Of a DNA stretch of 64,000 nucleotides, positions 1 through 64,000 are shown in pieces. A program made the position numbers and the translations under genes. The notes below the pieces were generated by a model. It was not told where the DNA came from and searched no databases. It saw only the letters and a program-made list of their open reading frames with translations. The stretch is from positions 744,001-808,000 of the forward strand of contig NW_026781893.1 in the NCBI RefSeq assembly GCF_031769215.1, in the 5' to 3' direction. Positions within the stretch are counted from its first letter, which is position 1. Each line of letters starts with the position of its first letter. The DNA is from Ylistrum balloti. Taxonomy: Eukaryota.

Positions 1-478
1 GGATATTCTAACACTTGTGTAATAGACACAACAGATTCATGAGAGGGTCTGTTATGGTATGGGTAGGGATATCTCAAGGCGTGAAAACACCTCTCATGGT
101 TATCCATGGCAATCTTACAGCAGTAACATATCGAGATCAGGTCTTGATACCACACCTCCTTCCTCTTATCCATCAATGTAACCTTATGTTGCAGCAGGGC
201 AATGCGAGGCCCCATATTGCTAGGGTTGTTTATGACTTTCTGGCTCAAAACAACATACCAGTTCCTGATTGTCCACTATACAGTCCATATTTGTCCCTAA
301 TTAAGCATTTGTGGGACAAGCTGGACAAGAGGGTTAGGAAGCAGAGGAAGTATTGTGGTCTGGGTGGCATTATATGAATCGAAGAACCCCCCTGGTTATG
401 GTAGAAAGCAACTTGTCTAGTGTGTGCTTCTGTGAGGAAATTAAACGTCTTCACTTTTTTTTCATTTCTCTGTAGTAT
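1..478 (+). mobile_element. Tc1/mariner transposase relic (C-terminal DDE domain plus 3' end), inactive
   Basis: ORF 15-377 reads GSVMVWVGIS...LQQGNARPH...CPLYSPYLSLIKHLWDKL, matching the Tc1 motifs GGGSVMVWG, QQDNARPH and WPxxSPDLNPIEHLW. The catalytic D and E are replaced by G and K. A T-rich stretch ending in GTAGTATA near 478 resembles a Tc1 terminus. Confidence 0.9.
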
Positions 479-915
479 ACAGCAGAACATTTTTTTGCAG
501 TAGGCAATGCACATCCTGAAAATTATTGCATGTGCTACTAGAGGCATATCTTTTAAAACAGCAATTGATTGTCCATTGTGCTACCTTGGGCTGCTGTGTC
601 AACAGGTTTGATTCCAATCAAGCAGGTTTGGCATGAAAGGGAGAGATGTCTGAGTCAGAGCGAAATGCTTCTTCATCATTGACTACATTATGTCATATAC
701 ATGTATTGTCAGACATATGGAAGAATATTTCCAAAGCATTTCTGCATAATCTTAACAATCCCATGAATGGTAGATGTGTGATAAGCATCAATTGGGATGG
801 TGGACATACATATTATTGAACTTGTGAAACTTGATTTGCAACCACCTTCCTGTCTGTGGTTATAAATTTCGATCTCGTTTGACTGATTGTCTGATTCACT
901 GTGTCATTATGAAGA

Positions 916-2240
916 CAAGAGGCCCAAGGGGCCTGCATTACTCACCTGACTAATTCACCTATTCAGTCATTAAACAAAGAATTTCAAATATGACAAATAA
1001 TTTCTGAAATAATTTCCCTGTTGGATCTTGAAATCAAACAGAGTCATATTCAACATTCACAAAATTTATTTCAGACAATGTTGTTATACAAAATTGATTT
1101 CTCTTCACCAAAGTATGTTTCAGACCAAATTAGGACAGAGTCCTGATATTTCTAAAAAAAGAAAATAAAAATTTATGGAAATTGCTCTATTTTTCCAATT
1201 GATCCCTTCTCCTCCAACCCCAGGAAGCAGAGACCCATTGTTTATACGAATTAATTCCCCTTCATCCAAGCATGCTTCAGACCAAAGTGGGACATCATAC
1301 AGGCTTTCCTACAGAAGAAGGATTTTAAAGAATTTTATTTCCCTCATTGGCCCTTGTCCGTCTTGCTCCCAAAAGGCCAAGACCCAATATACCATTGAAT
1401 TTCATCCAGCCAAGCATGTTTCAGACCAAGCTATTCTACAGAAGAAAGGATTCTTTTTTCATTTGCTTTATTTCAACTATTGAGTCATGCCCCTCCCACC
1501 CAAACAGGCTGAGACCAACTTTTTACACAAAAAATATATCTAATTTGGACAAAATCCAATCATTCCTTCTACAGGAGTAGGTTTTTAAAGAATTTGTTCT
1601 ACTTCCTCTATTAAGCCCTGATCCTGCTGAGATCTATGGTTTACACAAAATAGGTTCCTCTTCATCGGAGAATGTTTCAGACAAAATTTTGGCAAAATAC
1701 AATCATTCCTACAAGAGGGGTATGATTTTAAAGAATTTGCTCTATTTCTTCTATTGAGTCCTGGCCCTACCGCCCAAGATGGCTGAGACCTACCGTTTAT
1801 AGAAAATTTATTCCCCTTCACCTAATAAGAATGCTTAATACTAAAATTAGGCAAAAACTTATTCCTTCACAAAAAGTAGGATTTGAAAGAATTTCTTCTA
1901 TTGGCCCTATTGGGCCCTTTCCCCTCCCTCCCCTGGGGTACAAGATTGATACCCCTTCATGCGAAAAAGCTTCAGATCAAATTTGGCAGCATCCATTCAC
2001 TCCTACAGGGGGAGTAAGAATATGCAAAATTTCTCCTTCCAAGTACCAAATCCAATATTATACAAATTTTGTTTCTCTTCCCCCAGAGATGCTTCTGATA
2101 AAAACCTGTTCTAAATTTGTTCAGTCGTTCATGACTAGTAGTCATTTTTATTACAAAACTGACAGCACACCATACACTGGAAACTGGATGAACACAGTGC
2201 CATGGCATAAGTTCACTGGTTTGTCAATCTTGTGTCTAAA
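916..2240. mobile_element. Helentron-like non-autonomous element (HINE-type) with internal degenerate ~145-160 bp tandem array
   Basis: Starts ACAAGAGGCCCAAGGGGCCTGCATTACTCACCTG, resembling bivalve HINE termini as recalled. TTCAGACCAA recurs at about 1119, 1277 and 1420, with variants at about 1676 and 1971. TTTTAAAGAATTT also recurs. Family assignment is by recognition; the ends are approximate. Confidence 0.6.
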
Positions 2241-3522
2241 AGTGGGACTAAAATTCAAAGATTCCAAAATGGGAAGTTTGGTAAGTATGAATTAATATAA
2301 ACTATATGACGGTTAAGAAGTTACTGAACTTAACCTCTGTAATGAGCTTTGATAAAAACAACTGTATCTATATTTGTAGCACATAAAATTAGATTCTATT
2401 TTTAACAAGAAATGAAAGGAAGCTTATGGTATATTCAAACAGCTGTGTAGGCCCAGTGAAGTCAGGTGGTTCCCCTCAGGGTGTCCCTGACTGGTATGTG
2501 ATGAAGTAAATATCTATAAGCTTCATCCACAATGAACAAAAATGATGTGCCTTCCTTCAAGGAAGCATGATGCAGTATACTTGACAGATATATGCATTAG
2601 TCCAGCTTTCAATGATGGTGATTATCCATAATACGTTTAAAAGAAACTGAACGGAAATTTAATTTGGATTGACTGTGTTTATCTTAAGGTGCCATAACTC
2701 TGTCATTAAAAAAGACATTATACATGCTGTACATAATTCCCCAAATGTCTTAATTCTGTGGTCATGAATTAACATCACAAACCTCTTGATCTGAGAAATT
2801 AGAGATCAGATTTCGTTAGAGAAAGCTATCTTGGTCAAAAAATGAATTTCTTCAAGCACAAAAGCCTATATTTCAAGCATGCTTTTACATAAACATCATG
2901 GCCTTAGGCCTTTGATTATCAAAAAGAATCAGTCTGAAAATTTTACATATCTGATGTCTGCACCCATGAAAATGAGTCAAGATCATTAATTTGAAAAACC
3001 TAGATACTAACTTGTAGCATGTTAAAGGCCAAAATATCATGACTTGGTAGCCCTTCTCTTGATTTGAGACAAAATATGACAAACTGATGGTGCTTTTGTA
3101 ATTCTAATATAACAGAACTAGCCTTTCTAAAAAGTAACCTCTCTTGGAATTTGTTATCTGGTTTTCTATGTACAATAGCAAGGATGTGGACTGGTGATGT
3201 ATTCTTCTTTGTTTGATGTCCCAATGACAATGTACTAGGTTTATTAGAAAAAGACTTTTCATATTCCATGAATGATTAGAAAAACACTTATTTACAGTTA
3301 GGGTCTGTAGAACTTTTTTCAGTATCCAGTAAATTACAGAATGTGTTTTCAGATATGTACTCCTCTAACCTGTCTAAATATTGACTCAAAACTGTGAATT
3401 GTAATCAACGTCCATGTTTGTCATATTTTAGGACTGGACGGAAACTGGTTTCCCTTTTACAAAATTCATTTAGAAGAAATAACCAATCAAATTTAAGATT
3501 GAATATCTGTCATAGATATACG

Positions 3523-3553
3523 AAAATAAATAAATAAATAAATAAATAAATAA
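3523..3553. repeat. (AAAT)n microsatellite
   Basis: About 7 perfect AAAT units, read directly. Confidence 0.95.
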
Positions 3554-3628
3554 GGATGTATCAGCTGGGAGTTGAACCATATAAGAACAATAGCTAGTGT
3601 CTCGCTAACCATTCTGCTAATCCACAGC
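3554..3628 (-). mobile_element. tRNA-derived SINE head or tRNA pseudogene relic
   Basis: On the minus strand, A-box TAGCAGAATGG (3619-3609) and B-box GGTTCAACTCC (3578-3568) are 30 nt apart. No intact acceptor stem or cloverleaf. Followed by a (TATT)n tail. Confidence 0.55.
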
Positions 3629-3642
3629 AAAAACTATAGCAA

Positions 3643-3964
3643 GTGCTTTAGACCATTGGGCAAGTCAGATATGCAGAATGTGCTTTAGACCATGGGGCAA
3701 GTCAGATATGCAGAATGTGCTTTAGACCGTGGGGTAAGTCGGATATGCAGAATGTGCTTTAGACAATTGGGTAAGTCAGATATGCAGAATGTGCTTTAGA
3801 CCATGGGGTAAGTCAGATATGCAGAATGTGCTTTAGACCATGGGGTAAGTCGGATATGCAGAATGTGCTTTAGACAATTGGGTAAGTCAGATATGCAGAA
3901 TGTGCTTTAGACCATGGGGCAAGTCAGATATGCAGAATGTGCTTCAGACCATGGGGTTAGTCAT
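3643..3964. repeat. 37-bp minisatellite, about 8.7 copies
   Basis: Unit GTGCTTTAGACCATGGGGTAAGTCAGATATGCAGAAT starts at 3643, 3680, 3717 and so on. Confidence 0.95.
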
Positions 3965-4131
3965 ATATCGAACATTAATATCAGTATGATACTAACCTGG
4001 GCTCATGCAATGTTTGAATGCCTAGCCGCTTCGTGCCACGGTATTCCAAGTTTTGCATGAACCAAGGTTAGTACAGCCATGCATGCCTCCACTTTGCTCC
4101 ATATCCATTACATGAACAAAACTCATACATA

Positions 4132-4215
4132 TACTGTAAATTTTCGCGTATAGTGTGCACTTTTTCAAGCTAAAACTGTCGTGTCAAAAAGGGGGTGCGC
4201 ATTATACGCAGGAAC
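4132..4215 (+). mobile_element. pogo/Tigger-like DNA transposon terminus
   Basis: TACTGTAAATTTTCGCGTATAGTGTGCAC...AAAAGGGGGTGCGCATTATAC resembles pogo-type terminal sequences. The matching other end was not found. Confidence 0.55.
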
Positions 4216-5417
4216 ATGCCATTCTTGGAGTTATTCCCGAGTTCTGCGTCCGCCATATTGGATTATCTCCCTTCACATAGTTATATTTGAAAGTCGTCGG
4301 TCATATATGAAAGTTTGGAGATAAAAATAAAATAAAATGAAATAAATTTTGAATGTTTTAATCATCGGCTATTCACGCTAGCATTACAGTGAATCTAATT
4401 TTTTTTCGTTTCCCGTCGTTCGAATAGTGATGGTCGTACTATTGGTCAGGGCTATAGTAGTGTCTGAATTTCTGCCTCATTTTGATGATGTATCTGTGGA
4501 ATTCAATGAGTCCGGAAGTTTTTGGGCGGTATACAATTATGGTGAGTAATGAGTGAAGACTTTTCTGTAACAAGCCAGTCATTAAATTTGCCTACCACAA
4601 CCTTGATGGATTTTTGATTAAGGGTCACAATGCTTATATATTTACACTTTTCACAAATACATCTACAAAATGATCAATGCAAGCTGAACCTAAAGTGTGA
4701 CCATGATATCCGATGAAATTCACAGAAAATATGTGAATATTATCTATGATCAGTTAGTTATTCAGTGCAGAAGAAATGAGTGTGTATGTGACCCCAATTA
4801 CATCCAACAATCTATATCCATTGTTGTCATGATATATGGTACAAATACCATGGTCTACAGTCTTTTTAACCCTTGCCAAGACATCTAATGCAGAATGACC
4901 CAGTCACCAATTGCCATGCCCATTCCATGCCAGATGACCACTGGAAGTTTGTTTACATTTCAACTGTATGGAGTCTAGAAATATCAGAAATATAAAATAT
5001 AGGCACATTGTGAGGATAGACCAATCTGTTTCTTTTCTTAAGCCACTTACATCAACAGAAAGACATTTTGTAAATTTATAAATATTTCTTTGATACATTT
5101 TTTGACTAAGCTATGCTTTTCATGCATCTCACTGACAATCGTAATTAGATATTCCTAAAAGGTGGCAACGGTTTTATTAACAGTGGTTCCTTATCAGTCT
5201 GTGTTAATAATGAATTGTTTTTTATATATACATTTAGGTCTTTAAGCTGGCCTTTTGAAATTGAACTTGAAATTAGATGATCTACAATATGAAAAAATTA
5301 ACTTCAAAATTCAATTGTAATACAAATTTTAAATGCATAACATTTGAATTGCAATTGTTATTATTGAAATGTCAAACCAACGCTGAGTATCAAGACCCTA
5401 TATAGCAGAGATTGTTA

Positions 5418-5705
5418 ACACTATCTACACCCTCATACAACACACCCTATCTACACCCTCATACAACACACCCTGTCTACACCCTCACACAACATACCCT
5501 ATCCACACCCTCATACAACACACCCTATCTACACCCTCATACAACACACCCTATCTACACCCGCACACAACACCCCATCTACAACCTCATACAACATACC
5601 CTATCTACACCCTCATACAACACACCCCATCTACACCCGCACACAACACCCTATCTACACCCTCATACAACATACCCTATCTACACCCTCATAGAACACA
5701 ACCTA
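5418..5705. repeat. 26-bp C/A-rich minisatellite, about 11 degenerate copies
   Basis: Unit ACACCCTCATACAACACACCCTATCT. It explains the spurious ORF 5412-5753. Confidence 0.9.
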
Positions 5706-7369
5706 ACTACACTCTTACACACATTTGATCTTCACCATCAACACATACAGTGATCACAGATGAAGAGCTATATGTACCAATGGCTTCCTATCAAAGCATG
5801 CATGCAGTGGTGTTTACTTTCATTCTTTTAAAGATATATTGTCTGTTTTAATACCATAGTTGAATCAGTTTCCATGCAATATTTTTCACATCTGTTTGAA
5901 TTAAACACTGACCACAAAATTCAAGAATAATACTGACAGTTATCTGAATAAAATATTACAAAAACACTTAGCAATATGTGTAAACAATGGTTCAGCGACA
6001 AAAGTTATAATTATACACAATGTTTCAAGTAGACTGTAAATGCAGTAACAGAAAGGCTAAAACTTACTTTCAGGAATAAATATACTAAGTTTTCTTTCTT
6101 ACCAGGAAAAGTTTGTATGTATATATCTATAGTATACCAGCAACATGCAATGTATTAACATACACATGGAGATTCCTGGTTGCAGGCCTCCTGTGTCCAC
6201 CTGTCATACCAGCACGGTTTCTCTGCCCCACAAACACTGATCTGTTCCATCGCAAAATAGTCATATTACTACCACTGCTTTTTCTGTAAATTTCTTTTGA
6301 AACATGAGTCATGTTTTTGATATTTTCATTTGAAATATTCCTGTAATCTAGCTTCTGCAATACCTCAATTTTACATGATAAATTTGAATATGTCTTGCTG
6401 GTTTTAATAAAACTCTGTTATTATTGGATTTGATGTTGTCTTACTTGTTACATCAACAGCCATCTTACAGATTTATCATTTGGTTCAGTTGGTTTTTTTT
6501 CACTGCCACAAAAAAACCTGCAATTATTTTTATATGTACACGTCTACAGATATAAATATATCTAGAGTGCAGGATTTCACAGCAATTATTCAATTTGAAC
6601 AAGACAATGTAGGACTAGAGCAGATCACTTATATTTCACAATTTGATACACTGAAACTGTATCTATATATTATTTCAGTTTCAAAAAATGATGGATTCCA
6701 AAATATAAATTTACTATTTCCTGTATAAAAGTCCTACCAACAGTAATTCAAATAGCTTTATATTCTGTCTAACCAATTGATAAGTGTGCAGTTATCCATC
6801 ATAGAGGAAAATGAAACCAAAACATTAAGAGTTTGGAAGTTGTTGGAGAAAAATGCTCCCATTCACCAGTGAGAAATCCCGTCAATAAAACAAGATCTGT
6901 TCTTCGGATCAATAGGATTTGCAGAGGTTCTGGTCACGGCATTGGTAACACAACCGCGTAGAGCTCTTACAAGTCAGGTGAAGGCCATCCTATCTCTCTC
7001 ACAGATAACTTACTTCAGGATACCATTAAGACATGTTTTCATGAAAACTCCATCAGGTCTGGACATGTAGCATTTCTCATCAGAAAGAATCACAGCGGTA
7101 CATGTTGAGTCATTCCAAACCCATAAATAAAACAAAATTAACATTATTTTCTGGTAACATCATACAGAAAATTGGTCAGAAGGTGAGAAAAGGAATAAAT
7201 GAAAAAAAGACGATCAAAATGGAAAGGTTGAATTAAATGGTTATCAAATCAGGGTTATATAATGTCTAGGAAATAGCTTACGCAGTGTGGAGAAAAGGCC
7301 TCTAGAAACACACCACAAGCAGAAAAAACAAGAGTATTTAGTAAGAGCAGATGAAAAAAAATTCTCAGG

Positions 7370-8340
7370 TCTTATCAGTGAGAAAGTGGAGATAGGAGTT
7401 GGTCAATATTTTGGTCATCAATGCCCAAAAAGTAGAGTTATTGCCCCTTGAACAAGAGTGCTACTAATTAGCTGAGGGGTCTGACTTGAACTACTGACTT
7501 AATCTCTTTATAGGGGGTCAGTGTGGATAAGTGCACTGTCCAATTTAAATATGGTGGCTAAGAAAGTTTCTGGTTTTGAAATGCCATTGACATGTGTCAT
7601 GTAACACAAAGGTATTTCCCTTACACAATGTCACACTCAAAAGCTATGCATTCTGTTGTAATATAGGTTGACAGCTTCAGCACCAATATGCACAGACTTG
7701 TCCCACAGTAATTAGCAGATGACAACTGATGGAAGATCCTCACAAATAATGCTAGTGTAATATTAATCACAAGTATCAATATTTTTATTTTCCAATGACT
7801 AGTAAGAAAAACTTCAGTTAACAAATGTATATAATGTAAAAAGATCAGGAAAATGTGGCTAATTACACTGCCCCAAGGACACATAATTTTCCTAAGGTGA
7901 ACCCATACCCAAAAGTTCCAGTGACAAGTAATGTAGGAGAGAGAACATTCACACACTTTTTCCTTGATGTAGATCAAAGATCAAATTGAATGTCAGAAAG
8001 ACCTACAAATATGTACTTTTAAAACATGACAAACCACCTGACCAACGGCACTCCATACCCACAAATATGAAGTTCTAGTGACAAATAGTGTAAGAGATAG
8101 AGCCCAGACTTTATTTCATGTAAATCAAAGGTCAAAGTGTAGGTTAGAGCAACCTGCTTTAAAAAATGACACACCATCTCACCAAGGTGAACCCATACCC
8201 TGGGTATGAGTTCCAGTGACATAAATGGTAGGGAATTGAGCCAGGAGAAGACAGTGGAAGAAGGATGGAAGGACGGATGGATAGATGGATGGACACAACA
8301 CAAAACTAAAGGCCATTTCCAATTTCCTTCATTCCCAATG
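7370..8340 (-). mobile_element. Helentron-like (HINE-type) element, degenerate
   Basis: Minus strand shows TTTGTGTTGTGTCCATCCATCTATCCATCCGTCC (microsatellite-like head), then repeated GTTCACCTTGG/AG, TGTCACTGG and TGACCTTTGA motifs. Ends approximate. Confidence 0.5.
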
Positions 8341-10193
8341 AGATATTAACAATGATATCCTGACTAAATTATGGGAGTATGAGTCTTTCATAAGACTTAA
8401 ATTAGACTCAACATCAAGACAAAACAGAAGGTCAAAGGAGACCACCTACTTATTCATCAACACAAGAAGAACAGCAGTAGAATTGACAAGAAAATGAGAA
8501 TGGTAGAGAAGGAAGTGAAGTAGCCTGTAAACTCTATGTGTCCTGGCTGTAATTTTATGATAACATGAATAGAATTCTAGGAGCTGCTAAATTTAAGTAT
8601 TGCTTTACAATATATACCACTAAGATGGTGTAGTGGGGAATTTGCCCCTGGAAGATCTTATTATCTGCGTTTTATTTATCATACAACAGAAAAAATAACA
8701 AAAAAGAAAATAAACCATTTTTTAATGTTTACCATTTATTATCACATGGCTGTAAAAAAATGTTCAAATGACTTCTGTCTTAAAGTCTTACTGATATGCT
8801 CCTTGTCAAAACCTATTGAGGAATGGACAAAGGGAAATAATTCAAATATTATCTGTGAACACAATGATGCATTTCATTAAGAGATATATACAAAATTATG
8901 ACAAGTCAATGTTGTCTGCAAACACATTAGTGATCTACAATGTTGGTCAAGGTCAAATTTATTTGGCTCTTTTACTTTTAAGAAGGGAAATGTTACCTTT
9001 CATTTTTCAAACAGCATTGGACTTATCCCAAGAAAGGCAATGGGGGGAGGGGGTTAGATTATTTGACCTCTGTGACCTTAAAAAAGGGGTCAATGTCCTT
9101 CAGGTAAGTGAGCAAAGAAAACAAGACCATGTCTTATTAGGTGTAAAATATAAAATATCACAAAAACATCCTTTTGGTAACATAAGCACAATTTCCAAAA
9201 GGATAATCTGTTATTTAAGAAATTTGCATAGTTTTATACCTTTTTACATATTATACACAAATACATATAGAAAATATTTAAAACAACCTTTTCTTTTACA
9301 AACCTTGAAACATACTGTATGATAAGGGTTAAACAGTTTGTTTGATTAACTAACCTTTGTAATGACAAACTGTCATTATGACAATCATTATACAAAGGAC
9401 AATCACACAATTTAAGGTAATGTACAATTAACCACAATGATTGGCTCAAGTCATGTTCAATCAAATTACAACAGAAGAACCTGTGGAGTGTTACCAGGAC
9501 CTCTAATAACATGGAAATTGACATTCAGACTCATGATAATCTGTATACTTCCCTCAGTACAATCACACGTAGGAATGAGTATGCATGTACATATCACAAT
9601 TTAATCATAAAAAAAATCCTGATATTTTCCAGAAATGAATACAAATAATTGGTAACATTTATATCTGCATATTTCAGTATAGATGGGTCAAATTACCTGT
9701 TGATTCCTAAAAAATAATGACAAAAAAGGTTCTACATATGCGCTGGAGTATTTCAAAGATGGGAGTAATACAAACATCCATACCAGAAGTTACTGCTGAC
9801 TGCTTCTCTCTGGCATAGTGAGTATATCGAAGATTGATACTAACACCTTTACAGAGTTACCTCCCATTTTCCCTCTGTGACTTAGGAAAATATATCGACG
9901 ATGGAGCAATGCAAACATCCTTGCTCTGAGCTAGTTGCCAATTTGTCACTCTGATTTGGGAGTATATTGATGATGAAGTGACATCAACACCCTCACATAG
10001 AACTACATGTACTTCCCATCTCTTGGCTCACTACTGGTTACCGACTAGCTAATGATACTAAATATGGATAATTACACACACATGTATTACATCTTAATTA
10101 AAACTTATTACAGACAATACAAAACGAAAATGTATAAAACATCATTATAATAGTTGGCAACAAGGTAATAACTTCGCAAGAGATCACTTCATA

Positions 10194-10363
10194 TACAGTA
10201 AAACATATATTTTCATAGGGCTCAATTTTCGTGGTTTCCCAAAATACTATTCTATTGCTTATAATTTCAATAGTTTGTGGAAGTAATCGTGAATTCATGG
10301 ATACATATTACCCATGTAATCAACAAAAATAAATCATCAACACAAATTAATTATCTTAAAGTA
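10194..10363. mobile_element. Tc1/mariner-type MITE (same family as 60731-60940)
   Basis: TACAGTAAAAC...ATAGGGCTCAATTTTCGTGG matches the reverse complement of the 60900-60940 end (TACTGTAAAATC...ATGGGGCTCAATTTTCATG). Confidence 0.55.
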
Positions 10364-11433
10364 AACATACTGGAATGTCTAACAATGTCATATCTAATGT
10401 TTATGTAGAAGCTTTGGCATTTTAATAAAGCTGCTATTCACGTACCATATCACGTGCAATACATCAGCTGGATCAAGTAAACGTTTAAATCAGTGCTACA
10501 CTAGTATAGATAGAGACAGACCTTCCAATAATGTTACAGCCTTGAAGATTCAGTCAAGGCTAGTCTGACAGTGACAGTTAAAATAAGATCAGTAGGTCCA
10601 TCCTTATGTCATGAACCAATATTGACCCTACTCAAACTGATTAAACTGGTAAATCAAAATGGCCCAGTTTCCTTATAGGGACATAAGAATTAGGTATCAT
10701 GACAAAAGTGAATGTACTACAAACGTCCGCATGAATGGAACACTACATTCTCTTATATCATTTGTCCTTCCACTCAACATAATCCTGATTTGTTTTCAAA
10801 CCTCATACATTTACATACAACACAGCTATTTCAGAACTCATTAGAGGCAAAATACAACTTTAAAATGATGTGGGACTGTTCAAACATATTTCAATTTACT
10901 GTTCATAATTGTTCTTTAATACAGATAAATTAACTATTAAAAACAAAATTGGAAAGCACAATTCACAACCTTCTCTTTAATTACAGACACAACACCTACC
11001 AGACAATGAACATTGTCATGTATACTGTAACCATACAAATCAATAGTTAGAAATACAAGCAATACATGAATACACTTTCATGACACAGGCATTCATTGAA
11101 ATGAGGAGTTACTTTTAAACTTATCAGTAAAATGATCAATAGTTTGCTTTTTGTTCACACAAAGAAAACATATTGTGACTAAAACATCTGTAAACAAAAA
11201 TTATCACAGCTGATAAATTATATCAAAGTTTACAGGTGTTATATTGTTACTTTATCTCTTTATCTTACTTTTAGTAACATGTTGTTATATGACATAATAT
11301 GGCATAATAAAATAAAAGGCCAAGCTTCGTAAAATATTTTAAAATGCCCTGAAATGAGAAAAGTGAAAAAACGTCACTAGCAATCCGATCTGTTCACAAA
11401 TGAAAAAAATATTTATGAAAATAAACCTTCTGT

Positions 11434-11663
11434 TCACAGTTCCTCTCCATGTTTGTGATGAGTCTGCAATGATCCAACATCAGCATTCTGTATTAAGTGT
11501 TTGTAGAAGTTAATAGCTTGTTCGTAATTATTTACAGAAAGGCGTTCATTATTCCCGTGGAATCGTGGGATATCGTCAGGAAACATGAACGTGGGACTAA
11601 ACCTGTAGATGTTGTGGGTGAATGGAGTGTAGTGAATGGTGTCCGTGTTGCCAATCATAACTC
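11434..11663 (-). CDS. PM20D1: PM20D1 alternative terminal exon 11b (distal)
   Basis: Acceptor TTTTATTTCTGAACAG, phase 1, 230 bp, no stops. Encodes GVMIGNTDT...RFHGNNER...HKHGEEL*. Same length as exon 11a and 48/76 aa identical to it (hand count). Confidence 0.85.
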
Positions 11664-13059
11664 CTGTTCAGAAATAAAAGGTAAACCTACTAAAACATTG
11701 GACAGGTGAAGTTCTCTACAAAATTTACCTATCAAAGACTAATTATTTTTTTCGGTGCAGCTTCCTTAAAGACATCTACTCTCTGTATAATAAATTGCGA
11801 TTGTTTGACTCATATCAGTCTTAAATTTCCTCAAAGCTATAATTGAGATTTCAGGTGAGTGAAAAACAGTTTAATAGTACAATTTCTCAATATAATCAAA
11901 TTGTGAAAGACTACCTGATATACTGTATATCATCTTTGAAACAAAATAAACAAAGAAACAAAATTTACAAATGTATATACTATAGTATCGCATGACTTAT
12001 AATATGCCATACCAAGATTTCAACACGTTTTACACAAGGACGGGTCTTAGGTAAAGTAGAGGGTTCATAAAGTGCATTTAGTATATCACTAGGTTATCAC
12101 TACATTAAAGGGACATTTCATATTTTGCAACCCTACAACGAACTTCATAAAAGTTAGCAATTCATGCAACAATTATGACAAATGTTCTGTTAAGAGTTTA
12201 GTGCGATACAAAGTATTCTAATCTGTCTGGCAAGACAATGAAGCCATATTGACAAACAATGGCTGCATGTGTGCTGTGACAAGCTGAAGCCAAAGTGAGA
12301 TAGAACTTCACATATTTAGGTAATTTCACTACATTGGTTACTTACTATGATTAAGTTGTGACTACCTAATAATTGCTTTATGATCGTTAAATCATTTGAT
12401 GCTCAAACACACAGATAGGCCCACTGAGTGACACATTGAGAGAATTTACATAGACTACACAGTCAAGGTCTTTAACTTTTGTAGCAATGCTATGAGGATT
12501 CAACAGTCATTTAAGTTCTTATTAAATCAAAAAAAGGGATATCGTCAGATTAAAATGAAATGCTGGTACATGTATTAGCGGTGTAAGATGAACTTCCCAG
12601 TTATACATGTACTACAGTTACATGGTAGACAGAGAAAGGCCTGACAATACTTCAGAAAGTGGGCATGATATCATTCAATGTGTGCTTTCATTCAGCAAGT
12701 TATTATTGAAGCCCAAACATATCTAACACATAATAGAGTAAGAAAATAGGCACAAATTTTGTTTATGAATTTGTGGCTTTTCGTCTTCAGGGTTTGTCAT
12801 AACCTGTTACACATCCCAATTCTACCGCACTGATTCTTTTAAAAATATCCAATTAATAGAAACGATTCAATAATACAGTTCATATATTTCCACATCTATG
12901 ATTGAATATTTCTTTCAAATCATTTAGATTTTCCATAACTTTCAATCTGGGTCATCATATTGTTCATCCTATTGCACCTTGGTAATCCAAGGAGAACTAA
13001 ATAGCTCCATGGTGAGTGTCTAATTTGATATGCAATATTCACCATATTCTGATTTTGCC

Positions 13060-13395
13060 TGCCAGGAAACATAAGCTAATATTTTGTGTACCAGGGAAAC
13101 ATGCTCATATATTGTGTGCCAGAGAAACATAAGTTAATATTTTGTGAGCCAGCGAAACATAAGCTAATATTTTGTGTACCAGGGAAACATGCTCATATAT
13201 TGTGTGCTAGGGAAACATGCTCATATTTTGTGTGCCAGAGAAACATAAGTTAATATTTTGTGTTCCTGGGAAACATGATCATATTTTGTGAGCCAGGGAA
13301 ACATAATTTAATATTTTGTGCTCCAGGAAAACATATGTTCAATTATTTTGTGTTAGGGAAACAAATTGCTGGAATTTTGTTTGTCAGGGAATTTG
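13060..13395. repeat. 28-30 bp minisatellite, about 11 copies, just downstream of the PM20D1 exon 11a stop
   Basis: Alternating variants AGGGAAACATGCTCATATTTTGTGTGCC and AGAGAAACATAAGTTAATATTTTGTGAGCC. Confidence 0.9.
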
Positions 13396-13444
13396 CTGAT
13401 GTTTAACATATCCTTGTAAATGAGTGGATTTTTACTGGCCTGAA

Positions 13445-16400
13445 TTACAAGTCCTCTGTGTGTGTATGGGTTTGAGAGATGCCATCTTTCTCACTGTTTT
13501 GTATTAAGTGAACATAGAAGTTGATAGCTTGTTCAAAATTTCTAGTCGATATGCGTTCGTTGTTGCCATGGAATCTTTTCAGATCTTCTGGATACATAAC
13601 GCTAGGGCTGAATCTGTAGATGTTACGTGTGAGTCGAGTGTAGTATTTGGTGTCCGTGTTTCCTATCATTACTCCTGAAATGTCAACAGACTGACTGAAA
13701 TAACAAGTACATTCCCTCATCTTCCAATACTTCTTATCCATAATGCACTGCAAACTGCTGCCTAATGTTCAAATCATGTATAATATAATGATATCAGTAG
13801 TCTGTTATTCATCCAAACTGGCCTCCACCATAACAAGGTAAAAACAAGTACATCAGTATCTCTATATGGCCAAGAGTTAATTTGACCCTTCAACCTGAAG
13901 ACTTCCAAAAACATACAACACCACACCAAGGTATAGCTCGATCAATAAATTTGTTTTTAAGGGTGGATATGTTGTATACAATCTATATACTTAAATTCAC
14001 CTTGGTCGTCAATTATACTTCATTCTATAATCAGGCAGAGAAAGATACTACATCATACCACAGCATAAATAACTAAACCTGGTGAAGAAGTTAACGGGAT
14101 ATCTTATACACTAACTTTCACCATAGAGGGTCTAAGCCAAATGAACGGATATTACTAGAAAAATACTTCCCATCTACCAAGTAAAGTGTATATATCTACA
14201 ACGTACACAGTTGATGATTTCCTAATACATAATATAAGTTCCATCCAACAAAAGGAAACAGTGATTCGGAGGAAGTTAGTAAAAATGAAATTAAAAACAA
14301 ACGTGAACAACATGCACATGCAAATTATTGTTAACATTTTAAATATATTTCTCACTTAATGAAGCACTGGTATTTAGCTTACTGAATGTATTTAAAATGT
14401 TATTTATACTAAATATCAAGTTCAATGTTATTACATTGAAATGAGATCCTTTTGATGGTAAACTTGAACATTTTAAATGATACATGTATAACGTTTTTAT
14501 ATCATGTATCAATTTTAACTGTACTTTATCACATTTCTCAAAAAGATATTGAAATTCATCATTTTAGGTTTATGACCAGAAAGGTAATGTATCCTTAGTT
14601 TACTTAAAATACCTTACCTGGAGCCACAGCGGCCTCTGTCCAGACTTGTCTGATGCTGGACTTTACCATCTGGAAGCCAAAGTCATAGTCCCCGTAGGGC
14701 GACATAGGGAGGGGCTCCATCGATGACTCAACAGTGATCTTGACACGGTCATCTCCAATTAACTGCCGGTCAAAATCTATCACCTAAAAAAAATCAATCT
14801 TAATTTTACATCATATATTGCTTATTTGCTTAAAAAAATAATCAGTATATTTAGAATATCTTTCTCAAGGTCACATATATTGTCTATGTATCTGATAATA
14901 AAAGTACAGATTAAAAATTTTAGTCACACATTTGGCACAAAAAGTATAATGTTATATTTAATCTTCAAAAGTCTTGAATGATGCACATCAAACATAAGCT
15001 TACCTGCTGTATTGACTGAGCAGGATGGAGTCGGTGATTAACATAAGCCGTCACCTCAGGAGGTAATACATTTACCTGGAAAACAGTGAACATGATCTTC
15101 TTAGCCGGTACATTTTGTACCAGAATATCAAATCATCAAACAATGCTAGCTTCATGTTCTAAAGGTTGAGTATATAAATGTATCATGATTACCATCAATG
15201 ACAGACTTCATATTCACAGCCAGTGATACTGATATTTAACCTTTACACTCATATTTACGTGTAATATTACCTTCACACCTCCATTTATCATGGTGACTGA
15301 CGTAACCGTGCGGACAATGGCATTAGTGGAAGGCTTCTTTGACAAAAACCTTTAAAGTAAACAAAATCTAGGGTACAACTTCCAAAACAGCAATAATTAG
15401 GCTACCTTAGCCAGACCAAGAATACAGAAAGGTCTGATTATCAATCAACCAGCTAATAGATACAAACACATATCATCAACCAATCAGATATTAGTTACAA
15501 ACAAATTTCATCAACCAACCAGATATTAGTAACAAACAAATTTCATCAACCAATCAGATATTAGTAACAAACACATATCATCAACCAATCAGATATTAGT
15601 TACAAACACATGTCATCAACCAACCAGATATTAGTTACAAACAAATTTAATCCACCAATCAGATATTAGTTACAAACAAATATTATCAACCAACCAGATA
15701 TTAGTTACAAACAAATATTATCAACCAACCAGATATTAGTTACAAACAAATATTATCAACCAATCATATATTAGTTACAAACAAATATCATCAACTAACC
15801 AGATATTAGTTACAAACAAATAGTGTATTTCATGTATACTGAATGAACAACATCAGAGGTCAATTCAAAGAATGAAAAGTTATAACAACAAAATGGTGTA
15901 CTTAACAAAATATTACATACAACAATTACAGATGAAAAGATTTTATAAGTCTTTATTCATACATGTATATCTGATATATTGCAAAAAGCCATGAATTAGG
16001 AAATATTTGGCATAACAAATAAAATTATTCAAGCAATCAAGCAGATCAGTGTCACTCTTTAATAATTTAAGTTAAAATGCCAACAAGGCCAATTAATGCA
16101 TTGAAATTAATCTTAGGATGTACAGACAATTTAAATGGCCTTCCACTCCTTATTACACACTAACTTCAAATGAATGTGTGCACTATACGAGATCCTACAC
16201 ATGCTGCCTTAAGACGTGATCAGTAATAGTGAAATCAGACCATATATTTAGGTAGTAAATAAGCTCTGTGTTCTAGTATACTTACCATGATATGATGGGT
16301 TTAAACAGCCACAAATTTGACATCACTACCCGAAATGGCCACTTCATCTATAAATACAATATTTTATCACTGAGAATACCAGTAACTCTGGCTCACAGTT

Positions 16401-19400
16401 TCATTACCTTGAATACACAGTTTAAATCGATGTGATTTGATTCAGGGAATCTTTCATAATGCAAATTATTACAGTATATTTTAATTCTGTTGCATATAAT
16501 CCACTCTTACAGTTGCTTTTCCGCAGTTCAAATTTTTCAGTTTTATCAAAAGCTTAAAGTCTACGAAAAGCATTTTCATGGAATATTGTTTATTTTTTCA
16601 TCTATTGATTTTCATATCATTTTGTTTGCTTGTTTTTGTTTTTATTCCATCCTCAAAATTTAGAACCCGTAAGATTTAACAACTTTTACAGTATTGAAAT
16701 ATTATGCCTATTTACACTATACTTAGAAATCTGAAGTCATTTTGACTTTGAAGTCAACTGTTCCTTCAATGTAAGTATCTCAAAACAAGAGGCCTAATGG
16801 GCCTATAGCACTCACGTCTTATTGTGACATGTTATTGTATATTTGTTTCCTGATAAAATGGACAGATTTGACAAATTAATTGTTACTTCTCTGACTCATA
16901 TCATATTTTATATTCATGTATACTTAGACATTCAGGAACACCAACATGTGAAGCAAGATGCTGGAAAGTGTCTATCTCAGGTCCTTGTCCAAACATGCTG
17001 GGATGGCAGTCTGTTGTCAGTCTGTAAATCATACCTGGACATATGAAATTTCAGCAATTTCATTCCATCAAATATTGGTCTGTAAGACTGCAAGAACTAA
17101 ATAGGTGTTATACTCTACAAGAGAGAGTGACATGCTGCATGGTGACAGACAGGATAAGACACAGCAAAAACATAACAGGAGTTGAACAGACAGGTTGCTT
17201 TGAGAATCAAATGTTTAATCAAAAGGCATGAAATAATACATTATTGATCAACTTTCTCCACTTTACAATAACATTTGTTCACATCCAGTAAGACATAAGA
17301 GAGAGTACTACAACTATGAAATTCATATTTTAATGACTAGATATGGCACTAACCATGAAGAGCTACTATCATGGTTCTATATGGAGCCTACACTATTTAA
17401 AGTAATATCTAAATGTTTGCATTTCCTCTTGTGATAAGACTCGAAAATCAAAAGAAACATCTATATATAAGAGGGACAGGAATAACATGTAGACTATTAA
17501 ATATAGTGACTTTGAATATATGTGTTAATAAGAAAACAGCTTCCCAAGGAAGTCTAATTTACTTTTGCTAGAATAACATTTCCCTACACAACAGTACTAC
17601 TGAAGTGGGTATGCTGGTTTTCAGAAACCAATCAATCTACATTCAACACATCAGTAATGTTGAAGTCCAGAGAACTGTACCAGCTAGCATCCAAAGTTCA
17701 TATGACTGGCATTTAACAAACCAATCAAACCCTGTGTCTTACTTTGAAATAGCATTAGCCATTATTCCAATGCTTGTTTCCTTAGTGGGCATGGAGGAAT
17801 GACCTGTGTCCCATTTGACGTTTAACTTCAGGGTCAGATAGCCTTTCTCTGCCGTACCTATCCTGTGGAAGATACAATGTACATGATACATACTAGTTAC
17901 AGGTCATCCCAGTATTACAAATTAAATACTGTGGTTCAATTCTTCTGTTTCCCATTGAAGTATATGAATTATGCGACAATCAGCCAAAATGTGGTGGTAA
18001 GCCCTCACAAATCTCTTTAAAATTCAGTAGCAATGAGCCGCAAAATGTGATTCCATTGTCCTGAAATCACGCGCCAGCCTGCTTGAGTCAAAGGATAAGT
18101 GTTGGCTTTTCAGCCTTACTCAGATAGTGACAGTCCTTGAATCCATCTTTCCAGTAACATGGATATCAATAAATATTTTAACAATCAAGAGTACATATGA
18201 CAACATGTGTAGAGGGTATTTCACATCAGAAATACTTACAGTGCCACAGGTCTATCTATCCCTGGTATAACATTGTTTACAATGGTCAGTCCTTCATCCA
18301 CTAGAAACTCCAGCTTGCGAATACCTCGTGACCACAGCAGGTTACTGATAGATCGAGCACCATCTAAACCTGTTACCTGTTCACAAACATAATCATGTAA
18401 GATGGAAAACTTCACCATTTGCACCATTTGTTACTGTATGTTTCTTGATATTAGCTGATCATATTTAATACATCATATTAAGATCCAGATGTTTTAAATT
18501 ATGGAGATAAGCAAATAAGACAGTAAAACTATCTCCAAACTCTGTCGATACTTTGTTATTTATATCTTAAGTGATGAAATTGAACTGCTCATACAGTTGG
18601 TAAATTTATTTTTAAGTCATTAAGACACATGGGACAAGCTTTCAGCATCAAATATTCTACTATCCAATGTTTGATAATTGTCAACTTTTGCTTTTGTAGT
18701 GTTGCAGTATTTCTCAGGATATTTCCTGAACAAGATGATGTACCACTTGATGGATAGAGTGTGACCCATCAGTCGCAGTATGCCTAGGCAACAAAAAAAC
18801 CTAAAACAACACAGAACTTCTTATATGGCAGAAAAAAAGCCAATGATTCTTCCTTTCATTCACCTCTTAATAAAAATTTTTAAAAAATCCTGACCTCCAC
18901 TACCTTAACTTTATAACTAGGTATATCTCATTTCATGTTCCAGTTAGAGGTATTGACTCCCAGAAAACATTTCAACTTACTTGTTTTCTCAAGCTCAAAG
19001 TTAAGTTCCTTTAGTATTTGTAGCATGCGACTCCACGAGTTAAAGCTAAACAGGTATATCATCCTCCATTATTTTTTTTTATCCTATCTCCTGTACATAT
19101 AATTACACTAAAACTAAATAAACTATTTTCTCCTCAGATTTATTGGCTTCTTAATGTCCAGAACCTAGGAATATCCTTTCTTATTTCTACCACAGACTTA
19201 ATTACCTCCTCATCATGCCCAAAGCCAATGTAGAATGACCGCTGTGGTTTGAACCCTCTAGATAACAGGTGCTCCAACGCCTCCAAAACTCCCTGTAAAG
19301 AAAACAAAATCATTCACCAGCACATAAATACATTAGCAAGTCATCTTTAACAATCCCTTTACTTTGTCTTGTATGGACCTCAACAGTATGTACATAGAAT

Positions 19401-21738
19401 AAGTTACAGTCTGCATGAATGATAGTGACAAACATATCTTTTCATTATAATTTGTATAGCTAGTATTGAAGTATTACAGTTGTATATATAATGATCACTT
19501 GCAGTATATTTAAATGTTAAATTTATCTTTAGTTTTAGTACATACATTGTATATGTTAACCAAGTCCGCACAAGTTTAGGGGCATTGGCATATTACAACC
19601 AGTTACCATCACAATCTAATATACTGTCGCTACCTAGATATCTACTCATGGTTCAGTTTTCTAAAATAATGGTATAATGTAATATACTATTACTTATCAA
19701 AAAGAATGTTTTCCGTCATTTATCTACCATCCCTTTTATTCTGTTAGGTTTCCAATTTCTAATGACAGTCTACAGCCTGCTGTATTAGAGAACATCATAT
19801 TCTATTTTATACTTCTATGTACAGGTAAAATCCGGAGAATTTTTACACCCATTTTACTCAATTTGTATCATGTATTTCCATTGGTTGACATCTAGTATAG
19901 ATAATTGGCAATATAATTTCACTTAATCCTCTCCCAAAACGGTTGTTCTCTTGTGACATAGGCATTACTCCGACATTTTTACATCCACTATAATAATGGA
20001 ATCTACTGCAGAAGTAACTCCTTAGATTTATAACTTCATATCATTTCTAGTCTCCAATATTCACCAATATTCTCCAACATGTCAACCTGATCAACATTAG
20101 TATAAGGAGACTGGTTGTCTAAATAAGTTCAGTAAGATTAAAAACATGTCTATTGTATTTTGTGAGTAATCTTCAGTATTACTGGTGTTCTTGTGAATAC
20201 TCGGTTAATCTAAACAGTGTTTATCTACTATTAACCGGAAATTGTCAATAATCAGGAATAAAGTCCAATATATTTCTTTTGGGGTCTGTTGCTGTGGCAA
20301 GGTGTATCTGGGAGCAATTTATTACACCATATGAGATAGGTGTGAAAATTGTACACATAATAGATATTGTCTGTTTTGTTGTATTATTAAATGTTCTAAG
20401 TTGAATTTTGACTTTGTGTTGTTGATAACCGTCGAGAAGAGTTCTTTACTAGAACAGAGAATCAAGTGTACCAGATGAACCCAACAAACATCATATTTAT
20501 CAATAAACTGAATAATTAGCTGTGTTACAGCCTAGCTGTATGCAAATAAATATTTCTCTATTTATTCCGGACCAAAGAAAGAAAATGATTTTCAACTTGC
20601 CAAAAATTTGCTACTGAAGGAGTATAGCAGCATACTTACCATAACAATGTGTTTGTCATCGATTGTTCCCCTAGCATAGATAAAACCATCATGGATCTCT
20701 GCCCCAAATGGAGGATGGTCCCACAAGCTAGGGTCAGCTGGTACAACATCAAGATGTCCTGTTATCATGTATGGGGTGAGGCTGGAGTTCTCTCCCCTGA
20801 CAGTATATAACAAACTGTGGTTTGCTACATCTTCACAAGTAACAAACGATGAGGAGTGAATATTTGGATAGGCTACAAAATGACATATGAGAATCTCATC
20901 AGATGGTATTTTCAAGAAAGTGATTGCAACAATAATATATTAGCTATATGATTTTTCTTAAAGGTACATGAGGAAATCACATTAAAAACTGAACAGTCCA
21001 TGTATGATGTATGTTTTATTTGAATACTGAATACTGGTATATTCAAATTTACAGACTCAAAAGCTCTACTTTTGTGTATCAAGTGGTTTTGTTGGAGCTA
21101 AAATCACTGGGATGTGGTCCAGGGGAGATAATTTTGTACCAGATAAAGTCTAAATGCTAATTCAAAGACCAATGTATATGTAATTAGCTTACATGTTTAT
21201 ATCTAGCTGGCATGTATGTTGTTAAACATGTGCATGGGTGTCATGTTTATCTCCCCTAGCCATTCGGCTTGTTACTCTCGAAAATATTTCAGTGTGTTGT
21301 CATGGTGACGTGCAACGCTGTTCAGATTAAGCATTAGTGTAACCAGTAATCCTGCTTCCTACTGTTTACAATTGCACTTCCACTTTCAGTATGGTTTATA
21401 GTATGCAACAGATAGCTGACAGAAGGACTTAAGTTTATATTTCCGGTATTTCAAAATGTCTATGGTCAATTACCCGATTTAATAAACGACGTTAACTTCT
21501 GGAGTTCTTCTTCGTCGTATACGTGTGGACTTGTGGCTACAGTCCGCATCCTCAACGATCGCCGAAATCTTTCTACTACCGCAGGCGTTGCCTGCACAAA
21601 GTCCTCATCACTTTTGGCACAAGGTGTCACGTCGTCTGTCCGCACCGAAAATGTCAATGTTCTTAAAACAATCACAGTTATAACTACACTTAGGACAACA
21701 GAAAATAAAGATAGAATACTTTTCAATAAGTGTTGCAT
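13445..21738 (-). CDS. PM20D1: PM20D1: N-fatty-acyl-amino acid synthase/hydrolase, M20 metallopeptidase, 508 aa
   Basis: Exons (minus strand): 21738-21474, 20872-20640, 19292-19206, 18376-18240, 17862-17743, 17021-16946, 16347-16286, 15349-15271, 15075-15004, 14783-14618, 13674-13445. All introns are GT-AG with consistent phases; total 1527 nt. N-terminal signal anchor. M20 motifs [33 protein letters not shown] and RFHGNNE are present. Confidence 0.95.
15440..15822. repeat. 34-35 bp minisatellite, about 11 copies, PM20D1 intron 7
   Basis: Unit CAACCAATCAGATATTAGTTACAAACAAATATCAT. Confidence 0.95.
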
Positions 21739-23169
21739 CGTGAATGATAACGGGTACTACATGGAGGCCATTAACTCCAGATTGTCACCTTAGTGCGATT
21801 CTAAACTGCTTGAAAGTGGTACCGGATGACGGATCCGGAACGATTTAGAAAGTGCATGTGTAATACGACTCTTTGAACTGGATTGATTCTGTTTAACTTT
21901 CTATCATCAAAATCAAGTAAGGGTTTAAAACGATATTGGATGATAAGATTTACTATCGTCAGGGGTAGTCATTTGTTGGATTTCGGTCGAAGGGAGATAA
22001 CTAAAACTGATTAACAGAGCAGATCGCAAAAAATACTTGAGTTTCCATACTAAGAGGGTTACAAAACGCATCCATCCTCAAAGTTTTGATAACTCTGAGA
22101 TATTTCAGGGTACACTAAAGCATATCTGAAGATGATATTCTTTTCCTCAATTGTAAAATGCAAAAGGTCCTAGGGGCCTGTAATCCACTTTTTTACATTG
22201 CATATTTTTCTCTCAGACTTGTTAAAGACATTCGATACATCATTTCCACTCAATAATTATCATTTTGGGTCGATAGCTGAGTAAAACATCCCTACCAGCA
22301 TCTGTGTAGCTTTATGATATACCGAGACACACAGTCCTCCAATATAATAAAGGTATACTTATATGAAGGAGGAGTATTGTCTATTCCCTTCCATTCTGAG
22401 GCAAAGGACAACGTAATTGTTCTATATCTAATTTTATATTGATATACTTTTGCTTGCTAATATATAACATAAAATATTCTCTTCAGTGCACTTCATTTGA
22501 GACACAATCGACATCTAATGATAATACAAGTATTAAGTAGAAGTACTTATTGCATTCGTTTCCAACAAGCCAGACTCAGTTATGGTGTCATTTGTTTATA
22601 AACGACAACACGCAGCTTCAGATGAATACATGTTGTTCAAACTTCTTTTCCTATAAATGTACAGGTCTTGTATGCATTTGTGAGAGGTAACCAAGCTAGT
22701 ACATGTCACTTGCGGTGTGGCATCACATACCCATTGTTCAAGTTTTTTACCTGTTGTAGGGTCATTGTTGTCCGTTTTGAACGTAATCAAAACATTTTAT
22801 TTGGTCTGGGATTGTAACGAGAACGTGTTAGTCCTTGGATGAGGCCATCAGCGTGCTGGTATTCCCATACATGGAAATCAACATCATCGGTCAGATTTCT
22901 GCAATGTATCACCAGGTTTGCTTCATTTGATAGGTGCCACATGTGGCGGTGTCTTGGTATCCCATACCAGAGGCGGTCAGCCTAATCCAACTTCTCCTCT
23001 GATCATTAAGAGCTCTGCCCAGGAATTCTCCATTGAGAATACCATACCGAAATTCTTCTTACTAGTTGGCAATCTTTTGTGTCACAGGCGACAGATGGGT
23101 TGTATAAATGATTCGGAGATGGATGCCTTTACTTATAAAGTCTCCACTGTTTATCGTGGTAATTTCTTG

Positions 23170-24020
23170 GACCCAGCTTTTTTTTTTTTTTTTTTTGTGT
23201 ATTGTCTGTTTATTGTTTCCACATCATGATGTGACTAACCTAATTACAAGTATGAAGGCATGTTAGATTCCAAACCAGATAATATGATAAGGTCAAGAAC
23301 ATCCCCGTCTTTTAACAATACTTGTAACTTTCAGGTTTCCATGACATTTTTTAAAAGCTTTCATATCCATAAAGTGACCTATTTTGTCAAGAACATAACC
23401 CTCTGAAAGGAAGCAACTCATCGCATTTAAATATTGTCAGTTCTTGTTCGCAATAGGATAACATTTACTTTTCCTGCACTATCCTTTTCTGGACGTATCT
23501 ATACGTGTCATCAAACATAAATGAAACTTTCTTTCGAAGGACTAATAGGATTTTTATGAAATTTGGCTTAGTAATCCTTTGGCCAAGTTCAATCGATTTC
23601 CGTACATATTTAATGAGGCTGCTGTGACCTGATTGACCTTATCACTCTATGGGAAATCTTTCTGCATATTATCTTATGAAGGTATGATAAGATTGTTTTA
23701 GGAAACTTGCTTTGTAGACTTATTACCCAATTTCCTTTTTCAGGTTCGATTATAGGCAAATTCTATGGGTATTTCTTGTGACCTGATTGGCGGATATCTT
23801 TCGGCACTACTGAATGTTTTCCTCAAGTTATCTTTTGAAGGAACAAATGAATTATGACGAGACCCGCTTCGTAGACTTGTTACCTTAACCCTTTGTTCAT
23901 GTTTGATTATCGGCAAATTCTGTGCGTATTTAATGAGACTGCTGTGACCTGATTGGCTGATATCTTTCCCAATTTTAAATGAACATTGGCAGGGGATCTT
24001 GATGACTATGTTCTTGTGTA
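23170..24020. mobile_element. Helentron-like (HINE-type) element with ~155-165 bp internal repeats
   Basis: GTGACCTGATTG recurs at about 23624, 23778 and 23944. TTATCTT(A/T)TGAAGG and GTAGACTT(A/G)TTACC also recur. Ends with GCAGGGGATCTTGATGACTATGTTCTTG. Boundaries approximate. Confidence 0.55.
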
Positions 24021-25840
24021 TTGATGTATTTTGATCTGTCCCAATATTGCCAATTCACAATTAGGGACCAATGGAATCTACGTATGGAATATGAGAATGT
24101 TCCCTCTAGAAGCTCTCAAGCAATATTATAAGGATTGTTTTGAGTTTTACAAGTGAAAGTCATTTGGTCAATTGTCAGTTTATCAAATATTTCATCCTTT
24201 ACTGGTAAAAGTTTTGACAGATAAAAAACCTTTTATGAAAATTTCTTGAAAGCAGTGTATGTAACTAGTGTATGATGGCAAGTTAATGATTCTTTACCAT
24301 AAAGAAAATAAGAAATGGATAAAAAATAAAAACTTAAGTGTGAAGACTGACAACCCTGGCTCACCCATGTCTTGTTATTTCGTCCCTGTATGGTCTGATG
24401 GATGCTTACACTTTTGTATGTTCTGCCGTTCATGAAGCTCTTGATTCACTAAGTTACCTTATGCTGGAAATGGTTTTTCTGTATTCATGACAAACTTCTG
24501 TTTTATTATAAACAACATTTTATTTTAACTCTACAGATTCAATATTACAACCATGTTTCTCTCTATAATGAATGACCGGGACATATGTTTTACAATGTAA
24601 CATCTTAGTGCTTACTAAAAATGTCATGTCTGTATACATATTAGAATATACTTTTTAATCAAAAATATGTTTTGCTGGGAGGTGTAGAGGCCTTTAGACA
24701 CACTGACATTTGGATACTTAACTTATGTGATATCATCCAAATTGCAGAAATACCTCAGAAATATGGAGTACTGTGCAGCATTCTTCAACATTTAAGTGGT
24801 GAAAAAACTATTGTGATATTTTTTTTAAAAAATGAATGTACATTAAGCATTTGAAAAAAAAGTGCCAAAGCATTATTAATATACATACTCCAAAATTCCA
24901 ACTTAGTATAATGTAATTCGAAAAAAAAAATTAACAATAAATGTATGAAATTATATTTTGATTTTTAAGAAACAATCCAATTCATTCCATTGTTTATCAA
25001 AACAGCAATTAAGTCATTTATTTGAAAATTGTCTTATTCTTAATTTCATTCCTGAATTTTGATGCATTGTTACTTTATCACTTTACTGATTCGAACCTGC
25101 CGAATCAACAATACATGAATATATAGAAAAAAAACAAACATTAAAAAAAACATATATGCAGGTGATACACGAGTGAATTAATATGAAATGGACAAATTCC
25201 TAATGATCATGTGGAAATGAGATATTATGAATTGTCATGAAAATATTCTTTTAGCATGTCTGGACAAGCATTTTGATGTTGTTATTTAAAGGTTAACACT
25301 GGATTCCGATATGTGTATCTACAGCATCCAATGATTGCCAGAACCCGAGTACTCCTTGATTTATTCTGTACCTTAATCTGTTCAAGATAAACACTACACG
25401 TCTCTGACAATGTGTTCACACAGAATGAACATGATCATAGCATCATGGAAGCTGGCTAAAAGGCCATTCCTTCATGTCTACTGAACACTGATTAAACTAG
25501 AATGTACTTTCTATTGTCTTCAGAATCTAAGAGGTCATCAATTTTGTTCTGGACACTAAGCAAACCTGAAATATTTCAATAAAAGTCTAAAAGCTCTCGA
25601 GTTTCTGTAAAAATCAAACACTTTTTATCACATTCAAAACATCTCTTTATAGACAAAGTGACATCTGCTGGTCAAACAATACTTCCATGTCTACTGACAA
25701 AAAATGGCTGAAGACTGTACTCAACAGATCAAAGGGTTTGTTTCTTTATGTCAAAGTTTACAAGTATCTTTATCGGTAAATTTAATTTCCAGTTTTTCTG
25801 TGTTGGGATTCAAGAAATAATGCTTTGTCTGATTTGTTTC

Positions 25841-25932
25841 AATCCAGACCTCCATGATTTCAATTCAGACCTCCATGAATCCAATCCAGACCTCAGTGAA
25901 TCCAATCCAGACCTCCATGAATCCAATCCAGA
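25841..25932. repeat. 21-bp minisatellite, about 4.3 copies
   Basis: Unit AATCCAGACCTCCATGAATCC. Confidence 0.9.
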
Positions 25933-27087
25933 ATTCAGGAAGATTCAGATCAACATCCTTCATACTCAACATATTCGTTGAAATAGAACTACCTCCCAGT
26001 ACAGGTATTTTCAGAGATATCGGAGGACATTTTTACCACATATGATATAACAGGTAAATCAAAACAAGTGGATTTACAATAACTTCCAAACCAGTAACAG
26101 CAGTGCTCAACAGTTTACACACATTAGCAGAAATTATCCACACAATCTTTATCCATTTACGCTGTTCAACTGACATGTGCACATGCAATTAGTTTTACTA
26201 ATGGAAAACAACACAACAAACTTTCATTCTGTAAATCTGTCATTACCTATTCCACTTACTGACTCCTTTAATCCTGCATCAGTCATTGTCTAAATCTCAA
26301 AAATAATCTACACAGTCTTAAATCCATTAATGACATAACATTTAATATTGACAGGTTTATTCGAGTGACTCATGCCTTCAGAGACAACATAAAATGTAAA
26401 AGCAAGAGGCCACATAAATCTTTAATAGCACTACCTTTTATAGTGCTTTCACCATATCTGAATAATTCATTTCTCCAGTAATAAGCTTTAAATTTTCCAA
26501 TCATGCGTCCTCTACTGACAATATAAAATGAAGCATGTTGGCAAACATTATTAAAAAATTAATGGTTTCAACTTTGAATAAAAATCTAGATTTAGTCATC
26601 AGAAAGCTCTAAAAGATTATCTAACCTTGACATATATCTTAACCGTGATTGTTTAGGATAGAAAATTGTCCAAATAAAGACCACTGTTAGTCTATTACTT
26701 TTAGTTATACTATGCAATATTTTAAACTCCAAGTTAATTTGACAATATTCAATAAATATCATAATGGAAAATGATGTCTTGTATAAATCTAAGCTTGTAA
26801 ATAGGATGAACAAAAATTTTTAATTCATTGATAAGAAATACATTTTTGCAGAATTCTAGCCTTAACATTCATTCCATTCAGAAAACATAATTTTTCACAT
26901 TTGTACTGACCAATATCAAACTCTTCTTTGTTCTGAACAACATTTAATTAGCATCATGACATGAACAAATGTTGAAGAAACACACCAGAGCATACATCAA
27001 TGTCAATCATACACAATATCTCCCTCTCTCTGTATTCTCTCAAAAAGTTATAAATAAAATTTGAAAAAAATAATCTAAATCTATGTT

Positions 27088-29923
27088 CTATAGCTCTTGC
27101 TTCTGTTGTCGTAGTTTGTATGCAGCTGGATCATATTTTGGCATGAGTTCCTCTACTGTACGTATGAAGTCTGATTTCTCTGCACATCCTTTACATGCAT
27201 CACTGCGGTCCCAGTCACTGAGAATTTCCTTCAGCTGCTTCACGCGTAGCTTCTTCAGGTCTATCTCGGCAAGGTTCATCTTCTTTTCTGTAATTAAGTT
27301 TACAAAAATTTTAAAATGAAGAAAAAATGTGGCAGTGTATGTAACACACTTCTCTTAAACAAAACAACTGGGTTTGATTTCATTTCATTTCACAAAGATT
27401 CCATTAAAAAACAAAAAAATAGGTATTAGGAATAGACTAAAGTCTATATCAGACCTAAGGTGGAAAAATGGATACATAGTTATTATATTACATAATGATA
27501 TATCATACATTCACTAAAACATGAACAACTGACATCTATGGGTACCACATATAATGAGTTACCTCCCCTATATCTTGTGCATGAAAAACTACTTCAAATA
27601 TATCTGGTATGTTTGATCATCTAATTATTGGAATGACAGAAAACAAATAATCCAGACAAATTAGACAAAGTGTGGTCTCTCTGTCTGAATGCATGATTTC
27701 ACTGTTTTCTTTCAGGCGGAGTACTACAAAATGTTGAAATAGTGGTTGACCACCAATGCTAACGCTGAACATCACTAAAAATTTCAAATTTCAATTGGCA
27801 AAAAAGTCTTGAAACTTACTTATTTTTATTTCACAAATCTGGGAATCTTTCTTATTCAATGTTTCACAAATCTTTTCTGCTGGTTTATTAAATGACAAAG
27901 GTCTTGTGATTTCATTAAGCATGCCTGTAGCTGATGTCTCCAGCCCTCCGATATAATAACACTGAAAATAAACAATTTATTATGTCAATGAATCTTTATG
28001 AATATTTTGATATATTAAAGCTGTTTCAAATCTATGTGTTGGATTTTTCTTTGCTTTATTTCTATATTTAAAAATGGGTAATTTCACTAAAGGTATTAGG
28101 GCCCACCTTTAGAGGCTATACATGTAAATCTATCAATTTGCAAAGCTGTGATTTTTTTAGGTTCAAACTGCTCGTTATTGATAGTCAAACAGTGCTTATA
28201 CTCATATTTTATAAGAGGTCATGGAATTTGTTTTGAAAAGCAGAGTTTTTGTGTTGGAAACCTGTAATTATTACAGGGAAAAACACAAATACTTACTAAA
28301 AATGATCATATACTTCAGGGTTATTTTTTTGTTGTCTAATAATTAAATACATTTTTAAGTTAATAGTACACTGTGGAAGTTTTTCACCTTTTGACTTCAT
28401 TGTATATTTTTGAGTTGCACTGAAAACTAGGTCATGTATGAATATTTCAATTTAATATGTTTATGAAATATGTTTAATCATGCATACTTACAATTCTTTC
28501 ATATTCTTTGGTTGTGGTTTTTTTACAAAAGGCTAATAATTCTGTCTTGATCTTGTCCTTATCTTTGCGTGTATTGTCTGATACAGTTTCATCGAATGCC
28601 TTCACAAAGTTCACACATGCTGTAAATGTAAAATAATTACAAATTCAGACGACAGTAGAGTATCGATCTTTAAGAATGACTGAAATCTCAAATAATATTT
28701 TACCATAATTAATACTAACAGATGGATTATAATTCTTTAATGTACATGTGCATTTTGCTGCTGGACCACACATGCACACGACAATAGAAAGACCTGCCAT
28801 GCTCCATCAGCTGAGTGAAAATGACCAATGGATCAGGTTGAAAATTTAAATGCTGATGGTGAATGAGAGACATTTTATGACAAACATGATGTGCATGTAT
28901 ATATTGCTACACAAAGTTTTGTCAATTCTTTTCTCATTTTAGTGAGGCTACCAATGCCATTCGGAGGATCTTGAATGGAAATCTGGGAATCTCAATATTT
29001 GTATTGTGTATGGCTGATAATGGAATTTCCACTTGATTTGTTAAATGTACTGTCTCATATAATACAAGTGCCAATGCTAAAATTCTCGACTATAAAACAT
29101 CATTAAAAGACTTTAAATTTCTATCAGGATTTATTAGGGATGGTAAATTAGTAATGGACACAGGCTTTAAACTCTATTCATATTATATGTATCAAGCAAA
29201 ATATTACAAGGCAGTTTGCACATAGTATTTCATCATGTAATAGTTGATATACTCAACATCATGAATGTATGATATCAAAATTACACAAAGTGTTTGTATA
29301 CGGTACAGCCACTACAGGGTCTTAATTCTTCCAATGTTTCAAACTCCATCTAAATGGATTTCAAATTTCTTAATTTCAATTTCACGTTCAAATGATTTTA
29401 TGTAATACATGTGTATTTCTGGGCTAACTTGAGTGTTTCTGTGATTTAGTGAAGTTACCAGAAGTGGAAGTGCAATCACGTCAATCATTTCAAGTATGTG
29501 ATTTTGAGATAGTATCTTTGGATATTTCTAGATAAAATATTTGCCTTTCATCAGTCAGTTTTTAAATAAATGTTATAGTATTAAGATATATCCAGTCATT
29601 TATGTATTTACTTGCAGGCAGTTTATCAGCTAATGAAAATCATTCTTAAGGGGTCCGAAACTGATACACCAAGTATATAATGTTCACATGTACAAAGTAA
29701 GATACTTGAAAGCCCTTATAACTTGTGTATTTTGCAACACCATTTCAATTTCATACATGACCTGGTCAATAGTTCCGTTCTACCAACAGATTCATTCAAA
29801 AAATGATTGTTTCTTTTACAAATGAATAGCTAATATACCTTCACAATCTTCTGGTCTGTACTTCGCATTGACGATGACAACACACCACGCGACAACTGTC
29901 AGACACACCAACTTCTTCTCCAT
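27088..29923 (-). CDS. MANF: MANF/CDNF (ARMET) family ER-stress protein, 184 aa
   Basis: Exons 29923-29839, 28619-28492, 27961-27820 and 27287-27088 (555 nt, GT-AG, phases 1/0/1). Has a signal peptide, 8 Cys, [20 protein letters not shown], the CKGC motif, ELMPKY and a C-terminal KQEL. Confidence 0.96.
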
Positions 29924-30237
29924 CGTTCCAATACTTAGAAAAGTGGTTCTGTTGTTGTGAAATTTCTGTTGAATTCTTGATTGTTCAGTATGAAACGACA
30001 ACAAGTTTCGGTTAAAACGTCTTACGTATGTAAACTTGTTTTTACTATTTTCATACAAAAGACATGTCAAAATGAAACGTGTACGTGAACGACTGTGATG
30101 ATACCGGTAAGTTACGTGTCCTACAGGAAGCACATGTACATCTGTCGTTCTGTGATTGGTGGAGTAAGTACTTCCGGGTTTTCACGGGTCATATTAGGGG
30201 TCATTGATGCGATCTCAAGAGAAACGAGATTTAAAAC
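29924..30237. promoter_or_regulatory. Probable bidirectional promoter and 5' UTRs shared by MANF and HSPA14
   Basis: Only 314 bp between the divergent ATGs. Contains an ETS motif ACTTCCGG (30170-30177), ATTGG/CCAAT (30155-30159) and several ACGT cores. No canonical ERSE or ERSE-II found. Confidence 0.75.
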
Positions 30238-33200
30238 ATGGCAGCCTTCGGTGTACACTTCGGGAATTCTTCAGCATGTTTAGCTGTGTTTAAGGTTAAT
30301 TATTTTTAACGTTTAATCTGCACTACTATAGTTGAATTCTTATACATCCAACTTTACGAATGATTGGAAGTAACAGTGGTGTAAAAAGTGACATTTTCCC
30401 GATCAGCACGTGCACGTGCGAAGGGTTGATGGGTGCATTCGAATTGCACCTATGGAATGTTAGTATAACCTGGCATTGTTAGAACCAGGAAAGTTGCCTA
30501 CATTCCTTTCTAAGTCTTCAGCAACGAAGACACCACTATTTAGAACCCAGGTTCAGATATCCCCTTGTCAACCTTTCCCCTACTGGAAACAAGGGTCGAC
30601 CGTGGGCAACATATATAACACGTGTAATTATGCGATCCCTAGCGGAATTATTCTTTTTTTTTCTACATGAACTGCTATTTTACCATAATGCAGCTGGTTC
30701 GATACTCAAGGGCCTGTTCCCATTATCACGAGTTTCGTGCAAGACATCAACTGACTGACAAACTCCTAACAAAGGGTTTCAGAAAATACAGGTTAATGAA
30801 AATAAAGGGGAAGTTTTATGGACGTCATATATATTCCATTTTTTTGTCCTATATGAAACTGGATGTGTTTAATGATAATTAGTTAAATTTGCCTGTTTGT
30901 TTTATTTTTGTATATATGCCTTATTCTAATTTTCAATTTTTGTATATATGCCTTATTCTAATTTGAAAATGTGACATTATTTACTTGGATAGTCCAAGTT
31001 ATACATGCAGAGTGTCATTGAAACAGAAGATGCTTACTTTTCCAGGACATTATGTATAGTCTTATTCTCCGGGTCCTCTTTCAAGAGTCTGTATTAATCA
31101 TTCTTTTTGGTATATTCTTGTTTTTTGGGGTTTTCTTGATACATTGTATAACAGAAAATAATTGATTGTAACTTTGGTATTAATTGTTTCTGATGAAATA
31201 TTGCAGGATGGGAAGACTGATGTGGTGGCCAATGATTTGGGAGACCGAACAACGCCAGCAATGGTGGCTTATACTGAATTAGAACAGGTAAAAACAATGT
31301 TGGCGTATATTGAGTTAGAACTGGTGAGGATCATGGTGGCTTAAACTCACTTACAACAAGTAAGGGTTCAGGTGGCTTACACTGAATGAGGACAGACAAG
31401 GACCATGGTTGCTTAAACTTAAGTTAAATTAGGTATGAACCATTGTGGTTTAGATTGAATTAAGACAGGTGGGTTACTCTGCAGAATTGGAGCAAGGAAG
31501 GGTTCAGGTAGCTTATAGTACACTGATTGACTGATTAAGAACAGGTATCATGGTTTACACTGAATTAAAACAGGTTGTGATCAGGGTTATGATAGCTTAT
31601 TTAGAATTAAAACAGGTAATAGAACAGTCTTTATTAAACACTGAATTAAGAATGAAAATGCTAAAATTTCCAAACAGTTTTGTTGTTAGTACGTGTGTTT
31701 GAAACCTGTCCCTGACACCCTAAAGAACATCTAATTTGTATAAATGTGATTTTTTATTACTTAAATAAAAACATTATATCCACATTCAACCTTATATTTC
31801 AGGCAGTAGGCATGGCTGCCAAACAAGCATATATCAGAAATGCTCAGAATACAGTTCCCTGTGTGAAAAAGGTCCTTGGCCGTGCTATGGATGATCCAGA
31901 AGTACAGGCATACAAAGATTGTTATGCAGTGAAGGTAAAGGGGAATAACTGTGTTTTATATTGTATACTGTTTCTACAGTGGAAATAAATTAATATTTTG
32001 ACAACATCATAAACATTTAACAAGGAAGAAAATAGAGGATAGGTTCAAAATTTAAAGATTCCAGGTTGTTAAATCTTCTCAACAGAATGGGAGATTTTGT
32101 TTGCCCACATTGTATCAGAATTAATTTCATGAAATATGTTTTAGAAAAAAATTACAAATCAGTTATAAGGATACAATGGATTGTGTTTGTTTACTTATTT
32201 GAACCTATTTGTACTAAATTGTATTGAAGAATGGATAAAGAATGCATGATTTTTTCACTTCTGTCTTCATTTGTGAAAGACAAAAATATCAACACCAACT
32301 CAAGATTCCTCAACAGTGAGTCAAGCAGGGAGCAGAAGGTATGAGTTTCTCTAACTAAAAACTATGTATCAAAGGACATTTTATTCATGTACAGTTTTTA
32401 AAAATCCAGCAAAGCAATTACATTAATGTATGGTTTTCTTTGTTTCTTAATTTGTAGGTTGTACCTCATAAAGGTGAGCCTCATTTTCAAGTGGAATTCA
32501 AAGAAAAGACAACACTGGTTAGTCCAGGAACTGTGGCTGAAGCAGTGTTCAAAACTATGATGGGTAAGAGATCATTGACTAGATCTAATATTTGTGCCAG
32601 CACTTCTCATTTAACATATAGAAAGATATTTGTAGTCATCACTGTATTCATCCGTCCATAAACGATCATTGTTATGATGATTTCTTGAGAAGTGCTGTAT
32701 GCACATTTCTCAAATTTCATATGTAGATTCCCTTTGGACCCTAGTTGTGCCTTCTTCATTTTGGGACTAATCAGAAACACAGAATAGCCAACAGGTGATT
32801 ATCTTGGATTTGACTGTTTAACATTATTATAAAAATTCAGAAGAATTTTCAAAAATTTCCTGTAAGTAAGGGCAAAAACAGGAAAGAAGAGAAAAGAAAG
32901 GAAAGATCCTCCATCTCTTAAAGAATAAATAAAGATCAAATGATGGTGGGACTCCCTTTGGGATCTCTTGTTTCAGTTTATAGTTGCTGAAGTCCAGTTA
33001 AATGTCTAAACTTCTTACATCAAGAGAAAATTATAACCCCGCAAGAAAATTTGGAGGAGGGGTGGTATATTGGAAGAACCCTGTCTGACTGTCAAGCAGT
33101 ATTTCTCAATCTAGACATACTACATCCTTATCGCTTTTCGTAAAATTTTGACAACATTTGTTAAGAGTTACACCCTTAAATGTAGATATTCTGTATGGAA

Positions 33201-36200
33201 GATTTTGTCAATTGTGTCTGATAAAGTACTGAAGCAATATTTCTCAAACTTAGCATCCTGCATCCCTATGATATGATGTGCCCTTTCATTTAAACATGAT
33301 CAGATGCTACAGCTGATTATAGCCTAGGATTTGACACATCAGGTGTTTCCATGGAAACACTTTGGAGGCTTCTGATTGGTTGAAGTTAAGATGTTATCTA
33401 ATTAAGTTGAAAATTGGTATAAAAGGTTTAGGGGAATGACAAATACAAGGATAACATTTTTGAAAAAAAAGTTTGGTTGCCATGGTGACCAAATTAAGAC
33501 CTCTTGGTGGAATCTCATTGGGACAACCCCTCTGAAACTATTGTTGATTGGGGAGGGAGTATATTGTATTATTGAAGGTGCTATGGGAGTACTTTGAACC
33601 TCCTACTTCAGATAATCAGTGTATTTGTTTTAATCACACAAACCATTTACTGATTGATTCAGTATGAGGACAAATTTACATCTCTTGTTTGCTAATTAAG
33701 AAAGTTTTATTAGTTCTGCTATAAAATTCAACATGACAGAAAAGCTGCTATAAAATTCAACATGACAGAAAAGCTGCTATAAAATTCAACATGACAGAAA
33801 AGAATATCTCTGACAAATGAAAATATCTTTCATTAAATGTTCACCAGTGAAATATAAAGAATTAGATAGTGTTATTTTTCACAATAATGGAAGACAACAA
33901 GTTTGTGTCAATTTTTACACATAATAGTACAATAGTAGAGGGGCATTCATATTCACCCCAGTTTATATATACATCCGAAACATTAAGTTAATTTTATTTT
34001 GAAAATCTTTTAAGTCACAAAACATGACATGCACATTACCTAGACAATTTTTGTTTTTTTGTCTGTTTCTCTGGAACTGTGATTACCCAGTTTTGTTACT
34101 TCACATGTTCATTTATCTTGCACAGTACTTACCTGCCATTATTTGTAGGTCAGTGTGACCTATATTTTTTACTTTGTTTGGTTAAACAATTACTTTGGTT
34201 AGACTTAACATGAGTATTAGATTCAATTTAAAACTTTTATTTTTTTCATCAGGTATTGCCAAAAGTCATGGGGATGGAGACATACACGACTCTGTGTTAA
34301 CAGTGCCTACTAATTTTACAGAGGAACAAATAACAGCCATTAGGTGATTAATTTAGCACAGCAATAAACAGCCTGTTATTTTGAGGGAATATTTGTAGGT
34401 ACCATAGAAATCAAAGTGGAGGGGAGTGTAAGATTAAAAATATTCAAAGCTATCAGAGGGTGAAGACACTTACCTTTGGTAATGTTGTTAATTCTTTCTT
34501 TAAAATAATCACCTTTAACTGCCATCAAATATTACTCTCATTGGCTGTCTTCACACTTTAATATAAAAACAGATTTTAAAAGGATCCATTTTTAAAATTG
34601 TATTCAAAGTCTGATTGGTGAAGTTATGTTTGTTAGTGATGCTGCAGCTTCAGGAGGGTTCAATATTCTACGAGTGATTAAAGAGCCACTGGCAGCACTC
34701 ATGGCATATGATATCGGACAGATGGAAAACAAAACAGAGAGGTAATATAAATGTTTAGAAAATTTTAATAATTAAGTACAAAGACATTACTGATGATCGT
34801 TAAAAATATTTTTTCTGTCTCTAACAAGAATGCAAGCTTAACTTGGTTCTAAAACTGATATACAGGAAATATTTCCTTGTAAATTGGTCATAATGTAACC
34901 AAAGTTTGCTGGAATTATACTCCTTACAAAAGTCTTTATAAACTAAGGTACTTATTAATGTACAATTTTGACATATGTCCATTGGCTTGATCTTATGTAT
35001 TTGTGTCTGTCAGTATACATGTTGATCATTTACCAATTAGTGTTCAAATTATGCCACACATCTGTCTTACAATGTAACACCAGTACAATCAAATACCATT
35101 TCATTTCTTTATGCTTGTCTGCCTATACCCTACCAATAACTGCCCTGTAAAAATTTAATATCAAAAGGGTACAAGAAGGCCAGGAAAATTGATGATAATG
35201 AGATAATATCTGTTTACAGTTGTACATTGGTATTCCGCCTCGGTGGAGAGTCGAGCAGTGTCTGTGTAGTCAAGTCGTATAATGGTCTGTACCGCATCAT
35301 GGGTTCTGTCAACAGTACCCAGTTGTCAGGGTCAAAGTTTACTAAAGCCCTGGCAGACCACTTAGCAGCAGAATTTTACAGGTAACCTACTCTTATAGGT
35401 CATTGATTGTTCCTTGGCTCTGGATGTTACCAGGTACATAAAGATTTCATGTGTTACAATTTCACATCTTTAAGATATGATTTGGGAATTTGATGTTACT
35501 TTCTCAGTTCAGTTTTAAGTACTTTTCCTGATATTTTGATGGTTCTTACATATGATACTTTCTCCGTAAATCATATTGAATTGTTATCTTTTTATGGCAC
35601 TTAAAAATCTGGAACAGTCTTATCATACACAAATAATTATTTTGCTATCTGTACAGATTAAATCATCTTACTCCAACTTTACAGTATTTCTATTCTGATA
35701 TCATTTGATAATGTCAGATTTTACAATTTCATTTGTAATCTTGCTCAACCTTTATTGTTTGTTTGAGTGGTTTTATGTCTGTTTCACTTCTGAGTGATTT
35801 AGTTTTTCAAGAGACCTGGCATATTTAATCTTATATGAGAAATGTGGAATTAGAATGAAGAATTACTGATGCAGACATGTTTAAAAGTGTTCTTTGCAGT
35901 ACTGTTTTCACTTACTTTAAAAGTTTTTTTCTGCCAAGAGTGCTAATGGGTGCGATATTTTATTAAATTATATCAATTTAAATTCAAATAATTTTTCTCT
36001 TTAAGGTACCTATATGTTATTACTTTGTTTTAATTTTCATAACGATAACAATAGACAGTGCTTTGCTGTAGGGCGTTGTACTTTTTGATATTTCAGACAG
36101 TACAAACTTGACGTGAAGGAGAGTCGGCGGTCATTGAGTAAACTCAGTGTGGCAGCTGAGAGGTGTAAACACACATTGTCTACCCTTGGCAATGCTTCCT

Positions 36201-39200
36201 GTGCTGTTGATTCTCTGTTTGAGGGTGTAGACTTCCACAACAGTGTATCCAGGTAATCCTCGCTAAAGATGATGTAGTATTCTGCTCAGAAATGTGCCCA
36301 ATTTCACTTTTAATTATTTCCAGAGAAAATCAATGGACCCTTCTCACCAATATGGATTCTACCTGATGATTAATAGTAATAGAATCACTACCCACGTAGA
36401 GTTGAGATGGGATGATCTCAACCCAATGGGAAAGATTCTCAAGCTGTCAAACAGGAGGCTTGATGAGTGATTGCCATCTTAAGAATCTTTCCATGATGGT
36501 TAGATCTCCATATGTTATGTTGCATTGTCAGTGCTAGACATTGTTGTCAGGACAATGTGACATCATTGAATTGTTACTGTGTTGTCCTGACAGGGAAATC
36601 TTCCCTATCTCCCTTTAGGATATGGCAATTAAATCTCACCTAGTTAAAACATAGATACCTCTATCCTGGGTTAGAGAATATTTTATGTACTTTAATGTAA
36701 GGGCGACCTCTATAGATATATCTCTGTAAAATTTTCAATACAGTAAATGATATCTTTAATAATATTGGTTAATTAACAACACAGATAAATTGAGTGGAAT
36801 TATTAGGTCAGTATTATAAATTTAGAACTTTCTTGACAATATCTGTTCATGTTGAATCCACAGATTTACATTAAAGATAACTGTTTTAAGAAAAATAATA
36901 GTAACATGTGTATCCATACCATGGATACCTCTAGAAAGCCATGCATGCTTGTTAAACAGTACAAGATGACCAGACCAAAGCCAGTCACTGACTGTCCACT
37001 TGTAGTCAGCTGATCTGGATACAACCATGCTACATCAAATTGGTGGTTTAAGGTCTTCCTGGCCAAGTTTTGCCACAGGAGAAGTATGTCCATCAAACAA
37101 ATGCAAGCACTCGAGTAAAGATGTATATGTTTGTGAAGGTCAACTACAACAACAATTTATCAGTATCATAATGTTTATTTTACAACAACAATTTATCAGT
37201 ATCATAGAGATTGTTTATTTTACAACTACAACAACAATTTATCAGTATCATAAAGATTGTTTATTTTACAACTACAGCAGCAATTTTTCAGTATCATAAA
37301 GACTGTTTATTTTAGGATAGGTGTTTTCATTTCCGCTACTAAACAGAAACACACCTGTGTAATTGATGAACTTATTTTCATGCAGCACTTAATTTTTTAC
37401 TGCATATTCAGGGATGATGTGATTTTATTGTTCCTTAAGTAAAGACATTTCCACTAACCTTCAAACATTTCCACTTCCCTTCCCTACAGACACTAGTAAT
37501 TATAATGTTGTTTTCCACTCTGTCAGTCCATCCATGTATCTGTGAAAATTTGTCAGCACTCTAGCAGCTTCATTCCTTTAGGGATTCTTGTCAAAATATC
37601 TTTTACAAGTTTTAGTTTTAGGGTTTTTGAATCAAGGTCAAGGCCAATAACTAGAAATTAGAAAATCATTGTCAGTGCTCTAGTGGCTTTATTCCTTGAA
37701 GAATTTTGGAATTTCTCAAAAATGAAATTTCCATACAGTAAAACACATCTTGAATTTTTGCAGGTTTAAAATTTATTGTTAAAGCAAATAAAAGCATTGC
37801 ACCTGTCTGTTCGAAGTTTTAATGTTCTGATATATTTTTTACATTGCCAGAAGTCATATTCAGCTAATTTTCATAAATTCATGAGTGAAGCATGTATATA
37901 ACAGGAGGGACCAGTGACCATTCCTATATGGTCAACTGTTTTAGAAATACATGCTATATGAACAAGGCGTTCATAGGTTTCTCTTGGTTAAATGTGGCCA
38001 TGGAGAGATAATCACACCTGACAAGAATGAAATCCAGCTCAAACTATAAACAGGTGCCTGTTTTCAGTAATGTAGGTAACATTGGCATTTCCCATAATTG
38101 AATTACAGATGTGCTATCTGTAACTGAAACAAGTTCAAAGCTAGTAACATGTATGACATAAATCTCAGAGGTTTATTGTGAATAGTGGAAGAAGTAATGA
38201 AAGTCCTGTCCGGGAAGGTAGCTTATAACTGTAGCACAACAATGAAACCTCAATGGACCAGCATTGTTGAGATATAAGATTTTACACATTAACCAAATTA
38301 GTGTTTGCCAAAAGGAGTGAATGAGACACATAGAGTATGTTACATGATTTTCAATGTAACAAAATTTATTATACAAATTGAGTGATATGACATGACATGA
38401 GCCTTTAAGCAGGTGACATATGAAACTATCTAATGAGTTAAGTAAATTCCATGTTACACCGATGTGCACAAGTGTAAGATACTATTTATCATTCAGCCTC
38501 TTTTTCTGAAAAAGAAGCAAAAGCTCTCAAATTGATTTACCTTTAAGACTATTTTTGGATGCAGATGTAACATTTTTCTCTACCTTTAAATAGCGATACA
38601 AGAAATCATGTGGAGGCGACATATAGTCAAGAGACAGCAAAACAGTTATAGAAATAATAGGTACTACAACACTCTATAAAGGGACATATAGTCTAAAAAC
38701 AGCTTATTACTTATTGTGTTGCCTGCAGAGCTGGCGGACACTTAGGGATCACTTTGTCCGTCATCACACGTCGACGGTGGCGTCTGCGGTGTCCATAAGA
38801 AAGTTTTCCTGACTTTTTTCGGTTATGCTTTAAGTTTTCAAAATTAAATTGAGTATATGGCTTCTTGTTGGAAGGGTACAGATTAAGTTAGATTCCTGGC
38901 TGTCTGTAACACTTCTTGGCAGAGTAATGCCTGTTTGAACTTAGAAAATTCTCTGGGAATATTTTTTTCCTGACTTTTGCAGGTTATTCTTTGAGTTATT
39001 GAAATGAAATTTGGTATATGGCTTCTTGTTGGAAGGGTACAGATTAGTTTTGACATCCAGTTAGATTTCTGGGTGACCGTGACACTTTATTTTGCGACAC
39101 ATATTCTTTGAGTTATTGAAATGAAATTTGGTATATGGCTTCTTGTTGGAAGGGTACAGATTAGTTTTGACATCCAGTTAGATTTCTGGGTGACCGTGAC

Positions 39201-42200
39201 ACTTTATGCATGCGACACATACAGTTCCGAAAAATTTGCTCCCAATTTGCTACTCAATACTAAATCATAATAGTAATAGTGACTATTTCTGTAGATTGTT
39301 CCTTCTAAACAAAATTTTAGGATGCATCAACTTACTCTAATTAAATAAAAATTTGATCATTAACTCTTATGTATACCATATAGAGTTAATATGGTGATAG
39401 CTATGTGGTATTTAGCTCTGATTGTATTTGTGAGTGATGCATGTATATAACAGGAGGGACCAGTGACCATTCCTATATGGTCAACTGTTTTAGAAATACA
39501 TGCTATAGGAACAAGGTGTTCATAGGTTTCTCTTGGTTAAATGTGGCCATGGAGAGATAATCACACCTGACAAGAATGAAATCCAGCTCAAACTATAAAC
39601 AGGTACCTGTTTTCAATAATGGATGTAATATTGGCATTTCCCATAATTGAATTACAGATGTGCTATCTGTAACTGAAACAAGTTCAAAGCTAGTAACATG
39701 TATGACATAAATCTCAGAGGTTTATTGTGAATAGTGGAAGAAGTAATGAAAGTCCTGTCCGGGAAGGTAGCTTATAACTGTAGCACAACAATGAAACTTC
39801 AATGGACCAGCATTGTTGAGATATAAGATTTTACACATTAACCAAATTAGTGTTTGCCAAAAGGAGTGAATGAGACACATAGAGTATGTTACATGATTTT
39901 CAATGTAACAAAATTTATTATACAAATTGAGTGATATGACATGACATGAGCCTTTAAGCAGGTGACATATGAAACTATCTAATGAGTTAAGTAAATTCCA
40001 TGTTACACCGATGTGCACAAGTGTAAGATACTATTTATCATTCAGCCTCTTTTTCTGAAAAAGAAGCAAAAGCTCTCAAATTGATTTACCTTTAAGACTA
40101 TTTTTGGATGCAGATGTTACATTTTTCTCTACCTTTAAATAGCGATACAAGAAATCATGTGGAGGCGACATATAGTCAAGAGACAGCAAAACAGTTATAG
40201 AAATAATAGGTACTACAACACTCTATAAAGGGACATATAGTCTAAAAACAGCTTATTACTTATTGTGTTGCCTGCAGAGCTGGCGGACACTTAGGGATCA
40301 CTTTGTCCATCGTCACACGTCGACGGTGGCGTCGGCGGTGTCCATAAGAAAGTTTTCCTGATTTTTTTCGGTTATGCTTTAAGTTTTCAAAATGAAATTG
40401 AGTATATGGCTTCTTGTTGGAAGGGTACAGATTAGTTTTGACATCCAGTTAGATTTCTGGGTGACTGACATTTTATGCATGCGACACATACAGTTCCGAA
40501 AAACTCGTGTAGAAATAGTAGGTAGTACAACACTCCCAATTTGCTACTCAATACTAAATCATAATAGTAATAGTGACTATTTCTGTAGATTGTTCCTTCT
40601 AAACAAAATTTTAGGATGCATCAGTTTACACTAATTAAATAAAAATTTGATTATGACCTCTAACGTGTACCATAATGAGTTAATATGGTGATAGCTATGT
40701 GGTATTTAGCTCTGATTGTATTTGTGAGTGATGCATGTATATAACAGGAGGGACCAGTGACCGTTCCTATATGGTCAACTGTTTTAGAAATACATGCTAT
40801 AGGAACAAGGTGTTCATAGGTTTCTCTTGGTTAAATGTGGCCATGGAGAGATAATCACACCTGACAAGAATGAAATCCAGCTTAAACTTTAAACAGAAAT
40901 AAGTTTTCTATTAAAGATATATGTTACTTTGTCATTGCCCAAGATTATTTTAGAGTTGTCTCCCTTCGAAATTGCAAGTATGTATGAAGTTGATAATTTT
41001 GATAAAATAGATAGTACTTAGGAATTACCTAAAGGGATACAAACTATATCACAAAGGACGGCAACATACCACACAACCTTATCTTCCTACGGAACCAGGT
41101 GAGACCCCTGATGCAACAGTGTAAAAGTCTTATTTATGTATGTGAATTGTTATAATGAACTATCCTCTCTGTATTTAGGGTGCGGTTAGAAAACCAGTTG
41201 GACCCCTGATGCAACAGTGTAAAAGTGAATTGTTATGAAATGAACTATCTTCTATGTATTTAGGGCACGGTCAGAGAACCACGTTGGGCCCCAGATACAA
41301 CTGTTTACAAGTCTTATTTATGTATGTGAATTGTTATATTATGAACTATCCTCTTTGTATTTAGGGCGAGGTTAGAGAACCAGGTTGGACCCCTGATGCA
41401 TCAGTGTACAAGTCTTATAGATGCAGCTTGTAGTGATGCTGAAATAACAACAGACCAAATAGACAAGGCAAGCCTACACAGAACAATACATCCTTATAAG
41501 TTAATAAACATGTATATTTTCTTTGTGTGAAATTTGATTCAAACTAATAAAAATCATTTATTTGCTTTATAATCATTTATATTTTTATCAAGTCTTAAAA
41601 ATCATATTTGTTGGAGATAAAGAGTTATTTCCCTTTTATCAAAGGTTACTCCTGTTTGTGGTGAAAAGCTATATTTTGTTCTTTCTTTTAATTTTCTTAA
41701 CAGGTGATTGTTTGTGGTGGTGGAGCAAAAATGCCTTTGGTTCAGAAAACAATTAAGGACTATATCAAAACTGCAGAGATTTTAAGCTCCATTCCTCCAG
41801 ATGAAGTTATAGCGATTGGCTCAGCCAAACAGGTAGGATACTTCTACCAATAATGGCTATCTAGATCAGTATAGGATAGAACTAGAGGCTTGAAGAAGCT
41901 GATTCTCCCTTTGTCTGTTTTAGGTTTAGCCAGTTACATTGCCCCCTGAATGTCAGGTAGATAGAATTACTGGGTTGAAGAAGAGTCAGATACTTTTATA
42001 CATTTATCCTGTTTCACCAACTCTTATAGAGAAACAAATAATGTCACATAGACCATAGTTTCAGTACAGAGTACCTATCTAAACCATACCACTTCACACA
42101 TATGTAGTCTTGCATTTATAAATAACTACAGATTGAGATTTTGTATAGGATACTATGATCTTTTAATGTATAGCTATGTGTTTGATTTACAATTAACAAC

Positions 42201-42759
42201 ACCTGAAATGTTTTTTAAACTTTGAAATAAGTCATAGAGGATGCTTGTTTTTTTTTTTTGGATAGTGAGGATAAACACTGTAGTACTGTATACTGAAAAT
42301 TTTCCAAAATTTTTGTCATTTTTGCTCAATAAGAACAGGGCTATTTTTAACATGTACTGAAAGATTAACTACTCCTGACCGGAAAAAATTCATATCTGAT
42401 TTTAGTAAACTTTAAACTGTTCGGAAAAAAGTTTCCTGTTGGTATCACATGTAGTACTGATATGTTTGTAGGCTGGTATTCTCACAGGATGTGATGCAAC
42501 AGAAAGTAAAGAAAATGCAGAGGATAATGAAATAGAATGCTTGTCAAAGACTGTGTGTCTAAGGGTAAGTTAGGAATGTTTTTTAAACATTGTGCTATCT
42601 GCATTGTAAAAGTAAAACGATCTATAGTATGTATTGTTTGATATATTGCAGCATTCACATACAACCATTATGTAACGGTTCCTTTATCTATTACTTATTT
42701 CAATAAAAATATCAGATACATCAATTTAAAAAAAAAAACTTGCATGTTCTCTGCAGTGA

Positions 42760-42795
<36 letters not shown>

Positions 42796-43949
42796 ATATC
42801 ACTTTTAATGTACCAGCTGTGCAGTGATGAATCATGATGTACAAAGTATAAATATTGATGTTGGATTGCATGTACAAGTGTATCTATGAAAACAGTGTTT
42901 TCTAATTAGTGCAGATCAGGAAACAGTGAATTAAGAGGTTGCTTTGTTATGCATTTACTACATAGATTGTGCTGTTTACCTATGTACTCAATTAATTGTA
43001 TTTCTATGTATAGTCTTGCAGCAATGGTGAGACCAGACTGGAATTGGTGTTCCCATCCCTGACCCCACTCCCATCCCGTAAACATGAGACTGTGATGTTG
43101 GGCGATCATCAAACATCTTTACAAATGGATCTGTGCGAATGTGATGACCTTCAGCAACCAGACACTGCAGCAGACCTTGCCAAGGTTAGTAAGCACGAAA
43201 GTTCAGTGGTAATTTGTCATGATGTCTTGTCTGGATTCTTGAACATAGAACAATGTAAGAATTTGTATTAAAATCATGATTCAAACATAATATCTTTAGC
43301 CAGGACATTAAAAATACGAATTTATAAAGCAAAATGGCTTCCAGACTATTGACATTACAATTTGAAATTTTGGGCAGCATTTTGTCCCTGAAACTGTACA
43401 AAAATAAACAATATTTTTCCCTTCACAGCTTGTGATGAGAGACTTACCAGAAGCAGCTAAAGTGTTAGTTACCTTCCATCTAAGAAGGTGAGAAACATTA
43501 AGTTTAGCAATTATAGAAATAATCATTGGTTATGTTTTGTTAATAGAGAAAATCAAAACCCTTTCCAAATTTGTTTTGATTGAATCCATACATGTTTCAT
43601 TCTTTGATTACAGTATTAATCAAGTTTTTTTTCTGTAGTAAAAATTGATATTTTCAATAAGAGTAAAAGGAGATTTTGTCTGGGAAAAAGAGCTTTAAAC
43701 GTATACAACAAGAAAATCCTTAAATTCAAACTTAAAGACTATGAGTAAGCCATTTGATGCTATCTATACGCCAAACACTTACAATGAAATATTTTGATTT
43801 GGCTACACAAAAAATACCACCGCTCCTTCAGTAGATTTAGATTTTCTTCAGACCAATTTGTACATTATAGGGAAGGCTCCCTCCATGTGACATGTCGGGA
43901 GGAGACATCAAACAAAACCGAGTCTGTCGTTGTTGAGGTATGCAGCTGA
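30238..43949 (+). CDS. HSPA14: HSPA14 (Hsp70L1, ribosome-associated complex subunit), 507 aa
   Basis: Exons 30238-30294, 31207-31287, 31803-31934, 32458-32563, 34253-34343, 34637-34741, 35220-35381, 36097-36252, 41365-41467, 41704-41832, 42472-42564, 43014-43184, 43429-43487 and 43871-43949 (1524 nt, phases consistent; intron 9 is GC-AG). [45 protein letters not shown] and GSLHVTC are characteristic of HSPA14. Confidence 0.95.
30560..30835 (+). mobile_element. Penelope-like element reverse-transcriptase C-terminal relic in HSPA14 intron 1
   Basis: [46 protein letters not shown] matches the recalled PLE pattern SQLIRYARAC...LTxKLLxQG...KFYGRH. The upstream part is frameshifted. Confidence 0.8.
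31261..31650 (+). repeat. Degenerate 36-bp tandem array derived from the 3' end and donor site of HSPA14 exon 2
   Basis: ATGGTGGCTTATACTGAATTAGAACAG|GT is repeated at 31261, 31297, 31333, about 31370, about 31405 and about 31442, with further decayed copies to about 31650. Confidence 0.88.
32600..33640. mobile_element. Helentron-like (HINE-type) fragments in HSPA14 intron 4
   Basis: ATCCGTCCATAAAC...CAAATTTCATATGTAG, TTATAACCCCGC...GGGGTGGTATATTGGAAGAACCCTGTCTG and GTTGCCATGG-type palindromes. Probably nested pieces. Confidence 0.5.
33715..33801. repeat. 29-bp tandem repeat, 3 copies
   Basis: CTGCTATAAAATTCAACATGACAGAAAAG x3. Confidence 0.95.
37140..37312. repeat. ~40-45 bp tandem repeat, 4 copies
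   Basis: TTTACAAC(TAC)AACAACAATTTATCAGTATCATA(A/G)AGATTGTTTAT units. Confidence 0.9.
37882..40890. repeat. Recent kb-scale tandem duplication (2 full copies plus 1 partial) in HSPA14 intron 8
   Basis: Anchor GCATGTATATAACAGGAGGGACCAGTGACC occurs at 37890, 39439 and 40733 (periods 1549 and 1294). The twin 98-aa ORFs differ at one residue. Copy 1 has three internal copies of TATGGCTTCTTGTTGGAAGGGTACAGATTA; copy 2 has one. Confidence 0.95.
41090..41415 (+). repeat. 85-101 bp tandem array of the intron 8/exon 9 junction of HSPA14
   Basis: TGAACTATC..TGTATTTAG|GG acceptors end at 41178, 41263 and 41364. Each is followed by a copy of the first ~50 nt of exon 9. A fourth partial copy starts at about 41092. 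Confidence 0.92.
42763..42790. repeat. (TA)n microsatellite
   Basis: About 14 TA units, read directly. Confidence 0.95.
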
Positions 43950-44349
43950 TGACTGAAGGCCTTAGGATAATAGTGATTAGTACATATTACCATGCATCAG
44001 GACCTCATCAGTGAAACAGTCAGAAGGACTTGGCTGATGTTCACAGTACAACAGTTTTATCTGTATGTATAAGATAAACCTTGGATGCCATGCCCTGTTC
44101 ACTAGTCTGAAAGTTTTACTACTTATTTTGACTGCTTCTGTCAATTCAGGTGTAGTTTACCATCAGTTTTGTGTGATCAGAGGAATGAACAGTTACCAAA
44201 TATGACTAATTTCCATGACAGCCAACTCATGTGAAGCTCACAAAAAAGGCAGTTATCAAGTCAAAAACATTTGAGTATTTGACTAGAAGATGTAACATGA
44301 GAAGGACTGAGAAAGAAGTGGAATTTGTACATCAATATATAATGCTCCA

Positions 44350-45580
44350 TATGATGGCAGGCTTGTAAGGGGCCCACATTGGAGATGAGGGTAGCCTATA
44401 GTAATCAGGTTGTCTATCTGTCTGTCTGTCTGTCTGTCCGATTTTGTTTACTTGACACTGTCTTAAGTGATCTTATGTTTTGCCTGTTGTCTGTCTGTCA
44501 ACTTTCTGTCGGTATCATGTCAATTGTGCCATTTGAATGACGTCTTCTCAATAAGCAAGAAATCCTGAGAAATTTTACAAAAATAAATTACCATGACATA
44601 TATTCAAGGTCACAGGTGTCAAATTTGTTAACACTTGAAAAGTCTTATTGTTAAGCTAAGGGTTTAGAAGTATATTTAGCAGATTGGATGACTCCTGAAT
44701 CATTTTTCGAAAAGAAATAGCTTTGACTTAAACTCAGGGTCACAGGGGTTAAAATGTTTACATGAATTCTTTTCACTTATCAAAAGACCCATAAACATGA
44801 TATTTGGCTGATGGGTTCCGAGGATGAATCTTACAAAGTGTGTGAAAAAAAATTACCTTGAGCCATGTCACAGGGGTCTTTGACACAGTATCTCAGACTT
44901 TACCCAATGCCAATTCAAATGAAGTGGAATTGATTTTCTTATCTTGAGGAAAAAGGTCCAGGTCACTGTTACTATAAATAGAAAGTCAATTTGAATTTTT
45001 ACACTTGGACCTTCTCTATGGCTTCTTCACAGGAATTGTTAACTCTCATTTGTTTTTCATTTTCACTGGCCATAGCTGAAGGTCATTATCATTATAAATA
45101 GATATAGAAAGTAAATCACATCTGTATGTTACTTGTTAATAATTTCTTATGATATAATGAAGCCTAATTGACTGGTTCTATGACATCAGGTCAAAGGTCA
45201 AGGTTAAATCTGAATTATGGTACTCACAGATATTTTGTTATGACATAGTGAAGCTTTCTTTACTGAAATCAAAGGATATGTTGACAGATCACAGGTCAAA
45301 GGCCAAGATTAACGTTGAAATATTTTATTGGTCTATATTTTGTTATGACATTTTGAAGCATGATGAGTTGAAATCAAATGAGAAGTCACCAGATTACAGG
45401 TCAAGGTCACCAGGTCAAAGTTTGAGGTCACATTTGAAATATTTATTCATATTTCACAAGCAAACTATTTCATTTATAAAGCAATACACAAAATTTCTAC
45501 ATAAACATGACACTAAGGTTAAGATTTTGACAGGATGCGGGGCCTTTTATGACTTGTGTCAGTACACCAGTTTTCGTAAA
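44350..45580. mobile_element. Helentron-like (HINE-type) element with (TCTG)n head, downstream of the HSPA14 stop
   Basis: GGTAGCCTATAGTAATCAGGTTGTCTATCTG(TCTG)n at about 44390-44440, repeated AGGTCAC/AGGTCAAAG motifs, and an end CAGGATGCGGGGCCTTTTATGACTTGTG. Confidence 0.6.
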
Positions 45581-46194
45581 GGTGCTAAGATGTAAATGCA
45601 GATGACTAGCTGAGAGTAACACTACTTATAGTCAGTGAATAAAATTTTTGACATTTTGAAACATTCTGATAATAAAGTTTTTCTTTTTTACACCTCATTT
45701 CCTCTTGAAAATGATCAATAGTGGACAGTGATTTCCTGTATTTAATGTAAAATATTGTGATAATGATCTGAGTGTCTGCTGATTGTGCCACTCATGTAAG
45801 TTGTATATGTCTCTCTATGATTACATACATTATGCACAATTATGCAGTATTTGCTGAAAACAAATTCCAAATAAAATATTATTGTCTTATCTGTCTCATA
45901 TTTCTTACTTTGCTATTGGTTACCATTGTTATGTTTGGTCTGCCTGGAATCTTATTGCAGAGCTTATCAATACAGGCCACAAAAACTTTAGATTTTACTA
46001 TTAGACATATTGGTTATATCTTGTCATTAAGTAAAAGAACACAAGGTCTTATCATCTTCATTTAAATTACTATTGGTATCAAAGACTATGCTAAACAAAT
46101 GTCAAGACATTTGAATGTTAAGCTGTTAGATGGAAATTACAATTGGTATCAAACATAATATGGAAAGAACTGTAAAGACTTTGCATAGAAATCA

Positions 46195-46690
46195 TTGTAA
46201 AGAAAGCCAGGTGTGAAGTCGTTATACCTATACTTACACTTATCAAACTTTACACAGAAATAATTGTAAAGTAAGCCACGTGTCAAGTCGGTATACCTAC
46301 ACTTACACTTATCAAACTTTACACATAAATGATTGTAAAGAAAGCCACGTGACAAGTCGTTATACCTTTACCCACACTTATCAAGCTTTACACAAATTAT
46401 TGTAGAGAAAGCCACGTGACAAGTCGTTATACCTATACTTATACTTAACACAGAAATAATTGTAAAGTAAGCCACGTGACAAGTCGTTATACCTATACTT
46501 ACACTTATCAAACTTTACACAAATCGTTGTAAAGAAAGCCACGTGACAAGTCGCTATACCTATACTTACACTTATCAAACTTTACACAGAAAAAATGTAA
46601 AGAAAGCCACGTGTCCTATCATTAGACCTAAAATTACACTTGTCAAATTTTACACAGAAATAATTGTTTAAAAAAAGCTACGTGTCAGGT
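46195..46690. repeat. ~67-69 bp minisatellite, about 7.5 copies, with CACGTG in most units
   Basis: Unit AAGAAAGCCACGTGACAAGTCGTTATACCTATACTTACACTTATCAAACTTTACACAGAAATAATTGTA. CACGTG at 46277, 46346, 46413, 46473, 46540 and 46608. Confidence 0.95.
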
Positions 46691-48271
46691 AATGAGATCT
46701 TAAGTATCAAACATAATAAAGAAAGAACTAATTTGTTAGATCTAGATTATAAATAGTTATTCTCAATACGGAAAGAACTAGGACGAAAACCACGTATAAG
46801 ATCTCGTTAGATTAAGATTAGGTAAAGTATCAACGTCGTAAGATTTTGTTAACCATAATGCCGAATAATCGTAGAAAGCACATGCCCAGTCGTGGTAGAT
46901 TATTATAGTCATCATTTGTCGAGATTTATCATAGAGAAAAACATTTAGTATGCTATAAATGATATAACTGTACATCTATTTCCCTGTGTATATTGAGTGT
47001 GACAGGAGACGCGAACCATGGCGAGGATTATATCAGAAAGTCCGTCCCATCAATCAGAACACTTGTTCGTTACAATGAATGAATCTTTAACGGTTGATTT
47101 TGAGTCTCAGTTGGGGAATACTTTTTCTAAAAAATATTGATTGGTGGTACAACAATTATAGAATGTTGTGGGAAATGTCCTCTGTGTTTTTATCTATTTA
47201 TCAATTATTTAATCAAGTTTTAGAGAGTTTTTAACCATCACTGCTATAAATGGGACCCAATTCTGTTTTCGGCCATCGCTCCCAAATTGTACGGTTTCCC
47301 CTTTCTCACCCCTTGAACTTTATCGAGTGTTGTTTTGAAATGCACACAAATCAACAAGCAATGTGCGTCTTACGTTATCGGTGATGGTCTGTAATCACCT
47401 GAGAGCCAGCCCATAGTTGTCGCCTGCTCAAATCGACCGCCAAACCTTTGCGTAAGTTATTTTTCTATCATTATCTCGGTTTTCAGTTTTAAAAAAATCA
47501 CTAGGACTAGTAAATGTGCATTCTTCTCAGACGAGTCAATATAACACCATATTTGATGATAAATTGTTATGGCGCTTATCTATTTCCCGATCATATGTTC
47601 AGGACCATATGCTTGTTTACGCATAGCAAAAATCGCTGATCAGAAAAAAAATAATTTTCATTATATTACGAGAGGAGGGCCATTGATCACTTTATATGAT
47701 CTATTACCGACCGATATCCCTGTTGTGTTGAAAATTTTCGTGTCAAAAAGTATGTTTTTACATATAACACAACTACTTTAACAAAGTCACTCCTTAATAA
47801 GATAAAGACCTTTTAAACTTTACGTTATGACAAACGGAAATGGAATGAAAATCATTGTTTAATGACAGGATTCTCATAAGACTTTTGATAAGTCGTTTCT
47901 CGTCTAATTTTTAGTGCTATTGTATCAGGACTTTAATAATGCATGAAAAAAGTGTGATGTCTATTCGTTAAATGTGACTAAATCCAGTTGTACAATATTT
48001 CCCATGAATGTAACATACTGCATATATCATTCGAATGAGAAAACAAACTTTAAAAGTCTGTATCGATTCCACTGGGAAATTTCGTAAATAGCTGACCATA
48101 ATTCTACCTCGTTATACTTTATCCGGATTTTAAGTATGCCGCAAGTTGCCACTGATTATTCAGTTTCAAATCCACAGAAAATTCACATTTTCTAAATTGC
48201 TTTTTGTGTATGTTTTTTTTTTTTTTTTGCAATATCATAGTTATTTCAATATACTGTTCTTTCATTGTAGA

Positions 48272-49459
48272 ATGTGTGTGGCGATTTATCTCCTGTGTGT
48301 AATCGGGCTGACCCGAGCTCAAGAGAGACTCAATGATCTTCAGTTCCGTTCGTTTGGAAATCCGACGTCTGCAACGCAATTGCAAAGATCTGCTCAACAA
48401 TTTCGGATCCCTACCGCATTTCCAAATGGATTTCATTCACCTAGTATTTCTCCGGCTCTAATTCGACACAATATCGCAGGACCGAATCCGTTTGGAAGAA
48501 ATAGGAACAGTTTGATGAACTCCAATGGTTTATTGATGATGTTTCCGACCCAGGCTGGTCGCTTGATTCCAGGATTGGCCTTTAATCGTCCAGCACCGTT
48601 ATCATCTGTCCTTCAAAGACCTGCGTTCCCTTTTACACCACCAAGTGTACATCGACTTAACAGAGGACGTAATGCTATAAGTGAAAATTCAGGACAGCGT
48701 TTGGCTGGATTAAACCAAGATCGCCCATCTCTTTCGGGGATGCGCCGACCTAATGGTGTTACTCCCAGAGGGCAAAACGTCGTACCTCAGACAAGACCCT
48801 CATCATCGCAACCACGAAATCCTGCAACATCGGACAAGGCAACGCAAAGAATTGTCGACTTTATATTGGGGAAGAAGAGTCAAAACACCAACCAAAACCC
48901 TATACAGCCTACTGTAGATACTATAAGTAATGTAGAGATGGCCAAACCACCTCCAAGAAAGTCGGTGTTTCCAAATCCAACAGGACTGTCCACAAATGTC
49001 GTAGACATTAATAAAGCATCACCCGAAATCCGTTTTAAATCAAGGACTGACGAGGAAATAAGGCAAGAAGTAGAGGAAAGAATGAGACAGCTTAATGCAT
49101 TTCTCGCCAGAAATCCAGCAGCCATAGCATCTCCAATCCATAATGTGGTAAACAACCATCATTTACCTCATAACATCCGGCATTATTTCAATAATGTCAA
49201 TCGCCGTACGGAACGAGTCGACCAAAACACTTTGAACACAAGAGTCATGGAAGCATTCAAAAACCGCGACAAAAGTGGTAAAAAACCAATTGTAGTTGAT
49301 GGTGGTGTCGCAGAGCAAGTGATGCCTACCATTGTCGTCGATGGAGGTGTTTCATGGAGAAACCAAGGTATTCATCTTGACCAAAACCAGCGACCACGTG
49401 CATTTAATCTAGAAACGGACAAAGAGCTTGCCAAGCTCTTTCCAATTCCTCCATCATAA
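48272..49459 (+). CDS. Orphan secreted Asn/Pro/Arg/Gln-rich low-complexity protein, 395 aa
   Basis: Acceptor TTCTTTCATTGTAG ends at 48270, then ATG at 48272. Signal-peptide-like MCVAIYLLCVIGLTRA|Q. Single 1188-bp open frame with GC content above the flanks. AATAAA at about 49765 and 49794. The longer ORF start at 48146 runs through intron-like poly(T) sequence. Confidence 0.85.
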   Translation: MCVAIYLLCVIGLTRAQERLNDLQFRSFGNPTSATQLQRSAQQFRIPTAFPNGFHSPSISPALIRHNIAGPNPFGRNRNSLMNSNGLLMMFPTQAGRLIPGLAFNRPAPLSSVLQRPAFPFTPPSVHRLNRGRNAISENSGQRLAGLNQDRPSLSGMRRPNGVTPRGQNVVPQTRPSSSQPRNPATSDKATQRIVDFILGKKSQNTNQNPIQPTVDTISNVEMAKPPPRKSVFPNPTGLSTNVVDINKASPEIRFKSRTDEEIRQEVEERMRQLNAFLARNPAAIASPIHNVVNNHHLPHNIRHYFNNVNRRTERVDQNTLNTRVMEAFKNRDKSGKKPIVVDGGVAEQVMPTIVVDGGVSWRNQGIHLDQNQRPRAFNLETDKELAKLFPIPPS

Positions 49460-50053
49460 AAATGAAACAAAATTCACAATTATATAATAACCTACGTATC
49501 ATATTGAACCAAAGCAGGCACTTAAATATATAACAGGAATGCCTGCCTGATTATATCTGCCTCAATTAAAACTTTTCTCATCATTCGACGTCGTTTGTGA
49601 AAACTGTTACCATATCTAGACACTCTAAAGTATATAAGATTTGAAATACTAAACAGGTTTTTTTTTGTATTATTAAGATATTACTGTATATTTTGTTTGA
49701 ATATTAAAGCATATCTATTATGATCAGATGTCATCTGTTCAATTGTATCTATATGTTCAGTCGAAATAAATCGAATATTATTTCTTAAAAAGAATAAATA
49801 ACGTTAAAGAAAATCATGTCTTAGTATGGAAAACAAAGGGAACGAGCGTATAAATCTAAAAAGTCCCCAATGTTCCACGTCGAATTTACTATCGTATCGT
49901 AAGAAAGATGTATACTATTTCTTTGTATAACCATGTTAATGTAAATGGGGTTTTGCGCAAGTCGTGTCGCACCGACACGTGAACAGAATCTTAATTTTTA
50001 AAACAGAAGAAAGATTTATAAGGAAGCCTACAACAAATTTCAATGAGAAAAAA

Positions 50054-50080
50054 CCAGGTGTTCTGGAAGGGTATGCGTTT
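50054..50080. mobile_element. Penelope-derived 3' tail fragment; related copies at 53798-53848 and 59681-59715 (reverse)
   Basis: CCAGGTGTTCTGGAAGGGTATGC resembles the abundant bivalve motif CAGGTGCTCCGGAAGGGTAAGC. Assignment is from recall. Confidence 0.45.
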
Positions 50081-51295
50081 TGCTGATTGGGAAACCAATC
50101 CTTATCAAACAACATGTATATTTTTCCATTGAAATAATAACATTACTGATCCATATGAAAATGCAAATTGGGGTTTGTTACTCTTGTGAGCATTTGAGAT
50201 ATTAATATATATATTCAAAATTACTTCTGGTTTTTGTTTGTTTCTCTGAAACGTTATGGCATCTCCTGTCGATTTCAGTTATTTATCGACACCGTGTTCT
50301 GATTGATCTGTTTACGACAAACTCTATCAATGAGATATTTGACGTTCATATGACATAAGATATTGAATGAGGGGGACCCACTTCCGAGTTACCTTAACCA
50401 CATGTCCATGACGGCTGAGTGGTGATCACCTATATGGTGGGTTCAATGGCTGTTTACTGTTATCATCTGATCTCGATCGTTGCGTCGTTTATTGTAACGC
50501 TCTGTTGGCCAAGCAATGATTAATGATTGTTTGCCCTGAAGGCTACGTCAGATGTCGTGTTTCTAACTATTAATGCAAGGTTTTTACAACAGCATGTTTT
50601 GTATTGAAGTTATTTTAGAAGGTTTTGTGTATTTTTTGTTGTTGTTGTCCCGATGATATGTTGAATATCATCACCATATGTCATTACTATCGAGTGGTGA
50701 CTTATTATCTGTTTTAATTCTCAGGATGTAAACAATGTATACACATAAATCTGGAAAAAGGATTACTATATGTACGCCGTTCCATAATCACTGCGGTAAT
50801 TAGAAACATGAGCCTTTCCATCAGGTTTACCGTAGCATATCCTGCTTATGTGGTTATCGAAATTTGATAGTTTGTGAATGTGCCGTATTTGATTGTAGGC
50901 GTTAAACTTTTTAATCAGGTGTCATGACGTCATTCTTTCCCTTTGACTTCCTTTTATGCTAATCTACATGTCACATCTTCATTTAATGCAAATGTACCTT
51001 TTTAAATTTTGAAATTATCAGATATATGAAGATTACGAGAGTATTGAAATTTCCATCACTCCATCTAGATGTTGACTTTCTTTCGATCAGTTTGGATTTT
51101 CCTCAGTCGCCTGTATAATACATTTTAATTTATCATTTGGCTCTTTCCTAAATTTGTATCAGAAGGTGCTATTCAATTATATGTTTGTTGTACAATCATT
51201 GAACTTTATAAAATACATGGAATCATTGGGTTGGTGCACCGCCCCATTTATTTCAACAATTTTTTACCCAAGTTGCCTCCTTGGTTTCAACATTT

Positions 51296-51358
51296 TAGGA
51301 CCTGACGAGTCCAGAAAGGACGCAACAGCTGTGTGACGCATTATATGGCTGTATTCTA
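51296..51358 (+). ncRNA. Type I hammerhead-ribozyme-like motif, copy 1 (core GAAA changed to GCAA)
   Basis: TAGGA-C-CTGACGA-GTCC(agaaa)GGAC-GCAA, then a 12-bp stem III with 4 G-U pairs and loop CGCA, then GTA-TTCTA. All three stems pair. Confidence 0.8.
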
Positions 51359-52966
51359 TTTTAAACTTTTATTGAACAGTGTTTTTTATTTCTTTAACAA
51401 TATTTTCCTATTTGTTCCAGTTTGTAATGACTACTGCCGTATTTGTTTTACAGATAAACAAATAAACAGATTGGCACTGTGCTTCCAGTTTATCATAATG
51501 GGTTTTTATTACGGTCACAATATATAATTATGACACACTACCTCTGTAGTACCTCTCATGACAAAACATACCTTAATATCACAACATTTCTATCTTATTA
51601 ATTTGCTTCTTGCACAATTAAGTTTTATTATTACACTTAAGTTTTGTAACTTTCTTAATAATTTTCAGTTCTTTGCAGCAACATTTCTCTAGATATTGTT
51701 GAACAATGGAAATTGCTCAATTATTAGCACACAAAGCATGAGTACTGATAAATATTACTTACATCATGGAAAGCAAAAGTAGGATAGAAAGGCACACTTC
51801 CATAGTAATTATCATTTGCTGGATCAAACATTTCAAAAACTTCTGAAAGGGAGAGCTGTCCCTTACCAAACCAGTTGCAGTTGTTTTCTTATTCAAATCA
51901 TAAATAAACTTTCCTTTGTTTAGATAAATCAAAATTTATTTATACCGATACCAAAACATTTGACTGGATACTTATTCTATTGACCCAAGGCCATGTATAT
52001 GGACATGTTGATTCATCTGCCAGTTTCTATCCTCTACAGAAGTCATCATCCTTTTCGTTTCCATGCTCATAATAATGACGTTGCAATGACCACTCCGCTA
52101 AAAGTCATTAATTGTACAATGAATCTCACTCCTTTTTGTCCAGAATGTTAATATTATGGCTTTACATTTGGTTCGGGGTTTTTTTTTCGATTAAATTTAT
52201 ACAATTATGGTTTGTTAAATCTCACCTTTCCGTCCTCGTCTTTCCGAGTTTTATTTTTCTGTATGACCAAAATGACGATCTCAAAATCACTACGGTGAAT
52301 AATTTCGCCTCTCAATACCTTTCTGGACATCGTCTAGCCGTAAGTTCATTCACGTGCGAGTACATAATCCGCAGCCCTCCAAATAACTCTTGGAAAGATT
52401 GAAGTTCAAGTCACCAACTCTCATTCTATAAAGTGTATCTCATAAAGAAACGAAATTACAGATGATATATATATTTTATGAAATAAGTCATATATACAAT
52501 AATTAAGTGAGATGTATTATATACTATATGAGGTAAGATAACTCATATAGAAATTAAATGAGACATTTTAAACTATATGTGAGTTAGGCATACGAGATAT
52601 CTAATATATTATATGATATATATTGTATAGTATAAATGGTTTGCCATACTTATTGGCTTACTTCACTATTGAGTGATGACGTAGGTTTAAATCATATCAG
52701 TTTGTTTCGACATTGTCATTCTGTGACATTGATTGATATTGTAAAGTTTGTTCTTACAGCTACCGATATTTTATGCTGCGGTATATTCTGTTAATACATT
52801 TTGATACTCTAGCATATTTGTTAAAGGTGTGTTGTGCTGTTATAAAATGTACATTTTGACATTAAAATATAGGGATTTCGTCCCTACATGCGGTCATATT
52901 TCGTATGTGAAATTCTACAAAAGATACGCAAGTTATTAGCGAACACCTTTTGAGACAAATTCGGAC

Positions 52967-53078
52967 TTAGATACAGTTGGGCTAAAAAGTGAATTAAACG
53001 TCATTTTCCAGCTGATTCGTCCTTCTAGAACTCGTCTGTAACGACAAGCTTAAAGCATTGCAACCTAAGAGGCGATTG
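52967..53078 (-). ncRNA. Type I hammerhead-ribozyme-like element, copy 2 (degenerate)
   Basis: Minus strand: CAATCGCCTCTTAGGTTGCAA...CAGACGA-GTTC(tagaa)GGAC-GAAT-CAGCTGG...CCAACTG-TA-TCTAA. Colinear with copy 1. Confidence 0.7.
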
Positions 53079-55361
53079 AGAAATATCGAAGGTGATCGAA
53101 AGTTGCACTAGTCTAATGCATCATTGGAATATACCTACCAACACCGTATTACAAGTTATAGATATTTAGACGTGTCTTTTTAATCATATATATATATACA
53201 CATGTATATCAATTTTAAATAAAACAAGTTTTAAATTGATGTGAGTCATCTATCTTAAATATATCAATTCGACAGTTAAAGGTAAAAACATCACTTTGTG
53301 TAAAGTTATTTCACTCGGTGTTAATAATGTTTCAGTCTGTCACGTATCGACATTATTTTAAGAACAAAAAACTTTTTAAAACCATAGGGGTTCTTTCATA
53401 TCAACTACACTAAGACGTTAATTTTTTGTATATGATTTTTGCACGAAAAGAAAGCAGGCGTTCATCATACAAGACGTTTATTTTATTACTGTGATATAGT
53501 CGACGATAAAACGGTCATAACCAACCTTACACAAAATATTGTCTAGATGTCTCTGTGAAAGTAAAAGGATACATGGATCAGATAACCATGAAACAAATAT
53601 ATTAAGAAAGGATAGGGAAAACATGCGTGTGGTTACTTATTCCTATGATAATTTTTTTTTTCGTTGAGGCAAAAAGATACACAAACAACAAGATAGTACT
53701 TACAGAAATGTCAACAAAACAGTCATATCGAAGAAACATGGACAACATTTAAAAAAGGAAAAATTTAGATGCGGAAAAAAGAACATGGAAAACACGACCA
53801 GTTGTTCGAGGAGGGTACGCGTCTTCTTCTTCATGGACGACACTCGTCATAAAAATTTGGGAAAATCCAAGATAAAGTAACGCAGATGAAAATTAAATTT
53901 GTAACGATGGAAAAATGATGTTTTCAAATTGGCAACTCTATATTGGCAATAACTGGAACTCGCATATCTGGAATTTCTTGGTCCTGTGCTCAATTTTAAA
54001 TAATGCCATGATAGCCATGATAATAAAGTATACTTATTCATTAGTACACATTCCAATTGTTCTTGAACCAACTGGGTGTTAGTAGTTATCTTTTGGTGTC
54101 ATGCTGTAATGATACCGAACATAAATTCTAATCTATCACTTGTACATTTAACAAATCTGACCACAGATGAGGTCTTTGGAGGGCTAATTCATCGATGTTT
54201 GAAAATCATCATCATTTATATGTTAAGTGATACCGCCAAGGGATAGGCTGAAGGACATCACTTTATAGTTTTAGAAAAGTAAGAGAAGATTCATCAATTT
54301 TTACTGATTGACTTTGCTCTCTGCAGATGGCTCTGTTTTTTTAACCTTCTGATCAAAACAGTCTGCTTCTACAAGTCGGTACTTCACATGTTGTGAAAAT
54401 TCTCATTCCGACAGTTTCTGATTATATGTAGTCACAATCTTAGGATATCCTTAATTATATCAATACAAGATTGTTATTCTTGGAGAATTCTACAAGAATT
54501 CAAATGCTGAAGACGTCAACAAAACGACTTAAAGATTACTTTTTTAGTAATTGTTCGGTCAATGTTAGCCTGTAGATCTGAGTGTTTGCCCTAACCAGGA
54601 TCTCTTTGTGCGATTTGAAGCTAGACGTGTTTGATGTTCATTGTCTTGCATGTTGGTTCCGTTGTTGTATACCTTGTTCTTATGTTCTTGAGAACGTGAC
54701 ATTACATACCTGGATCGATCAAGGTTTACATGTAGGGTGTGGTTGATGAAGCACCTGGTCTTATTCTCTTTGTACTGTTTCAGGAGTTTCCGTGTAAATC
54801 TTTCATTTGTTCATATTTGCCCTGGTTTTATTGTGTTTGGATAATGATGATGTTCACATGTTGGTATGTTCTTATTGTTTTTATATTAGCTACCAGAACC
54901 TCTAACTCTGACAGGACGTCTTGCACAACACGACAAATGTCTAATTTTTCGTCTTTTGTGAACCGTTGGTGCTTGTCTATGTTTTTTCTCTCTCTGAATT
55001 TAGCTGCTCCCTTCTTTGTACAAAATGCAGCCAAAAGGTAGAGTTATGCACACAATGACCATGCTATTGTAACATCTAACGCTGTGACTCAAAGCTGACT
55101 GAACATGTGAATAGAGTGTATGTCAGTAAGGTCAAACATCTCTCATTATAGATGTATCATACAAAAAAGTTGTTTACAACTACAATTTAAGTACAGTACA
55201 TTGATGAGGCATACGACTTTCTGACCGCTATTGAAGCATCACAGCCCTTGATGGTAAAGGTCACTTGTTTCATTCAATTAGAACTGCACGTTTGATCAAC
55301 CAAATGGACAAATGTTAGACTATCAGTCGTTCTTGTCTAGTGGTATTCTGGGTGTTGCGGG

Positions 55362-55369
55362 TATATAAA
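55362..55369 (+). promoter_or_regulatory. TATA box of the Pro/Ser/Thr-rich gene
   Basis: TATATAAA lies 37 bp upstream of an in-frame ATG (55406) and a consensus donor AG|GTAAGT (55422|55423). Confidence 0.6.
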
Positions 55370-55405
55370 CAATATACACCTCATTCTCCTACTCCAGAAG
55401 GGCTA

Positions 55406-58400
55406 ATGGCACAAACTCATAGGTAAGTTCAGGCGTTTACTGAAAACAACATCTATTCATGTTTATAAACAAATCTCGAACATATTTCGATCTATTTTAA
55501 GATTCCGTATGACATTGACCATGATGTTTATCATGTAACATTTATTGAATATTTAAATAATCGGAACTTTCTTAGTTTTTTGTTTATTAACGATGTTTAC
55601 CTGGCATTAACATTACGCTAAATTAGATCTGATGACATAGGCTAATCTAATTGTTCCGCGTGAAAATATATCGTTTAAAATTTCAAAGGATATTTATTTT
55701 ATTTTATTTATTTTTTTATATCTTTAATGTATTTTCTGTCACTGCAAAATACCGTAAAATAAAAACATGCGCGCACGTTCGTTCTGACAATTATTGATGT
55801 ACTCTTGAAGATCTACAATTTTTTCAATCTAGTTCCTTCACCATATTTTGAATTTTTGGTTCTACAGCTGGACTTTCTGATATTTTCAATATGGAAATAC
55901 CATGACTTTCTGAAATTGACAGGGGTAGTTCATTGCTTTACAGCTGCGTAATACACCGAAAATTTAGGCTGTCAATCAACATGGATTTTATCGATCCATT
56001 ACTCCTCCAAAGACCATGGCGTGTCCCAGAAGGTTTCGAATTGTTCTCAAAGCAGTAGTCTTTGTTCAACAACGCGACCGCAAGTTATGGCAAAACCGCT
56101 TCTAAATGGACATGTCAACAATAAAGGAGATCAAAGGTGTCATCTTGTGTTAGGCAAATGCAAGAGCTCTGAGCTCAGCAAGTAAGCCGCTTCTAATTGT
56201 AACTCGTTCTAGGATGAGTCAAGGTTTTAGCGTTCTGAAGACCCAGGCGACCTTGTGCTTATATCGGTGTCCACAAACGCATTTAAGATACTTGTGTTAT
56301 ACCGAATTGTCGTACTGTGATCGGTCATTATACACTAAAGATTTTCGCATAGTATTGTGATCAATGTGGTCTTTGTCGAATTGTCAATACCGTTTATATA
56401 GACCATATTCAAGCAATACAAGAAGATATTTTACTAGGAAAGCATCAACAACACGCCTTGCCACATACTTGTGACTTTGCTATAGGTTTCAAACGGCAAG
56501 GTTACCAGATTAGAATGAGATGGAGACCGAAACTTCTGACGAACGTCTCTCGTATAGCGGTGGGTAAACAAGATAATAGTTTGTCAAGGCGAATAGTAAC
56601 ATTAAAGTGCATAAAGGAGTTTGTGCTTATAGTGCATCTCCTCAAGGTATGCAAGATATTAATGTGTGACACAGAAAATTAATTGGCAATCCAAACTTGT
56701 TTTCTGAACATAACAATAGAATTATTACATAAGTTGAATATGTTACTTTAACAAACTGTAGTTGACTGGTATATTAAGAAGTGTGTTCCGTTTTCTTTTG
56801 TGTGTGTATGCCATAACTTAATTTTCCTGAGAGTGTTTTGTACAATCTAAAAGAGAGATGCAATATCGTTAGATGTGTAGAAAGAACATATAAAACAAAA
56901 AGAAAAGATAAATGAGAGTAAAAGATATTTAATTGAGGACATTAACTAGATATGTAATTTAAATATCGTTGACAACATAGCCATACAGCTCTTAGGTGTT
57001 TTCCATGATAATGGTGCTTTTCGGTCACGGTGGTTTATCTAGAATTCTTAAAGACCATGTTGCAATTTAGCCTTATGTTTATTCATTTCTGATAATTGCA
57101 TTATTTCAATCTGTTTTAGGATAATCATCATGGAAAAAAGAAAAAGGTCGATTAAATTTCTTTGTATCATCGGGTATTTGCAAAGCGTAGTTTCATCTGT
57201 GAATGCGTTACCGCCCGCGGTGGAACAACCCAATGACCCAGGAACAAACATTTTACCTATAACGCCCCCCAAAACAGCCGACGTGACCAATAGCGTTTTC
57301 AGCCTCACAGCCAGTTCTGAAGGCACACGTTCAGTAAATTCTGACCCAAATTTTGCGAGCGCAGAAAAAATGATCAACAATGCCATAAATCCCCAAGTGT
57401 CCAATGAGGCTACAAAATTCATCGCAGCTGACGAAACACCTCTCGCATTTCGCCGATTTCGCGCGGAATTGTCATCTTCACAGTCTACCAACTCGAATAT
57501 CGGAGATGGGTCGAAAAGTGTGTCCTCAATAACAACAACACAGGGCAACACAGATATCGATCGAGCAACATCAACGGCTAATAATGGAAGAGCGTTAGGA
57601 GGATTCATTGCAACTGTTGCGTCACCTCCTTCACAGATATCAAGTGGAGTTCAGTTTATGCCTTCAGCAATGAGATATGCCATACGACCACCAGGAGTGC
57701 AATTTTCAACGCTTGACTTGACCGGTTTGTCATCGCGTCCGCCTATACTGTCGTATATACCTTCTGCTTCATTTTCTGCTCCTGTTGCACAGTCGAACTC
57801 CATCCGCTTACTTCCTAAAACGTTCCGTACATTTTATCAAAATACACCGACATCCCCAATCCTGCCTTTTGTTGGTTCTAATTCTGGATTATCGTCTTTG
57901 TCTTTTCCACCAACACCTATGGAAGTGCCGCCAATTTCATCTTTCTCTTCTCCTATCCCGATTCACCAGCAGCAGCAGCGACAACAACAAATTTCTTCAG
58001 TGCCAACAGTAACTGTTTCTGAATCCCCTAGTGTAACCTTTTCTTCTGCACCTATTTCAACATCTGTAAGTCCTTCTATTCCATCCAGCCAAATCTCCTA
58101 TGCTCCCAAACCACCTCTCACTAGTCTCACGACAGTCAATATGATACCTGGTCCACCGAAGACCGTATTTCAATCACCACCTCCACCTCAAACGACTGTT
58201 ACAACATTTGCTAACTCTCCGGGTCCTTCTCCACAGACCATGCAACTACAACCATTTCGGCCTCTAGCAACTGTAACAGCATCCTCTGACACTATACCTC
58301 CTCCATCGCAGACCATACAATTTCAATCACCACCTCAAACGACTGTTACAACATTTCCTAACTCTCCAGGTCCTTCTCCACCGGCCGTACAGCGACGAAC

Positions 58401-59890
58401 ATTTCGTCCTCAAACGACTCTTACAGCATTTGCTAACTATCCAGGTCCTTCCCCACAGGCCATACAACTACAACCAATTCGGCCTCTAGCAACTGTTACA
58501 GCATCCTCTGACACTCTTCCTCCTCCTACGCATACCGTACAATTTCAATCACCACCTCCACCTCAAACGACTATTACAACATTTCTTAACTCTCCAGGTC
58601 CTTCTCCACCAGCCATACAAACACTTCATCCTCAAGCGACTGTAACAACATTCTCTAACACTCCACTTCCTCCTCCTCCAACCATACAATTACAGTCATC
58701 ACCTCCAACTGCGATTGAGACACCAGTGCAAGCATCTACAGTAATGACGCCTCAACCCCCAATAAACATTGCTCCATTGTCTTCGATGGGCGTAGGTCCT
58801 TCATCCGTACCATCCTTTACATCAATTCCTTTATATCACACAGCAGTACAAGCCCCAGGTATTGCGCCGCTTTCATTCCCATTGGCTTCAGGCACACAAA
58901 ATATTTTTGGAGTAGGTATGTCACCCCCTTTCGTTGGTCAAGAAGGCGGTTTTGGTACCAACTTTGGAAGTGTGGGAATAGGAGGAGGAGGAGCAGGCGG
59001 AGGAGAAATTATGGGAACAAATTCCGGCACTCTACCAGCCGCAGTCTCTTCAATATCTCGGTCATTCAATGAGTTCTTGTCACCAATCATGTCAGCGTTT
59101 GAGGTATGCTTAAATGTTGGCACCAAAGATCTCTCTTTAACATGTCAAAAATATACTAGTAAGATTTCGTCTGAATAATTCTTACTACAAATGATACGTT
59201 ACGATACAATAAAGTGTAGGTAGTGATGGTTCTCGTGTAGATAACTGTTATAGTTAAGGTGTAGTAAGTGATTCTAAACATGTAAATCACTATTATCTAA
59301 GATATCATATAGTGTATTTAGAGGTGGTTCACGTGTTAATAACAATTGTGGAAGTGCGATACATTATATATTAACGTAACGGTCATTTATCTAGAAAATA
59401 TACATTAACAATATGTCATACAACACCCGGTATTAAAAGGAATAGCCCTTAAAGAAATAGTATAGCTTATCCTTGCTGTTCATATAGGAGAGACGTCATG
59501 GCAGTGTCTTCGAACAGTCCTACGTTCTCAGTTGTCTGCCACTTGAATTTCATTATCATTATGAGATTGCCGTCTTGTTTAGATATTTGCGATATTCGAT
59601 TAGATCTATTTTATATGAGAACATGTCATTACTTATTTCTGATCAAGATATACAACATAGATATCGTCCATGAAGTAAAAGACGCTTTACCTTTCGGAAC
59701 CTGCTCTTATTCTCCTTTTACTATCAAAAAGACCTACAAATCATATGTTTGCGTATGCCTCATTGATTATGAGTTTGAATGAAGATTTCTTTAACATACC
59801 TGTATTTTCTTCTTGTTTTAAAACCATGTTTTGGTATATTTTATGTGTATGTCTGATATCTTTTATTCATTCAATTTTCAGGCATTTTAA
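55406..59890 (+). CDS. Orphan secreted Pro/Ser/Thr-rich (extensin/mucin-like) protein, 660-669 aa
   Basis: Exons 55406-55422 (MAQTHR, phase 2), 57120-59103 and 59882-59890 (AF*). The alternative start is ATG 57130. Signal-like KRKRSIKFLCIIGYLQSVVSSVNA|LPP. The 2-kb open frame has internal ~25-aa repeats and a Gly-rich tail. The small first and last exons are less certain than exon 2. Confidence 0.8.
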
Positions 59891-60730
59891 CGAAGAAGTT
59901 CTCCTGGGCTACGTGTTTGATTAATTGTTACATGAATTTGTTATACTGTATTTTCTTATTCTGTAATACACGAAGTAATTTATGCATTAACTTGTTTTGT
60001 TGGTTATTCTGAGTATATATACTTTTATAGACAGTAATTTTTTTTGACGAAATGAGGCAAGCACATAGCCTAAGAAACCTTAACAAACAAATAACTGACG
60101 AAACGAAAAAAAAATCAAGATCTGATACATACTTGTACCAAAGGAACTTCGAAGTCAATGTTGTATAAACAATAGGTTTTGTTTCCATCGATGCAAGAAT
60201 ATAGATATTCAAAATGCTGCTTCTCCATTCAAAAGCTCGTATTCGTAATAATGATGGTTAATCCCAACAAGGAAAAGAGAGGTAAATATATATAAAAAAA
60301 ACTTCATATGGACTTTATTCATTCTTCTGAAATACTATTGTATTTCACCATCACAGACGACAATATGTATATGTAATCTCAGTTACTTTGACACAAATAA
60401 CATGACATCTCTACCTCAGCGAGCCCAATCGTTATCGAATTGTGTAAATGTATTCATACGTTCTGTATGTGGAGTGTTGTAATGCAGTGAGAAATTCATA
60501 GATAAAACCAATGCGATTCGTAAATACGTTCGGGAGGTAAAGTTTTGGTGCAATGTTGAAAGGAATAATAAAACATATGAATACAGTTTTAATGCAATGA
60601 GCAATGATAAACTGTTCTGAGAGAATAATGCGATTTATTAAATTCCTTAGGGATGTTACCTTCGATAGATTGACAGAATTCGTTGAATGGATATACTGTG
60701 AATCTAACGTTTGAAACCACTAAAAACTGA

Positions 60731-60940
60731 TACTGTAAGATCATTCATTTTCTTTTATTTTTTGTTCATTCGTGAAAACCTTTAATCAACAAATTTATAT
60801 CTCGACAAGCTGTTAAAATTAGTATAATCAGGTGTATTGATCTAGATTTATTCGGGATATCAGGTGTACACGAAAGAGTATATTAGAAAGAAAATAAATC
60901 ATGAAAATTGAGCCCCATGGAAACCCCCCGATTTTACAGT
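60731..60940. mobile_element. Tc1/mariner-type MITE
   Basis: Terminal inverted repeats TACTGTAA...TTACAGTA with TA at both ends. Related to 10194-10363. Confidence 0.65.
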
Positions 60941-61623
60941 ATTCCACAACGTACTTTAATTAATGAACGCGATTGAGAAATCAAATCAACATGTCGAAAT
61001 TTCAAACCCAATATTGTTTCAATGGGTTGTGAGAATGCCATTTTTTCGCGGGTATAAGAACAATGAAAATATCTATACTTTGGAGTGATACCATATGGAT
61101 CTTGATGAAGTGGTACAGCCAGTTAGCTACCAAGTCATGTGATTTATCACACCAGTACAATGGACATCACTACAACGACACGAGAGAATACTTTCTGATG
61201 GAACTCATCGCATATTAAAAACAAAACAATAGATGGAAACATGAATATTTTCAAAAAAGCTTGAGTGATATATTTATGCTACCAATAAATTAATTTTACT
61301 TGTTTTTTTTTTAAATACAACAAATAAAGTGTGAAATAATAAGCAGTTTTTTTTTATAGCTTTTTGAGATAGTGGTAGTGAGGTAGTGAGCACGAATGGT
61401 GGACTGTAGTCCCGAGAATATAATTTCATTTAACACTTAAATCCGTAGCGTCACACCGATTAACGGTACTCTTCAATATATACATATTTACAATACATTA
61501 TTTTCAGAAATTCACTAAATTTTGGATTTTAGGAAATTTAACGAAAAAAAACGTTATGCGCCTCTCTATGATAAATCCTTTGTTTCGGAATAACGGTGTA
61601 AGTGCCAGCCGACATTTTATCCT

Positions 61624-61717
61624 CACGTTTGCCCTCTCGGTTTCCATATCTTGGGCATCGACACGAAAGCCCGGAAGGACGAAACAGTTGTATGTTTTTT
61701 TCATATACTATATCCGA
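61624..61717 (+). ncRNA. Type I hammerhead-ribozyme-like element, copy 3 (CUGANGA scrambled)
   Basis: CACGTTTGCCCTCTCGGTTTCCATATCTTGGG...GCCC(ggaa)GGAC-GAAA-CAGTTGTATG(T-loop)CATATACT-A-TA-TCCGA. Colinear with copy 1. Confidence 0.65.
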
Positions 61718-63239
61718 AACTATGTTAACAATTTAAAACCACTTTTATCTGATATTCTAATTCATTTTTCATTATTTTTATATATAAAAATTCGTGCTTT
61801 TCTTTACATTTCTTGATGAAAAAATCATCCAGCTCCATGCACATGATGATGACTGGAGGAGTCAATGGCAACCTTCCGACGATTCTGCTGGAATGCTCCT
61901 TTTTTGTGTTAATAGAATATCTGTCCACACATGCACATAGTGTGTAGATCACTGTCATTCAATAATGTGAACAAAAAAGGACTACAATAAAATATTAAGA
62001 TACTTCACAATTCACACAAAAATTAACAATTAGTAAAGGATTTATCGAAAGGGAGAGGGGGGTCTGTTATTCCATTTTATTGTTATTTTTTTGTTTGTTT
62101 GTTTTTTTTTTTTTGTTTTTTTTTACATATTTTAAACTGAAAGCAATATTACACCACCTGATTAAAATGTCGTCTGCTGATGAATTTTGTGTCCGACTTA
62201 CTATCAAAGGATGGATTTTAATCTTCGTAGTGTCGTTGGCTTTGATACCGAAAATTATTGTCTGAAAAGTGAATTAGATGAGAATCTAGCAGACATCAGC
62301 TGCATCTTATCTCTTCAATCAGGATCAGGGAGGAATGCAAGCCAAGTTGCTAATCGAATTCATTTTTTTTCTTTCATTATCAGCATAAAACTAAGATTAT
62401 TCCTATCGAAGCTTAATCCATGATAGGAATATCCTTTTAGGAAAAGAATATTAGCAGTAGAATCTAATGATTTATTCTTGATTTGAAAACAACTGAACGA
62501 TTTACATAATTACTTTATTATTGATTCTATTACCTATTCTGCTAAATCTTTATCCGGGTGTGTTATTACCATTATAATCATGATTGCAGTCTTATTGCAA
62601 TTCTGTTTAGTCTAGAAGTTAAAAACAAAACAATGTGTGTTTTAATTTTTCCGCTTTGTATATTCATATTTCATCAAATATATTTATTACATTTTTGCCA
62701 ATGAAAATAGAGAAATATCACCTCGACAAATGCTAATTTGCAGACTTACACCAATGAATAGAGAGAATACAGATTATCTTGTAAAACTGACAGAAAGCAG
62801 GATACAAAATAACACAAAAAAGGGACCGCGGTTGTTAACTAATATTTCCATGGTTAACTTTTATTTCCATGGAAGTCAGCGAACAATGAATACCAATAAC
62901 TCAAAATACCTTACCAAAGGTCCAACCCAATCCCTAACTATATGTCGGAAGAGTTTGACATTTCAAGAGGATTAATATCATTGACAACGATTACCAAATT
63001 TGCCACCATATTCTCAGTCGCGTAGTAACTTGTCACGGAACATTATTGTTAAACTCTCTCTGAATGATTTAGGGCAAATCTTGTCTGTAGATGCATAGAG
63101 AAGAGACGGTTTCTATGTGAAGATAAAATTTTCTTAACATTAAGATTATATTCTGTGTTGATATATTTTACTGGTTTTTTAACGGACTACATTTTGTCGC
63201 GTACTGCGAAGTTATAATGAGTGAGTAAATGCAAAGTCT

Positions 63240-63400
63240 ACCCTATGAATACCAGTATTTAGACCAGGAACACCTTTAGATCGGGAGTCGTAAAAAATTC
63301 AAAAATCACTGACACCAGACGACTCCCACCCCTAGAGGGGAGCACCCCCCTCTCGTCGCCCGAAAATCGACATGCGTCGATTGAAACAACGCTCGTAGCC
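63240..63400. mobile_element. GC-rich non-autonomous DNA transposon fragment
   Basis: CCCCTAGAGGGG palindrome and GAGGGGAGCACCCCCCTC hairpin in an AT-rich background. Family not identified. Confidence 0.35.
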
Positions 63401-64000
63401 GGGAGTTGTGATGGAGAAGATAATAATCAACCAACAATATTTTGCATGTGAAAAAGTAATCAAAAATATTATTTCCAGTAAAAATGCACTTGTGTGTTTA
63501 ATACTTTTTGTAATATTGAAATATATTAGACACATTTGTGAATTTTTGGTTATCACTGAAGACACTATTAAATGTCCTCTATTAATTAATGGGATACCTT
63601 CTTCGGCAAAGGAATGAAAACAATGGAACATATATACGGTTATGAACTCTACTGGAACTTATTCCATGAAAAGTGAATGCTAAGACGAAATATGCTAAGA
63701 ATACCTGTGTAACATCTTCGTCGATGCTGGTGTTAAAAGACTATTAGCATACTTATAACTAATATTGCTATCTTTTGTCGTCTTGTTTTCATGTTCGCAT
63801 TCATCCAAGCGCTTACAAATAAAGATACCGAGAGGAAGTATTACATAGTCCAATGATTAAACGTGGGCGCATAAAATCCTCCATCATCACCTGTCACAAG
63901 TCATTATTTCTTTTGTTGCTCGGTTTCACGACAACGTAAACGTGGTGAATAAACAATGTGCTAATTAGTTAGTTTGTTTATTTGTTCCAATGGTTATGAT

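Follow-up and report, generated by a model that had tools for sequence, protein, structure and literature searches.

PM20D1 both synthesises and hydrolyses N-acyl amino acids, lipid signals studied mostly in mammals, and the vertebrate enzyme is reportedly a secreted, bidirectional N-acyl amino acid synthase/hydrolase. The scallop gene described here belongs to the same family and shares with vertebrate PM20D1 an M20 catalytic domain combined with a dimerisation domain, as well as the invariant ligand pattern, at 45-50% identity. Unlike in the scallop gene, no duplicated last exon was seen in the vertebrate PM20D1 entries. Fish have genes named PM20D1.1 and PM20D1.2, which suggest tandem duplication of the whole gene rather than of a single exon.

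The closest counterparts are found in other bivalves. RefSeq isoform pairs in the scallops Mizuhopecten and Argopecten come from orthologous genes that contain the same two types of last coding exon, in the same order as in Ylistrum balloti (referred to below as 11a, the upstream copy, and 11b). Similarly, the PM20D1.2-like products X1 and X2 of Mytilus reflect a last coding exon duplicated in tandem. As a general class, mutually exclusive tandem exons resemble the scallop arrangement in being neighbouring, homologous exons of equal length and phase that encode alternative versions of a protein segment. The scallop exons differ from that class in that they share one mRNA in Argopecten, and at the protein level it is the stop codon terminating 11a that makes them exclusive.

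In Y. balloti, the minus strand of the window (the whole 64 kb stretch of DNA that was analysed) carries a PM20D1.2-like gene with 11 coding exons (Table 1). The spliced model that ends with 11b translates exactly to the 508-aa RefSeq protein, the C-terminus of RefSeq isoform X1 is 100% identical to 11b, and the locus in GCA_031769215.1 is identical to the window over the entire gene. The ortholog of exon 11a forms the C-terminus of isoform X2 in Mizuhopecten and of isoform X1 in Argopecten.

Table 1. Features of the PM20D1.2-like locus, in positions of the window.
Feature	Position	Strand	Remark
PM20D1.2-like gene, start codon to 11b stop	11434..21738	-	spliced model = XP_060070411.1
Exon 10, 166 nt	14618..14783	-	last base is first base of split Gly codon; donor gtaagg
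Exon 11a, 2 nt + 75 codons + TAA	13445..13674	-	unannotated in Y. balloti
Exon 11b, 2 nt + 75 codons + TGA	11434..11663	-	annotated last coding exon
Candidate 5' splice sites just past 11a stop	13430..13444	-	equivalent donor use proven only in Argopecten
ATTAAA, 133 nt past 11a stop	13307..13312	-	potential poly(A) signal, should 11a be terminal
Minisatellite in 11a-11b interval, 30/58-nt period, about 10 copies	13052..13353	.	

The gene has a duplicated and diverged terminal coding exon, and it is a single gene. As a first-pass annotation of this DNA had described, 11a and 11b are both intact phase-1 exons of 230 nt, and each lies behind a good acceptor (tttcag/ and gaacag/; a slash marks the splice junction or, within a codon, its split). 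Their stops fall at the same codon, and their two leading nucleotides complete the Gly codon (G/GA) begun by the last base of exon 10. The copies have 47 of 75 residues (63%) and 66% of their nucleotides in common, with 18, 19 and 40 nucleotide differences at the first, second and third codon positions, respectively. Identity between their 100-nt flanks is at chance level (28-29%). The annotation's account of the likeness, i.e., 63% protein identity, a set of conserved motifs and unrelated flanks, was thus reproduced. In a tblastn search of the whole 64 kb, the peptide of one exon retrieves the other copy at an E-value of about 1e-30, and no second copy of any other exon of the gene was found in the window, in agreement with the annotation's claim of one gene without further duplicated exons. 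As neighbouring homologous exons of a single gene that agree in length and phase, 11a and 11b represent a tandemly duplicated exon. Further, an independent DNA run from a second individual (Logan contigs that include introns) yielded one 7.3 kb contig that spans 11a, 11b and exon 10. A second gene, a misassembly, or a collapsed or misjoined paralog, the last of which the annotation had itself raised against its reading, is excluded by this contig together with the lack of any other duplicated exon.

The encoded protein has the organization of an M20 catalytic domain interrupted by a dimerisation (lid) domain. Pfam PF01546 matches residues 124-492 (E 8e-28 for the 11b-type and 8e-32 for the 11a-type), and PF07687, the dimerisation/lid domain, matches at E 5e-12. 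The designation N-acyl amino acid synthase/hydrolase is a putative one, given by RefSeq through homology only. H128, D130, D160, E194, E195, D222 and H468 are invariant in 79 homologs and in both isoform types, and include the M20 ligand set (His, Asp, Glu, Asp/Glu, His) plus the catalytic Asp and Glu, with roles that we presume from the known M20 pattern and not from a residue-level superposition. The closing strands and helix of the catalytic domain are formed by the last 75 residues, among which T439/D440, R453, His468-Gly469 and Glu472-Arg473 are invariant. Numbered within exon 11, which includes H468 and E472, D7, H35 and E39 are present in 100% of 341 sequences. The exon 11 segment thus carries His468 (in RFHG), an invariant residue with which the M20 pattern of five metal ligands is complete, in keeping with the earlier statement that this exon supplies the C-terminal metal-binding His. 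Alignments from a PDB sequence search span only residues about 100-283 and end short of exon 11, so that the role of His468 is not readable from a solved structure. AlphaFold models of the two isoforms (pLDDT 95.1 and 95.2) have near-identical secondary structure, their last helix differing by one residue, and a fold search with the model of the 11a isoform retrieved DapE, carnosinase (CNDP1/2) and CPG2 at a probability of 1.00.

Both exons were then sought in other molluscs, as the annotation had proposed, and an intact 11a followed by an intact 11b is present in the loci of all four scallop genera, with a spacing of 947-4919 nt. In trees, the 11a copies form one clade (support 100/97) and the 11b copies another (99/97), and 11b is the copy closer to the exon that oysters and gastropods have as a single copy. 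The dN/dS ratio between 11a and 11b is 0.10, a soft value with dS saturated (2.9, or undefined), and we therefore relied on ortholog comparisons, which gave 0.07-0.21 for 11a and 0.03-0.07 for 11b, i.e., not near 1. These ratios support purifying selection at the protein level on both copies. The two types differ consistently at 17 positions, all of them at sites that are variable in the family. A functional difference is therefore plausible, and the isoforms may differ in substrate range or in another property.

RefSeq contains both isoforms in Mizuhopecten yessoensis (XP_021378344.1 and XP_021378345.1) and in Argopecten irradians (XP_069142745.1 and XP_069142746.1). Each is 508 aa long, one of each pair is 11a-type and the other 11b-type, and within each pair X1 and X2 are identical until they diverge from residue 435/436 on. 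Exon 11a is absent from the gene models of Y. balloti and Pecten maximus, for which only the 11b form was found among the RefSeq products. Likewise, no 11a-ended Y. balloti protein was found in the protein collection searched. A search of the word index for the 11a peptide (75 aa) gave two short unrelated matches and no Y. balloti fragment, and the ATG-started 11b open reading frame (74 aa) had no identical entry. Our literature searches found no paper on scallop PM20D1 isoform pairs or on a duplicated last exon; PM20D1 combined with isoform, splicing or C-terminal returned unrelated reviews only, and PM20D1 with H465 or H465A had no match. The first-pass annotation knew of no such switch in vertebrate PM20D1, and this stands for the vertebrate entries; the novelty is tempered by the isoform pairs that RefSeq already holds for scallops and mussels, the scallop pairs being automatic gene models. 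The duplicated exon is thus a confirmed, real feature of moderate interest, visible in the database annotation of relatives.

How the two exons are used is indicated by transcripts of Argopecten, the one genus from which 11a-to-11b junction evidence comes. In two intronless Logan mRNA contigs from different runs, exon 10 is joined directly to 11a and 11a directly to 11b. The contig reads TGAA/GAGTATTG where the genome has GAA/GTAGGT, which places the donor 1 nt past the 11a stop codon. Since 11a and 11b occur together in both contigs, they are not mutually exclusive exons there, nor are they alternative last exons, in which the upstream copy is never joined to the downstream one. The splicing of 11a to 11b instead points to a switch that consists of including or skipping a stop-carrying cassette, with 11b in both mRNAs. 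The alternative last-exon choice advanced by the annotation is therefore not supported in that form, as 11a is internal in the Argopecten transcripts; the two isoforms that it foresaw do have counterparts in the 508-aa pairs annotated in relatives.

We consider it likely that a tandem duplication of the terminal coding exon preceded the divergence of the four scallop genera sampled and that both copies stayed protein-coding, 11b as the constitutive last exon and 11a as an optional cassette between exon 10 and 11b, with its own stop and a 5' splice site 1-5 nt after it. When 11a is skipped, exon 10 would be joined to 11b to give the 11b-type enzyme, products of which are known from RefSeq models; this joining is likewise taken from RefSeq protein models. 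When 11a is included, translation would stop within it, and 11b would turn into 3'UTR. Because the stop lies nearly on the last exon junction, the 11a-containing mRNA would be expected to evade junction-dependent decay. The outcome would be two 508-aa isoforms with residues 1-433 in common and the last 75 residues different. We infer that Y. balloti itself also uses 11a.

Immediately past the 11a stop, the other three scallops have AG/GT and Y. balloti has AG/GC, and the second individual likewise carries GC. This difference could fit true alternative last exons in Y. balloti, each served by a separate cleavage and polyadenylation site, with 11a never joined to 11b, as could the ATTAAA downstream of 11a (Table 1) and the upstream copy in Mytilus, which suggests that such an architecture may exist in bivalves. 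We regard this arrangement as unlikely, given that 11a is spliced to 11b in both Argopecten contigs and that Y. balloti retains candidate donors. One of these, CAG/GCCAGT (exon end 13440, a GC donor), fits the consensus for donor sites in 7 of its 9 positions, a match typical of working GC donors, and the GTAAAA of the other, CCA/GTAAAA (exon end 13436), lies 4 nt further on. Moreover, the AGG at +4 to +6 past the 11a stop is invariant in the four scallops while the remaining downstream sequence is unalignable, and an invariant triplet beside the stop in such surroundings argues for a retained splice site. The change from GT to GC might also be read as a sign that 11a in Y. balloti is a recently silenced relic, intact yet unspliced, that leaves the 11b enzyme as the sole product. 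The uniformly 11b-type RefSeq products of Y. balloti and P. maximus would agree with this, but an isoform missing from automatic annotation is weak evidence, and the exon itself speaks against silencing. It retains its 75 codons, its stop and a good acceptor, it is unchanged in the second individual, and it shows no sign of relaxed constraint, with a dN/dS of 0.10 at a dS of 0.65 against Mizuhopecten and a tip branch shorter than that of Mizuhopecten (0.032 vs. 0.093). Silencing of 11a thus appears highly improbable.

An in-frame stop upstream of another exon junction is also what a regulatory poison exon would have, in which 11a would end translation early for mRNA decay instead of coding for an enzyme end. 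However, a stop within roughly 50 nt of the last junction does not elicit junction-dependent decay, a rule that comes mainly from vertebrates, and the 11a stop falls within this exempt zone, its distance to the last junction ranging from 1 nt in Argopecten to about 5 nt. The product would also be full length (508 aa) and keeps every invariant catalytic residue, and strong amino-acid constraint in four genera with saturated synonymous sites shows that the peptide itself is selected. We rejected a poison cassette on the position of the stop in Argopecten and the ortholog dN/dS of 11a, and assign it next to no probability. The stop-carrying coding cassette accordingly remains our preferred reading of 11a.

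The Mytilus isoforms X1 and X2 are present in M. galloprovincialis, M. edulis, M. trossulus and a fourth Mytilus; they are 506 aa long and differ only from residue 431 on. The exon copies lie 6.8 kb apart, and the upstream one, unlike 11a in the scallops, lacks an adjacent donor but has an ATTAAA at +41. In the tree, the two mussel copies form a group of their own (97/98), apart from the scallop types, so that the mussel duplication of this exon was probably independent of the scallop one. AU tests of whether scallops and mussels share one duplication gave p-values of 0.01-0.10, a weak result from 75 columns. Crassostrea has a single copy of the exon.

By swapping the C-terminal 75 residues of the catalytic domain, a conserved splice switch would let one gene encode two enzymes in a compact way, and the scallop isoforms could serve as natural chimeras for asking what determines substrate choice in the PM20D1 family. 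Recurrent selection is hinted at by the mussels, in which this exon was probably duplicated separately. More speculatively, and with a good deal less confidence than we attach to the cassette itself, bivalves may have repeatedly duplicated exons of the PM20D1 catalytic centre (the last exon separately in scallops and mussels, the GHSSMP exon in Mya), with splicing switching the range of N-acyl amino acid substrates and the scallop switch being an unusual stop-carrying cassette with its donor right behind the stop. For annotation, the Argopecten transcripts illustrate that a conserved "second terminal exon" may be an internal, stop-ended exon.

The interval between 11a and 11b in Y. balloti also contains a minisatellite (Table 1), whose length differs between individuals, with a difference of 88 nt in the contig of the other individual.

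The last coding exon of the PM20D1.2-like gene on the minus strand of Ylistrum balloti is present in two intact copies, here referred to as exon 11a (upstream) and exon 11b (downstream), as the first-pass annotation had described. Both are open and closed by a stop codon. Identity between them is 47 of 75 residues at the protein level and 66% at the nucleotide level, with differences distributed 18/19/40 over the three codon positions; their 100-nt flanks are similar at chance level. A Gly codon is split after its first base at the end of exon 10, where gtaagg follows, and each copy starts with GA behind a good acceptor, so either is compatible with the exon 10 donor and phase. When every exon of the gene was compared with the whole window by tblastn, a second copy was found for the last exon only (E ~1e-30), which agrees with the earlier statement that this is not a second gene.

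Features of the PM20D1.2-like locus (window coordinates) and of the encoded protein (residues)
Feature	Position	Strand	Description
MANF/ARMET gene	27088-27279	minus	directly upstream of the PM20D1-like gene
First coding exon	21738-21474	minus	
Exon 10	14783-14618	minus	
Exon 11a	13674-13445	minus	230 nt; 75 codons + stop, reading from third base
Minisatellite	13052-13353		between 11a and 11b; ~10 copies, unit 30 nt or double unit 58 nt
Indel	12059-12250		absent from the 7.3-kb contig
Exon 11b	11663-11434	minus	230 nt; 75 codons + stop, reading from third base
Type-specific positions (examples)	442; 464-465; 487; 493-494		K/I; L-K/I-P; V/K; S-E/A-D
Predicted strands (AlphaFold)	429-435; 451-459; 473-475		
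Predicted helices (AlphaFold)	440-444; 461-466; 476-492		

A splice-aware search recovered 11 coding exons, ending in exon 10 and 11b, that encode exactly a 508-aa database protein. By way of the 11a peptide and then a full-length relative, the gene was identified as RefSeq XP_060070411.1 (N-fatty-acyl-amino acid synthase/hydrolase PM20D1.2-like isoform X1 [Ylistrum balloti]), the locus of which (GCA_031769215.1, JAUZWB010000084.1) shows no difference from the window across the entire gene. Exon 11b matches the C-terminus of this protein at 100% identity and is therefore the annotated last exon in Y. balloti. The other product, X2 (385 aa), has the same 11b end, and 11a was found in none of the Y. 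balloti products in the collection searched. The MANF/ARMET gene also occupies the starts of the Mizuhopecten, Argopecten and Y. balloti loci (L002, L004 and L005), so synteny is conserved.

In an independent Y. balloti DNA run, a single 7.3-kb contig spans exon 10, 11a and 11b with ~0.5% differences; two independent assemblies thus agree on the arrangement, which rules out the mis-assembled paralog considered in the first-pass annotation. Exon 11a is identical in the two, 11b carries one conservative change (Val43Ile at 11535), and exon 10 has two synonymous changes. The contig also differs by a 192-nt indel and by a minisatellite that is 88 nt shorter in the other individual.

In Mizuhopecten yessoensis, Pecten maximus and Argopecten irradians the two exons are likewise intact, 11a preceding 11b, with 75 codons plus stop each; in the scallop loci they lie 947-4919 nt apart. 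Among the four scallops, orthologs are 77-88% identical for 11a and 85-92% for 11b, and the two types are 61-68% identical to each other. Pairwise ortholog dN/dS is far below 1 for both (11a 0.07-0.21, 11b 0.03-0.07; 0.10 at dS 0.65 for Y. balloti vs. Mizuhopecten 11a), so both copies have been maintained as coding sequence, including in the Y. balloti lineage. A tree built on these 75 residues places the 11a sequences of all four scallops in a single clade (100/97) and their 11b sequences in a second (99/97); the duplication is therefore older than the split of the four genera. Exon 11a evolves at about twice the rate of 11b, and the one exon that oysters and gastropods have resembles 11b more closely (73-75%) than 11a (58-64%). 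The Pecten 11a-type exon (L001:32020-32249, with GTAGGT one base past the stop) is absent from the one RefSeq protein found for P. maximus, and shows three unusual changes in a row, reading MDQG in place of the MYPE/MYPD of the other species.

RefSeq lists both C-termini in Mizuhopecten (X1 11b-type, X2 11a-type) and Argopecten (X1 11a-type, X2 11b-type), all of 508 aa and differing within each pair only from residue 435/436 on. Alternative C-termini are thus already in public annotation, and the novelty claimed for them earlier has to be tempered. The literature search found no paper on PM20D1 in scallops or on alternative C-terminal PM20D1 isoforms. The feature itself is real: the terminal coding exon is duplicated in tandem, both copies are conserved and under constraint, and they give two enzyme C-termini.

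The first-pass annotation had attributed the two isoforms to alternative last-exon choice; at least in Argopecten, mRNA indicates cassette-exon inclusion. Two Logan contigs, one from each of two runs (SRR19746220, 1997 nt; SRR19746226, 1751 nt), contain the complete intronless CDS of an Argopecten 11a-type protein, and therefore represent spliced RNA. In both, the 11a stop is followed by one base and then the full 11b exon (...TTG TGA A/GAGTATTG..., slash marking the junction); the A. irradians genome reads TGAA/gtaggt at this point, with 11b behind its acceptor 947 nt downstream. Exon 11a is therefore internal, 231 nt long and closed by a stop of its own, and the mRNA contains 11b in both cases, as coding sequence if 11a is skipped and as untranslated sequence if it is included. 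The 98-kb Argopecten gene record (L004:6001-104178) extends well past the X1/X2 coding exons, which end at ~24.3 kb. A further isoform, X3 (P0273, 435 aa), ends in ...AVAPGFT, lacking the His468 segment, so in this product neither 11a nor 11b follows exon 10, which is probably spliced to an exon much further downstream.

Past the 11a stop, the sequences of the four scallops cannot be aligned except at an AGG (+4 to +6) that all of them share and that provides AG/GT in Argopecten, Mizuhopecten and Pecten. Argopecten and Pecten have an additional /GTAGGT at +1, the site used in Argopecten. In Y. balloti the AGG site reads CAG/GCCAGT, a candidate GC donor in strong context, with CCA/GTAAAA 4 nt beyond it and ATTAAA at +133 from the stop. 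In Y. balloti, 11a may be spliced to 11b, may end the transcript or may be used only rarely; what the window newly contributes is 11a as an unannotated conserved exon with an altered donor.

In both isoform types, Pfam M20 matches residues 124-492. H128, D130, D160, E194, E195, D222 and H468, invariant in 79 aligned homologs, together give the five ligands and the catalytic Asp and Glu of the M20 pattern, and exon 11 contains H468-G469 and E472-R473. Both copies retain exon residues D7, H35 and E39, found at 100% in 341 family sequences, and the 17 positions fixed differently between 11a-type and 11b-type scallops all fall at family-variable sites. AlphaFold predicts both Mizuhopecten isoforms with equal confidence (pLDDT 95.1 and 95.2) and with near-identical secondary structure across the segment (final helix ending at 492 or 493); a fold search, run with the 11a-isoform model only, matched DapE, carnosinases and CPG2. 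The earlier placement of the differences near the active site is supported only insofar as the segment includes the ligand His together with the GNTD loop.

Outside the scallops, X1/X2 pairs of 506 aa occur in four Mytilus species, with differences confined to residue 431 and beyond, and M. galloprovincialis carries two copies 6.8 kb apart in the same order. The mussel copies cluster with each other (97/98) and not with either scallop type, and Crassostrea virginica has one copy within the gene plus 10 kb on each side. Forcing scallop 11b together with the downstream mussel copy was rejected (p-AU 0.010), and the remaining forced pairings were only marginal (p 0.07-0.10) on 75 columns. Independent duplication in scallops and mussels is the simpler reading of these sequences; less simply, one common duplication may have been followed by gene conversion in mussels and loss in oysters.

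Elsewhere, Mya arenaria PM20D1.2-like X1/X2 (P0291/P0185, 508 aa each) differ only within residues 245-282, a stretch that corresponds to scallop exon 5 (120 nt) and contains the invariant GHSSMP motif; this looks like a second, separate duplicated and alternatively used exon in the family. Protein P0011 (145 aa) is an ORF with two tandem first halves of the last-exon segment (GVMIGNTDT...PEDLK and GVLIGNTDT...PDDLK), so that this half seems to be a separate, likewise duplicated exon in some other organism. P0001 (1003 aa), a single gene-model product with two PM20D1-like units, probably reflects two tandem genes that were merged during gene prediction.

What the first reader, a model, noticed from the sequence alone, without database searches (positions are those of the whole stretch)
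27088..43949. Head-to-head MANF/CDNF-HSPA14 pair matches the human CDNF-HSPA14 arrangement
Seen: divergent ATGs 314 bp apart, with ETS and CCAAT motifs between them. Established (recalled): human CDNF and HSPA14 are adjacent, divergently transcribed genes on 10p13, whereas human MANF lies elsewhere. Inference: the pair predates the protostome-deuterostome split, CDNF rather than MANF occupies the ancestral locus, and an ER-luminal protein and a ribosome-associated chaperone have shared a promoter since then.
Basis: partly seen in the sequence, partly recalled or inferred. Interest (0 to 1): 0.8.

Follow-up and report, generated by a model that had tools for sequence, protein, structure and literature searches.

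The report
Ancient head-to-head MANF–HSPA14 gene pair
In this scallop genome the single MANF/CDNF-type gene and the ribosome-associated chaperone gene HSPA14 start 314 bases apart and point away from each other; another scallop, a sea snail, amphioxus and (as CDNF–HSPA14) a fish have the same arrangement, so the pairing most likely dates to early bilaterian animals.

Summary
A 4-exon MANF homolog lies on the minus strand (27088-29923, 184 aa, identical to the NCBI Ylistrum balloti MANF homolog). A 14-exon HSPA14 lies on the plus strand (30238-43949, 507 aa). Their start codons are 314 bp apart, around a CpG-rich island with an ETS site and CCAAT boxes.

I found the same divergent pair in four other genomes:
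- Pecten maximus, gap 305 bp
- the gastropod Gigantopelta aegis, gap about 3 kb
- amphioxus, gap 319 bp
- spotted gar, as CDNF–HSPA14, gap 352 bp

I did not find it within 10 kb of MANF in oyster, acorn worm, horseshoe crab, sea anemone or a sponge. Frog MANF sits between DOCK3 and RBM15B with no Hsp70 gene nearby.

A family tree puts vertebrate MANF and CDNF together as a vertebrate-only duplication (support 100/99), so the scallop gene is co-orthologous to both. CDNF kept the HSPA14 neighbour and MANF did not. "CDNF occupies the ancestral locus" is therefore only half right if the duplication came from whole-genome doubling.

A shared bidirectional promoter is likely: the gap is short, there is one CpG island, scallops share a conserved footprint, and the same NF-Y/ETS arrangement appears in three lineages. 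It is untested because no RNA data exist.

This is a new example of a known kind, a conserved ancestral microsyntenic pair. I found no paper describing it.

The parts
29839..29923 (-). MANF homolog exon 1 (ATG, signal peptide, first CxxC)
   Evidence: Spliced model with GT-AG borders gives a 184-aa ORF identical to NCBI Ylistrum balloti MANF homolog P0151
28492..28619 (-). MANF exon 2 (ARMET_N, first half)
   Evidence: Pfam ARMET_N, E 2.3e-5 on the exon alone; model
27820..27961 (-). MANF exon 3 (ARMET_N, second half)
   Evidence: Pfam ARMET_N, E 7e-20. tblastn alignments in most of the compared loci start at residue 72, the first residue of this exon
27088..27287 (-). MANF exon 4 (ARMET_C SAP-like domain with CKGC, C-terminal KQEL, stop)
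   Evidence: Pfam ARMET_C, E 1.5e-20; translation; the only ARMET_C in the genome
29924..30237 (.). 314-bp gap between the two start codons: putative bidirectional promoter
   Evidence: CpG o/e is 1.16 here against 0.0-0.35 in both gene bodies. It aligns with Pecten as well as the exons do, while the introns do not align
30113..30178 (+). Scallop-conserved promoter block holding ETS-like AGGAAGC (30125-30131), inverted CCAAT/NF-Y (30155-30159) and ETS ACTTCCGG (30170-30177)
   Evidence: Ylistrum/Pecten alignment is nearly identical over this block. The same ATTGG-then-CTTCCGG order and strand occurs in amphioxus and gar
30238..30294 (+). HSPA14 exon 1 (ATG; atypical GVHFGNS in place of the canonical GIDLGTT)
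   Evidence: 100% identical over 19 aa to the Pecten exon, 74-79% to gar and Gigantopelta
31207..36252 (+). HSPA14 exons 2-8 (31207-31287, 31803-31934, 32458-32563, 34253-34343, 34637-34741, 35220-35381, 36097-36252): nucleotide-binding domain
   Evidence: Model; Pfam HSP70 on exons 2, 7 and 8. The best PDB matches of exon 7 are the four Chaetomium 'Putative heat shock protein' chains, which I recall to be Ssz1, the RAC Hsp70. The gar HSPA14 exon finds window exon 8 as its best hit in the whole scallop genome
41365..43949 (+). HSPA14 exons 9-14 (41365-41467 with a GC donor, 41704-41832, 42472-42564, 43014-43184, 43429-43487, 43871-43949): end of the NBD and a short substrate-binding region, then the stop
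   Evidence: Model gives 507 aa, the same length as the Pecten product. Pfam HSP70 on exon 10. The C-terminal 26 aa are 58% identical to the gar gene

Best explanation
The window holds the scallop's single MANF/CDNF pro-ortholog and its HSPA14 ortholog as a divergent pair whose start codons flank a 314-bp CpG-rich promoter region. This head-to-head pair was most likely already present in the last common ancestor of molluscs and chordates. It has been kept with almost unchanged spacing (305-352 bp) in scallops, amphioxus and ray-finned fish. After the vertebrate-stem duplication of MANF, the copy that stayed next to HSPA14 became CDNF, and MANF lost the neighbour. The likely mechanism of retention (inferred, not shown) is that both core promoters sit inside one short, unmethylated NF-Y/ETS-type housekeeping promoter. 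Almost any breakpoint between the genes would then damage at least one of them.
For: Gene models and identities; the MANF model equals the NCBI Ylistrum MANF homolog. Single-copy MANF. Divergent Hsp70-family neighbour of about 507-511 aa next to MANF/CDNF in Pecten (gap 305 bp), gar (508 aa, gap 352 bp, then a DCLRE1C-like gene) and Gigantopelta (gap 3051 bp), and of 567 aa in amphioxus (gap 319 bp); the start codons bounding each gap were checked. In all four loci these neighbours match the scallop HSPA14 better than they match three canonical scallop Hsp70s (summed bits 603 vs 131, 118 vs 40, 304 vs 268, 86 vs 41). Reciprocal best hits hold for an amphioxus exon and a gar exon. Mammalian gene order CDNF-HSPA14-SUV39H2(-DCLRE1C): PMC5144969 and PMC5774710; sole BAC with cdnf and hspa14: PMC6579814. 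Tree: vertebrate MANF+CDNF clade 100/99, amphioxus sister 80/84, longer CDNF stem. Promoter: one CpG island spans both 5' ends. The intergenic block is conserved between Ylistrum and Pecten while introns are not. The ETS octamer on the same strand, with an inverted CCAAT on its MANF side, is found in scallops, amphioxus and gar, and almost nowhere else in these loci.
Against: The pair was not found within 10 kb of MANF in Ostrea edulis, Ptychodera flava or Tachypleus tridentatus (bilaterians), nor in Exaiptasia or Sycon. It is therefore dispensable and has been lost repeatedly, and its age beyond Bilateria is unsupported. The gastropod gap is about 3 kb, so a shared core promoter is not universal. 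No RNA run exists for this species, so TSS positions, co-expression and true bidirectionality are untested. NF-Y/ETS motifs are generic for housekeeping promoters and do not prove promoter homology. From my own knowledge, mammalian CDNF is expressed at a low level and tissue-selectively, whereas HSPA14 is ubiquitous, which argues against tight co-regulation. Only 12 genomes could be sampled.
Confidence: 0.8

Rival explanations
1. The linkage is ancestral but neutral. The pair simply survived in slowly rearranging genomes (scallops, amphioxus, gar) because a 0.3-kb gap is a tiny target for breakpoints. There is no co-regulation and no selective value in the adjacency.
For: The lineages that keep the pair are, to my knowledge, ones known for conservative genome organisation. 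It has been lost in oyster, acorn worm and horseshoe crab without loss of MANF. The products act in different compartments. The pair was picked post hoc from thousands of adjacencies.
Against: Spacing is nearly constant (305-352 bp) across more than 500 My in three lineages. The intergenic sequence is conserved like coding sequence between scallop genera while introns are not. The same motif order and strand recurs. Irimia et al. 2012 (PMC3514665) show that conserved 5'-5' pairs with gaps under 1 kb are enriched beyond neutral expectation.
Confidence: 0.15
2. The juxtaposition is convergent: MANF and HSPA14 came to lie head-to-head independently in molluscs and in chordates.
For: The pair is absent in the cnidarian and sponge sampled and in several bilaterians, so a patchy distribution is formally compatible with several gains.
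Against: Two named genes becoming immediate neighbours by chance is of the order of 1 in 10,000 per genome. Repeating that with the same orientation and a gap of about 0.3 kb in two phyla is far less likely than shared ancestry with losses.
Confidence: 0.03
3. The adjacency is kept because the products are functionally coupled. For example, the MANF SAP-like C-terminal domain, known to bind the nucleotide-binding domain of the Hsp70 BiP, might also act on the HSPA14 nucleotide-binding domain, or the two might be dosed together as a proteostasis module.
For: MANF stabilises BiP-client complexes (Yan et al. 2019, as cited in bioRxiv 10.1101/847996). That it does so through its C-terminal domain binding the BiP nucleotide-binding domain is my own knowledge. 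HSPA14 is an atypical Hsp70. Both genes belong to protein-folding homeostasis.
Against: MANF is ER-luminal or secreted (signal peptide, KQEL end), while HSPA14 works on cytosolic ribosomes with DNAJC2. No interaction test could be run because the spliced HSPA14 has no usable reference. The coessentiality work cited places them in different modules.
Confidence: 0.02

Closest known systems
Vertebrate CDNF–HSPA14 neighbour pair (human 10p13, mouse chr2, gar)
   Same: An ARMET-family gene and HSPA14 lie divergently, with start codons 352 bp apart in gar against 314 bp here. An inverted CCAAT followed by a CTTCCGG ETS site sits just upstream of the HSPA14 ATG.
   Different: In vertebrates the partner is the derived paralog CDNF and the block continues into SUV39H2 and/or DCLRE1C. 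In the scallop the partner is the single MANF pro-ortholog, no DCLRE1-type gene lies on this contig, and a PM20D1-like gene lies on the other side of MANF.
Conserved ancestral microsyntenic pairs (CAMPs) of Irimia et al. 2012, Genome Res 22:2356 (PMC3514665)
   Same: Unrelated neighbouring genes kept adjacent across metazoan phyla, mostly 5'-5', with a subset having gaps under 1 kb that are interpreted as bidirectional promoters.
   Different: This pair is not named in that paper's main text. Its supplementary lists could not be read, so I cannot tell whether it is among the roughly 600 pairs.
HSPD1–HSPE1 (Hsp60/Hsp10) bidirectional chaperonin pair
   Same: An ancient head-to-head pair of protein-folding genes with a gap under 1 kb and a shared promoter, conserved from humans to unicellular relatives (PMC3514665).
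   Different: Hsp60 and Hsp10 form one machine in one compartment and are strongly co-expressed. MANF (ER lumen or secreted) and HSPA14 (ribosome-associated complex in the cytosol) have no known physical link.

Membership tests
MANF/CDNF (ARMET) family | N-terminal saposin-like ARMET_N domain and C-terminal SAP-like ARMET_C domain | tested here: met
   Pfam ARMET_N (E 7e-20 and 2e-5) and ARMET_C (E 1.5e-20) on exons 2-4
MANF/CDNF (ARMET) family | Eight conserved cysteines including a C-terminal CxxC, an N-terminal signal peptide, and a KDEL-like C-terminal tetrapeptide | tested here: met
   The 184-aa translation has 8 Cys after the hydrophobic N-terminus, CKGC in the C-domain and a KQEL end. 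The signal peptide is inferred from hydrophobicity only.
MANF/CDNF (ARMET) family | Orthology: pro-ortholog of both vertebrate paralogs, rather than a CDNF or a MANF specifically | tested here: met
   In the tree, invertebrate sequences lie outside a vertebrate MANF+CDNF clade (100/99) with amphioxus as its sister (80/84)
HSPA14 (Hsp70 member 14, the RAC subunit; fungal counterpart Ssz1) | Hsp70 nucleotide-binding domain with a shortened C-terminus (about 509 aa, against about 640 aa in canonical Hsp70) | tested here: met
   HSP70 Pfam hits on exons 2, 7, 8 and 10. The model is 507 aa, against 633-642 aa for canonical scallop Hsp70s.
HSPA14 (Hsp70 member 14, the RAC subunit; fungal counterpart Ssz1) | Closer to HSPA14/Ssz1-type proteins than to canonical Hsp70 | tested here: met
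   The best PDB matches of exon 7 are four Chaetomium 'Putative heat shock protein' chains, which I recall to be Ssz1 (RAC), ahead of Hsc70. The gar gene between CDNF and a DCLRE1C-like gene matches the scallop gene over its full length including the C-terminus. Reciprocal best hits hold for 2 of 4 exons tried, with one near tie. The margin is modest for gar (304 vs 268 bits).
HSPA14 (Hsp70 member 14, the RAC subunit; fungal counterpart Ssz1) | Forms the ribosome-associated complex with DNAJC2/MPP11 | not testable with these tools
   Known for the human protein (cited in bioRxiv 10.1101/847996). No reference exists for the spliced scallop protein, so no complex prediction was run.
Conserved ancestral microsyntenic pair | The same two orthologs are immediate neighbours with conserved relative orientation in distant phyla | tested here: met
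   Mollusca and Chordata, always 5'-5'
Bidirectional promoter pair | Divergent transcription start sites less than 1 kb apart | tested here: inconclusive
   The start codons are 314 bp apart and one CpG island spans both 5' ends. However, TSSs were not observed and no RNA run is available.
Bidirectional promoter pair | Co-expression or shared cis elements that drive both genes | not testable with these tools
   Only motif and conservation evidence is available

The most novel reading that the evidence does not exclude
The MANF–HSPA14 pairing is more than a regulatory accident. It would be a 550-million-year-old co-dosed proteostasis module in which a MANF-type SAP domain (a known binder of an Hsp70 nucleotide-binding domain, BiP) and an atypical Hsp70 are functionally linked. 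On this reading vertebrate CDNF, not MANF, inherited that ancestral regulatory and functional coupling.
Probability: 0.06. Interest if true: 0.75.

Novelty: new member of a known kind. Interest (0 to 1): 0.5.

Why it matters
MANF and CDNF are studied intensively as ER-stress regulators and as candidate Parkinson's disease therapeutics, yet the origin of the two paralogs is usually discussed from protein sequence alone. The evidence here gives a different picture. The paralog that diverged more in sequence (CDNF) kept the ancestral genomic and promoter context next to HSPA14. The conservative paralog (MANF) sits in a different neighbourhood, between DOCK3 and RBM15B. This offers a concrete, testable hypothesis for how the two paralogs came to be regulated differently. 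It also adds a clear, compact example (a gap of about 0.3 kb preserved from scallop to fish) to the catalogue of deeply conserved bidirectional gene pairs.

Tried and rejected
- RNA evidence: the look-up of sequencing runs (kind rna) on 27000-32999 returned one run of unrecorded kind that holds the stretch, and no holder on record as RNA. Read laying was therefore not used, and splice sites and TSSs rest on sequence and homology only.
- Wasted context look-ups: the window's own MANF (P0151) and Montipora (P0172) gave no record. All 12 look-ups are spent, so annelids, echinoderms, insects, tunicates, lamprey and a second cnidarian could not be sampled.
- Extended synteny: no DRMBL (DCLRE1-type) gene lies on the window's contig. 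Only the two-gene core is shared with vertebrates.
- UPR elements: no ERSE or ERSE-II was found in any of the five gaps scanned. Bare CCACG occurs only in amphioxus and Gigantopelta, and ACGTG cores occur in all but gar.
- The PDB search with the HSPA14-specific exon 12 found nothing.
- The reciprocal search with the most conserved gar Hsp70 exon was uninformative, because intronless canonical Hsp70s score higher through longer alignments.
- Full-length HSPA14 could not be sent to the word search, the cluster look-up or complex prediction. A spliced protein has no reference here and I did not type it.
- Literature: no paper in the searchable library links MANF/CDNF to HSPA14 by synteny, microsynteny, ohnology or a bidirectional promoter. 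The supplements of Irimia et al. are not held.
- No human contig was fetched or searched. The human arrangement rests on papers and on gar.
Full report
**What is in the window**

The genome is that of the saucer scallop Ylistrum balloti. My MANF model is letter-for-letter identical to the protein NCBI names 'mesencephalic astrocyte-derived neurotrophic factor homolog [Ylistrum balloti]' (P0151).

On the minus strand, four GT-AG exons encode a 184-aa protein:
- 29923-29839
- 28619-28492
- 27961-27820
- 27287-27088

The protein has a hydrophobic N-terminus and eight further cysteines, including CKGC, and it ends in KQEL. Pfam gives ARMET_N and ARMET_C. ARMET_C occurs only once in the 648-Mb assembly, so this is the scallop's only MANF/CDNF-type gene.

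On the plus strand, fourteen exons from 30238 to 43949 encode a 507-aa Hsp70-family protein. One donor, after exon 9 at 41467, is GC rather than GT. Four features mark this gene as HSPA14:
- Exons 2, 7, 8 and 10 hit Pfam HSP70.
- The N-terminus reads GVHFGNS where canonical scallop Hsp70s read GIDLGTT.
- The protein is about 130 residues shorter than canonical Hsp70.
- The best solved-structure matches of exon 7 are four Chaetomium 'Putative heat shock protein' chains, which I recall to be Ssz1, the Hsp70 of the ribosome-associated complex.

The finding's coordinates are exactly the two stop codons.

**The observation**

The two ATGs are separated by 314 bases. The gap holds these motifs:
- ETS octamer ACTTCCGG at 30170-30177
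- an ETS-like AGGAAGC at 30125-30131
- an inverted CCAAT inside CTGTGATTGG at 30155-30159
- a forward CCAAT at 29928-29932

The octamer occurs only twice in 64 kb.

The region from about 29.8 to 31.0 kb is a CpG-rich island: CpG o/e is 1.16 over 29800-30199 and 0.77 over 30200-30999. It is flanked by strongly CpG-depleted gene bodies (o/e 0.0-0.35). That is the pattern expected for one unmethylated promoter shared by two constitutively expressed, body-methylated genes. This interpretation is an inference.

**Synteny survey**

An exhaustive profile search with MANF exon 4 and two word searches gave named MANF and CDNF proteins from many phyla. I looked up the genomic context of twelve of them, with 10 kb on each side.

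| Species | Group | Upstream neighbour of MANF/CDNF | Gap between start codons |
|---|---|---|---|
| Pecten maximus | bivalve (scallop) | divergent Hsp70-family gene, 507 aa | 305 bp |
| Branchiostoma floridae | cephalochordate | divergent Hsp70-family gene, 567 aa | 319 bp |
| Lepisosteus oculatus (CDNF) | ray-finned fish | divergent Hsp70-family gene, 508 aa, followed by a DCLRE1C-like gene | 352 bp |
| Gigantopelta aegis | gastropod | divergent Hsp70-family gene, 511 aa | 3051 bp |

In each case the codons bounding the gap are ATGs. tblastn with the scallop HSPA14 hits these four loci and no other. In each of them it outscores three canonical Hsp70s taken from the same scallop genome. The amphioxus exon 2 and one gar exon find the window's HSPA14 as their best match in the whole scallop genome. 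One further exon is a near tie, and the most conserved exon is uninformative.

No Hsp70 gene, and no HSPA14-like exon, lies within 10 kb of MANF in five species:
- Ostrea edulis
- Ptychodera flava
- Tachypleus tridentatus
- Exaiptasia diaphana
- Sycon ciliatum

tblastn on these loci was also negative. Two look-ups returned nothing. Frog (Spea) MANF lies between a DOCK-family gene and an RRM/SPOC gene, the DOCK3-MANF-RBM15B order I recall from human, and has no Hsp70 neighbour.

Papers list CDNF, HSPA14 and SUV39H2 together at human chr10:14.9 Mb (PMC5144969). They give Cdnf-Hspa14-Suv39h2-Dclre1c in mouse (PMC5774710), and cdnf and hspa14 on one sole BAC (PMC6579814). I fetched no human DNA.

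**Age of the pair**

The pair is present in two mollusc classes and two chordate lineages, always 5'-5', and with nearly the same 0.3-kb gap in three of them. Independent juxtaposition is very unlikely. The parsimonious reading is a pair already present in the mollusc-chordate ancestor, followed by losses in oyster, acorn worm and horseshoe crab. The sampled cnidarian and sponge lack it, so an older origin is unsupported, though one species each cannot exclude it.

**Which vertebrate paralog is 'ancestral'**

A maximum-likelihood tree of 28 MANF/CDNF proteins recovers a vertebrate MANF+CDNF clade (100/99). Amphioxus is its sister (80/84), and all other invertebrate sequences lie outside. CDNF has the longer stem branch (0.39 against 0.075). 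The scallop gene is therefore co-orthologous to both paralogs.

CDNF, the faster-evolving copy, kept the HSPA14 neighbour, and MANF did not. The duplication may have been part of the vertebrate genome doublings. From memory, human 3p21 and 10p13-15 share several paralog pairs; I could not test this. If so, both loci are equally ancestral and the MANF side merely lost its HSPA14 duplicate.

**Is the promoter shared?**

Evidence for a shared promoter:
- Both 5' UTRs and core promoters must fit in 314 bp, unless an upstream non-coding exon exists.
- One CpG island spans both 5' ends.
- Between Ylistrum and Pecten, only the exons and the block 29836-30309 (both first exons plus the gap) align. Introns do not align, apart from one element noted in passing.
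- Within the gap, a block of about 65 bp (30113-30178) carrying both ETS sites and the CCAAT box is nearly identical between the two scallops.
- The same grammar, inverted CCAAT (…TGATTGG) followed by CTTCCGG on the HSPA14-sense strand, recurs in amphioxus and gar. It recurs almost nowhere else in about 25 kb around each locus.

Evidence against, or missing:
- These motifs are typical of housekeeping bidirectional promoters in general, so they indicate a promoter class, not homology.
- The gastropod gap is 3 kb.
- No RNA data exist for this species.
- No ERSE-type unfolded-protein-response element was found in any of the scanned gaps.

**Comparison with what is known**

Conserved ancestral microsyntenic pairs are an established class. 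They are mostly 5'-5', and a subset has gaps under 1 kb (Irimia et al. 2012, PMC3514665). HSPD1-HSPE1 is the textbook chaperone example.

The MANF/CDNF-HSPA14 pair fits this class. I found no paper that mentions it. The supplementary lists of Irimia et al. could not be read, so it may already sit in a table there. I rate it a new member of a known kind. It is of moderate interest, mainly to people working on MANF and CDNF evolution and regulation.

**Limits**

- Only twelve genomes were sampled, with 10-kb flanks.
- The absences mean 'not within 10 kb'.
- HSPA14 orthology rests on exon-wise similarity, protein length and position, not on a full tree.
- All statements about transcription are inference.

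Noticed in passing
window 36943-37099 (+), HSPA14 intron 8; Pecten L003 about 1023-1180 (-): A single-copy intronic element is 85% identical between Ylistrum and Pecten, while the rest of the intron does not align. The consensus fold is hairpin, ACATCA hinge, hairpin, ACA, with conservation ending right after the ACA and two compensatory pairs. It looks like an intron-hosted H/ACA snoRNA with no Rfam family.
   Followed up: partly
window 37889-41000, HSPA14 intron 8: About three tandem copies of a unit of roughly 1.3-1.5 kb; the same open frames recur near 37889, 39438 and 40732. Two copies give weak H/ACA snoRNA-like Rfam hits (ceN102, E about 0.05, below the gathering score) at 39436-39575 and 40730-40869.
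   Followed up: no
window 41142-41418: 85- and 101-bp tandem repeats duplicate the acceptor region of HSPA14 exon 9. Only the last copy (exon start 41365) fits the reading frame, and this exon then uses a GC donor at 41468.
   Followed up: partly
window 31261-31650: The intron after HSPA14 exon 2 begins with a run of degenerate repeats, each ending in ...aacaggt like the true donor (seen).
   Followed up: no
L004 18456-19286 and L005 14866-16291: A DUF4504 (PF14953) gene lies just downstream of MANF in both amphioxus and the acorn worm Ptychodera. This may be a second old deuterostome linkage of MANF.
   Followed up: no
L006 about 9714-9867 (gar CDNF–HSPA14 gap): Six inverted CCAAT boxes (…ATTGG…) spaced roughly 24-43 bp apart fill the gar intergenic region upstream of the ETS site.
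   Followed up: no
window 57130-59178 (+) and 48146-49459 (+): Two long intronless ORFs (682 and 437 aa) lie in CpG-rich stretches and have no Pfam match. The 682-aa one is in the ESM Atlas with a very low-confidence model and only low-complexity look-alikes (hornerin-like). It may be a disordered protein gene or a spurious ORF.
   Followed up: partly
L003 23871-25526; window upstream of MANF: A PM20D1-like Peptidase_M20 gene follows the 3' end of MANF in Pecten.
   Followed up: partly

What the first reader, a model, noticed from the sequence alone, without database searches (positions are those of the whole stretch)
51269..51358. Near-intact type I hammerhead ribozyme in intergenic DNA
Seen: CTGACGA core; 4-bp stem II; 12-bp stem III; GUA cleavage triplet (cut predicted after 51353); 5-bp stem I (UAGGA/UUCUA). 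The single core defect is GAAA to GCAA at 51323. There is an extra C between stem I and CUGA, which is unusual. Established: the core consensus is CUGANGA...GAAA...UH, and type I hammerheads occur in metazoan retrozymes and PLEs. Inference: a recently inactivated monomer, or an allele one base from activity.
Basis: partly seen in the sequence, partly recalled or inferred. Interest (0 to 1): 0.75.

Follow-up and report, generated by a model that had tools for sequence, protein, structure and literature searches.

The report
Decayed hammerhead relic in scallop repeat
The motif is real and descends from a self-cutting hammerhead RNA, but it is an old, several-times-broken copy inside one of thousands of small mobile-element relics in this scallop genome, so it is ordinary.

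Summary
It is not a chance motif. A model built from its own repeat family scores it 30.1 bits (E 6e-5), and a profile of the whole element aligns 51200-51389 at E 1.6e-20. Rfam's Hammerhead_1 gives only 16.8 bits, against a threshold of 34.

The stretch is one copy of a non-coding unit of about 366 nt carrying a type I hammerhead. The family has thousands of copies, a sharp 3' end and variable 5' truncation, and its ribozyme module often expands into 45-nt arrays. It most resembles animal non-LTR retrozymes.

In the family's own register the ribozyme uses helix I GCAUCA/UGAUGC and cuts at the GUA directly after ACAGCUGU. This copy has lost the 5' strand of helix I to a 10-nt deletion, has C at A13, and has G at the cleavage position.

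The copy is 73.9% identical to the family consensus. Thirty-four reference copies have a median of 87.6%. Four DNA runs all carry C at 51323. So it is not "one base from activity" and was not recently inactivated.

The scan has noted this family and its 45-nt arrays many times elsewhere in this genome.

The parts
51296..51358 (+). It comprises stem I UAGGA/UUCUA, an extra C at 51301, the core CUGACGA, helix II, GCAA, a 12-bp hairpin and a distal GUA.
   Evidence: Sequence read; fold.
51286..51344 (+). The same ribozyme relic in the family's own register. A13 is C (51323). U16.1 is 51332. Position 17 is G (51333). The helix I 3' strand is UGACGC (51334-39). The helix I 5' strand is mostly deleted.
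   Evidence: Family model R1 gives 30.1 bits, E 6e-5, with 4 of 6 helix I pairs flagged as non-standard. Intact members score 55-79 bits.
51200..51389 (+). Copy B of the ~366-nt repeat unit. It is 5'-truncated and has internal deletions of 16, 10, 10 and 5 nt. It contains the finding.
   Evidence: nhmmer aligns it to profile positions 161-389 at E 1.6e-20. Identity to the consensus is 73.9%, with 45 of 229 consensus positions missing.
50985..51201 (+). Copy A of the same unit, lying directly head-to-tail before copy B. Its entire hammerhead module (59 profile positions) is deleted at the 51111/51112 junction.
   Evidence: nhmmer aligns profile 119-257 to 50985-51112 and profile 317-414 to 51111-51201. 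The head segment is 94% identical to L054.
52910..53102 (-). Copy C of the same unit on the opposite strand. Its hammerhead relic at 53054-52996 reads CAGACGA and GAAU.
   Evidence: nhmmer E 1.3e-32; R1 43.2 bits; sequence.
61620..61695 (+). A strongly decayed fourth relic of the same module. CUGA is lost; GGAAGGACGAAACAGUUGUA is retained.
   Evidence: nhmmer E 8.1e-6; R1 19.7 bits at 61649-61700; sequence.

Best explanation
Window 51296-51358 is the dead ribozyme module of an old, truncated copy (copy B, 51200-51389) of a non-coding, AT-rich dispersed repeat of about 366 nt. The host is a 648-Mb animal genome that earlier scan notes call a scallop.

Shown:
- Intact family members encode a canonical metazoan type I hammerhead. 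It has a 6-bp helix I, the core CUGACGA, a 4-bp helix II GUCC/GGAC, GAA, and a weak palindromic helix III (ACAGCUGU), and it cuts after GUA.
- The family has a sharp 3' end, variable 5' truncation and head-to-tail partial tandems.

Inferred from the literature on such elements:
- The element is transcribed.
- The hammerhead, probably acting as a dimer across tandem units, cuts out unit-length RNA.
- That RNA is copied back into DNA by a reverse transcriptase supplied in trans.

After insertion the copies decay neutrally. This copy has lost the 5' strand of helix I, has A13 changed to C and position 17 changed to G, and has no intact partner unit nearby. It most likely does nothing.
For: - **Family membership.** BLAST and nhmmer show homology to many genomic copies.
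- **Ribozyme family in the genome.** Rfam RF00163 scores 27 genomic members above its gathering score, up to 41.6 bits, with about 100,000 first-look candidates.
- **Family register.** A 36-copy alignment defines it. By sequence criteria 11 of 36 copies are still intact and 25 are broken.
- **No selection after insertion.** There is no covariation: 89.6% of cells are paired, the same as in shuffles.
- **Model scores.** R1 gives 30.1 bits here and 55-79 bits for intact units.
The deletions that create stems I and III are specific to this copy.
- **Divergence.** 73.9% identity and K2P 0.33, against a median of 87.6% and 0.14.
- **Retroposition signature.** Sharp 3' end with gradual 5' loss of conservation.
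- **Cleavage triplet.** Genome-wide, the exact 24-mer with GUA occurs 534 times and the one with GUG 51 times.
- **Population check.** Four DNA contig sets from two studies all have C at 51323 and C at 51301.
- **No coding partner nearby.** No RT or GIY-YIG ORF lies near the window copy or in the ±1.5-kb flanks of about 85 family copies.
- **Literature.** Type I hammerheads with weak palindromic helix III, dimeric action, and ~350-390-bp mussel retrozymes are described in PMC4209133 and PMC7229834.
Against: - No cleavage assay was done and no RNA data were found; one search listed no RNA run. Inactivity is therefore inferred from conserved-core rules, not measured.
- The copy may belong to a divergent sub-lineage, since L002, L003, L005 and L008 share GUG. 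If so, distance to my consensus overstates its age.
- Logan contigs drop rare variants, so a rare A allele at 51323 is not excluded.
- The autonomous partner was not identified. The one GIY-YIG tandem element I inspected has no hammerhead.
- CircRNA formation, the defining behaviour of retrozymes, is untested.
Confidence: 0.9

Rival explanations
1. One reading: a near-intact monomeric type I hammerhead that cuts after 51353, is one substitution (51323) from activity, was recently inactivated, or is still active as an allele.
For: All the listed pieces are present. Helices II and III fold as drawn. The distal CUGUA in the tail is conserved across the family.
Against: - The family consensus does not support this register. 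The consensus tail pairs only 4 bp with ACAG, and its 3' flank does not pair with GCAUCA (my reading of the alignment).
- The long stem III and stem I arise from copy-specific deletions.
- The extra C at 51301 sits at the junction of helix I and the core. To my knowledge natural hammerheads have no nucleotide there.
- Stem I is absent from the minimum-energy fold.
- The copy is the most diverged measured.
- C at 51323 is fixed in 4 of 4 runs.
- Rfam gives 16.8 bits against a threshold of 34.
Confidence: 0.03
2. A chance match to a relaxed hammerhead descriptor in AT-rich non-coding DNA.
For: The Rfam score is below threshold, with E 0.29 on only 351 nt. The fold z-score is -1.79.
Against: Homology extends well beyond the core to a repeat family whose intact members are bona fide hammerheads. 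nhmmer gives E 1.6e-20, R1 gives E 6e-5, and BLAST hits are.
Confidence: 0.01
3. The family is not a free-standing retrozyme or SINE-like element. It is the terminal repeat (pLTR) of an autonomous Penelope-like element, and this copy is a solo pLTR fragment.
For: PLE terminal repeats carry type I hammerheads with a weak palindromic helix III that may act as dimers (PMC4209133). The genome has many GIY-YIG ORFs, some of 755 aa in 5.36-kb tandems. A 2026 preprint derives animal retrozymes from pLTRs (10.64898/2026.07.22.740005). Partial head-to-tail tandems also occur here.
Against: - No RT or GIY-YIG domain was found in stop-free frames of 150 aa or more in the ±1.5-kb flanks of about 85 family copies, or near the window copies.
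- The inspected GIY-YIG tandem element has no hammerhead by R1 or Rfam.
- Helix II is 4 bp and helix I is 6 bp, which is the canonical type. The min-HHRs first described in Schistosoma PLEs have a 7-8-bp helix II (PMC4209133).
Confidence: 0.06

Closest known systems
Metazoan non-LTR retrozymes (Cervera and de la Pena 2020, PMC7229834), e.g. the ~350-390-bp Mytilus galloprovincialis repeat
   Same: Both have a type I hammerhead in a non-coding, low-GC unit. GC is 33% here and the unit is about 366 nt. Both have thousands of copies, head-to-tail arrangement, no ORF and a bivalve host.
   Different: CircRNA expression is untested here. Most copies are dispersed single units with 5' truncation, not long arrays of whole units. 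The ribozyme module alone expands into 45-nt arrays. Sequence similarity to the mussel element was not tested. The window copy is dead.
Minimal hammerheads of Penelope-like element terminal repeats (Cervera and de la Pena 2014, PMC4209133)
   Same: Both have type I topology, a very weak palindromic helix III implying dimeric action, massive copy number, rapid decay, and co-occurrence with GIY-YIG retroelements in the genome.
   Different: No adjoining RT/EN ORF was found. The helix sizes are the canonical ones, 6 bp for helix I and 4 bp for helix II, not a long helix II.
Rfam RF00163 Hammerhead_1 (type I hammerhead model)
   Same: The core and helix II nearly match the Rfam consensus: CUGAcGAGUCC...GGACGAAAC. 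Family members reach 34-41.6 bits.
   Different: The window copy scores 16.8 bits. It lacks helix I in the alignment and has C at A13.

Membership tests
Hammerhead ribozyme, type I (RF00163) | 5' core strand CUGANGA | tested here: met
   CUGACGA at 51302-51308.
Hammerhead ribozyme, type I (RF00163) | 3' core strand G12-A13-A14 followed by A15.1 | tested here: not met
   The sequence is GCAA at 51322-25, with C at position 13. C is present in all four DNA runs.
Hammerhead ribozyme, type I (RF00163) | Cleavage triplet N-U-H, where position 17 is not G | tested here: not met
In the family register, U16.1 is 51332 and position 17 is G at 51333.
Hammerhead ribozyme, type I (RF00163) | Helix II with a G10.1-C11.1 closing pair | tested here: met
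   GUCC/GGAC, 4 bp.
Hammerhead ribozyme, type I (RF00163) | Helix I directly abutting C3 and the cleavage site | tested here: not met
In the family register 4 of 6 pairs are non-standard after a 10-nt deletion.
Hammerhead ribozyme, type I (RF00163) | Reaches the Rfam gathering score of 34 bits | tested here: not met
   16.8 bits. No hit at gathering threshold anywhere in the window.
Hammerhead ribozyme, type I (RF00163) | Self-cleavage | not testable with these tools
   This needs an in vitro transcription and cleavage assay.
Metazoan non-LTR retrozyme | Non-coding unit of about 150-450 bp containing a type I hammerhead | tested here: met
   This holds for the family: a unit of about 366 nt, a hammerhead and no ORF. 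In the window copy the ribozyme is degenerate.
Metazoan non-LTR retrozyme | Tandem head-to-tail arrangement of units | tested here: inconclusive
   Copies A and B abut head-to-tail, and several loci carry more than one unit length. Most of the copies I saw are single, 5'-truncated units. The long arrays are of the 45-nt module only.
Metazoan non-LTR retrozyme | Low GC, below 45% | tested here: met
   GC is 32.8% over 50985-51389.
Metazoan non-LTR retrozyme | Expressed and processed into small circular RNAs | not testable with these tools
   No RNA run holds the stretch.
Penelope-like element (pLTR) | Adjacent ORF with RT and GIY-YIG endonuclease | tested here: not met
   No such domains near the window copies or in the flanks of about 85 family copies. 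The flanks reached only ±1.5 kb.

The most novel reading that the evidence does not exclude
The two tail deletions and the linker deletion have by accident rebuilt a monomeric hammerhead with a stable 12-bp helix III. The family normally lacks such a helix and needs dimers. On this reading the copy would cut after 51353 but for the C at 51323, or a rare allele would still do so. That would be a natural example of a ribozyme re-wired by indels within a decaying repeat.
Probability: 0.03. Interest if true: 0.45.

Novelty: new member of a known kind. Interest (0 to 1): 0.15.

Why it matters
On its own this copy matters little. It is one broken copy among thousands, and 25 of 36 sampled sister copies are broken too.

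Its use is as a worked example. A hammerhead-like motif should be judged in the register of its repeat family, not by a free-standing descriptor. Here copy-specific deletions produced a convincing but spurious 'almost active' fold.

The family is of moderate interest and has already been noted many times by this scan. It is a scallop retrozyme-like element whose ribozyme module expands into 45-nt arrays. I found no description of it in the held literature.

Tried and rejected
- **Rfam at gathering threshold, whole window:** nothing found.
- **Rfam in E-value mode:** only a partial, sub-threshold Hammerhead_1 match, plus two chance matches to SAM-II and ceN54.
- **Repeat search in 49-54 kb:** mostly noise. 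One inverted pair (51080-51112 with 53070-53102) pointed to copy C.
- **Link to Penelope-like elements:**
  - The one tandem element I fetched (C422, L087) has no hammerhead by R1 or Rfam.
  - Long frames in family flanks held only a Tc1-type HTH transposase and a sulfotransferase.
- **Literature search 'hammerhead' + 'scallop':** returned only shark papers. The search 'hammerhead ribozyme' + 'bivalve' found nothing on scallop hammerheads.
- **RNA evidence:** no RNA run holds the stretch.
- **Covariation test on the family:** none found, so it cannot support or refute the structure.
- **Neighbouring ORFs** 48146-49459 and 57130-59178: no Pfam family.
- **In-silico rescoring of an altered sequence:** not attempted. 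Infernal is not available in scripts, and I did not type sequences into tools.

Full report
**1. The observation**

The + strand at 51296-51358 reads UAGGA-C-CUGACGA-GUCC-AGAAA-GGAC-GCAA-[hairpin]-GUA-UUCUA.
- The core CUGACGA is at 51302-08.
- Helix II has 4 bp.
- GCAA has C at 51323.
- A hairpin pairs 51325-36 with 51341-52. It has 12 bp, 4 of them G-U, and a CGCA loop.
- GUA is at 51351-53.
- A possible 5-bp stem I is present, with an extra C at 51301.

RNAfold reproduces helices II and III but not stem I. The fold is not unusual for its composition: z -1.79, with 11 of 200 shuffles folding as well. In a wider context nothing stands out, with z -0.59.

Rfam finds nothing in the window at gathering threshold. 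In E-value mode Hammerhead_1 (RF00163) matches 51302-51333 at 16.8 bits against a gathering score of 34, E 0.29. The match covers only model positions 7-39, that is the core and helix II.

**2. It is not a chance motif: it belongs to a repeat family**

Searching the window's own genome with 51200-51420 found related stretches on many contigs. The genome is 648.5 Mb in 1372 contigs, and the window is C36:744001-808000. The hits include 45-bp-period tandem arrays of the core.

RF00163 run on the genome gives 27 hits above the gathering score, up to 41.6 bits, and about 100,000 first-look candidates, mostly in such arrays.

Alignments of dispersed copies show one common architecture:
- a leader or "head", ...CTAGATTTTGACTTTCTTTCGATCACTTTGGATTTTCCTCAGTCGCCT;
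- a linker, CCTAGGCTTCAAAATTTAGGCCCTTA;
- one or many 45-nt hammerhead units;
- a tail ending sharply in ...TTTTGTACAATCTT.

L054 shows a head, 22 units and a tail. L025 and L041 have a single unit.

Column conservation falls gradually towards the 5' end and stops abruptly at the 3' end. That is the signature of retroposed, 5'-truncated copies. Spacing of the landmark motifs gives a unit of about 366 nt. A search with a single-unit copy had 3566 first-look candidates, and the best hits were only 77-80% identical to it. The family is large and old.

**3. The family's real hammerhead**

A 36-copy alignment (A2) gives the consensus GCAUCA-CUGACGA-GUCC-UAGAA-GGAC-GAA-ACAGCUGU-A-UGAUGC. This corresponds to:
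- a 6-bp helix I;
- a 4-bp helix II closed by G10.1-C11.1;
- a helix III of only A-U and C-G pairs around the palindromic loop AGCU;
- cleavage after GUA.

This is the "canonical metazoan type I" design. Its weak palindromic helix III is thought to require two units acting as a dimer (PMC4209133; PMC7761336).

Among dispersed copies there is no compensatory change. The fraction of paired cells, 89.6%, equals that of column shuffles. By sequence criteria only 11 of 36 copies are still intact. The copies therefore decay neutrally after insertion.

Genome-wide, the exact 24-mer with GUA at the cleavage site occurs 534 times and the one with GUG 51 times.

**4. The window copy in that register**

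A covariance model built from A2 (R1) finds three copies in the window:

| Coordinates | Strand | Score |
|---|---|---|
| 53054-52996 | - | 43.2 bits |
| 51286-51344 | + | 30.1 bits, E 6e-5 |
| 61649-61700 | + | 19.7 bits |

Intact members elsewhere score 55-79 bits.

A profile of the whole unit run with nhmmer resolves the anatomy.
- **Copy A** spans 50985-51201. Its hammerhead module, 59 profile positions, is cleanly deleted at 51111/51112.
- **Copy B** follows directly head-to-tail at 51200-51389 and contains the finding. It has four deletions:
  - 16 nt in the head;
  - 10 nt that remove the 5' strand of helix I;
  - 10 nt and 5 nt in the tail.

In the family register copy B has C at A13 (51323), G at position 17 (51333), and 4 of 6 helix I pairs broken. 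By the established core rules these are each disabling. The conserved core nucleotides are required, and position 17 must not be G. I take these rules from my own knowledge of hammerhead mutagenesis; I did not test them here.

A lone unit of this design would probably also need a partner unit. Copy A has lost its own module, and copy C lies 1.7 kb away on the other strand. This last point is inference.

**5. Age and polymorphism**

Over profile positions 161-389, copy B is 73.9% identical to the family consensus (K2P 0.33), and 45 of 229 positions are deleted. Thirty-four reference copies have a median of 87.6% (K2P 0.14) and a minimum of 79.1%.

The reference copies were picked as best hits to one well-kept copy, which favours well-preserved ones. 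Copy B may also belong to a side lineage, since L002, L003, L005 and L008 share GUG. The absolute age is therefore uncertain. "Recently inactivated" is nevertheless not tenable.

Contigs of four public DNA runs from two studies, three labelled organism A and one organism B, span the locus at about 99% identity. All carry C at 51323 and C at 51301. Differences nearby are at three positions:
- 51245, in all four runs;
- 51270, in all four runs;
- 51338, G>A at a CpG, heterozygous in X2 and present in X5.

Contigs drop rare variants, so a rare allele is not excluded. No RNA run holds the stretch.

**6. What kind of element**

The family matches the description of metazoan non-LTR retrozymes. Those have a type I hammerhead, a non-coding low-GC unit of a few hundred bases, head-to-tail copies, and in mussels 350-390 bp repeats (PMC7229834). 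GC here is 32.8%.

The defining circular RNAs could not be tested.

A link to Penelope-like elements is plausible from the literature (PMC4209133; preprint 10.64898/2026.07.22.740005), and GIY-YIG ORFs are present in the genome. I found no direct link, however:
- the one tandem GIY-YIG element fetched has no hammerhead;
- no RT/EN domain lies in the ±1.5-kb flanks of about 85 family copies;
- none lies near the window copies.

**7. Verdict**

It is wrong about state. This is an old relic with several lesions whose "almost intact" look is produced by deletions, not a ribozyme one base from activity.

Earlier notes of this scan had already described the dispersed leader-plus-hammerhead family in this window and the 45-nt arrays at many other places in this genome. 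My results agree with them and were obtained independently of them.

Noticed in passing
L054:1585-2600; L006:1400-2100; also G000:C36:1273684-1274411 (same contig, outside the window): The family's ribozyme module expands into tandem arrays of complete 45-nt hammerhead units, from 1 to at least 22 units between the same head and tail. In the arrays, helix I is closed by a UAG or UAA loop, so each unit can also be read as a type III hammerhead. I found no description of such short units in the held literature. Earlier scan notes report them many times.
   Followed up: partly
window 51111-51112: Copy A has lost exactly the hammerhead module (59 profile positions) between ...CGCCT and CTGTA..., at a short CT overlap. 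The head and tail are left joined.
   Followed up: partly
window 53102-52910 (-): A better-preserved copy of the same unit lies on the opposite strand (nhmmer E 1.3e-32). Its hammerhead is also dead, reading CAGACGA and GAAU, with GGA at the cleavage triplet.
   Followed up: yes
window 61620-61700 (+): A fourth, strongly decayed relic of the module. The CUGA strand is lost.
   Followed up: yes
G000:C422:240415-261997 (L087 = 245700-251400): Five tandem units with a 5.36-kb period, four of which hold an open 755-aa frame with a GIY-YIG domain (the unit at 240415 holds 425 aa). No hammerhead is found by R1 or Rfam. This may be a hammerhead-less Penelope-like (Naiad-type) element, but I did not characterise it.
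   Followed up: partly
window 51245, 51270, 51338: The assembly differs from all four public DNA runs at 51245 (C, others A) and 51270 (A, others C). Position 51338 is a G/A polymorphism at a CpG.
   Followed up: no
window 48146-49459 (+) and 57130-59178 (+): Two long Pro/Ser/Thr-rich open frames of 437 and 682 aa flank the repeat cluster. Neither has a Pfam match. I did not check whether they are exons of one gene, so 'intergenic' is unverified.
   Followed up: partly
family consensus: linker AAAUUUAG and tail CUAAAUUU (e.g. L025:1484-1582): An 8-nt perfect complement brackets the hammerhead plus tail in the family consensus. It may be part of a larger rod-like fold of the unit RNA.
   Followed up: no
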